Notes under the pieces: generated by a model
The model's input: the letters and a program-made list of their open reading frames with translations, nothing else
What the model was told of the DNA's origin: nothing
Database searches by the model: none
Translations under genes and position numbers: made by a program
Part shown: piece after piece, positions 1-40,748 of the stretch
Numbering within the stretch: the stretch's first letter is position 1
How the letters are laid out: each line of letters starts with the position of its first letter
IMG/VR virus record: IMGVR_UViG_3300020440_000031
Location: 1 to 40,748 of that record
DNA: 40,748 bases
Origin: a virus
Taxonomy: Duplodnaviria; Caudoviricetes
Strand: one strand, 5' to 3'

Positions 1-844
1 TTCCGCCATTGGCATCTAAGAATACATCGACATACTGATTGTTGATTTGATTGAAATTTAAAGTGTCTTCCGCTAGATCAGTTGCACCAATATCACTAAG
101 TGTAAAATAAAAATTTTGTGCAGTTTTACTTGGTACTCTGAAAGTAATTGTACCAAAGTCATCACCGTTATTTGTAACTCCGAGTACATCTCGTGAACTT
201 TGATTTGGTTGTTGTGATAAAACTCCGCTTGTTCCGGGCTGACTTTGTATCCAAAAATTACGACCACTGTCGCTTACATTAAAATTATATTCACCTTCTC
301 TAGCCAATGAAATAGTTGGTAATGTTCCAGGGTAACTTGAAAAAGTATAACCTGTGTTTTCATATTTTACATCATAAGTTGCACGAATAGGAATAGCGTT
401 TGCAAACACACTTACACTATCTGGACCAGCAGGTACCCAATAGTATTGACCAAAATTAACATACTTGTCAAAATCGACCATTGGATCAAAACTATAGTAT
501 TCACTATCAAATAATCTATCGTCACGTGTGGTATTTGAACCTTGTAGTGCTAGGCTATCAATGATACCAGGATAGGTAATCGTGTTTTTAATTTCATTAC
601 CGTTGTCGTTTGTTTGAACGACACCTGGTTCCAATTGATAGTTGGTGCGGGTTTGTGTTGGTTCTAGTACATAGCTATCGCTGGCAGTTACTCCAGGACC
701 TATTTTACGTCCTATATAACCTTGAGTAGGTTTAAGTTTTGGGTTTTGTGTAAGTTGATCAAGGGTACTACGCAACAACTGCTTGTTTGCAGGTGTTTGA
801 AAAATTTCAGGTAAAAAATCTTCTGAGCGTATACGCTTAGCCAT
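1..844 (-). CDS. N-terminal part of a very large baseplate/virion structural protein (gp7-like position); runs off the window edge
   Basis: Not in the ORF track. ATG at 844, just after the gp6 stop, opens a frame MAKRIRSEDFLPEIFQTPANKQLLRSTLDQL...YQLEPGVV...FDPMVDFDKYVNFGQYYWVPAGP... with no stop seen down to position 1. Position after gp6 fits a wedge protein. Confidence 0.75.
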   Translation of the reverse strand, partial: MAKRIRSEDFLPEIFQTPANKQLLRSTLDQLTQNPKLKPTQGYIGRKIGPGVTASDSYVLEPTQTRTNYQLEPGVVQTNDNGNEIKNTITYPGIIDSLALQGSNTTRDDRLFDSEYYSFDPMVDFDKYVNFGQYYWVPAGPDSVSVFANAIPIRATYDVKYENTGYTFSSYPGTLPTISLAREGEYNFNVSDSGRNFWIQSQPGTSGVLSQQPNQSSRDVLGVTNNGDDFGTITFRVPSKTAQNFYFTLSDIGATDLAEDTLNFNQINNQYVDVFLDANGG

Positions 845-845
845 A

Positions 846-3800
846 TTAGACTACTCCACTATTTGGAGCAGTACGCAACTGTGTACCAGTAAGTGCATCA
901 ATTATCTGTACATCATTGACTGTAGCCGCATTGACAAAAATTTCATTTGCCTGTGAGCGTATTTCATATAAATCACCAAAACTTTTCAGTGGATCAGTTG
1001 GTACAAGTACAACTGAACTGATGATGCTTCCTAATCTATCATGTAGGTAAGCACTGAGTTCACTGAAGAAAAACGTATCACCAAAATCCCAATTATCGAT
1101 AGTAAAGTATGTGTTCATTGCACTTACAACTTGACTTTTTATTTCACTTACACTTGCAGTGCTGGCAGTATTTTTTACACATTTTATTGTTGCTTGTAAT
1201 TCAACTGCGGCCTTTGTACCAAAAAGAGGTTTGAATGTTACACTATTCAGTATAATATTATCACTGATCATTTTGTATTGATCCAGCGTACTATAACTTG
1301 TGGTTAACTCATCTATTGTTGGCTTTGCTGGCTCAGCTACAGTTCCGGTACTGTCACGAATAAAGTTCTGATAAGCAATATAATAAGATTGTGTAACTAG
1401 ATACAAGTCGATTATGTTTGTAGTTCCTGGGTCAATACGTCTACTCAACGGAGCATTGTGTCGATACTGAAAGTACAAACCTTGTCTTCCTGTATATGTT
1501 TCGTATCCTGTTACTTCTGCTATGGTTCTTGTTCCTTCGTAGTCGACTGTGAGCTGATAGAACTTTTTGTCTGTATATGCATAAAACACTTGCTTGTCGG
1601 GATACTCGCTTTTAACAAGTTCAATTGCAGATTTTGTAGCAAAAGAACCTATTACTGTACCTTCTGCTAATGGCAAATATCTTTCTAGGTTATCAAAATC
1701 TACTGTTTGTTGTAGATAAATTCTTTTGTTATTAGGATTGACAGTTGGAGCAACAAGTGTTTCAAAATAATCTGGATTGTCTGGAATACCGTCGTTGTCA
1801 GAATCTTTATAGGATATTCTTACTCTAAAGTCATCTACAAAACCATCTGCTTCTACAGGCTGATCGATAATATCTAAAACTTCATCACTATTAAGTGTCG
1901 AACTGCTATCTGGTAAATTGTTTGTCTTTAGTACGTTTATAAAATCATTTATAACTGTACCAGTTTTTGGATCATAAACTTTTTGTGTACCATCATAAAA
2001 AAATCTTGTTTCCAAAACACTAGCCCAAAAACGTTGCAAACTACGAGAACTAACTGTATATGTAACACCATCAGTTTCGAAAGCAACTAACCAACTGTTA
2101 TCTAAACCTGTGCCGCTGGTATTCTGTGCATTGGCAAGGCTGAAAGTTGTTGCACTATTAAGATTTGTGCTTGTGATCACATACCAAGTTTCGGATGTAT
2201 TATCATAACCAAGACCAAAATCTCTATATAGTTCTATGTTTTCACGCATTGTTGTTTCGATTGCAACTGGCAAATCTGTTACAAAGTTAGGAATAACTTG
2301 TGTTGGTACTGCATTAGTCGGAATAAAATTATTAAGCGTAACTGGACCAGTTCCATCAGCATTGTTACCAACTCCAAAATTAGTACCATCAAGTTCTAAT
2401 GCTGTTACAGTTGCCCATAAAACCATTTTATCACCGGGCAATGTTGGAGATCCAACTGCTAGTCTGTTAGTTGCAGTAAAATATTGTCCAGCTGGTGGAG
2501 TAAATTTTACCAGTCCACCTTTGGCAATGTATTTTTTATTATCACTTGCCTGCGGCCCAACTGGTGCTGGTGCATTATTAGACACAAATCTAAAAAAACC
2601 AGTAGTTTCGTTGTTGCTTGTAGTGCTTTGACTCCAGTTTAGATTTAATCCAGTTAACGAAGGACGTAAGAAGTTTTGATAATAAAACTCCTGCATTCCT
2701 CTACTTGCTAGTACGGGTTCAACTTGATTAACAATAACATCAGTTATATCATTTTGATCAACAAATGTAAAAGTAAAACTTGGTACCGCAGTATTCTCGT
2801 ATATCATGCCATCACTGGCAAAAATATTTGTACTTGAGTATTTTCCAGTGATATCAACAAGATCCAAGTATCTACTAGTACCAATTGAGCTTCTATTTAC
2901 AGCTTTGGACTTGATTATAGTTGAATAAAGTGTATATGGAAAATTATTATAATCTTCACCGTTTACCATTCTGTTCTGTGTATAGAACCTAGCTGGTGCA
3001 CGTTGTTTGATGTCGTTTATATTTTCTCTATTAGCAGCGTTGCTTACGGGTTGTGTTAATGCACAAGTAAAAGTTATTGTTTCGTTACGCCCAGTACGAC
3101 TTACATATGCAATTGATATTGTAACATTTTGCATTTCGTCTTGATTGATTATATAATTCAATCCATTGGATGCACGCACATAAGTTCTAAAACTGCCAAC
3201 TGGTATACTACTGAATACACCATCTCCAAAATTAAGATTTATTTGATCATTGGTTCTTGATGTTATGGAAAAATATCTTCGTTGCTCAGGAGTAAGTTCT
3301 TCTACTGCTCCACTGTAAATGTTTTCAACATATTCCCATTCGTTTTCGATATTGCCTTGAGAATTAAGTTGATACAACCAAACATCTTCATTGTTAATTC
3401 CTTCGATGTTGACATTTACAACTCTGTTTGAAATTCTTTCACCCAGATTGAAATCTAGATCTTGTAAACTACCTTGTTTGAATAGGAAGAAAAAGCCAGT
3501 GTTTGCACTTGCAAAACCTTGTTTATCATTTCTATAAAGTATATTAAAGGCACCATTTGGTGCAGGCGAAGGTTCATATACATAGGTTTTGTCTTGCGAT
3601 GTAGCACATACTGCTTCAAAACCCATTGCAGTGCCGTTAACTGTGCTTGTAAATGGTATAACTGGCAAGAACCCTTGCAGTAAATTGATAGCATACTCAT
3701 CAGTTTGTACACCTAAAATGGTTTGTGAATTAGCAGGACGACCAAAACGTTGACTGTTATCCAATGCTGCATTGATTATAACTGTGAATTGCTCTAACCA

Positions 3801-4253
3801 ATTTGCGTTTGTAGTGTCATTCCAATTTACTGTGATATTTGATAGGTTTACACCAGTAAAATCAACTACGCCTTCTGTGGTGCTTATGCTCTGTACTTTT
3901 AGAAATCCTTGTGCAGCAGTATTACGTTTAGGTGTATAACTTACTAATTCTGCTAGTCTGTTGACACTGTCTCTTCTTTCGGCAGTATCGATAAAATTTT
4001 CTCTGGTGTTGAGATCATTTCTAAAACTACCTGCTTGTCCCATAAATGCCATAACATCGAGTAGTGCAATAAATTCACTTGACTCGATATAGTCATTAAA
4101 ACTTTCTGGATAGTATAAGCGTATATAATCGATAAAGCTCTTGCGAAGTGTTTCAAAATCATAACTTTGAAAGTCTGCTTCACGGTATGTCTGGTAGATT
4201 CTTTTCCAATCTTCAACACCAAATATACTAGTCTGTCTTGTAGTCTTAGCCAT
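846..4253 (-). CDS. gp6: Baseplate wedge subunit, T4 gp6-like
   Basis: N-terminal DFQSYDFETLRKSFIDY...ESSEFIALLDVMAF...RENFIDTAERRDSV..LAELVSY; internal FGDGVF and IKQRAPARFYTQNRMVNGEDY motifs typical of gp6/baseplate J; adjacent to gp25. Confidence 0.9.
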   Translation of the reverse strand: MAKTTRQTSIFGVEDWKRIYQTYREADFQSYDFETLRKSFIDYIRLYYPESFNDYIESSEFIALLDVMAFMGQAGSFRNDLNTRENFIDTAERRDSVNRLAELVSYTPKRNTAAQGFLKVQSISTTEGVVDFTGVNLSNITVNWNDTTNANWLEQFTVIINAALDNSQRFGRPANSQTILGVQTDEYAINLLQGFLPVIPFTSTVNGTAMGFEAVCATSQDKTYVYEPSPAPNGAFNILYRNDKQGFASANTGFFFLFKQGSLQDLDFNLGERISNRVVNVNIEGINNEDVWLYQLNSQGNIENEWEYVENIYSGAVEELTPEQRRYFSITSRTNDQINLNFGDGVFSSIPVGSFRTYVRASNGLNYIINQDEMQNVTISIAYVSRTGRNETITFTCALTQPVSNAANRENINDIKQRAPARFYTQNRMVNGEDYNNFPYTLYSTIIKSKAVNRSSIGTSRYLDLVDITGKYSSTNIFASDGMIYENTAVPSFTFTFVDQNDITDVIVNQVEPVLASRGMQEFYYQNFLRPSLTGLNLNWSQSTTSNNETTGFFRFVSNNAPAPVGPQASDNKKYIAKGGLVKFTPPAGQYFTATNRLAVGSPTLPGDKMVLWATVTALELDGTNFGVGNNADGTGPVTLNNFIPTNAVPTQVIPNFVTDLPVAIETTMRENIELYRDFGLGYDNTSETWYVITSTNLNSATTFSLANAQNTSGTGLDNSWLVAFETDGVTYTVSSRSLQRFWASVLETRFFYDGTQKVYDPKTGTVINDFINVLKTNNLPDSSSTLNSDEVLDIIDQPVEADGFVDDFRVRISYKDSDNDGIPDNPDYFETLVAPTVNPNNKRIYLQQTVDFDNLERYLPLAEGTVIGSFATKSAIELVKSEYPDKQVFYAYTDKKFYQLTVDYEGTRTIAEVTGYETYTGRQGLYFQYRHNAPLSRRIDPGTTNIIDLYLVTQSYYIAYQNFIRDSTGTVAEPAKPTIDELTTSYSTLDQYKMISDNIILNSVTFKPLFGTKAAVELQATIKCVKNTASTASVSEIKSQVVSAMNTYFTIDNWDFGDTFFFSELSAYLHDRLGSIISSVVLVPTDPLKSFGDLYEIRSQANEIFVNAATVNDVQIIDALTGTQLRTAPNSGVV

Positions 4254-4272
4254 GTGTATTTCCCTTACCTAG

Positions 4273-4304
4273 TATTTATCTACAAAATAAACTACGTAGT
4301 TTAT
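4273..4304 (-). promoter_or_regulatory. Late promoter ATAAATA with an upstream 18-bp perfect palindrome, driving gp6
   Basis: tatttat at 4273-4279 (ATAAATA on minus, T4 late consensus TATAAATA); palindrome ATAAACTACGTAGTTTAT at 4287-4304. Confidence 0.7.
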
Positions 4305-4305
4305 A

Positions 4306-4686
4306 CTAGACGTCTGAGTATGCGGCTCGTTGTTGTTGATTGTCAAAGAATACAGTTAATGTGTTTGCGTCTTGACCTGCAATTGTTTGTACTTCAAGTT
4401 CGCAGAGAAAGCCATTTTCTTGTGCAAAAACATTTATATCTGATATTTGTATGCGAGGATCTTGTGCTACAACACGTTGTAATTCAGTTATGATAGCCTG
4501 TGATGTTTGTGCATTTTGTGGTTCAAATATTAGACTCCACATTGTTGTACCAACATCAGGTCTGCCAGGCATTTCGCCTTGCCTTATATTAAGTGCATTC
4601 AAGAGGTCGGCTTTGATAAGTTCAAAATCAGTTAGTGTATAATTCTTGAATCTACCTACTGTGCTATATCCGATTACTGATGTCAT
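4306..4686 (-). CDS. gp25: Baseplate wedge subunit gp25 (GPW/gp25 family)
   Basis: LTDFELIKADLLNALNIRQGEMPGRPDVGT...LIFEP...DPRI pattern, 126 aa, between gp5 and gp6. Confidence 0.9.
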   Translation of the reverse strand: MTSVIGYSTVGRFKNYTLTDFELIKADLLNALNIRQGEMPGRPDVGTTMWSLIFEPQNAQTSQAIITELQRVVAQDPRIQISDINVFAQENGFLCELEVQTIAGQDANTLTVFFDNQQQRAAYSDV

Positions 4687-4690
4687 AACG

Positions 4691-4697
4691 TATTTAT
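4691..4697 (-). promoter_or_regulatory. Late promoter ATAAATA 4 nt upstream of the gp25 ATG
   Basis: Minus strand reads cacATAAATAcgttATGaca; it overlaps the gp5 stop codon and no SD is visible. Confidence 0.55.
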
Positions 4698-6931
4698 GTG
4701 ACTATTCCGGTGACTTTTTTGTTAGCCACCACAGATTCAAGAGCAGTATCAATTTCTGTTCGTATTACAGTTCCTGTGGTTCCTGATGAGCCTTTGGTAA
4801 ATCCTTGTATCTCGGTGCTGATTTTTTGTGTAGTAAGATTTACTGCATACTGTCCACCTTTTACAAGTTCATTCATTTGCCCAGCAGTGATATTGTTGCT
4901 CAATGAACCATTCAGAGTTTTGCCAAGAACTGCACTGCCTTCTGTCCATTTCTTAACTGCGTCAACTCCAAACTTACTAGCACCACTTACCAGACCAGCT
5001 AGATCAGCTTCATCTTCTAAGCCTGTAACAACGCCTGCATTTTGCAAGCCGTTAAGTCCTTTGGTAAACAAATCAGTTTTTGTTAAGTCCTGGATGCTTT
5101 CGTTGTTTAGAAAATCACTTACACCATTGATTCCTTGATTACCAGTCCATACACTTGAACTGCTTAACACAGTGTTGAGGTTGCTTGTAGCATCTTTCAA
5201 AAAGAAGTCACTAGTACCAGGTTTCAAAAATCCAGCATCTTCTAGTTCAGGGGCACTGAATCCAAACTTACCTACTCCTTTATCGTTTGATATTTCATTT
5301 GCTTTTTGATCAACTTGTTTACTAGATTGAGCTAACATACCTGTGACTTTTTCAGGTGGTATTTTACCAACATTATTTGTTGCATTGGCTTGTTTTTCGT
5401 AATCACCTTTTTCAATCTTTTTAATTTCTGTGGCTTCGATTTTGTTGATTGCTTCTTTGGTTTTTGGCTCTAAAGGTACAGTTGTACTAGTACTGGACAA
5501 GTTTGTGGTTGTGTTAACTCCTGTACCTCTTTCAGCATAAGGTTCATGAGTTGGCACTCTTGTGGCAATTGTTTCGATTGCCGATGGTTCTGGAATCCAA
5601 CCTTGTTGCGGTGAAAACTTTGTATCAGGCAACCTAAGTTTTGGAATTTCTTGAGCCTTTGGCACATCGCCTGCAGATCCACTGTTAAGTTTGATACAAC
5701 CAGCTTCTAGCGTAAGTGCTGATCCAGCACCCCAGCTTCCAGTATTGCTTTTCAACATCATTGAGCTATCGCTTTTCAAACCAATCATGCTTTTGCTATA
5801 GGCCAATAGACTGTTTGTTCCTGTGAGGTTGAGACCAGCACTTTCTAAACTCATAGAGGTTTTAGCATGCATGTTGATACTGCCAGTTTCACTGTTTATG
5901 TTAATATTTTTATCTGCATGCATGTTGATTTCGCCAGCACTTCTAATGTTTAGACTGTTTGAAGCATAAACGTCGATTGTGCCTTCTTTGCCTAGTTCAA
6001 TCCAACTTTGTCCGTTGGCATGCATGATATGTATTGTTTGCCCATCTGGAGTATCATTCATCATGATTTGATGGCCTGCACTGGTACGTAGTCTTATGAG
6101 ATTGTCTTCATTGGTTTGACTTCCATCATCCATTACAAAACTATGTCCACCTTTTCGACCAATTACGTTTACTTCATTTGGTTGTAAAGTTGAATTGTTT
6201 AGTTTTTGTTGTAATTGTGCATCAGTAAGACCTCCTGAATAAACTGGTCGTCCTGGTGTGCTTATGCCAAAGCACGTGCTAGGAGATTCTCTTTGACTGT
6301 TTGAAGTTATAGGACCAATCAAAGGATCAGCTATCACACCTTGTGCAAGCATTTGTCCGGCAAGAACACTGTGTACTGGTTTTGTTTCTTCAAAAAATCT
6401 TGGATTTTCTGCTATTGCTTTGTTGCTATTGTTTATTTCTACTACAGGCAACTTTGATTTGTTAGCTAACAATGGAGAATTGCTATCGTCCACATATTTC
6501 TTACTTGCACCAATTGCTGGTACCATATGATTCAATCCTGGTTCTATTGGCATACCCATATAGTAACCTTTGCTCGGATCTCCATCGACAAAGAAACACA
6601 AAACTTTTGTTCCTAAATCAGGCGGTGTACCCCAGAATCCGTAACTTTGGTTGTTTCCAGTAAAACTACCTGGTCCAGTTGGTTGTGGTACACTCTGTTG
6701 TGTATAACCGTAAAAAGGACTAAGATAATTTACTGTTCGCCAAAGACTTTTGTTATTTTTATCTGAACCTGCTAAATGTGTAATATAAACTTGGAGTCTT
6801 CCGCTGCGTGTAGGATCAACATTGTTTACTACCTCGCCGATAAACGGACCGCTCTCTGCAGGTGTACCACCTGCATCTTGTTTAAAGTTTTTTTGAACTC
6901 CAACACTTCTTTGATAGTTTTCATTTGCCAT
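4694..6931 (-). CDS. gp5: Baseplate hub / central spike gp5 (VgrG-like OB fold and beta-helix) with C-terminal lysozyme-like region
   Basis: GEVVNNVDPTRSGRLQV...SYGFWGTPPDLGTKVLCFF OB-fold motif; GHSFVMDD...IRLRTSAGHQIMMND...SWIELGKEGTIDVY beta-helix start; RVPTHEPY. Confidence 0.85.
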   Translation of the reverse strand: MANENYQRSVGVQKNFKQDAGGTPAESGPFIGEVVNNVDPTRSGRLQVYITHLAGSDKNNKSLWRTVNYLSPFYGYTQQSVPQPTGPGSFTGNNQSYGFWGTPPDLGTKVLCFFVDGDPSKGYYMGMPIEPGLNHMVPAIGASKKYVDDSNSPLLANKSKLPVVEINNSNKAIAENPRFFEETKPVHSVLAGQMLAQGVIADPLIGPITSNSQRESPSTCFGISTPGRPVYSGGLTDAQLQQKLNNSTLQPNEVNVIGRKGGHSFVMDDGSQTNEDNLIRLRTSAGHQIMMNDTPDGQTIHIMHANGQSWIELGKEGTIDVYASNSLNIRSAGEINMHADKNININSETGSINMHAKTSMSLESAGLNLTGTNSLLAYSKSMIGLKSDSSMMLKSNTGSWGAGSALTLEAGCIKLNSGSAGDVPKAQEIPKLRLPDTKFSPQQGWIPEPSAIETIATRVPTHEPYAERGTGVNTTTNLSSTSTTVPLEPKTKEAINKIEATEIKKIEKGDYEKQANATNNVGKIPPEKVTGMLAQSSKQVDQKANEISNDKGVGKFGFSAPELEDAGFLKPGTSDFFLKDATSNLNTVLSSSSVWTGNQGINGVSDFLNNESIQDLTKTDLFTKGLNGLQNAGVVTGLEDEADLAGLVSGASKFGVDAVKKWTEGSAVLGKTLNGSLSNNITAGQMNELVKGGQYAVNLTTQKISTEIQGFTKGSSGTTGTVIRTEIDTALESVVANKKVTGIVT

Positions 6932-6940
6932 TTATAATCC

Positions 6941-9900
6941 TTATTTAAAAGCACCTGAAGTGGTTCCGCCACCTCTGTTGCCCACTACTGTTGCGCCTGC
7001 TTTTACTCTGCGTTTGGATGCTGCAAGTCTTCGTTGTGTCCTTCTTTTCAACAACGAACCGCCAAATCCTGTATTACCGCCAGCATCATCACTTACAGTG
7101 TTACTGCCAGGTTTAGGTGGAACTAGTGGTTGCGAACCTCCTGGGTTACCACCTACGGCTGCTGAACTTCCGGCATAATCCACATCGCCATTTATTCCTG
7201 ACTCTGTAATACGTCTTGTGGACGCATTATTTACTGCAGGTCTTGGCTTAGGAACTATTTCACTTGCTTTATTGTCCAATGGTGTAAGCCCACTTGGTCT
7301 TGTTGAACCCGAGATATAATCAGGTGGACGATTTACACCAGTAGGTGTACCGCTTGAACCTTTACCTCTTGGGTCAAGAAAATCTCCGCCGCCTCTTGAT
7401 CCCACAGGCACTGGTGTTTTCTTACTGGTTCTAACAGTTTCTCCAGAGCCGCCAAAAGCATCCAAGCCAGGTTCTTCAACTACATTAGATTGTAATTTTT
7501 TCTGTGCTGGACTATCAACCGCAGTATCAAAAGTTCTAATTGCACCATGTAAACGTTGTGTAAACTGTCCTGCTTTGAAATAATTATATATTTCAATACC
7601 AGAAAACACAATGCTTTCTTGTGCAATGTTAGTTTCTCCGGTTATACCACTTTTCTTAAAATTTTCTTTAAACACAGGTGTTAGTCCTGTAGCCATGTCG
7701 TAGTCAACTACTCGATTAAAACGTATTTCATATAGGACTTCACTGCTATTACTATTAACACTACCGTCAGCTTCAAAACTTCCAAGGGTAACTTTGTTAT
7801 AAAAAATTTCACTTTGTGTAATAAAATCTGGATCTCCAACTATTGTAATTTGGCTTTTAGCAACGTCTGCTGGACTATATAACCTTGATGCTAGTTCTGC
7901 AGCTGGACGAGTACTTTCGCCTTCTCCACCTTGCATGCTTTGACTAGGAGCAGTTTGAAAAAATTTCTTTTCTGCAAAACGTGCATCTCCTACAACAGTA
8001 TCTGATTCATCATTCAAACCATCTTTACCAACTGATTGAAGATAGTTACTGTTTACATCAATTTCAAAATCCATTACTTCTGTGTTTTGCCCTGTAAACC
8101 AATAGTTAAAAAGTTTATGTACTCCTCTGTACATTGCTGGAGGAAAATATGGAGAACGTGGAGTGTTAATTTGATATCTGCTAACAAAATATTTTATTCT
8201 GTACGCATAGTCTTTACGTTTTTGATCATAACCAATAGGCGTTGCAGTTTGTGTAATTCTATACCATTGCACTGTTTTTACTGGCGGATTTTCAATTCTG
8301 GCACCTGTTTTTTCGTCAAAGGCAACTGTTTGTTGTGCAGTTATATAGGTGCTGTTTTTTATTACCTGATCAATCAACTGAGTTATTTGTGTACCTGCAG
8401 CTATACTATATTCTCTACTGTCTACATCTAACGCTTGTTTGCCCTGATTAAGTTTTTGATTTGGATCTGGGTTGGTTTGCATTGCAGTGCGTTTTTTATC
8501 TACAGTGCCTTGTTTTTTCATCTTGGCATCTTTAAGTCCTGCAACATCTTCTAGTTCAATGATGTATTCGTCTGGTATTAAATAGCCTTTCTTTTCAACA
8601 ATATCACGCTGATGTTGATTTAAGGCATCACTAAGTCCTTGGGTAACAGTTCGGTCAGCAAGACCAACTTTTTTTGCTGGTGGAGTTCTTTCAGCTACTT
8701 CAAGAGCTTCGTCATCGTCTGTGTCTGCAATCTGACGTTGCGAGTCTAACAGTTGTGTGTTTCCGTTTAGGAGTGTCTGCACATCACCAGCACTCAGTTG
8801 AAAATTAAATGGTATTGTTCCCCTGGCAGTACTGTATCCTACTGTGGTTTGCGGAACTGTTGCTTCAACATTGTAAACCACTGCGTCTGTATTAACTTTA
8901 TAGGTTATGTTTGAAAATTGAAATGGTATAAATTTTTCTACAAGTGCATTAGGATCACTGGTTTGCTCTGCACCACTTGCAGGATCACTGCTCACTAGAT
9001 TTCCTTGATCATCGTATCCGTAGAATCGTATAACCATTAAAAACGTTTGCGAGTTGACATTAACATCTTCTATATTCTCATGAGCGGCACATGCCTGCGA
9101 CAATCTGCTTAACAATGTTATACCTTGAGGTTCAAGTATATTGAATTTCATGGTTTGTACATTATGTGGAGATTGTGTTTCTTGTGTTCCAATAGCACAA
9201 CGTATTTCAAGATCTTCAATGTAAAAGTCTAAATCAAAGTATTCATTGCGTTGTCCAACTGGTGCACCGCCTGATTGAATAATCAACTGATCTCCAGGCA
9301 GAACTTTTTTATCAGTTGAAAGTAGCTGTTTGTATTCATCAGTATTCATGATATAGATAGAAATACTGTAGGTTTGACTTGCTAAACTTGCTAGTTTATT
9401 TGGTGTAGGAACAATGGTTTCCATGAATTCTGATGCCACTGCAACCCTTCCTTCAACCACCTGACTAGCATTACCAACACTGTTAGGTGTTGTTGTGGTT
9501 GAATCATCATCGGTTGCACGTGTCAAAGCGCCACCTGTGCCACCGCTTTCTACTGTTGTTGAGACGCCGTTTGGTCCAACAGGTCCTTTGTTTTGTGTTT
9601 GCGAAAGTTTTACAACGGGTTGTGCACCGCCCACAGTACTAGTTGAACCAGACCCTTTGTTGTCTCCGAGTTGCTGGTCTTCGAAGGTTCTTAGATTGCT
9701 TTGAGTAGCATTTGAAGGTTTGTTTAAACTGGTAATTACGGGTTTTACCTCTTGATCAACATTGTCAAAAAAGAAATTATCGCCAGCAATAGGCGTAGTA
9801 AATCTTGCAGTGTCAACAGATGCAATTGATTCATTTTTAACAATTGATCCAGCACTATCACGTGGTAGATTGTTTGTTACTTCAAAGCTGTTTTCATTTT

Positions 9901-10213
9901 TTTGAGTCGTTGTACGTACTTCGCCTAGTTCGCTAGTAAGCACATTTGTCTCTACTATGTTCTTAGTAATTTTTGATTTGGTAGTAACGTATCCAGGTTG
10001 GTTTTTCAACCCTTCATTTTGTCCATTAAGATTTTGTAGCGTTTTTCTTGTTAGTTTTACACTTTCGTCACTTTTGTTCCATTCATCAGTGATGTTGCTC
10101 CATCTTGCACCAGTCCGTGCTTGTTGTTGCAGACTTTTTACCGCAAGTTTCTGACGGTTTATTTCAAGTTGTTGAGTTAGTCTGGCTGCATTTAATTCCG
10201 CCGGAGTTGTCAT
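6941..10213 (-). CDS. Baseplate hub protein (gp27-like) with long low-complexity termini
   Basis: Immediately upstream of gp5; core with FNILEPQGITLL...FLMVIRFYGYDDQG, FNYWFTGQNTEVMDFEI and ITIVGDPDFI motifs; position matches the hub gene of contractile tails. Confidence 0.6.
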   Translation of the reverse strand: MTTPAELNAARLTQQLEINRQKLAVKSLQQQARTGARWSNITDEWNKSDESVKLTRKTLQNLNGQNEGLKNQPGYVTTKSKITKNIVETNVLTSELGEVRTTTQKNENSFEVTNNLPRDSAGSIVKNESIASVDTARFTTPIAGDNFFFDNVDQEVKPVITSLNKPSNATQSNLRTFEDQQLGDNKGSGSTSTVGGAQPVVKLSQTQNKGPVGPNGVSTTVESGGTGGALTRATDDDSTTTTPNSVGNASQVVEGRVAVASEFMETIVPTPNKLASLASQTYSISIYIMNTDEYKQLLSTDKKVLPGDQLIIQSGGAPVGQRNEYFDLDFYIEDLEIRCAIGTQETQSPHNVQTMKFNILEPQGITLLSRLSQACAAHENIEDVNVNSQTFLMVIRFYGYDDQGNLVSSDPASGAEQTSDPNALVEKFIPFQFSNITYKVNTDAVVYNVEATVPQTTVGYSTARGTIPFNFQLSAGDVQTLLNGNTQLLDSQRQIADTDDDEALEVAERTPPAKKVGLADRTVTQGLSDALNQHQRDIVEKKGYLIPDEYIIELEDVAGLKDAKMKKQGTVDKKRTAMQTNPDPNQKLNQGKQALDVDSREYSIAAGTQITQLIDQVIKNSTYITAQQTVAFDEKTGARIENPPVKTVQWYRITQTATPIGYDQKRKDYAYRIKYFVSRYQINTPRSPYFPPAMYRGVHKLFNYWFTGQNTEVMDFEIDVNSNYLQSVGKDGLNDESDTVVGDARFAEKKFFQTAPSQSMQGGEGESTRPAAELASRLYSPADVAKSQITIVGDPDFITQSEIFYNKVTLGSFEADGSVNSNSSEVLYEIRFNRVVDYDMATGLTPVFKENFKKSGITGETNIAQESIVFSGIEIYNYFKAGQFTQRLHGAIRTFDTAVDSPAQKKLQSNVVEEPGLDAFGGSGETVRTSKKTPVPVGSRGGGDFLDPRGKGSSGTPTGVNRPPDYISGSTRPSGLTPLDNKASEIVPKPRPAVNNASTRRITESGINGDVDYAGSSAAVGGNPGGSQPLVPPKPGSNTVSDDAGGNTGFGGSLLKRRTQRRLAASKRRVKAGATVVGNRGGGTTSGAFK

Positions 10214-10214
10214 A

Positions 10215-10520
10215 TTAGATTCCTAATACTGTTTTCAGTGTGGATTCTTGTGGTAGATAGATAGTAGTGCCACTTGTAAAATCAAACAATGGATCTTGAA
10301 GTTGATTTGGATTGCGTTGTGCAAATACCCACCAAAGATTTGAGTCACCGTATAAGTCAAATGCCAAAAGATCAGGACGCAGATTGTAGGTTTCGTTAAT
10401 GGTAAAACTTAAATCATCAATGAGTTTTGGTATTGGTCGATCAACCATTAGTCCAAGATATTGATTTTGAACCACTGGAGTGTCATAATATGCACTTGTA
10501 CTTGCGTAAGAATTGGCCAT
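10215..10520 (-). CDS. gp53: Baseplate wedge protein, gp53-like (LysM-like)
   Basis: YNLRPDLLAFDLYGDSNLWWVFAQRNP...DPLFDF..GTTIYLP motif. Confidence 0.8.
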   Translation of the reverse strand: MANSYASTSAYYDTPVVQNQYLGLMVDRPIPKLIDDLSFTINETYNLRPDLLAFDLYGDSNLWWVFAQRNPNQLQDPLFDFTSGTTIYLPQESTLKTVLGI

Positions 10521-12736
10521 TACCAGAATCCTTTCTTGATTAGGTTACCATTTGCATATTCTTTAAGGCTGAATACTTGACTAACTGCTTGTCTACTGAC
10601 GATTGGTAAGAGATTAATAGTCATTGACATTTTGGTTGGAACATAGGTAGCACCTTTTGAACCGAGGTTACCTGGAGTTGGTTTAAAAGGTTGAGCACCA
10701 GCCTGCAATGGTTCACTACCTCCGTTACCTGCGTTTGTTACTGCGGTTTTAAGTCGGTTTAACGCACTGAAATTGCCATTTGAAGTTGCAGTTGCTAAAG
10801 GTTTTTGAAACTGCAATTGATCATCTCTGTTTATGTGTCGACTTCTTGCACGTATATAGTTAACATCATTTGGTAGGTTGTAGTTAAATTCTGTGATCGC
10901 ACAAGGGGACTCATTGAATTGATATTCTCCTAATCCTGAGAGATATAATAAAGGTGGAGGCGAACCACGTTGTGCATCTTGTCCGTAGAACATTTTACTA
11001 CAACTTTTCAAAAAGTGTATACATGCCAACAAATATTCAGCTTCTATTGTGTCTTGTGCAGTAAATTCGGCTACTATTTGTACAGTTTGTACACTTGAAT
11101 TTTTATAAAAGTAGTGTTGATAGTTACTGTGTGTTGGCGAATACGCATTGTATTCTGCTCTGTATTGCACATCAATGGTCGGTGTATATGGAAAAATAAT
11201 GCCGTCGGTTACTGCTAGTGGTGCCAGTATACCTGGATTAGGATCTTTGTACAAATAGGTTGCTTGCGGTGCTAGACGGAGCTTGACACGCCAATCACCA
11301 TCAGCATTCTTCACACCTGATGCTTCTCGCATCTCATTTACTGTTTGTTGTTGTCTAGCTTTTTCTTTAAGTGCTTGTGCATCAAGAGCTGCTTGTTCTT
11401 GTTGAGAAATAGCAGCCTGTTCGACTCCGTCTACGCCTTCACCTTCGGCTCCATCTCCTATATCTGCTGTAGGATCGTCACCTACCAGACTTTCGCCATC
11501 ATTTTCAACACGATCTTCTGGTGCTAGTATTGGATCGCCAAATTCGTCAAACTGTGCCGCTTCTGTATCACCAAAATCGTCAACTCCGAATTCATTCACT
11601 TCATCTGGTGAATTTATTGGATCTCCGAATTCATCAAATTGTGCTACTTCTGGATCGCCAAAGTCGTCTACACCAAATTGATTAACATCTGATGGTGACT
11701 CATAGTCTGCAAAGTCATCAACTTCGGCACCAAAGTCATTGTTGCTATAATCAGCAAAGTCGTCAACTTGTGCTGGTGTATTAATTTCACCAAAATCGTC
11801 TACCTGAGCACCAAAGTCGTTATTGCTATAATCAGCAAAGTCATCTACTTGTGCAGGAGCTTGAAACTCTGCAAAGTCATCTACCTGTGGCGGGCCTTGA
11901 GAGATTCCTGAAAAATCATCTACTTGTGTAATGTTTCTACTCGGCCCGCCAAAATCATCCACTTGTGGAACCGGTGTACCACTGAAATCATCTACTTGTG
12001 TTACGTTTCTTGTACGATCACTAAAGTCATCTACCTGTGGAACCGGTGTTCCTGAAAAATCATCAACTGGCGACTCGACTTGTGGTGGACGGGGTGGTGG
12101 TGCTGTAGGTACTGGAGTTTGAGCTCCGATTACATCTGGTGGCCGTGTTCCTAGTTCAGGTCTTGGTGTTGGAGTAACTACAGGTCCTTGTGCGTCAAAT
12201 TCTGCTTCAAATGCCGCAGTCTCGTCTATTGGTGGCCTTGGTGGCGGTGGTGCTGGAAATGGGTCTGGAGCCGGTGTCCTATCACTAAATGCTTGACTTG
12301 CAATAGTACCACCACCTTGAAACGCAGTTCCTGAGCCAGTGGTGTTAGAGACAGTTTCTGATGCTGGCGGTGATGTTACAGTTGGAGTTGGTGGTGTTGT
12401 AAACGGCCTACCCGTAACTGGATTAATTCTTGTATTTGATGTTGAACTTGATGGCGATGTTACAGTTGGTGGTGGTGTGGTTGTACCAGTAAATGCAGAT
12501 CCTGATCCAGGAGTTGTTCTTGGAGTATCTTCACTTTGAACGTTTTGTGACTTTTCACTTGTCACCCGTCCAAAATTACTGTTAGCCGCACGTGTCCCTA
12601 CACTATCAGTTGTATAATTACCCAATTCACTTGCAGGTATATTCGCTAGAGTTGCCAAAGTACCAATAGGTGCTTTTGGATACTGCTGTGCTAGTGCGTT
12701 CATTCTAGCGGCTTTTTTTGGATCGTAACCGGCCAT
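10520..12736 (-). CDS. Tail tube initiator / baseplate protein (gp48/gp54-like C-terminal domain) with long Pro-rich and acidic repeat N-terminus
   Basis: C-terminal DWRVKL...GIIFPYTPTI...PTHSNY...MFYGQ...GSPPPLLYLSGLG...LPNDVNYI tube-fold domain. Start moved from 12769 to ATG 12736, which has an AGGAG SD and lies downstream of the late promoter. Confidence 0.65.
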   Translation of the reverse strand: MAGYDPKKAARMNALAQQYPKAPIGTLATLANIPASELGNYTTDSVGTRAANSNFGRVTSEKSQNVQSEDTPRTTPGSGSAFTGTTTPPPTVTSPSSSTSNTRINPVTGRPFTTPPTPTVTSPPASETVSNTTGSGTAFQGGGTIASQAFSDRTPAPDPFPAPPPPRPPIDETAAFEAEFDAQGPVVTPTPRPELGTRPPDVIGAQTPVPTAPPPRPPQVESPVDDFSGTPVPQVDDFSDRTRNVTQVDDFSGTPVPQVDDFGGPSRNITQVDDFSGISQGPPQVDDFAEFQAPAQVDDFADYSNNDFGAQVDDFGEINTPAQVDDFADYSNNDFGAEVDDFADYESPSDVNQFGVDDFGDPEVAQFDEFGDPINSPDEVNEFGVDDFGDTEAAQFDEFGDPILAPEDRVENDGESLVGDDPTADIGDGAEGEGVDGVEQAAISQQEQAALDAQALKEKARQQQTVNEMREASGVKNADGDWRVKLRLAPQATYLYKDPNPGILAPLAVTDGIIFPYTPTIDVQYRAEYNAYSPTHSNYQHYFYKNSSVQTVQIVAEFTAQDTIEAEYLLACIHFLKSCSKMFYGQDAQRGSPPPLLYLSGLGEYQFNESPCAITEFNYNLPNDVNYIRARSRHINRDDQLQFQKPLATATSNGNFSALNRLKTAVTNAGNGGSEPLQAGAQPFKPTPGNLGSKGATYVPTKMSMTINLLPIVSRQAVSQVFSLKEYANGNLIKKGFW
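11525..12075 (-). repeat. Coding tandem repeats: 12 x VDDF, including nested units ADYSNNDFG x2 and FGVDDFGD...FDEFGDPI x2
   Basis: Read directly from the translation; DNA copies are synonymous-diverged (aaaatcatctacttg / aaagtcatctacctg / aaagtcgtcaacttg). Confidence 0.9.
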
Positions 12737-12753
12737 AGTGTCTCCTATAGTCT

Positions 12754-12782
12754 TATTTATGCTCACCAAAAACTGCGTAGTT
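12754..12782 (-). promoter_or_regulatory. Late promoter ATAAATA plus upstream AACTACGCAGTT near-palindrome, driving the baseplate operon
   Basis: tatttat at 12754-12760; aactgcgtagtt at 12771-12782; same 10-nt spacing as the gp6 promoter. Confidence 0.7.
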
Positions 12783-12787
12783 AATGA

Positions 12788-12816
12788 TTGACTTCTGATA
12801 AGTAATGTTGTATAAT
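12788..12816 (+). promoter_or_regulatory. Sigma70-type early/middle promoter for gp55-gp47-gp46
   Basis: TTGACT (12788-12793), 17 nt, TATAAT (12811-12816); AAGGAG SD before ATG 12846. Confidence 0.85.
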
Positions 12817-12845
12817 GTTACAGTTATTAGGCTAAGGAGAATCGT

Positions 12846-13736
12846 ATGCCACAGGTGAGAACACCTAGAAAAGTAAACTATCTAAACAACAGAGATATTT
12901 TAAAAGAAATTTGGAAAAGCAAAAACACTTACTGTTCATATCTAGAACGCGAGTATGCACAGTACGATATAATTGTACCAAGTGTTGACAAAATAAATCA
13001 ACGCACTGTTGCCGAAGCCAGACGAAACAAAGCTGATAGAATCAAAAGAGAAACTGGCGAGATCGTTAATCCTGTTAAACTCAACAACCAGGAACTGGTG
13101 TTTCGTGTTGTTTGTTGGGATCATATTCCAATGGTACCAAAAAAACTCACCAAAGCACAGGAAAAGAAAAAAAGCAAATTAGAAGAACTGCTGGAAATGG
13201 ACGATGTAGATATCGAAGATGATGGATTACAAGAACTCATGAGCGATGTTGAACAAGATCTCAACTATGTAAAACTTAACTTTCCTCCTTTTTGGCACTA
13301 CATGATTGATGAAAATCGTATTCCATATGTTGTTGGTAAATCGCATTGGGTAGGTGGCATGGAAAACGGATATTTTTCTAAAGATCATGGCAAAATGACA
13401 GACAAACTTGCACACATGTTTATAAAACTGTGTGAACGTTATGCAACAAGGTCAAACTGGCGTGGCTACACATACAATGAAGAGATGCGTGGACAAGCAT
13501 TGTTGCAATTGAGTCAAATTGGCTTACAATTTGATGAGAGCAAATCGCAAAATCCATTTGCATACTACACTGCTACTATAACAAACAGTTTTACTAGAGT
13601 CTTAAACATAGAAAAGAAAAATCAAAACATAAGAGATGATATACTTGAACAAAATGGATTGAATCCAAGTTGGACAAGACAGTTCAACAACTCACCAGAC
13701 GCAAAAAAACTACAACCAGAATTGGCTAAAAAATAG
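12846..13736 (+). CDS. gp55: Late transcription sigma factor, T4 gp55-like
   Basis: NYLNNRDILKEI N-terminus; LCERYATRSNWRGYTYNEEMRGQAL...FDESKSQNPFAYYT...NSFTRVLNIEKK; followed by gp47/gp46 as in T4-like phages. Confidence 0.9.
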   Translation: MPQVRTPRKVNYLNNRDILKEIWKSKNTYCSYLEREYAQYDIIVPSVDKINQRTVAEARRNKADRIKRETGEIVNPVKLNNQELVFRVVCWDHIPMVPKKLTKAQEKKKSKLEELLEMDDVDIEDDGLQELMSDVEQDLNYVKLNFPPFWHYMIDENRIPYVVGKSHWVGGMENGYFSKDHGKMTDKLAHMFIKLCERYATRSNWRGYTYNEEMRGQALLQLSQIGLQFDESKSQNPFAYYTATITNSFTRVLNIEKKNQNIRDDILEQNGLNPSWTRQFNNSPDAKKLQPELAKK

Positions 13737-13744
13737 GAATATAC

Positions 13745-14758
13745 ATGGGTTTGTTTAAAAAAGCTCTCGTGTTTACAGATATTCACTTTGGCATGAAAAG
13801 CAATAGCATCATGCACAACCAAGACTGTGAACAATTTGTTGAATGGGCAGTACAACAAGGCAAGTTGCATAACTGCGAAACTGCTATATTCATGGGCGAT
13901 TGGCATCATCACAGAGCCAGTCTAAGTTTACAAACCATGCACCATAGTCTACGTGCATTGGAAAACCTATCAAGAAGTTTTGACATCACTTACTTTATTA
14001 CAGGAAACCACGATTTGTACTACAGAGACAAACGTGATATCTATAGTTTTGAATGGGCTCGTCATATACCTAACCTAAAAATATGCAACGATTGGTTTGA
14101 ACAGGATGATGTAATACTGTGTCCTTGGCTGGTTGGGGACGATCATAAGCAGATAAAAACTGCAAGTGCCCAGTACATGTTTGGACATTTTGAACTTCCG
14201 CACTTTAAAATGAATGCCATGGTTGAAATGCCTGATCATGGAGAAATCAAATCAGAACACTTTCAGCAGTATGGCACAGTGTTCTCAGGACATTTTCATT
14301 TGCGTCAGCAGAAAAACAACATCAACTATATCGGCAATGCGTTCCCACACAACTTTTCTGATGCAGGAGATGACCAACGTGGTTGTATGATACTTGAATG
14401 GGGCAAAGAACCAGAATACATTGCTTGGCCAGATCAACCATTGTACAAAGTACTTGACTTGTCGCAGGTAATTGACTATGCTGATACCATACTGAAGCCA
14501 AAGATGCATGTTCGAGTAAATTTAGACATAGAAATATCCTATGAAGAAGCAAACTACATCAAAGAACAGTTTGCAACCAAGTACAAACTGCGTGAGATGG
14601 CACTTATACCAAACAAACGCAGTGCCTTAGAAGAAGAACTACAACCCGGAGACATAAAGTTTGAAAGTGTTGATCAAATTGTCACAGAACAAATTATAAA
14701 CATTGATTCAGAGTTCTATGATAACAAACTGTTATTAGAAATCTACAGAAGTCTGTAA
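13745..14758 (+). CDS. gp47: Recombination endonuclease subunit gp47 (Mre11/SbcD-like)
   Basis: Metallophosphoesterase motifs TDIHFG, GDWHH, GNHD, GHFE, SGHFH. Confidence 0.92.
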   Translation: MGLFKKALVFTDIHFGMKSNSIMHNQDCEQFVEWAVQQGKLHNCETAIFMGDWHHHRASLSLQTMHHSLRALENLSRSFDITYFITGNHDLYYRDKRDIYSFEWARHIPNLKICNDWFEQDDVILCPWLVGDDHKQIKTASAQYMFGHFELPHFKMNAMVEMPDHGEIKSEHFQQYGTVFSGHFHLRQQKNNINYIGNAFPHNFSDAGDDQRGCMILEWGKEPEYIAWPDQPLYKVLDLSQVIDYADTILKPKMHVRVNLDIEISYEEANYIKEQFATKYKLREMALIPNKRSALEEELQPGDIKFESVDQIVTEQIINIDSEFYDNKLLLEIYRSL

Positions 14759-14760
14759 TT

Positions 14761-15348
14761 ATGCTTTACACAAATTTTATCAAAATAGTTAAACAGTATG
14801 TGAACATTTTAGATATACTTAGTGTGCCAACCTTTGATCAAGACTTTGACGTGTTAAGAAATAGATTACTCAAAACAAAAAAACAAGAGTATAATCACAG
14901 AGATTATTATGTAATAGAACATTATGATCCACAATATTATTTGCCACATTGTCCATATAGTCTAACCACTTTCAATCTAGTACGCACATTTCAGGAAGTT
15001 GATATATCTTTAGGAAGAACAATAATATTTACAAACAATCTTGGATACATCAATGAGTTCAAAGTATTAATACCAGAAGACTTGCATCAGTTTGGCTTAC
15101 CAATTGTGTTTGACAAATACCTGTCAAACATGCCTTTTACTCATATTAAAAGTCAAGATTGTAAAGATTATCAAGATATTCCTATCAACAATACAAAAAT
15201 TGAAAAAAATTGTTTAACCATGATTGGAAAAGACCGAGTGCATCGCAATGTATTGTATACGCATATCAAAACAAATGACTACCTAAACCAAATTGCTACT
15301 GTATATAATGGAGGCGACCGCACACCTTTTTACAAAGGACCATTATGA
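14761..15348 (+). CDS. Hypothetical protein
   Basis: 195-aa ORF tightly packed between gp47 and the next gene; no motif recognised. Confidence 0.65.
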   Translation: MLYTNFIKIVKQYVNILDILSVPTFDQDFDVLRNRLLKTKKQEYNHRDYYVIEHYDPQYYLPHCPYSLTTFNLVRTFQEVDISLGRTIIFTNNLGYINEFKVLIPEDLHQFGLPIVFDKYLSNMPFTHIKSQDCKDYQDIPINNTKIEKNCLTMIGKDRVHRNVLYTHIKTNDYLNQIATVYNGGDRTPFYKGPL

Positions 15349-15893
15349 AGGTTAGGATCTATACTAATACAAAAACCAGAAACAACGAAAACTGGAATAC
15401 CTATGGAACATTCCAAACTGGCATACATCAAAAATACAAAGATCCAATTATCACTGGTGAATCAGCAGGACACGATAAGATTGGTACAAAGCATTTCCAG
15501 CAACAATTTTATCAAAAAATTGGCATTGATATTGTAACAGAAACTGTTTTTGATTACCCTTATCCTAGCATCACAGAAAAAATATTGAGACCAATTTTGA
15601 ATAAAAGAATGTTTTTGGTTGTAGGACCTGCTTATACCTTGCAATTCTTAAAGACTAAAGGATTCCAAACATTTAGTCCTTTTATCAATGAAGACTACGA
15701 TGAAATACATAATCCTATTGATCGAATGAATTTTTTGTTACAAGAAATAGATCGTTTGGTAACATTACCAATTGACTCTATACGTGATGCCGTGTTAAAC
15801 TATAAATCAGTATTAGATTCAAACTTTACTACTGTTGTGAACTTAGAAAAACTCGAACTAGAAGATTTAAAAGATAGATTATCAAAAATATGA
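15345..15893 (+). CDS. Putative glycosyltransferase-like domain protein (GT10/fucosyltransferase-like TEK motif)
   Basis: IVTETVFDYPYPSITEKILRPI...FLVVG...LKTKGFQTF..FINEDYD resembles the GT10 'ITEK' motif; ATGA overlaps at both ends. Confidence 0.5.
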   Translation: MKVRIYTNTKTRNNENWNTYGTFQTGIHQKYKDPIITGESAGHDKIGTKHFQQQFYQKIGIDIVTETVFDYPYPSITEKILRPILNKRMFLVVGPAYTLQFLKTKGFQTFSPFINEDYDEIHNPIDRMNFLLQEIDRLVTLPIDSIRDAVLNYKSVLDSNFTTVVNLEKLELEDLKDRLSKI

Positions 15894-17647
15894 TTCAAGT
15901 CAAAGACCTTACAGTAAAAAATTTTATGAGTGTAGGTAATGCTACACAAGCTATCAACTTTGATAGACAGGATCTCACATTGGTATTGGGAGAAAATATC
16001 GACTTAGGTGGTGATGGATCACGTAACGGTACTGGTAAAACTACTATAATAAACGCACTGAGCTACGCACTGTATGGAGAAGCACTAACAAACATACGCA
16101 GAGATAATCTCATAAACAAAACCAATTCAAAAGGCATGCTGGTTAGTTTAGACTTTTGTATTGGAGAACAGTGCTACAGAATTGAACGTGGACGTAAGCC
16201 AAATGTATTAAAATTTTATATAAATGACAATGAACAACTAGCAGAAGATTACGCACAAGGCGACAGTAGAGAAACACAAGGTGCAATACTAAAACTGTTG
16301 TGTATGAGCCATACTATGTTCAAGCATCTTGTGGCACTAAACACCTACACTGAACCTTTTTTAAGTTTAAAACAAAACGATCAAAGAGAAATAATTGAAC
16401 AACTGTTAGGTATTACACAACTCAGTGAACGTGCAGAAAAAATCAAAGAACTTAGCAAACAGACACGTGATGATATCAAACAAGAAGAAATGACCATTAA
16501 AGCATTGCAAACTGCTAATGATAAGATTGGTGAACAAATACAAGCACTCAAACGAAGACAAACACTGTGGATGAACAAAAAAGCAGAAGATGTCAAAAAG
16601 TTTGAAACTGCTATCAACGACCTTGCACATGTTGATATCGAAGCTGAACTATCTGCACATGCTGAACTTGCCAGTTGGACAGAATTAAATAATACACAAA
16701 TACAACTACAAAAAGACATTGCCGCACTAACTGCACAGATTACTAGAGCAGAAAAAGATGTTGCCAGGACTAAACGTGCATTAGAAAGTTTAGAATCAGG
16801 AACCTGTGGTAGTTGTGGACAAAGTGTTGCACACATGGAAACACATCAACAACATGTGGCAAAGGCACAGGAGGAATACAATGGGGCAAGTGATTTCCTT
16901 AGAGAAGTACAGGAAGGTATTGATGCACTCAAAGCAGATAAAAAAGAAATACCAGCGAGACCAAGAGTTTTTTATGATAGCCTGTCTGATGCACACAATC
17001 ATCGATCAACACTATCCTCACTTGAAACACAGTTACAAAGCAAACGTGCAGAAGCCGATCCTTACATTGATCAAATAGTAGAAATGCAAACCACTGCCGC
17101 TACTGAAATATCCTATGACAAACTAAATGACCTTACAAGACTACATGATCATCAAGACTTTTTACTAAAACTGCTAACAAACAAAGACAGTTTTGTTCGT
17201 AAACGTATTATTGATCAAAATCTCAGCTACTTGAATTCAAGGCTTACACACTACCTGGATCGAATAGGCTTGCCACACACAGTCGTATTTCAAAACGATT
17301 TGACTGTTGAAATACAAGAACTTGGTAGAGATCTAGACTTTGATAATCTTAGTAGAGGTGAAAGAAATCGGCTAATTATTAGTATGAGTTGGGCTTTTCG
17401 TGATGTATGGGAGAGCCTGTACGGAGCTATTAACTTACTTTTTATTGATGAAATGATTGATTCGGGCATGGATACTTCGGGTGTTGAAGCTGCACTAGCC
17501 TTGCTAAAGAAAATGGCAAGAGAACGTGGCAAAAGTATTTGGTTGGTATCACACAAAGACGAACTAGCAGGGCGTGTAAATAATCTGTTGAAAGTTGTAA
17601 AAGAAAATGGCTTTACAAGTTATAGTACAGATGTTGAAGTTGCTTAA
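15890..17647 (+). CDS. gp46: Recombination ATPase subunit gp46 (Rad50/SbcC-like)
   Basis: VKNFMSVGN; Walker A NGTGKTT; coiled coil with zinc hook CGSC; signature LSRGE; Walker B LLFIDE; VSH. Confidence 0.93.
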   Translation: MIQVKDLTVKNFMSVGNATQAINFDRQDLTLVLGENIDLGGDGSRNGTGKTTIINALSYALYGEALTNIRRDNLINKTNSKGMLVSLDFCIGEQCYRIERGRKPNVLKFYINDNEQLAEDYAQGDSRETQGAILKLLCMSHTMFKHLVALNTYTEPFLSLKQNDQREIIEQLLGITQLSERAEKIKELSKQTRDDIKQEEMTIKALQTANDKIGEQIQALKRRQTLWMNKKAEDVKKFETAINDLAHVDIEAELSAHAELASWTELNNTQIQLQKDIAALTAQITRAEKDVARTKRALESLESGTCGSCGQSVAHMETHQQHVAKAQEEYNGASDFLREVQEGIDALKADKKEIPARPRVFYDSLSDAHNHRSTLSSLETQLQSKRAEADPYIDQIVEMQTTAATEISYDKLNDLTRLHDHQDFLLKLLTNKDSFVRKRIIDQNLSYLNSRLTHYLDRIGLPHTVVFQNDLTVEIQELGRDLDFDNLSRGERNRLIISMSWAFRDVWESLYGAINLLFIDEMIDSGMDTSGVEAALALLKKMARERGKSIWLVSHKDELAGRVNNLLKVVKENGFTSYSTDVEVA

Positions 17648-18054
17648 TGTTTACAATAGAAATTTTCCACGATCAATTAACAGAATACAAACTTTTTGTA
17701 GACGAACAACTTATTTCTGAAGGAATGTGCAACCGGACTGTAGAGCTGTGTGTTCCAGAATCTTTGGTTAGTATTTGGTTTTATCCATGGAAAATAGTAC
17801 CAACCATTAGAATAAACAATTTTATAGTCAATACCGGTCTTGCTGAGATTGATTTATACGATCATAAATTTGATGTAGAGTTAACAAACGACTTTTACCA
17901 AAAATATCATCAAAACGATATTGCCAGTAGAATGGATTTGTTTTATCAAACTGACAATGGTAAAAATAACGAACAATTATTTGACGAGATAATTGGCTTT
18001 AACACTCACGATGATGTTGTTAAACAAATTAAAAAGGTATTAGATGTCAGATAA
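17647..18054 (+). CDS. Hypothetical protein coupled to radical SAM gene
   Basis: 135-aa ORF overlapping the gp46 stop and the start of the radical SAM gene. Confidence 0.65.
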   Translation: MFTIEIFHDQLTEYKLFVDEQLISEGMCNRTVELCVPESLVSIWFYPWKIVPTIRINNFIVNTGLAEIDLYDHKFDVELTNDFYQKYHQNDIASRMDLFYQTDNGKNNEQLFDEIIGFNTHDDVVKQIKKVLDVR

Positions 18055-19513
18055 ATTTGTTTTTGTATATGTGCCGATACAAACTGTAAGTTACCCATCT
18101 GCTGCTTATGGAATGCTAAAACCTGTTATAGACCGGAACAAATTAACAAGTGAATTGTGCGATCTTAACATACTCCTGAATAAAGAGCTTTCTAACAGTG
18201 AATTTGATGATCTATACAACTGGTCTGCATATGCTAAATCAGAGATCACTACAAAATTGAAAAATAAAGTGGTGGAAATTGCTTGTAAAAAATTAGGTAA
18301 TTTCAATGGCTGGTTAGCATTTAGTGTATTCAGTTTTTACAATGCAAGAATTGTAAATTTGTTGCTAAGGCATATGAAAGACAAGCAAAGAAATTTCAAA
18401 ATTTTACTAGGTGGTAATGGATGTAGTTCTTCATTAGCCGAATTTGATAACAAAGAATTTGGACACTATTGCCTGGATAACAAATTATGCGATTATGTAA
18501 TTTTTGGCGAAGGAGAAGTTGCACTCAACGAATTGTTAAAGGGAAATGACACCTATCCTGGTATTAATAAAAGTAATTTTCAACAAATCACAAACTTAGA
18601 TCTTTTGGAGTTTCCTGATTATAAAGGTATAGACTGGTCTGCTTATGTTGATCCAAGACTGATGATTACAGGAAGCAGAGGTTGTGTTAGAAAATGTACA
18701 TTTTGTGATATTGAACTTTCTTGGCCAAAATTTAGATATCGCAGTGCAGAAAACATTGTGGAAGAAATTAAGAAAAATTTTTACGAAACAGGAATCACAC
18801 AATTTGAATTCACTGATAGTTTGATAAACGGTAGTATAAGCAACTTTGACAAGTTCAATAAATTACTAATAGAAGAAAAAGCTAAAGATTCAGCTCTTGC
18901 TGATATAACCTATACTGGGCAGTTTATATGCCGGCCGCAAAAACAGATGCCAGAACAAACCTATGAATTAATGCACAACGCCGGATGCACACAAATCACA
19001 GTTGGTATTGAAAGTTTCAGTGAAAGTATTCGAGATCACATGAAGAAAAAATTTAGCAACGAAGATATAGATTACCATTTTGAAATGTGTGGTCGTTGGA
19101 GTATTCCAAATATACTATTGCTTATAATTGGATATCCAACTGAAACTGAACAAGATCACCAAACAAACATCAATGCTCTTTACAAATACAAAAAGTATAG
19201 TGACATGGGAACAATTTTTATGAGTCGTTGGGGTTTTACAATGCACATATATGACGGAACTCCAATAAGTGCAATGAAAGAAGAATTAGGAATAAGAGAC
19301 AATAATAGTAATGTACACGGAGATGCAGTTTTTAATTGGATCAGCACTAAAAATCCGGGATTAGACTTAGCAGAAAGAATTCGACGTAGAGTTGAATTAC
19401 ACGAAATAAGTCATAGGTTAGGATACACCATGCCTAACAGTCGTAAAGAATTACAAACCTTGTTGAGTATTGCAAAAGACTATACAAAACAGAAAAATTT
19501 GGTTGCACAATGA
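18044..19513 (+). CDS. B12-binding-domain radical SAM protein
   Basis: GSRGCVRKCTFC (CxxxCxxC); N-terminal ILLGG...DYVIFGEGE cobalamin-binding-like domain; GIESFS; IIGYPTET. Confidence 0.85.
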   Translation: MSDKFVFVYVPIQTVSYPSAAYGMLKPVIDRNKLTSELCDLNILLNKELSNSEFDDLYNWSAYAKSEITTKLKNKVVEIACKKLGNFNGWLAFSVFSFYNARIVNLLLRHMKDKQRNFKILLGGNGCSSSLAEFDNKEFGHYCLDNKLCDYVIFGEGEVALNELLKGNDTYPGINKSNFQQITNLDLLEFPDYKGIDWSAYVDPRLMITGSRGCVRKCTFCDIELSWPKFRYRSAENIVEEIKKNFYETGITQFEFTDSLINGSISNFDKFNKLLIEEKAKDSALADITYTGQFICRPQKQMPEQTYELMHNAGCTQITVGIESFSESIRDHMKKKFSNEDIDYHFEMCGRWSIPNILLLIIGYPTETEQDHQTNINALYKYKKYSDMGTIFMSRWGFTMHIYDGTPISAMKEELGIRDNNSNVHGDAVFNWISTKNPGLDLAERIRRRVELHEISHRLGYTMPNSRKELQTLLSIAKDYTKQKNLVAQ

Positions 19514-19917
19514 TGTGGATGTATAAAGGCAAACAAGTATCAGATATTCCAGAAGAATTTATTGGATTTGTATATCTAATTACAAATACAACAAATAATA
19601 GACGATATATAGGTAAAAAACTTACACAATTCAAACGCAGTAAAAAACCACTCAAAGGCAGAACCAACAAACGTAGATACACAGTTGAATCAGACTGGCG
19701 TGATTACTATGGAAGTAGCGACGAGCTTTCTGCTGATGTAGAAGCACTGGGCAAAGACAAGTTTAAACGTGAAATATTATTTTGGTGTAAGAGCAAAAGT
19801 GAACTGAGCTACATTGAAGCAAGAGAACAATTTACACATAAAGTACTAGAATCAAAACAATGGTATAACGGGCACATACGGGTTCGTGTACACCAAAAAG
19901 GCATTTTAAAAGAATAA
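19510..19917 (+). CDS. Stand-alone GIY-YIG nuclease domain protein (Seg-like, catalytic domain only)
   Basis: GFVYLITNTTNNRRYIGKK; YYGSS; FKREIL; conserved E (SYIEAREQF); YNG; no C-terminal DNA-binding domain in 135 aa. Confidence 0.8.
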   Translation: MMWMYKGKQVSDIPEEFIGFVYLITNTTNNRRYIGKKLTQFKRSKKPLKGRTNKRRYTVESDWRDYYGSSDELSADVEALGKDKFKREILFWCKSKSELSYIEAREQFTHKVLESKQWYNGHIRVRVHQKGILKE

Positions 19918-19919
19918 TT

Positions 19920-20390
19920 AAACCCCCAGATAATAATGTCATAAACAATATGACACAGGCACTACTAGAGCAATGCTCAGAGCAACTTTTTAAATTTCCC
20001 AAGATAATATGACATCGTTTGATCGAGGATGCTCGATCCACCTTGAAGTTTGCCAACGTGAGTTGTAGCCAACAGAACTGGTGCGTCAAAGGATATAGCT
20101 AACTTAAGGCTAGAATGATATGGGCTCTGTGAAACAGATACAACCCATGCGTTAGTATACTTTGCTTGAATGGGTATACATAACGTTCCGTTGTGAGACA
20201 AGGCTAGAGTAAGGGGTACAGCACAACCGCCCCTGTTACAATGTAAATCTCTTTATTCATGTGACTGGACCAACTCAGATGATGACAGTTAACTTGCCCG
20301 TAGTAGGGCAAGTATGACTAAACTATCTAGATGATAACGGAGTAATTGTTGCTGAACGATAGTGAAGCAAAAGATGTCTTTAGACATCTA
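19920..20390 (+). ncRNA. Candidate large structured non-coding RNA (family not recognised)
   Basis: Only long intergenic stretch in the window; more than 10 stems read by eye (see findings), including a GUGA GNRA loop and G-U pairs that favour the plus strand. Confidence 0.6.
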
Positions 20391-20402
20391 ATAAGTATGT
20401 TT

Positions 20403-21002
20403 ATGGGTCTGATTAAGTTTAAACATTATACAAAAAATATAGCAATAGTACGCAATCATAAATGCAGTACCACGACTATGTTGAGTTATGTAGCACAAGC
20501 ACTGTGGAATGCAGATCCAAAAGAAGAACAGTACTATCAAAACTTTCAAAACGAACGTCCAGGAGTTTATAATAAGGCTAGGCAATTTGACGAATATAAG
20601 GAGGATCTGCTTGATGCTGATCTACGAATCGCACTGTGGCGTGATCCTATTGAAAAGTTTGTAAGTGGGTTTCATCATACAATGAGCAATCCTGCAAATA
20701 AAAATTTGTGGATCAAAACTCCAAGTTTGTTAAACTTTGTTAAAGATATTGATGTGTATAGACAGAATCCAAATGTAGCAGATCATTGCGAAACAAACAC
20801 CGCACGATTAGGCAAAGACAAAAGCATTTACACACACATATACAATTATAAACAGGTGCACAAGATAGCAGAACTGCTCGGAGTACCAGCATTGGATACG
20901 CATCATCGCAAAGACAACACCATGCGTGCCGGACCGACTGATCTACAGAAACTGCGTATTAAACAGGTGATGTTAGAAGATTATGTAAATGGTTGGTGCT
21001 AG
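20403..21002 (+). CDS. Sulfotransferase family protein (Sulfotransfer_2-like)
   Basis: 5'-PSB-like RNHKCSTTTM and 3'-PB-like WRDPIEKFVSGF motifs; C-terminal YxED-like MLEDY. Start revised from TTG 20346 to ATG 20403 (or 20397), after ATAAGTA at 20391-20397. Confidence 0.7.
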   Translation: MGLIKFKHYTKNIAIVRNHKCSTTTMLSYVAQALWNADPKEEQYYQNFQNERPGVYNKARQFDEYKEDLLDADLRIALWRDPIEKFVSGFHHTMSNPANKNLWIKTPSLLNFVKDIDVYRQNPNVADHCETNTARLGKDKSIYTHIYNYKQVHKIAELLGVPALDTHHRKDNTMRAGPTDLQKLRIKQVMLEDYVNGWC

Positions 21003-21316
21003 TCTGGATAGTCTCTATAGAGAAAGTGTTGTATGGTTTCTCCATCAACCCACTTATTGAAGCCTACATGTTCTGTTTCAATATCATCCGCATTGGATAC
21101 CACATGCGACATAGCATCATCTAGTGCCTGCATGGTTTCAAATTCCATATCAATTCTAAACTCTGGCAAGTCCATTGAACGGAATCCTAGCTTCATTCTT
21201 GTGATTCTGTAGGCATGCATAGTGGGTAATTTATCTAGGAAAAGCTTCATGTTAGCAACAAAAGTTCGTGCATCTATACCTTCTTTTACATCGGCATAAA
21301 CTGTGTAAACGTTCAT
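20999..21316 (-). CDS. DUF6614-like small alpha/beta protein
   Basis: MNVYTVYADVKEG...YRITRMKLGFRSMDLPEFRIDMEFETMQALDDA...FLYRDYPD; family call from memory of the pattern. Confidence 0.55.
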   Translation of the reverse strand: MNVYTVYADVKEGIDARTFVANMKLFLDKLPTMHAYRITRMKLGFRSMDLPEFRIDMEFETMQALDDAMSHVVSNADDIETEHVGFNKWVDGETIQHFLYRDYPD

Positions 21317-21747
21317 TATAATCTTCCTCCTAGTATTTCAAAGCCGTCAATTTTTGTTTTATAATCATCTGCTTGACCGAGATACAAATAGTCAAAACCA
21401 CGTTTTTTATATATTGCACACTCGTTTTTTAGACTGCGTATGCCTAGTCGCAAAGCTGGATTCCCATAGTCCCAAGCAAACTGTAAGGCTTCTACATTTT
21501 TCTTATTATAGCATCTAAGTAAACTAAATGCAACCAGTTTTTCTTCCTTGTTGTAGTAACCGTATACTTCGTTTTTTTCATCATAGTATTCTTCGGGAAA
21601 GATAGGCATTACACTTTTGAATTGTTTGTACTTGCAGTAAGCATCATAGATTGGTTCCAGTTGATGCGGAAACGGACAGGTAATTTTTTTACAGTTTGGC
21701 ATGAGATCATAGTTTGTCTGACTAAGATCAATTCTTGCGTATATCAT
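21316..21747 (-). CDS. Aminoacyl-tRNA-protein transferase C-terminal-like (ATE_C/Bpt, GNAT fold) protein
   Basis: YYNKEEKLVAFS...FAWDYGNPALRLGIRSLKNEC..YKKRGFDYLYLG...YKTK matches the ATE_C pattern (LG.ys.l.ei...g..Y.YLG...YK). Start revised to ATG 21747, overlapping the upstream TGA. Confidence 0.6.
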   Translation of the reverse strand: MIYARIDLSQTNYDLMPNCKKITCPFPHQLEPIYDAYCKYKQFKSVMPIFPEEYYDEKNEVYGYYNKEEKLVAFSLLRCYNKKNVEALQFAWDYGNPALRLGIRSLKNECAIYKKRGFDYLYLGQADDYKTKIDGFEILGGRL

Positions 21748-22253
21748 TTTCTTGGATCTTTTCTGTGTGCAAATACTTCTTGCAGGTATTCCTCGTTCCA
21801 TCCATCATAGTAGCCTCTGTGTGCTAACATACGTGCATGGTCGTTTAGTTTGGTTTTGTCTTGTATTAATACTAGTGCATATTTACCCATATTGAAACAA
21901 ACACCGTTGTGTGTTTCAACAGTGTCAGGATGATCTGCTAGTGCTAGTAGATTGCGTTTTCGAAAACCTTTGCTTGTGTTCATTGTGTCGACTGCCCAGT
22001 TGAAGTAGGCATCGTCATACTGATCAGGTGCATAGGCAAATATCACAACATCATTTTTACCCAAGTACTGTTTCTTAGCAAACAAAAATAGATCACGTTC
22101 AACATCTGCGCCTAGTCTTACGTCATATTTGTTTCTCAGTCTTGACTGTCTAGCAAACGGACAGGGTGGCCAATTGCCTAGTGCTGGATGAGGCACTTCT
22201 ACAAAGTTTACCAGCCAATCTTCTATATCGGCTTTTACTTGATCGATTACCAA
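21744..22253 (-). CDS. Hypothetical protein, DUF1415-like (CPFA motif)
   Basis: WLVNFVE...PPCPFAR...LADHPD...ALVLIQ; TTG start overlaps the upstream stop. Confidence 0.55.
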   Translation of the reverse strand: MVIDQVKADIEDWLVNFVEVPHPALGNWPPCPFARQSRLRNKYDVRLGADVERDLFLFAKKQYLGKNDVVIFAYAPDQYDDAYFNWAVDTMNTSKGFRKRNLLALADHPDTVETHNGVCFNMGKYALVLIQDKTKLNDHARMLAHRGYYDGWNEEYLQEVFAHRKDPRK

Positions 22254-22483
22254 AAGGGTTGTCCAGTCTTTTTTGCAGTTTCTAGGTTTTCCTTAATAAG
22301 ACTGCCTATGTATTCACGTTCTGGTTGACTCATATGTACTATTTCACTGTAGGTCACACCACCTCGCATGTACCATACCATTTTAAGCATGTCTTCTTTA
22401 AGGCCCTTAACTTCTTTGTCCATATCCTGAATAATCTTTTCAATACGTTCAGGAGAGGATGTTAAGAGCCTGATGCGAAAAAA
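22247..22483 (-). CDS. gp51-like tail/baseplate assembly chaperone ORF in the -1 frame of gp26 (internal ATG at 22423)
   Basis: Missed by the ORF track. Reads FFRIRLLTSSPERIEKIIQDMDKEVKGLKEDMLKMVWYMRGGVTYSEIVHMSQPEREYIGSLIKENLETAKKTGQPFW*; fills the gap exactly. Confidence 0.75.
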   Translation of the reverse strand, partial: FFRIRLLTSSPERIEKIIQDMDKEVKGLKEDMLKMVWYMRGGVTYSEIVHMSQPEREYIGSLIKENLETAKKTGQPFW

Positions 22484-23307
22484 TTAGCAACATTCAGTGT
22501 AAACGGAGTTTCGTATTGATTTTGACACTTGTCGCAGGTGATGTTCAATGGTTTTATTTCACTGGCTTCTTTGATGTGTTCAATCTTTTTTCGTATTTTA
22601 TCAAAGTGTTTGTTGTCGCAGTTTTGCAAGTATTCTTTGATGTGCGTTTTATCAACTACTATATCATCACCAGCTTGTATCATTGCTATGCTATCGGCTA
22701 TGGCATTGAGTGTGAGCAAACTTATATTGTTAAATGCTTGTTGTATTTTTTCTAGTTTCTCTTCTTCAGGCAAATCACTAGTTGGTAACGCTTCTAGCAT
22801 CTTTTGATCTTGGAATTGAACAAGACTGTTGTCATTTTGTTCTTTGTAGGTCAACGGTTTGAAATGAATACTAACATCACCATTTACAACAGGCGTAGAA
22901 TAATCTGGAACACTGATGCTTTCTAGGATTGTTCTAAGATCAATTCCAAAGTCACTTATTTCTTCGCACTTTGGACAGGTGCTTGTAAACTCCATTTCAT
23001 GACCATAACTGGCCATACGTATTGATATCAACAGTGTGTCTAGATCGGCAGTGCTTATCTGCCATGGGTCTTTGAATGCTGGCACACAACTTTTCACAAC
23101 ATTTGCAACTGCGGCTCCGTTGAATAATGCGTCAGCAGTACGATATGATATCTCATCCAATGCAGTCATTGGATACACAGGTAGCTCTCCGTTTTCTGGC
23201 ATGTCCACTATTGATTCATCATAGTATGCACCTTCACTTGGCAATTTTATATAGATTGCTGGTTGCCTAAAATGTTTTGCAAGTGGATTTTGTTGTTTTA
23301 CTTCCAT
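22462..23307 (-). CDS. gp26: Baseplate hub assembly protein, T4 gp26-like
   Basis: NPLAKHFRQPAIYIKLPSEG...PMTALDE...DLDTLLISIRMASYG...CPKC...CDKC...NFF; adjacent to the tape measure gene. Confidence 0.8.
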   Translation of the reverse strand: MEVKQQNPLAKHFRQPAIYIKLPSEGAYYDESIVDMPENGELPVYPMTALDEISYRTADALFNGAAVANVVKSCVPAFKDPWQISTADLDTLLISIRMASYGHEMEFTSTCPKCEEISDFGIDLRTILESISVPDYSTPVVNGDVSIHFKPLTYKEQNDNSLVQFQDQKMLEALPTSDLPEEEKLEKIQQAFNNISLLTLNAIADSIAMIQAGDDIVVDKTHIKEYLQNCDNKHFDKIRKKIEHIKEASEIKPLNITCDKCQNQYETPFTLNVANFFASGS

Positions 23308-23319
23308 GTTTTTTCCTAC

Positions 23320-23346
23320 ATAAATACTGTTAACAATGTACTTATA
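23320..23346. promoter_or_regulatory. Face-to-face late promoters for tape measure (+) and gp26 (-)
   Basis: ATAAATA at 23320-23326 on plus; TATAAGTA at 23339-23346 on minus; TGTTAACA dyad between them. Confidence 0.65.
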
Positions 23347-23371
23347 CGGCGAAAAAACGGGCTTTTAATAA

Positions 23372-25681
23372 ATGGCAGACGACGCAACCATCGAAGAACT
23401 TACCAGAGCGGTCCAAAATCTTACCAACATTCTTGCACAAGGTAAGAACATAGATCCAAAAGAAGTTTCCAAAGTCGAAATGGCTTTGGCCAAAGCCCGT
23501 ACATCGATTAGCTCAAATCAAGACGCAACAAAAAAGAATACCGACGCAGTTGACAAAGGCACCAGCAGTGTAGGAAGATTTGCAGGTGGTGTTAGTAACC
23601 TTACAAAGAGAACTGTAAACCTAGCAAAAGATTTAAACGATGCCGCAGGTGCAGTTAGAGAAAACAGAGAAGATTTTACCAGTTTAAATCCAGCAATCAA
23701 ACTGACAGGCGACACAATAGCCAAAACAGGACAACTTACAGGTGGTGTAGTTGATGCACTCGGTGATGCACTCAGTGGTATTCCTGTTGTTGGTGGACTA
23801 GTTGGTGGACTTGTAAGTGGTGTTGGTAAAATAACTGCCGCTCTAGCAGAAGCAGCTGGAAATATAATCAACACTGTCGGGCCTATGCTCACTGCAGAAC
23901 TTGAACGTGCAAGTAAAGCATATAGACAAGCAGGACAGGTTGGAGCATTAGGAGCAGACGGGTTAAGAGGATTAGCAAACCAAGCCATAGATGCTGGACT
24001 GAGTTTTACTACTTTTGCAGGAGTAATTAACAAGACTGCACCTGACTTGGTGTTTGCACTAGGTAACAGTGCAGATGCAGCCAAAACACTAGCAAGTACC
24101 AGTAAAGAAATGGCACCGTTTAGACGAAACTTACTTGCTCTTGGTATTACAGTAGAACAACAAAATGAACTTACTGCTGGTTATATTGGATTACAACAGA
24201 GATTAGGCAGGAATGAAGCCAGAGACAGTAGAGCACTAGCACAAGGAGCACAAAATTACATCAAGAACCTAACTGAACTTTCGAAGTTAACAGGTAAAAG
24301 TGTACAAGAACAACAAAAAGAACTTGATGATCAAATGCGTAATGTTCGAGCATCAGCAGCCATACGTGAGGTACAACGCAAACTTGGCGGGCAAATGGGT
24401 AAAGATGCCGCCGATCAAATTCAAGGTGTAACAAGTGTATTGAAACAACGTGCTCCAGCTATTGCTGCTGGTTTTGCTGATGCACTAGGTGGCAATCTAG
24501 GAACTGATGCGGCTCGTAACTTTCAACAAGCAACTGGACAAGCTGGACTTGCAATTATTGAACAGTTAAAGGCAGGGCAAATTGACAGAGACACTGCACT
24601 TGCTAAAATTCAAGAAGCAAGTGCCCAAAGATATCAAGCACTAGGCGGAGACAAATTTGCAATGGCCGTTGGTGGCATGAACACTGCACTTGAACCAGTG
24701 ATACTTGATTTACAAAACCTAACCTTTGGTGCTAAGTTTGGCGAACAAGTTGGGAAAGTTGAACAACAGGTTAATAAAACTGCAAAAACAACTGATGGTG
24801 TTACTAACTCGATGATCAATGCTCAAGAAGCAATGATTAAATCTGCACAAGCACTAGACAAGTTAGCATTACAAACAACTCTACCTCTAGCGGCCAAAGG
24901 TATTGAAACCTTTACCAGTGCAATGGTAAAGTCCACTACAGAACTTACAAAGTATATAGGAAAAAGCAAAGAAGAAATTGCGGCCATGCTTAAAGAACAA
25001 GCTGGCCTTAGCACCGAAGGAGTTGAAAAAGGTGATATAGCTTTAACAAGCGGAATATCAGCTTTAGGTGGAGCAGGTATTGGTGCTGCAATAGGTACTG
25101 CAATTCTACCAGGAATTGGAACTGCAATTGGTGCAGGCATAGGTGGTCTAACCGGATTGGTCTCGGGTATGTTTGCTAGTAAAGAAATGGGTGTAGGCAA
25201 AGATATGATCGACTTTGGCGAAACCTTTGGAAAAGACAGCTGGCTTGGAAGTTTATTCAGTGAAAAGAAAGCATTAGGTGGTCCAATCAAAGCTGGAGGC
25301 ACATACACAGTTGGAGAAAAAGGTCCAGAATTATTGGTCAGTGGTACTGATGGTATGGTTATACCAAACAATCAATTACCAGATATATCTAGTATTTTAG
25401 GTGGTTTAGATATAGGAGCTATAGGCAGTAATCTCACCAGTGGAATTCAAAACATAGCAGGACCTGCAGGTGGAATGAATCTTGGTTTAGACAACACTGC
25501 TCTACAACAAACACTACTTCCTGCAGAAACCACTGATACAACTGCACCTGCTATGACTGGTCAGAACCAAAATCAAAATGTGTTAGGTGAAGCACAGATT
25601 GCAAGACTTGACATGCTGATTGCAGAAACATCCAGAGCAAATCAAATCAATACAAAAATACTGCAAGCCGCACGGTCATAA
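23372..25681 (+). CDS. Tail tape measure protein
   Basis: Ala/Gly/Gln-rich helical protein; LSKLTGKS motif; glycine-zipper hydrophobic segments; C-terminal ALGGPI...YTVGEKGPELLV motif. Confidence 0.8.
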   Translation: MADDATIEELTRAVQNLTNILAQGKNIDPKEVSKVEMALAKARTSISSNQDATKKNTDAVDKGTSSVGRFAGGVSNLTKRTVNLAKDLNDAAGAVRENREDFTSLNPAIKLTGDTIAKTGQLTGGVVDALGDALSGIPVVGGLVGGLVSGVGKITAALAEAAGNIINTVGPMLTAELERASKAYRQAGQVGALGADGLRGLANQAIDAGLSFTTFAGVINKTAPDLVFALGNSADAAKTLASTSKEMAPFRRNLLALGITVEQQNELTAGYIGLQQRLGRNEARDSRALAQGAQNYIKNLTELSKLTGKSVQEQQKELDDQMRNVRASAAIREVQRKLGGQMGKDAADQIQGVTSVLKQRAPAIAAGFADALGGNLGTDAARNFQQATGQAGLAIIEQLKAGQIDRDTALAKIQEASAQRYQALGGDKFAMAVGGMNTALEPVILDLQNLTFGAKFGEQVGKVEQQVNKTAKTTDGVTNSMINAQEAMIKSAQALDKLALQTTLPLAAKGIETFTSAMVKSTTELTKYIGKSKEEIAAMLKEQAGLSTEGVEKGDIALTSGISALGGAGIGAAIGTAILPGIGTAIGAGIGGLTGLVSGMFASKEMGVGKDMIDFGETFGKDSWLGSLFSEKKALGGPIKAGGTYTVGEKGPELLVSGTDGMVIPNNQLPDISSILGGLDIGAIGSNLTSGIQNIAGPAGGMNLGLDNTALQQTLLPAETTDTTAPAMTGQNQNQNVLGEAQIARLDMLIAETSRANQINTKILQAARS

Positions 25682-25683
25682 GG

Positions 25684-25731
25684 TTGACAAAGTCTTGTTT
25701 TGTGTTATGCTAAACATTAGGGTCATAAATA
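25684..25731 (+). promoter_or_regulatory. Tandem sigma70-like promoter and late promoter upstream of portal
   Basis: TTGACA 25684-25689, 16 nt, TG-n-TATGCT (25703-25711); ATAAATA 25725-25731. Confidence 0.6.
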
Positions 25732-25761
25732 CTCTATAACAAAGAGTACATTGGAATTCGC

Positions 25762-27510
25762 ATGTCTTGGAAAAAATACTTTAAATCTGTTGGTAATGCA
25801 GGCGGTCAACTTAGTCCTATAAGTGGCAACAACTACCGAGGTCCAAACTATGGATCAGGTTCAAGTGGCGAATTTGGTTTCAAAAACTATCAAAGCCATT
25901 TGCCTGAAGTATACACAGGTCATCCAAATAGAATAGAACGCTATAATCAGTATGAAAACATGGATACTGACAGTGAAATTAATGCATGTTTAGATATACT
26001 TGCAGAATTTTCAACACAGGAAAACGAAAGCAACAACACACCATTTGAAGTGCAGTACTCAGATACTCCTACAAACAATGAAATTGAAATAATTCGTACT
26101 CAACTAAAACAGTGGACAAAACTCAATAGGTTGGACCAACGTATTTTTAAAATGTTTCGCAATGTCTTGAAGTACGGAGATCAGGTGTTTGTGCGTGACC
26201 CAGAAACATTTGAAATGTACTGGGTTGACATGGCCAAGGTTGTGCGTGTAATTGTAAATGAAAACGAAGGCAAACGTCCTGAACAGTATGTGATACGTGA
26301 TATTAATCCAAATTTTGAAAACCTCAGTGTTACTAGTAAGAACACTGTGGACTATGGTGCCGGAAATACTGGACAGATAAACGGCACAGGTGGTAACGGT
26401 GCAATGGGCGGCGGAGCAAACTATAACATTCCGAATACACCTAGCACTGGCAGTAGATTTGAACACACCATAAACGAAACCGTGATTGATGCAAAGAATG
26501 TGGTGCATCTCGGACTCAGCGAAGGCTTGGATTTTTACTGGCCATTCTCTCAGAGTGTACTTGAAATGATATTTAAAGTATACAAGCAAAAAGAACTGCT
26601 TGAAGATGCTATACTGATTTACAGAGTACAACGTGCCCCTGAACGTAGAGTTTTTTACATCGACGTAGGTAACATGCCATCGCATCTTGCAATGCAATTT
26701 GTTGAGCGTGTGAAAAACGAAGTGCATCAAAGACGTATTCCGTCTGCACAAGGCGGACAAGGTGCTACAACAATGGATACCATGTACAATCCACTGTCAA
26801 TCAATGAAGACTACTTCTTCCCGCAAACTGCAGAAGGTAGAGGATCAAAAGTAGAAACCTTACCTGGTGGCGAAAACCTTGGTCAAATTGATGATCTCAA
26901 ATATTTCAACAACAAGATGTGTAGAGGACTGCGTGTACCAAGTTCATACTTGCCCACTGGTCCAGATGACTCAGATCGCCCGATGAATGATGGACGTGTT
27001 GGTACTGCACTTATACAAGAGTATCGATTCAATCAGTACTGCGAGAGACTGCAAAGACAAGTTGTACTTAAACTAGACGACGAATTTAAAATGTTCATGC
27101 GTTGGAGAGGTTTCAATATAGACAGTGGACTGTTTAATATAAAGTTCAATCCACCCCAAAACTTTGCAAGTTATAGACAAGCAGAACTAGATACAACAAG
27201 AATACAAGCATTTAGTGCGTTAGAGCAATTGCCTTATATGAGCAAACGTTTTCTCATGAAACGTTATCTTGGTTTGTCCGACGATGAACTACAAGAAAAC
27301 ACTGAACAATGGCAAGAAGAAACTGGACAACCAATTGAAACAGAACCTACTGGAAATGATCTACGTACCGTTGGTGTTAGCCCTGGTGACATAGAAGGCG
27401 ATGTTGCAATGGGAGATGCAGTAGCTGGAGAAGAGGCCGCCGCAGAAGCACCTGGTGGCGAAGAAGTTGATGTGAGTGTAGAAGCTCCAGCAGAAACACC
27501 ACCAGCATAA
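25762..27510 (+). CDS. gp20: Portal vertex protein gp20
   Basis: LLEDAILIYRVQRAPERRVFYIDVGNMP; EDYFFPQTAEGRGSKVETLPGGENLGQIDDLKYF; LRVPSSYL. Confidence 0.95.
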   Translation: MSWKKYFKSVGNAGGQLSPISGNNYRGPNYGSGSSGEFGFKNYQSHLPEVYTGHPNRIERYNQYENMDTDSEINACLDILAEFSTQENESNNTPFEVQYSDTPTNNEIEIIRTQLKQWTKLNRLDQRIFKMFRNVLKYGDQVFVRDPETFEMYWVDMAKVVRVIVNENEGKRPEQYVIRDINPNFENLSVTSKNTVDYGAGNTGQINGTGGNGAMGGGANYNIPNTPSTGSRFEHTINETVIDAKNVVHLGLSEGLDFYWPFSQSVLEMIFKVYKQKELLEDAILIYRVQRAPERRVFYIDVGNMPSHLAMQFVERVKNEVHQRRIPSAQGGQGATTMDTMYNPLSINEDYFFPQTAEGRGSKVETLPGGENLGQIDDLKYFNNKMCRGLRVPSSYLPTGPDDSDRPMNDGRVGTALIQEYRFNQYCERLQRQVVLKLDDEFKMFMRWRGFNIDSGLFNIKFNPPQNFASYRQAELDTTRIQAFSALEQLPYMSKRFLMKRYLGLSDDELQENTEQWQEETGQPIETEPTGNDLRTVGVSPGDIEGDVAMGDAVAGEEAAAEAPGGEEVDVSVEAPAETPPA

Positions 27511-27512
27511 AA

Positions 27513-27956
27513 ATGTTCTTGAATTTATCTATCGAATTTAGCGAAACCGATCCTGAAATCTTTGTAGATATTTTATATAACAACAATTTTGTTATAACAG
27601 ATACATTTAGCAAAGGGTTTAAAGAATATACAGTTGAATTTGAGGATACTGACGAACACACAGATCAATGTGTGACTTTTAGCATGCGTGGTAAAACAGA
27701 ACAACATACCGTCGTGAAAAACAATGAAATAGTAAGTGATGTGTATGCAATGATAAAAAATATTACCATTGATGAAATTGATGTTACAGATTTATACACA
27801 GAAGGCACACTTTGTTATCATCATTTAGGCAGTAATAATAAACAAAATGGACCAGTGATAATTGATGAATTCTATGGATTTGTTGGTTTTAACGGAGATG
27901 TAAAATTAGAATTTACAACTCCGCTTTGGAAATGGTTTAACAGTAAATGTTCTTAG
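27513..27956 (+). CDS. Hypothetical protein coupled to radical SAM gene
   Basis: 147-aa beta-rich ORF ending GFNGDVKLEFTTPLWKWF; overlaps the next start. Confidence 0.65.
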   Translation: MFLNLSIEFSETDPEIFVDILYNNNFVITDTFSKGFKEYTVEFEDTDEHTDQCVTFSMRGKTEQHTVVKNNEIVSDVYAMIKNITIDEIDVTDLYTEGTLCYHHLGSNNKQNGPVIIDEFYGFVGFNGDVKLEFTTPLWKWFNSKCS

Positions 27957-28936
27957 ATCTAAATAAAATTACAAAACTAACAATTGAAGCATCGTCTTTT
28001 TGCAATTTGCATTGTCCTCAATGTCCAAGATTTGATTCCAAAGGTTTTTTAGATAAAAACCTAACCACAGGACATCTCGATTTTAATAATATAGAAAAAA
28101 ATTTACATTTAGAAAAGTTACCAAAACTAGAGGTTGTTACCTTTGAAGGAGACTATGGCGATCCAGCAATGAATCCTGATCTACTTAAATTTATAGATTT
28201 TTTCAAAGACTGCAAAAAAGTGAAACTGTATACAAATGGGAGTATAAGGGGCAAAACATGGTTTAAAAAGTTAGCCACTTACAAAAATGTAGAAACTACT
28301 TTTTCAATTGACGGATTAGAAGATACAAATCATATCTATAGAATTAATTCAAATTGGAACAAAACCATGGACAATGTAAAATCATTCATTGATGCAGGAG
28401 GAAATGCAGTTTGGAAAATGGTTGTATTCAAGCATAATCAGCATCAGATTGAAGAAGTACGTAAACTATCACAAGATTTAGGATTCCAAAACTTTGAGTA
28501 TGTGCTTTCTAATAGAAACTTTTATGGATCAAATATTTGGCCAGTACATGTTGAAGGCGAATACAAGTATGATTTAGAAATGACAACTGTATCAGATCTT
28601 AACATAAAAAAGAAAAGCCATACATTCGCCAATGATATTGATAATTTTACAAGTCCTACATGTAGCTGGATCGAAAAAGGTATAATGTACATAAATTATC
28701 TTGGTCGGCTTATGCCATGTTGTATGACATCGGGAACTACTTGGAAAAATACAATTTCTGACAGATTGTTCAGAAAAATTATTGGAAATATCGACGATAT
28801 TGATCTAAACATAAACGACATAGGCAAAATAGCACAATCAGATTTTTATCAATTTAGACTACATAACAGTTTTTCAAGTCAAAAAACTTGTCATAACCTT
28901 TGTCTATCAAATTGCACAAAAAAAGTAATTGGATAA
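27947..28936 (+). CDS. Radical SAM protein with SPASM/twitch-like C-terminus
   Basis: CNLHCPQC; GDYGDPAM; TNGS; FSIDGLEDTNHIYR; C-terminal C...G.LMPCC...CHNLCLSNC. Confidence 0.85.
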   Translation: MFLDLNKITKLTIEASSFCNLHCPQCPRFDSKGFLDKNLTTGHLDFNNIEKNLHLEKLPKLEVVTFEGDYGDPAMNPDLLKFIDFFKDCKKVKLYTNGSIRGKTWFKKLATYKNVETTFSIDGLEDTNHIYRINSNWNKTMDNVKSFIDAGGNAVWKMVVFKHNQHQIEEVRKLSQDLGFQNFEYVLSNRNFYGSNIWPVHVEGEYKYDLEMTTVSDLNIKKKSHTFANDIDNFTSPTCSWIEKGIMYINYLGRLMPCCMTSGTTWKNTISDRLFRKIIGNIDDIDLNINDIGKIAQSDFYQFRLHNSFSSQKTCHNLCLSNCTKKVIG

Positions 28937-28944
28937 ATATTTTT

Positions 28945-29166
28945 ATGAAACTATTTGAATTTTACAATCACGATCAAGCCGACGAAGATTACCAAGATCA
29001 AAAGGACGATAACAGTGTTCCTGAACTGGGTGAGCTACGCAAAACTAAACTTACACTCAAGCAAATTTCAAAATTGCGTAGAATGTATGATATGCGTAAC
29101 TATGAAAAAACAGAAGATCTCAAAAAGATTCAAGCACAATTTGCTCCACCTCCACCACAAATGTAG
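28945..29166 (+). CDS. Small head-region protein
   Basis: MKLFEF...RKTKLTLKQISKLRRM...QF; start revised from 28900 to ATG 28945, 5 nt after ATAAATA (28933-28939). Confidence 0.7.
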   Translation: MKLFEFYNHDQADEDYQDQKDDNSVPELGELRKTKLTLKQISKLRRMYDMRNYEKTEDLKKIQAQFAPPPPQM

Positions 29167-29276
29167 GTTAGCATAGAAAAAAATTCATTTTCTACCCATT
29201 TTACCCCTATAAACTACTAGTTTTTTAATTTCTTTGTAAGTACTATACTGAGCCCAATACTTAGAAGGAATATTTC

Positions 29277-30203
29277 ATGAACAAATTTGAGCAATTAATT
29301 GAATTCGTTATCAACGATGACGAAAAGAATGCAAAAGCACTTTTCCACGACATAGTTGTTGAGAAGTCAAGAGACATATATGAAGAGATTATGTCTGAAG
29401 AAGAAATTAAAGAAAAGCAAGGCTATAAGGACCGCGAAGATGAGCATTTAGGTGCTAAAGACGGTGCTGAAAAAGGCAAGAAACAATCCATGAAAGATCG
29501 TAGAGATGATGAAATGGGTAAGTTTGGAAAGCGTGATGCCGAGCATGATAACAAACAGAAAATTGATGATGACGTAAACGAGTCAGAAATTGGTGGATCT
29601 CAGGTTGACGATTTAATTGATGAAGTCGAAGCTGAAGAGCAAGGCGTTAGAATGGAAGACGAAGAAGAAGAGATCGAAATGATCGATATCGACGTTGACG
29701 ATGATGACGGCGAAGAAGAATTGGAAGATCGTGTAGTAGACATCGAAGATAAATTAGACGAACTAATGGGTGAATTCGAAGAGTTAATGGCACAGGTTGA
29801 CGATAACACAGACGACATCGAAGGCGAGCAAGATGAGATCTCAGACATTGATAGCGATACTGACATGGAGCAGGACGAGATCGATGACATGCAGGCAAAA
29901 ATGGACGAGCCAATTGATGTTGACGTAGAAGTAGAAGGTTTTAATGAGGCTGTAGATTTAGTTCCAGCACCAAAGCCGGTTACAACTTCACCAGCTAGTA
30001 AAAGTCCAGTAGCTGCCAACTCAGGTCAAAAAGGAATGGATGCACATCCAGTCGATTTTGATGATGGTAACAAAGGCGCACAAGGTCGACCAACACCAAA
30101 ATATGGTGACATGGACGGAACCACAAAGCCAGACGTAAAGCCAGCTCCAAAGCCTGAATTAGCACAAGCGTCTGGTGTTAACACCAAGAGTGTTATAGAC
30201 TAA
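29277..30203 (+). CDS. Highly acidic prohead core / scaffold-type protein
   Basis: D/E-rich, coiled-coil ELEDRVVDIEDKLDELMGEFEELM; between portal and prohead protease; AAGGA SD; GTAAGTA late-promoter variant at 29236-29242. Confidence 0.65.
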   Translation: MNKFEQLIEFVINDDEKNAKALFHDIVVEKSRDIYEEIMSEEEIKEKQGYKDREDEHLGAKDGAEKGKKQSMKDRRDDEMGKFGKRDAEHDNKQKIDDDVNESEIGGSQVDDLIDEVEAEEQGVRMEDEEEEIEMIDIDVDDDDGEEELEDRVVDIEDKLDELMGEFEELMAQVDDNTDDIEGEQDEISDIDSDTDMEQDEIDDMQAKMDEPIDVDVEVEGFNEAVDLVPAPKPVTTSPASKSPVAANSGQKGMDAHPVDFDDGNKGAQGRPTPKYGDMDGTTKPDVKPAPKPELAQASGVNTKSVID

Positions 30204-30223
30204 TCTAGCAAAGGACCGAGTAT

Positions 30224-30853
30224 ATGGGACAGCTATACCTAAGAGAAGACCTTACTTTTGAAGCCGCAAAGATCAACATTGTTGAAGGAAAAGACGGTAA
30301 GGATCTCTACATGGAAGGCATCTGCATACAAGGTGACGTGAAAAATGCCAACGAACGAGTATATCCAGTAAGTCAGATTTCAGAAGCAGTGGACACACTG
30401 AACGAGCAAATCAAATCTGGAAACAGCGTGTTAGGTGAAGTAGATCATCCAGATGACCTTAAGATTAATTTAGACCGTGTCTGCCACATGATAGAACGTA
30501 TGTGGATGGACGGTCCGAATGGTTACGGAAAACTTAAAATTCTCCCAACTCCAATGGGGCAACTTGTGAAAACTATGTTGCAATCTGGTGTGAGATTGGG
30601 CGTATCGAGTCGTGGATCAGGTAATGTTGATCCACATAACGGACGTGTCAGTGACTTTGAAATAGTCACTGTAGACGTGGTCGCACAACCCAGTGCTCCA
30701 AACGCATATCCAAAGGCGATTTATGAAGGACTGATGAACATGAAACATGGACATCATATTTTAGAAATGGCTCGTGAGTCTGGGAAAGACGGCAAAATAC
30801 AAAAGTACCTGAAAGACGAAGTTTCTCGTCTTATCAGAGACCTAAAAATTTAG
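30224..30853 (+). CDS. gp21: Prohead protease gp21
   Basis: NANERVYP; LGEVDHP; GVSSRGSG; DVVAQPSAPNAYP. Confidence 0.93.
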   Translation: MGQLYLREDLTFEAAKINIVEGKDGKDLYMEGICIQGDVKNANERVYPVSQISEAVDTLNEQIKSGNSVLGEVDHPDDLKINLDRVCHMIERMWMDGPNGYGKLKILPTPMGQLVKTMLQSGVRLGVSSRGSGNVDPHNGRVSDFEIVTVDVVAQPSAPNAYPKAIYEGLMNMKHGHHILEMARESGKDGKIQKYLKDEVSRLIRDLKI

Positions 30854-30862
30854 GAGAATCGC

Positions 30863-31951
30863 ATGTTAGATGCTATTAAACCACTATTAGATAGCGATCT
30901 CGTCAATGAGGATACTCGTACTGCTATTGCTGAACAATGGGAAGCAAAAATGGTAGAGGCCAAAGAGACAGTGCGTGCTGAACTTCGTGAGGAGTTTGCA
31001 CAACGCTATGAGCATGATAAAACTGTGATGGTAGACGCCCTAGATAAAATGGTTACAGAAGGCTTGGCCAATGAAATTCAATCTTTGCAAGAAGAGAAGA
31101 AAGCATTGGCTGAAGATCGTGTTAAGTTCCACAACAAAATGAAAGAAAATGCTGATAAGTTTAACGGCTTTTTGGTAAAACAACTTTCAGAAGAGTTAAA
31201 GGAACTTAGAGCAGATCGTAAGGTATCAAAAACAGGTTTTGAAAAATTAGAAAAATTTGTTGTTGGTGCTTTAGCTGAAGAAATCAAGGAATTTGCAAGT
31301 GACAAGAAAGACTTAGTGGAAACTAAAGTAAGACTTGTTTCACAAGCACGCAATAAACTTGATAATCTGAAGAGCAAGTTCATAAAAGAATCTGCTAAGA
31401 AGATATCTTCTACTGTTTCTACACATCTTAAAGGTGAAATGGGTCAACTTAAAGAAGACATAAAAATTGCTCGTGAGAACAATTTTGGTCGTCGTATCTT
31501 TGAAGCATATGCAACTGAGTTTGGTGCAACACATTTAAATGAAAATGAAGAAGTACGTAAACTTAATGCAATTGTTGCTAAAAAAGATAAGCAGTTGGCT
31601 GAAGCCATCAAATCTCAAGACAAGGCGAAAGCTCTTGTTGAGAGCAAAAATAACGAAATCAAAGTTATAAAAGAAGCCAATGAGCGTGATGCTACATTGG
31701 ACGAGCTTCTATCTCCTCTCAATGACGAGAAGAGAGAAATTATGACTAACTTACTTGAAAACGTTCAGACATCTCGATTGAAGAACGCTTTTGAAAAATA
31801 TTTGCCAGCAGTAATCAGCGAAACCAAAGCAACTAAAAAGGCCGCAAGTTTAACTGAAGCAACTGGTAATAAAACTGCAAAGGTTGTCGACAAAGCCACT
31901 AACGATGCTGAAAGCAACGTTATTGACCTAAAACGCCTAGCAGGGCTTTAA
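30863..31951 (+). CDS. gp22: Prohead core scaffold protein gp22-like
   Basis: Long coiled-coil E/K-rich protein between gp21 and gp23. Confidence 0.8.
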   Translation: MLDAIKPLLDSDLVNEDTRTAIAEQWEAKMVEAKETVRAELREEFAQRYEHDKTVMVDALDKMVTEGLANEIQSLQEEKKALAEDRVKFHNKMKENADKFNGFLVKQLSEELKELRADRKVSKTGFEKLEKFVVGALAEEIKEFASDKKDLVETKVRLVSQARNKLDNLKSKFIKESAKKISSTVSTHLKGEMGQLKEDIKIARENNFGRRIFEAYATEFGATHLNENEEVRKLNAIVAKKDKQLAEAIKSQDKAKALVESKNNEIKVIKEANERDATLDELLSPLNDEKREIMTNLLENVQTSRLKNAFEKYLPAVISETKATKKAASLTEATGNKTAKVVDKATNDAESNVIDLKRLAGL

Positions 31952-31970
31952 ACTAAAAAGGAGACATTTA

Positions 31971-33158
31971 ATGTCACAAGAACTACTAGAAAGCCGTTGG
32001 GGTGAGACCAAAGAAGCCCTCCTAGAAGGATTACAAGGTGCTCGTCGCTCAACAATGGGTGTTATCTTAGAAAACACCAAAAAACACTTAGCTGAGAACG
32101 CAACAGCGGGATCAACTTCATCAGGTAACATTGCTACTCTTAACAGAGTGATTTTACCTGTTATTCGACGTGTAATGCCAACTGTTATAGCCAACGAATT
32201 AGTTGGTGTTCAGCCAATGACTGGACCAGTCGGCCAAATCCACACACTTAGAGTACGTTATGCTGACGCAATGACTGACAACTCTGCCGCAGCTACATCA
32301 ACAGCAGCTGGTGAAGAAGCATTGTCACCATTCAAGATTGCAACTGCATACTCTAACAACACTGGAACAGCATCAGGTTACGGTGGAGCAAATACAGCAA
32401 CTTTAGAAGGTCAACCAGGTAATAGAATTAATGTACAGATCCTAAAGCAACCTGTAGAAGCAAAAACACGTAAGCTATCAGCACGTTGGACATTTGAAGC
32501 AGCTCAAGATGCACAAGCAATGCACGGCATTGACGTTGAAGCAGAAATCATGGCAGCATTAGCTCAAGAGATTACTGCTGAGATCGATCAAGAGATTCTT
32601 TTATCTCTACGTACATTAGCCGCAACTGAATTCACATACAACCAGGCTGCAGTATCAGGTACTGCAACTTTCGTAGGTGACGAGCATGCCGCTTTAGCAG
32701 TGTTAATAAACAGAACAGCTAACTTAATTGCACAACGTACAAGACGTGGTGCAGGTAACTATGCAGTTGTTTCACCAGCTTCATTAACAGTGTTACAATC
32801 AGCTACAACATCAGCATTTGCTAGAACAACAGAAGGTACTTTTGAAGCACCAACAAACACTAAGTTTGTAGGTACATTAAACGGTACAATGAGAGTATTT
32901 GTTGATTCATATGCAGCTGACACTCAAGCAGTATTAGTAGGATACAAAGGTGCATCTGAAACAGACGCTCCAGCTTTCTACTGCCCATACGTACCGCTAA
33001 TGAGTTCAGGAGTTGTACTAGATCCAGCATCATTTGAGCCAGTAGTAAGTTTTATGACTAGATATGGATATATCGAGTTATCAAACACTGCAAGTTCATT
33101 TGGTAATGCCGGTGACTATGTGGGTGAAATTGCAGTTAGCAACTTATCATTCTCATAA
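31971..33158 (+). CDS. gp23: Major capsid protein gp23
   Basis: IRRVMPTVIANELVGVQPMTGPVGQI; AKTRKLSARWTFEAAQD; EITAEIDQE; GYKG...FYCPYVPL; SFEPVVSFMTRYG. Confidence 0.96.
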   Translation: MSQELLESRWGETKEALLEGLQGARRSTMGVILENTKKHLAENATAGSTSSGNIATLNRVILPVIRRVMPTVIANELVGVQPMTGPVGQIHTLRVRYADAMTDNSAAATSTAAGEEALSPFKIATAYSNNTGTASGYGGANTATLEGQPGNRINVQILKQPVEAKTRKLSARWTFEAAQDAQAMHGIDVEAEIMAALAQEITAEIDQEILLSLRTLAATEFTYNQAAVSGTATFVGDEHAALAVLINRTANLIAQRTRRGAGNYAVVSPASLTVLQSATTSAFARTTEGTFEAPTNTKFVGTLNGTMRVFVDSYAADTQAVLVGYKGASETDAPAFYCPYVPLMSSGVVLDPASFEPVVSFMTRYGYIELSNTASSFGNAGDYVGEIAVSNLSFS

Positions 33159-33177
33159 TATAACGCTTAGCTTTATT

Positions 33178-33207
33178 AAAAATAGCACCTTCGGGTGCTA
33201 TTTTTTT
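33178..33207 (+). terminator. Intrinsic terminator after gp23 with cUUCGg tetraloop
   Basis: aaaaatagcacc-TTCG-ggtgctattttttt. Confidence 0.9.
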
Positions 33208-33210
33208 GAC

Positions 33211-33290
33211 ATAAATACCATTGCACAATAATGTGTTTATGCGGAAACCAACCGCGTACCCGCTAGAACGGGACTTTATAAGGAGAAAAC
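33211..33290 (+). promoter_or_regulatory. Late promoter and two-hairpin 5' leader
   Basis: ATAAATA 33211-33217; TATGCGG/CCGCGTA stem 33238-33258; CCCG/CGGG stem 33259-33272; AAGGAG SD. Confidence 0.6.
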
Positions 33291-33292
33291 AA

Positions 33293-33982
33293 ATGGGAAG
33301 ACCGTTAAAAATAAAAATATCCGATACACAAGATGCAGGATTTAATAACCCTGGTGATGATGTTGCAGGTAGAACACCAGCTGGAGAATTATTCTACGGA
33401 GTAGTTGGTGGAGACACTGCTACTAGTGATTATACATTTCCAGTGGTAAGCACAAGAATTAGACCAACAGGCGGTAGCATTACTGCTGAAGGCGATGGCT
33501 TTATTGTACGCCAAAAAGGAGCTTCGAAGTTCTTGGTATCAAGATTAGATGCAAGTGCAATTGACCCTGCAAACGCAGTGGTTGGTTCACAAATAAGAAT
33601 TGTAAGTGTCGGCGATACTGACTGGGTTGCAATGGGTGCTGGTGAAGGTACAATAGCAGTAGGTAAAATTTTTACTGTTACTGCGGCCGCTGGTGCTGGT
33701 ACTTCTGGTACTGCTGCTGAGTGCGGAATTTGCACACTAGCCGACGAAGCCGATGCCGCATTATCTACAGGAAGTATGACAGTAACTTATACTGATGTAG
33801 GATCAAGTGCAGTTCGTCTCAAACGTTTTAGCAACAAACATGGAATTTCATTTGCAAATAATCCAGTGTTGTTAAACTTCTTTAACATACTAGATGACAC
33901 AGTAAAGATTGGTGGATCAGGTTCATCTGCATCACCTGCAACACGTGATTTAGTACAAGTTGAGAATCCTTCATTAGGTTAA
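33293..33982 (+). CDS. Virion structural protein (possible head decoration)
   Basis: Starts MGRPLK at ATG 33293 with strong SD; FIVRQKGASKFLV motif; follows the major capsid gene. Confidence 0.6.
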   Translation: MGRPLKIKISDTQDAGFNNPGDDVAGRTPAGELFYGVVGGDTATSDYTFPVVSTRIRPTGGSITAEGDGFIVRQKGASKFLVSRLDASAIDPANAVVGSQIRIVSVGDTDWVAMGAGEGTIAVGKIFTVTAAAGAGTSGTAAECGICTLADEADAALSTGSMTVTYTDVGSSAVRLKRFSNKHGISFANNPVLLNFFNILDDTVKIGGSGSSASPATRDLVQVENPSLG

Positions 33983-34004
33983 TAGATAGTTTTTTTAACT
34001 AACC

Positions 34005-34041
34005 AAACCCTCATTGTATTAAGTACAGTGAGGGTTTTTTT
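34005..34041 (+). terminator. Terminator-like hairpin abutting the next ATG
   Basis: aaaccctcattgta-ttaag-tacagtgagggttt followed by a T run and ATG at 34042. Confidence 0.75.
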
Positions 34042-34632
34042 ATGAGTGCAGCTTTTATATTAGGCAATGGAAAAAGCAGACTTAGTGTTGATTTGACAAA
34101 GTTGTTGCCTCTTGGTGCAACATATGGATGTAATTGGCTTTGTAAAGATTTTACACCCGACTGCCTTGTAGCAACAGATCGACCAATAGCTGATGCTATT
34201 CAACAAAGTGGATATGCACAAAACAATAGGTTCCATACTAGAAAGCCAATTTTAGAACTAGGCGGAAAAAGTTTACATAATCAGTATAAAGGATTTAGTA
34301 GTGGACCAAACTGTGCGGCCCTTGCTTGCATTGATGGACACAGCGACATCTATCTTATAGGTATGGATCTCGGAACCACGAATGGTATGTTCAACAATGT
34401 CTATGTAGACAAGCAATTTTATAAAAAAGAACTTGACCCTCCTACATTTCCAGGAAATTGGGTTAACCAACTTGTAACGTTGATCACAGAAGATTTTAAA
34501 GATAGAAGATTTTATAGAGTTGAAGGCATAGAAAGTGCTTTTGTGAAACAGTTTAGTAAAATAGACAACCTTAGAATCTTATCAATGGAGAGCTTTATTG
34601 AAATGGTAAATACTGCTAGAGGTCCATTATGA
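34042..34632 (+). CDS. Nucleotide-binding protein of MptE/DUF115/sialyltransferase-like fold
   Basis: AFILGNGKSR...YGCN...FTPDCLVATD...SSGPNCAALA...IYLIGMD. Confidence 0.55.
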   Translation: MSAAFILGNGKSRLSVDLTKLLPLGATYGCNWLCKDFTPDCLVATDRPIADAIQQSGYAQNNRFHTRKPILELGGKSLHNQYKGFSSGPNCAALACIDGHSDIYLIGMDLGTTNGMFNNVYVDKQFYKKELDPPTFPGNWVNQLVTLITEDFKDRRFYRVEGIESAFVKQFSKIDNLRILSMESFIEMVNTARGPL

Positions 34633-35270
34633 ATACAAAGAAAAGAATTGACGGCGATTACTATATTGAAACTATCAATAATGGTGACAGGGTTATAATT
34701 CAAACCACTGCTATGGCAGTTACTGGTAACTTAGAAGTAAGTGGAAATTTAACCTATATCAATACCGAGCAACTTGATGTTAAAGATCCTTTTATATTGC
34801 TTAATGATAGTAATACTTCAACATATTCGTCAAATTCCGGTATTATAACACACAAAACTGCCACTTCCTATGCTGGGTTACGATTCAATAATACCGATGG
34901 TAGATGGGAAATCAGCACGTCAACGGATACTGCTGGTACATCAGGTACTTGGAACGAGATTGGAACTGCGGAGGCTGGCAATGTTGCTGGTGCAAATACT
35001 CAAGTACAGTTCAATGACGAAGGAAGTTTTGGTGCAAGTGCAAATTTTACTTTCACTGACACTAGCCAACTTAATGTTGCTGGTAACATCAATCTTACCG
35101 CAGGGTTACAATTAGCAGATAGTTCATCGCCTGGATCAGTTTCAAATACAACTGTGTTGTATGGAAATGTTGCAGGCAGTGGTGGAACAGGTGTTTACTT
35201 TGTGGACGGATCAACCGAAGATGAACTAGTAAGCAAAAGCAAAGCAATTGTTTTTGGAATTATATTTTAA
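34629..35270 (+). CDS. Virion structural / fibre-associated protein
   Basis: VTGNLEVSGNLT, LDVKDPFILLN, GANTQVQFND.GSFGAS repeats; ELVSKSKAIVFGIIF C-terminus; GTAAATA at 34606-34612. Confidence 0.65.
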   Translation: MNTKKRIDGDYYIETINNGDRVIIQTTAMAVTGNLEVSGNLTYINTEQLDVKDPFILLNDSNTSTYSSNSGIITHKTATSYAGLRFNNTDGRWEISTSTDTAGTSGTWNEIGTAEAGNVAGANTQVQFNDEGSFGASANFTFTDTSQLNVAGNINLTAGLQLADSSSPGSVSNTTVLYGNVAGSGGTGVYFVDGSTEDELVSKSKAIVFGIIF

Positions 35271-35279
35271 GGAACTAAA

Positions 35280-35594
35280 ATGGCAATACAAACCGCAAAC
35301 GTTAGTAACAGTGCAACAACAGTTTATACAAGCACAAACAATACTGCAATTACCTATCTTGCATTAACAAATGCAACAGCGGCGGCAGTGAATGTTGATA
35401 TACATATTGTCCCAAGTGGTGATAGTGTTGGTAACATAAACTTAGTTGCAAAAACTCTAGACATTGCTGCAACTGATTCTTATCAACTCTATTCAGGTGG
35501 AGAAAAACTTCTGCTTGAAAACGGAGATACTGTTCAAGTAACTGCAAATGTAGCAAGCGGAGTAAATTCTGTAACTTCATTCACAAGTATCTAA
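35280..35594 (+). CDS. Small beta-sandwich virion protein
   Basis: 104 aa; EKLLLENGDTV motif; AAGGA SD; within the structural operon. Confidence 0.6.
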   Translation: MAIQTANVSNSATTVYTSTNNTAITYLALTNATAAAVNVDIHIVPSGDSVGNINLVAKTLDIAATDSYQLYSGGEKLLLENGDTVQVTANVASGVNSVTSFTSI

Positions 35595-35595
35595 T

Positions 35596-36009
35596 ATGGC
35601 AACTGGAGTTTTTCTTAAAAACAGAGAGGTACCATCAGGTTCTACCAGTATCCGTATTCCTTTTGGTGCTACCAATGAACGTCCAACTGATCCTGTTTTT
35701 GGAGTTTTTAGATATAATACCAGCACAGGCAGTATGGAATACTTTGACGGAACTGTGTTTCAGCAAGTTGCAAAAAGCGGCGAAGCTGATATTACAGTGG
35801 ATAACTTTACAGGTGATAATAGCACACTTACATTTACACTAAGCACAAGTGTAAGTGCCGCTGACCAAACCATTGTATTCATTTCAAATATCTATCAACA
35901 ACCATCTACCTATAGCATTACCGGTGGCGGAAATGATATCACGTTCACAGGTGCACCTGAATCGGGCGAACCAATAAACGTAATTCACGGACTTGGCAAC
36001 ACACCTTAA
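35596..36009 (+). CDS. Small two-module fibre/baseplate-associated protein
   Basis: IPFGATNERP...FRYNTSTGSMEYFDG module plus FTGDNSTLTFTL...YQQP..Y...ITFTGAP module. Confidence 0.65.
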   Translation: MATGVFLKNREVPSGSTSIRIPFGATNERPTDPVFGVFRYNTSTGSMEYFDGTVFQQVAKSGEADITVDNFTGDNSTLTFTLSTSVSAADQTIVFISNIYQQPSTYSITGGGNDITFTGAPESGEPINVIHGLGNTP

Positions 36010-36016
36010 CAGTGCG

Positions 36017-36023
36017 ATAAATA
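36017..36023 (+). promoter_or_regulatory. Late promoter ATAAATA
   Basis: gcgATAAATActgc in the intergenic gap upstream of ATG 36050. Confidence 0.65.
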
Positions 36024-36049
36024 CTGCAAAGTTTAAGGATATAGTTTAA

Positions 36050-39000
36050 ATGGCAATTGCAAGAGTCACCGGTAAAGCCCTCGCAGATAATCTAGAGAGA
36101 ACCGCTAACCTAGCCATTGACACAAGTACATTTTTTGTTGATGTAGAGAATAATCGTGTTGGTATAGGAAGCAATACTCCAACAGTCACACTAGATGTAG
36201 CTGGTAGCAGTAATATTGCAAACATTTCTATTGCAGGAAATGCTATCAGTGCGGAAGGTAACTTAGATCTAAGTGGCAGTAATGTTAATCTTGGTGCCAA
36301 CAGTGCAGTGATATTAACTGGCGGAACATCAGGACAAATATTATCAACTGATGGATCAGGATCTTTAAGTTGGACAGATCCTGCAAACATTGACAGTGTC
36401 ATAGGAAACACAATTGATCTTGGCACACCTGCTGATGGTAGTTTAACTGCAAATGTTGCATATGATGGATTTACGGCTAATAGCAAAGTAACCGACAGTA
36501 TTGATGACCTCAATCAAGTTATTCTCAATGTAGGAAACAGTACTTTTGTAGGACAAGCAAGTTTTACTGGAACACCAACTTCCGGACCTAGTCCAACTAC
36601 AGTTGTTTTTACTGGCACTTTTGTTGGAAATGCAAATGCGTTTGAATGGGACTTTGGAGACGGCAATACAAGTACTTCACAAAATCCTTCGCATACCTAT
36701 GCCAATGCTGATGGCGGACAATTTACTGTATCTTTTACTGCTAAAAACACAAACGGCACATTAGATGGCAATATTGCCGCTGGCGCCAAAGGCAGTGCTG
36801 ATAGTTTTACACGAACAAATTATATAACACTATTTACACCAACACCTATTCCAAGTTTTACCCTTGATGACAACACAATTGATTCAGGTGATACTGCTAC
36901 TATTACAAATACTAGCCAGTTTGTAACAACCAGTTTTGATCTTAGTTGGGGACAAGGTGCCAACGTACAACCTGCAGTTGACTTTACTACTGAATCTAAC
37001 ACATATACCAACACAGGTGGTGATACTCAGTATGATATTGTACTAACAGGAACATCAAATACTGCTGGAGCAAGTCCAGTGTCTGTATCAAGTGATCCTA
37101 CTACTATAAGTGTGTTTACAGCTCAAACCACAACATTTACATCCAACGTGACCAGAGTGGTAAACGAAGAAGCAACCTCAGGAGGTGTAGTAGAGTTTAC
37201 AAATACTACTTCAACTGATCCAGGAACCACTGCTGTTTTTGGAAGCCAGCAAAAATATAGATACACATTTGGTGATGGAAACGTTAGTAATGTTAATATA
37301 CAATCAGGTGTTGCAGGTAACCCAGGTAGCACCTTAGATCATACCTATGCTCTAAGCAGTAGCCAACAAGCTAATGGAAATACAATTACATTTCAGACAC
37401 AACTTGAAACGTTAACTGGTCACTCAAGCAGTCCTTTTGCGGCGGCAAATATTGCTATAATTGTTGAACCTGATATAAGAAGTATTTTTACTGGAACAAC
37501 AGTAATAGCCAGTGATAGAACAGGTGATACTGCACAAGATGGATATCTGTTCACAGATTATAGAACAGGCTTGTCCACAACTGACAGAGGTTTAGTTACA
37601 TTTCAAAACACCAGTGAAAATGTCACCACAACAAATTTTACTTTTGGTGATGGTAATACAACAGGAAACATTACAAGTGGTGCAGGAACACCAGGAGCCG
37701 CAAATATTACAAACAGTTATGGAACTGTTAGCAGTTTTACAGTTGCTCTTACATCATCAGGAACTCCTGATACTATTGCACAAACAGATACAGAAACAAA
37801 AACAAATTTTATTACAATCAATGCCAACCCGACTGCACCAACTGCACTGAGCGGAAAGACTCTTAGTTTGCAAGACGCAAGCCAAGGCACAAGTCCATTG
37901 TTGGCAGCTAATGCAACTGATAACAGTGGCGGAAACATAGTTGCCGCAGGTAGTAGTGTAACTAGATATACCACAACCACAACAATTAACACAAACAATG
38001 TTACTGATGCAAATACTGCTATCTCAGGAAATTTATCAGCAGTGTTCAACGGCAGTGAAGCTGGTAATGTAACTTTTACTGCAGATGGAGATGCGGCAGG
38101 TACCTATACAGATCTCATAGTTGTAAACGATGGTGATGCACACGACGAAATCAGTGCAAGTGCCTATCCAACAGGGTTTGCCAAGGTGTTCGACGCAAGA
38201 TGGCAAAGAGCCCTAAGCGGAATCAGTGTTGGTTATAACGATGCAAAATTAAGTCACACAACTGCTGGTGATACCAATCTTGTAGATTTTGTTAAAGACG
38301 ACATGACTGATGTTCCTACAGTTGTCCAGGGTAACGCAACCATCACAGAACAAACTGCAGGAACTTATAGATACATATCTGGAGTTCCATATTATAACAC
38401 AGGCTCTCCGGCAGTTACAATATCTGGTTTAGAAGTATCAAACCTTACAGGACAAACATACAGGAACACAACACAACCAATACAGTTTACCACAGGTACA
38501 TTGGCTGAAAGCACCACAGGTAGTATTATAAACACACAAACAAAAACCTATGGTGATATTGACGGTACGCCAAGTTTTGTTACTGCTGGTATAGTAGATG
38601 CCGATGTTGGTGTATCATCTAACCAACAACTTGGTAACATCACAATCAGTATCAACGGTACTGCAAGAGCAGTTGGCTATCTAGACAGTCAGATGTTTAA
38701 CGTTAATGGATCTAGTTCAATTGTTAATGTTACTGACAAGTACATACAAATCTACAGTGCCAGTTTATCAGGATTTGACGAAGGAAACATACCAGTAAGT
38801 GATTCTCTTGGAAGTGTTTATGATGATGATGGTTTGAGAATCGAAGGCTTAGGAACTGCTGCGGACAATCCAACCTTTGCAGATCAGAATTGGTACACAG
38901 GAAATGTGTGGAGTGGAGCTGAAACTATTGCTGGTACAAGCGAAGCAGTTGTGCGTTGGGGCACGCTAAGTCATTTTACTACTGATTTAAGCAGTGGTTA

Positions 39001-39433
39001 TCTTCCAGCAGGTCCTGATTTGAACACAAGTAGATCTGGAACACAATATTTTACTTTTGCCTTTAGAAGGGCAACTGTTGCTAACTTTGACATCAGTTTG
39101 AACAGTAGTACTGGAATTACTGGATTGTGGATTGCCTCTCCTGGCACTGCAATTGATAGTGCCAGTACAATCAATGGATGGGTAGACGGAACTATTCAAT
39201 ATGCTGGTTCAGGAGTTCCTGGTGCAGATACAGGTAACGGCGGAAATGGTAGCAACGGGTGTGCTCTAACTGGTGCTGACGTTATTCCAACTGGCACCAG
39301 TATAAATGCAGCCTATACCATGACACTAGGAAGTGCAAACAGTTCAAACGCTACAGGCAACAACATTCTTGTGCGTATAGCACTCGCAAGTGGCGAAACA
39401 CTTACCAGTGTTAGTGTAGGAGTAGCAAGCTAA
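36050..39433 (+). CDS. Large PKD-domain fibre / adhesin-like virion protein
   Basis: VDVENNRVGIG..TP...LDV.G fibre motif; GGTSGQILSTDGSGSLSW; PKD motifs FEWDFGDGNTSTSQNPSHTY, YTFGDG, FTFGDG; T/S/G-rich. Confidence 0.75.
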   Translation: MAIARVTGKALADNLERTANLAIDTSTFFVDVENNRVGIGSNTPTVTLDVAGSSNIANISIAGNAISAEGNLDLSGSNVNLGANSAVILTGGTSGQILSTDGSGSLSWTDPANIDSVIGNTIDLGTPADGSLTANVAYDGFTANSKVTDSIDDLNQVILNVGNSTFVGQASFTGTPTSGPSPTTVVFTGTFVGNANAFEWDFGDGNTSTSQNPSHTYANADGGQFTVSFTAKNTNGTLDGNIAAGAKGSADSFTRTNYITLFTPTPIPSFTLDDNTIDSGDTATITNTSQFVTTSFDLSWGQGANVQPAVDFTTESNTYTNTGGDTQYDIVLTGTSNTAGASPVSVSSDPTTISVFTAQTTTFTSNVTRVVNEEATSGGVVEFTNTTSTDPGTTAVFGSQQKYRYTFGDGNVSNVNIQSGVAGNPGSTLDHTYALSSSQQANGNTITFQTQLETLTGHSSSPFAAANIAIIVEPDIRSIFTGTTVIASDRTGDTAQDGYLFTDYRTGLSTTDRGLVTFQNTSENVTTTNFTFGDGNTTGNITSGAGTPGAANITNSYGTVSSFTVALTSSGTPDTIAQTDTETKTNFITINANPTAPTALSGKTLSLQDASQGTSPLLAANATDNSGGNIVAAGSSVTRYTTTTTINTNNVTDANTAISGNLSAVFNGSEAGNVTFTADGDAAGTYTDLIVVNDGDAHDEISASAYPTGFAKVFDARWQRALSGISVGYNDAKLSHTTAGDTNLVDFVKDDMTDVPTVVQGNATITEQTAGTYRYISGVPYYNTGSPAVTISGLEVSNLTGQTYRNTTQPIQFTTGTLAESTTGSIINTQTKTYGDIDGTPSFVTAGIVDADVGVSSNQQLGNITISINGTARAVGYLDSQMFNVNGSSSIVNVTDKYIQIYSASLSGFDEGNIPVSDSLGSVYDDDGLRIEGLGTAADNPTFADQNWYTGNVWSGAETIAGTSEAVVRWGTLSHFTTDLSSGYLPAGPDLNTSRSGTQYFTFAFRRATVANFDISLNSSTGITGLWIASPGTAIDSASTINGWVDGTIQYAGSGVPGADTGNGGNGSNGCALTGADVIPTGTSINAAYTMTLGSANSSNATGNNILVRIALASGETLTSVSVGVAS

Positions 39434-40704
39434 TGGCACTAGCAGATAGCACCAAAGTAGACTTTTTATGGAAAAAACTTGGTTTTGGAGTTGCAAAAAC
39501 TGCACCTCCTGCTAATAAAGAAGCATTCAACGAGAGTATTCCATCACCACTGTTAATGCGTGCAGATAAAGTATGGCAGAGTTCGGCATCAATACCGGGC
39601 GTGAAACCCAGTTCTTCTAGCAGTATTGTTGAAATATACCAAGACGCTGCTGGAGGTAGTGCTACAGTTGAAACTACCGAGGATCTAACTGCTCCAGACA
39701 ATCAAACTTGGAAAACCAATTTAACAGATTGGATTCCAACTGAATTTGGATCAACCTATTTGGTTAAAGTTTATGTAGATAATGCTGGTGCAGCCAGCCC
39801 ACAAAGCACAGGTACACAATTATTCCAAGCAGGTAGCGGAAATGAAGATGGTTGGTTTTTTGATTATCAAGCAGGTGTGCTTAACTTCAATGGCGATAAT
39901 ATTCCTAGTCAAATAGGAACAGGTGTTACTGGTAAATCAATTTATATTGTTGGAGCTAGATACGTTGGTCCTTTTGGTGTAGGTGGCGGTAGTTCCATTG
40001 GTAATTTGACTGTAACTGATACTACAATAAGCACTAGCAATGCTGGCAGTGATATAGTATTAGAAGTAACTGGTAACGGAACTGTCAACATTGATACAAC
40101 CACTGCACTCCAGATTGCGGTTGGTAATACTGCACAACGTCCTGCAACTCCGTCAACTGGTGATCTTAGATTCAACACCACAGAAACCGTAGTCGAAGTT
40201 TACAACGGAACAGGTTGGGAAACTGTTGGTCAAGACACTACAACAATTACAAGCCAAACCTTCTCAGGTGATAATAGTACTGTTGCATTTACTTTAAGTT
40301 CTAGTGCAACCACTACTAGTGTTATTGTAAGCATAAATGGCACAGTACAAACTCCTACAACTGCTTATTCAGTATCAGGAACCACACTTACTTTTACAGA
40401 AGCACCAGCAAGTGGTGATGCTATTGAAGTCAGACAGATCACTGCAACCACAACTGTTACTGCGATCACAAACGGAACAGGTAACGCTATTACAGTAGAT
40501 ACAAACGGAATTGCACAGTTTTCAACTATTCATAGTCTACAACTGCCAACGTACACAGTTACTGAAGCAAACGCCCTTACAAACACATCTGCTGGACAGA
40601 TTATATATGTAAGTAACGGTGATAGCGGGAGCCCTACTTTAGCCGTATACAACGGTTCAACTTGGCAAAAAGTAACCTTCTCTGGTAATATCAGTAGTGC
40701 ATAA
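39433..40704 (+). CDS. Modular virion structural / fibre protein
   Basis: KVDFLWKKL.FG N-terminus; WFFDYQAGVLNF; shares both modules of the 35596 protein; C-terminal LPTYT...GQIIYVSNG...LAVYNGSTW. Confidence 0.7.
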   Translation: MALADSTKVDFLWKKLGFGVAKTAPPANKEAFNESIPSPLLMRADKVWQSSASIPGVKPSSSSSIVEIYQDAAGGSATVETTEDLTAPDNQTWKTNLTDWIPTEFGSTYLVKVYVDNAGAASPQSTGTQLFQAGSGNEDGWFFDYQAGVLNFNGDNIPSQIGTGVTGKSIYIVGARYVGPFGVGGGSSIGNLTVTDTTISTSNAGSDIVLEVTGNGTVNIDTTTALQIAVGNTAQRPATPSTGDLRFNTTETVVEVYNGTGWETVGQDTTTITSQTFSGDNSTVAFTLSSSATTTSVIVSINGTVQTPTTAYSVSGTTLTFTEAPASGDAIEVRQITATTTVTAITNGTGNAITVDTNGIAQFSTIHSLQLPTYTVTEANALTNTSAGQIIYVSNGDSGSPTLAVYNGSTWQKVTFSGNISSA

Positions 40705-40748
40705 ATTGGTTCTCAAAGGACCGTAAAAGCATCTTTATAAAAATTACA

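Follow-up and report, generated by a model that had tools for sequence, protein, structure and literature searches.

A structured element with twin boxes beside a phage GIY-YIG nuclease gene as a candidate R-loop-primed origin of replication

Introduction

In a giant marine phage, the gene of a compact GIY-YIG nuclease is followed by a long gap with the marks of a structured RNA. Does this RNA serve the nuclease, or does it have a task of its own? In the OMEGA systems (HEARO/omegaRNA, with TnpB or IscB), a large structured RNA lies beside a compact nuclease and ends in a DNA hairpin, and the initial annotation of the locus had proposed that here, too, the RNA might guide or scaffold its neighbour. 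We analysed the 40,748-nt stretch of phage DNA (the window) together with related loci and cultured phages. Our preferred reading, to which we assign a probability of about 0.5 on sequence grounds, is that the element is a candidate origin primed by an R-loop and that the nuclease would be a late branch-cutting enzyme, a swappable neighbour.

Results

The gap and its coding content

The baseplate hub gene has its best tblastn matches in Phosso, Atu_ph07, PA5oct and PBECO4 and, judging from these matches, places the phage with the PA5oct/Rak2-like jumbo phages. In the gap of the gp46/nuclease slot (19918-20390), the ORF listing contained only two antisense ORFs with TTG starts (85 and 74 aa) and a TTG extension of the next gene. 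This agrees with the initial annotation, which had seen no credible ORF there; its description of the gap after a 135-aa ORF was also confirmed overall. In Phosso, the distal end of the gap carries an RNase H gene, a point in favour of the origin reading.

Table 1. Coordinates of the features of the locus in the window
Feature	Position	Strand	Remarks
gp55 late sigma, gp47, gp46	12846..17647	+	PHROG, Pfam; synteny; upstream anchor of the conserved slot
SegE-type GIY-YIG nuclease, stand-alone	19510..19917	+	PF19835, phrog_447; slot after gp46
Small inverted repeat over putative -10 box	19937..19955	+	-10 box CATAAACA at 19940-19947
Predicted start and exchangeable 5' domain	19957..20101	+	position of RF01718 in relatives, different sequence
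Conserved core	20102..20335	+	two stems (20120-20148, 20150-20185), a pseudoknot, a central hairpin (20213-20233) and a last stem (20287-20319)
Box 1 (AGATGAT)	20277..20283	+	predicted partner: template strand of box 2
Box 2 (AGATGAT)	20329..20335	+	identical to box 1, 52 bases downstream
Tail	20336..20389	+	A+T-rich stretch, mini-hairpin 20354-20365, terminal hairpin 20372-20389
Baseplate hub gene	22462..23307	-	PF12322; downstream anchor of the slot

The nuclease

The nuclease matched its families in Pfam (2.8e-37, 128 bits against a cut-off of 25) and PHROG (phrog_447, 4e-41), although the PHROG label 'NAD synthetase' is at odds with its fold. Residues Y22, Y33, G35, R55, E103 and N120 are invariant in 32 homologues, and the catalytic roles of the Tyr, Arg, Glu and Asn presumably follow those in I-TevI. 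The best fold match of the predicted model (pLDDT 89) was the I-TevI catalytic domain (1ln0; Z 8.4, rmsd 2.7, 82 aligned), compared with a Z of 3.9 for HIGLE and 3.0-3.2 for Slx1; Foldseek and a PDB sequence search gave no significant match. The C-terminal Asn that is assigned to the UvrC/homing lineage (PMC1564403) is retained.

As had been proposed earlier, the protein consists of the GIY-YIG domain only, with a basic beta-hairpin at about residues 36-60. Its catalytic fold is nearest to I-TevI, but it differs from I-TevI and the Seg enzymes in having no homing-type C-terminal DNA-binding domain (only the neighbour at locus L116 is long, 355 aa) and in being a single copy in a fixed slot. 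A mobile, sporadic distribution was not seen: the gene is single-copy in genomes G001 and G002 and was found at one place in each of 777 GenBank phage records.

The element and the nuclease are separable

Homologous elements adjoin 73 of 80 related GIY-YIG genes in loci picked by protein, so the claim that the element usually lies beside this nuclease was borne out. The same neighbour was present in 60 of 68 assessable loci picked by RNA and in 46/46 elements of the RF01718-type subfamily, and adjacency is kept even where the nuclease gene is inverted. The counts from RNA-picked and RF01718-type loci weigh against an origin; all three counts, together with the basic beta-hairpin and the missing DNA-binding domain, favour an RNA that would act as guide or scaffold for the nuclease and would use box 1 to direct nicking at box 2.

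We nevertheless consider such a partnership very improbable, and the corresponding claim was not supported, since the slot is shared by three unrelated nuclease folds. It is alternatively filled by resolvase-like genes, namely Endo VII in PBECO4, XaC1 and CBB and PD-(D/E)XK in PA5oct, Phosso and RsoM2USA; the known resolvase families in it are phrog_423 (Endo VII) and phrog_244. A SegE-type GIY-YIG gene was found in none of the five of these phages tested, and a separate search with the same family gave matches in 3/5 genomes. The Pfam model Endonuclease_7 matched no genome searched, not even PBECO4, and is uninformative about Endo VII in GIY-YIG genomes.

An obligate linkage of RNA and nuclease was likewise contradicted, in both directions. 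The 330-kb genome G004 (93% complete) carries two elements without a SegE-type GIY-YIG gene, and the element also occurs without this nuclease at L086, L093, L102, L120 and L124. Conversely, the complete genome of phage Melnitz encodes the nuclease, including an intact basic hairpin, but contains no element. None of the 777 nuclease-bearing records was matched by the window's element in blastn. RNA subtypes exchange repeatedly along the nuclease tree, subtype B requiring 8 changes, at least 5 of them forced, on this quick tree. The locus thus differs from OMEGA systems: the element is not tied to one nuclease, the neighbour has a GIY-YIG and not a RuvC/HNH fold, no transposon context was seen, and the variable box lies inside the RNA and corresponds to sequence of the locus itself.

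The nuclease itself is likely an independent enzyme, with branch cutting as its candidate role. Because it resembles I-TevI more than Slx1 and keeps the C-terminal Asn, the argument for a resolvase comes from slot replacement; the likeness to T4 Endo VII, whose fold is unrelated, lies in the shared slot of the first three phages named above. In T4, Endo VII clears branches while the DNA is packaged (PMC3016281). This role, and the fact that even distant phages keep the element next to gp46/47 and a resolvase-type gene, would also suit a platform for packaging or recombination, at which the resolvase of the slot would help to cut concatemers or to make and resolve branches; the data could be accounted for without any joint that deletes the stretch between the boxes. 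We find it quite unlikely, because extra copies have no adjacent resolvase (the three other PBECO4 copies lie in gaps inside same-direction gene runs), the promoters look early and not late, and the terminal repeats of G001 are elsewhere than at the element.

Fold of the element

The conserved element comprises 19957-20389, about 430 bases, with covarying stems and a pseudoknot. Nine of the stems proposed in the initial annotation were located in the printed sequence where it had placed them, whereas the pairings AGTT/AACT, CCTTGA/TCAAAGG and TTGCT/AGCAA were present only in the computed fold. The inverted repeat at 19937-19955 lies upstream of the conserved body and overlaps the putative -10 box. 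Dense pairing, as claimed, is reflected only modestly in the folding energy (single-strand z = -2.95 on the plus and -2.88 on the minus strand; 2 of 10 control windows from elsewhere scored lower), and the case for a real structure therefore comes from covariation. Pair 20122-20146 is AT24/GC22/CG6/TA4 (n=58) and pair 20213-20233 is GC36/CG24/TA8/AT6/TG1 (n=75); covariation was also seen at 20121-20147, 20129-20141 and 20376-78/20383-85. In the pseudoknot (20190-93/20224-27), pair 20193-20224 is GC60/AT8/GT7 (n=75). Counts for the last stem (20287-20319) were out of register and were left out of this evidence. G-U exceeded A-C in the stems at 20150-52/20183-85 (54:4) and 20213-15/20231-33 (13:0), which identifies plus as the folded strand and upholds the earlier claim of a plus-strand structured RNA. 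The sole terminator-like hairpin is on the minus strand (1 found, 1.1 expected).

Searches of the window with Rfam and ARAGORN gave no match in the element to group I/II introns, RNase P, tmRNA, HEARO, GOLLD or ROOL. The segment ACAGCACAACCGCC, which we took to resemble an RNase P junction, was dropped as a lead because the pairing differs and Rfam gives no support.

Relation to the Polynucleobacter-1 motif

An HMM of elements bearing RF01718 (Polynucleobacter-1) matched the window at 20102-20387 (E 4.4e-27). RF01718 itself gave no match in the window at E<=5 and none in 19850-20450 at E<=10 (gathering threshold 37 bits), and relatives exceeded its gathering score at 2/20 loci in one set and 17/19 in another. 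In such elements RF01718 is the 5' third, followed by 290 nt that share homology with the core of the window's element. The window differs in its 5' domain, which matches 13 of 81 type-A elements, window included; the RF01718 domain with CCUGG...CAGGGAYGGAA is absent, an HMM of 38 such domains giving no match in the window at E<=10. The RF01718 model spans 141 positions, without core, twin boxes and tail, whereas the window's element has the 3' core, twin boxes and tail in common with the full-length RNA containing RF01718; the twin boxes are also found in L057 and L074, relatives compared for this RNA.

The motif stems from Weinberg et al. 2010 (PMC2864571), in the consulted passages of which neither a function nor a phage context is given. 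The novelty claimed for the element is reduced by these relatives: the window has no Rfam match, but they match RF01718 over their 5' third. A literature search found no description of this element, and blastn gave no real match for the window's element in cultured phages or for the L057 element in phages and plasmids. Among the matches listed, a motif scan of prokaryotic genomes found the element in 0/121 loci, and of the loci in three viral scans only the unclassified L162 had a context resembling a small island or satellite.

Twin boxes and the hairpin tail

Neither the twin boxes nor the DNA-type character of the tail had been noticed in the initial annotation, which listed the stems. A twin match of at least 7 bases was found in 88 of 96 elements, as opposed to 6.6% in cross controls, with 47 different best-match words among the elements counted. 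This is the unbiased count; the box identity of 1.00 in the alignment was excluded because 75 of 81 elements had been anchored on the boxes. The reverse complement of the box was found inside the element in 1 of 94 rows with a visible flag, and that of AGATGAT nowhere within 19918-20390. A generic twin-box scan was discarded, as shuffled sequences matched in 2-14 of 20 trials.

The boxes change together between copies in one genome. The G004 copies have ACATGAA and AGATAGA, those of XaC1 GCGTCAA (4 copies) and ACGTCAA (1), those of CBB TCGTCAG (4) and CCGTCAG (1), and each remains a twin. This co-change, for which five of the rows were read by eye in the printed sequence, favours pairing over a fixed protein site, pointing to predicted pairing of the boxes with the template DNA strand. 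Against this use of the boxes in an origin, a pairing of 7 bp would hold only weakly without help from a protein or from the fold, box 1 is mostly paired in the predicted fold of the window's own element, and no convincing twin box was found in the gaps of PA5oct, Phosso and RsoM2USA.

At box 2 the loop type changes over. In 75 elements, the 5' side has 51 GNRA loops and 12 GNA triloops in 25,689 nt, and the 3' side 39 GNA (and 13 on the minus strand) and 16 GNRA in 6,365 nt. Terminal hairpins were found 94 times among the 96 elements, and 53 of them end in a GNA triloop; the window's own has the loop TTTA, which counts against the origin reading, and its mini-hairpin is GA-flanked with the loop GATA. 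The tail is predicted to fold as single-stranded DNA. A+T makes up 65% of the first 45 nt downstream of box 2, 53% of the core and about 63% of the genome.

Promoter and transcription

The motif CATAAACA stands at the same distance in L002, L003, L005 and L006, and in divergent loci it is placed after TTGACC; the -35 box is weak in the window, where the element's promoter is a prediction from sequence. Of 35 divergent loci, 27 have a sigma-70-like promoter ahead of the element (0.5 expected) and 28 have TAAATA ahead of the nuclease gene (5.4 expected); the patterns counted in these loci were picked after inspection of the upstream motifs. A sigma-70-like motif also occurs in 13/14 cultured copies. 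Element and nuclease hence have different promoter types in divergent loci, a further point against a guide or scaffold.

Transcription, which the initial annotation had predicted, was seen as metatranscriptome contigs in 3 of 7 RNA runs, reaching 20389-20399. The runs were picked with the window's stretch, and regions without RNA cover carry no evidential weight; run X21 yielded no contig. The contigs extend through the supposed DNA tail, which speaks against an origin and, with the element's own promoters and the PBECO4 copies in same-direction gene runs, for an RNA that controls transcription in cis, as a put-like antiterminator or leader whose twin box pauses or tethers the transcript. We hold this to be unlikely, since it leaves the DNA-type loops unexplained and is weakened by the slot copy, which often points into the convergent baseplate hub gene, with nothing useful for read-through.

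Copies in cultured jumbo phages

A look-alike element occurs in 71 cultured phage records at 291 places, with 2-5 copies in each Rak2-like jumbo phage; the window's type and the cultured type C have the same slot and architecture, and an HMM connects them weakly (best E 0.002). Such dispersed copies, two subtypes in one genome and exchangeable 5' domains might indicate a selfish non-autonomous mobile element or ribozyme, with the boxes as recombination cores or target duplications. This seems improbable to us: the boxes are internal, not at the ends, and have stayed identical to each other even in deeply diverged elements, one copy is always in the same slot, the 4-5 copies of PBECO4, CBB and XaC1 run in one direction (3/3 genomes), and the 18 of 180 neighbour clusters scanned included no recognisable transposase, integrase or reverse transcriptase.

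Skew in G001 and G004 tracks the gene strand and is uninformative about an origin; the cumulative minimum is 5-8 kb away from the slot copies, and the second G004 copy coincides with no skew switch.

In PA5oct, ncRNA004 is transcribed from 246116-246734 (+) and makes up 0.08/0.03/0.02% of phage reads (Lood et al. 2020, PMC7318152). It overlaps a paralogue (246155-246276, 83%) of the PA5oct slot element and ends before the shared tail piece at 246786-246817. Its sequence showed no similarity with that of the window's element, a clear twin box is lacking, and the analogy is one of position.

Discussion

In the R-loop-primed origin that we favour, host sigma-70 RNA polymerase would transcribe the element, and the folded core would present box 1. 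After the polymerase passes box 2, the RNA would invade the template there and form an R-loop, and the displaced plus strand would fold into GNA mini-hairpins that may load helicase or primase. The 3' end of the RNA, possibly trimmed by RNase H, would be extended by the phage polymerase, and the nuclease would act late as a branch resolver comparable to T4 Endo VII.

In ColE1, primer RNA II grips its template and initiation includes a Pol I step. The element would use a 7-nt twin of free sequence, not fixed G/C stretches, and, as a point against the reading, the Pol I step would have no counterpart, no family A polymerase being found in 5/5 genomes. With ColE1 RNA II and T4 oriF and oriG it would have in common a putative promoter, a transcript predicted to stay on the template, an A+T-rich stretch that may unwind easily, a predicted single-strand hairpin signal and several copies per genome. 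T4 uses R-loops at oriF and oriG and at least five origins in all, which share no local motif (PMC3016281), whereas the element has an ornate conserved fold.

How DNA replication starts in large T4-like jumbo phages is not addressed in the consulted part of the review PMC13282480. Tentatively, and with a good deal less assurance than for the locus itself, the element could be the founding type of RNA-defined origins across PA5oct/Rak2-like jumbo phages: a DNA-gripping RNA with an internal, rewritable 7-base guide, which would invade the matching DNA just downstream, need few dedicated proteins, if any, and pass its 3' end on to the replisome.

The proposed reading suggests a role for the nuclease family in the 777 cultured phage records, where it is mislabelled as NAD synthetase. 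The twin boxes offer a sharp genetic handle, single against compensatory double changes. Look-alike copies occur in lab-grown phages, for example four in Sharanji, which grows on E. coli K-12, and this makes the origin idea directly testable.

Conservation and structure of the element

The ORF and the stems described in the initial annotation are present in the window. The folding energy of the gap was only moderately unusual (z −2.95), and 2 of 10 control windows had lower values. One control, at 9001–9473 within a long minus-strand gene, gave a z of about −3.5 with only 12 shuffles. Eighty viral loci were selected by the nuclease protein, and homologues of the element (E ≤ 1e-5) were found in 73 of them: 24 of type A (the window's own type) downstream of the gene, another 15 of that type upstream of it and on the other strand, and 34 of type B, which has its 3′ module in common with type A. 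Of the remaining loci, six end at most 184 bases from the gene, and the seventh shares its contig with an adjacent locus that contains the element. Genes of 270–330 codons can intervene between nuclease and element.

In an alignment of 75 anchored type-A sequences several pairs covaried, with three to five pair types each (see table). G-U pairs far exceeded A-C, so the plus strand is the folded one. In a pseudoknot, 20190–20193 pairs with the loop of the central hairpin (its pair 20193–20224 is GC in 60, AT in 8 and GT in 7 sequences).

Searches of the window's gap for Rfam families, tRNA and tmRNA gave no match. Among related loci, 2 of 20 in one set and 17 of 19 in another passed the threshold of Rfam family RF01718 (Polynucleobacter-1) over their first 140 bases. 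An HMM of full RF01718-bearing elements matched the window at 20102–20387 (E 4.4e-27), whereas their 5′ domain had no match whatsoever in the window; the window's element is thus a variant that carries a different 5′ domain and falls outside RF01718 as modelled. The element is real and ornate, partly anticipated by RF01718 and otherwise mostly uncatalogued. New from this analysis are the differing 5′ domain of the window, the co-change of boxes within genomes and the promoter split described below.

Coordinates of the element and of neighbouring or related features
Feature	Sequence	Position	Strand
GIY-YIG nuclease gene, 135 aa	window	19510–19917	+
Structured element	window	19957–20389	+
5′ domain	window	19957–20101	+
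Core	window	20102–20335	+
Covarying pairs	window	20121–20147, 20122–20146, 20129–20141, 20213–20233, terminal stem	+
Pseudoknot, side opposite the central hairpin loop	window	20190–20193	+
Box 1, AGATGAT	window	20277–20283	+
Box 2, AGATGAT	window	20329–20335	+
Tail	window	20336–20389	+
Flanking tailoring-type genes	window	18044–19513, 20397–21002, 20999–22253	
Freshwater-2 RNA (RF02980)	window	33222–33295	+
Apparent type-A-like 5′ piece then type-B element, which may be a hybrid	related locus L045	about 3380–3810	
Slot nuclease, 355-aa form	related locus L116	4392–5459	
PD-(D/E)XK match over three short annotated ORFs	L364 (Atu_ph07)	9322–9561	
RNase H gene at far end of slot gap	L367 (Phosso)	9837–10223	

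Twin boxes

The same heptamer occurs on either side of the last stem. In 88 of 96 elements of types A and B, the box regions have at least 7 bases in common, against 6.6% when box regions of different elements were paired; in 94 of 96 they share at least 6. The box sequence itself varies widely among elements, and its complement was found inside the element in 1 of the 94 elements listed. Such a co-varying direct repeat is unusual. Copies in one genome differ in box sequence, each still being twin (large genome G004, XaC1 and CBB). This co-change would not be predicted by a fixed protein site; it is what one would expect if box 1 base-paired, at the site of box 2, with the other DNA strand. 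The element could also be a selfish one, which we consider improbable.

Linkage with the nuclease

In a second set of 80 loci, selected by the RNA motif among the matches listed, 71 contained the element: 60 with GIY-YIG (31 on the same strand, 29 opposite), 5 with PD-(D/E)XK instead, 3 with neither and 3 truncated. A third scan found GIY-YIG in 46 of the 46 loci listed. The adjacency is strong, yet it is part of a fixed gene order (gp47-gp46-nuclease-element-hub), and the pairing with this nuclease is not obligatory. G004 (330 kb, 93% complete) has a PD-(D/E)XK gene and two same-direction elements, and no SegE-type GIY-YIG was found in it. Conversely, the Melnitz nuclease is 59% identical, has the basic hairpin and is nested among element-linked nucleases, and no element was found in the complete Melnitz genome. 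In divergent loci, patterns picked after inspection were a sigma-70-like promoter on the element side (27/35; 0.5 expected) and a TAAATA late-type motif on the nuclease side (28/35; 5.4 expected). The suggested linkage held as adjacency and failed as obligate pairing, and these exceptions and separate promoter types argue against a nuclease-RNA complex, the least probable of the readings considered. On a quick protein tree, with some labels from partial elements, type B requires 8 changes, at least 5 of them forced.

AlphaFold predicted, with high confidence, one GIY-YIG domain that bears a basic beta-hairpin. Its nearest folds are I-TevI (Z 8.4), PD-T4-3 (7.2), UvrC (5.5) and T4 Endo II (5.4); Slx1 reached 3.2. 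The fold points to a domesticated homing-type domain. Since the nuclease swaps with two resolvase-type families in the slot after gp46, a branch-cutting role is suggested. Beside such a nuclease the element might be a packaging or recombination platform, which seems rather unlikely. The genome of L116 holds several more GIY-YIG genes, and its long slot nuclease is a possible link to homing endonucleases.

Cultured relatives

The slot gene is Endo VII in PBECO4, XaC1 and CBB and PD-(D/E)XK in PA5oct, Phosso and RsoM2USA, and in all six it adjoins a gap of 0.8–1.4 kb, annotated with tiny ORFs in PA5oct. No comparably large gap was found in the Atu_ph07 slot. The PBECO4 gap element (type C) matched 71 records at 291 places, with 4 copies in PBECO4, 5 in CBB and 5 in XaC1, all in one direction. 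Twin boxes were found in 14/14 of these copies at 6 or more bases and in 12/14 at 7 or more; five were read by eye. Slot, architecture and a weak central-motif match (E 0.002) suggest that type C is homologous to the window's type. Paralogues of the PA5oct slot element exist, and one of them overlaps ncRNA004, a published RNA; the slot element itself did not resemble the window and lacked a clear twin box.

Transcription and possible function

Hairpin loops 5′ of box 2 were GNRA in 51 cases and GNA triloops in 12, whereas 3′ of it, in a quarter of the length, GNA numbered 39 (and 13 more on the minus strand) against 16 GNRA. In DNA, GNA triloops are particularly stable. Of 94 terminal hairpins, 53 carry such a loop; in the tail of the window itself the loops read GATA and TTTA. 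RNA-library contigs extending to 20389–20399 in runs X16, X18 and X19 count against a clean division into an RNA part and a DNA part. Contigs lay on the element in 6 of the 7 RNA runs examined, for example in X18 (20007–20389, depth 14.6, 24 differences) and X15 (19952–20195, identical); they are a weak hint of transcription, because contigs give no information on strand or ends and this stretch was itself used in choosing the runs. A transcript acting in transcription control is conceivable, if unlikely.

The most likely reading, with a probability of about 0.5, is that an early transcript of the element folds and would grip its own template through box 1. An R-loop would form at the A+T-rich stretch beyond box 2, the displaced strand would expose DNA hairpins, and the R-loop would prime replication. 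By analogy, this would resemble T4 oriF and oriG, where R-loops act, among at least five T4 origins, as outlined in PMC3016281. Strand skew spoke neither for nor against an origin.

Genomic setting

The 40.7-kb record is about 12% complete and carries a T4-like gene set (gp55, gp47, gp46, baseplate hub, portal, protease, gp23). We placed it among the PA5oct/Rak2-like jumbo phages because the closest cultured relatives of its hub are Phosso, Atu_ph07, PA5oct and PBECO4. The sequencing runs containing it are for the most part marine. Tailoring-type genes are inserted to either side of the element: a radical SAM gene, a sulfotransferase-like ORF (labelled from a weak Pfam match in its relative L004), a DUF6614 gene and one resembling Arg-tRNA-transferase. 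These positions are freely variable between relatives. In related locus L162, where T4-type anchors are absent, the element (E 3e-12) adjoins terminase-like and tail-like genes. The freshwater-2 RNA of the window (60.8 bits; threshold 49.9) lies between a hairpin 3′ of gp23 and the next gene.
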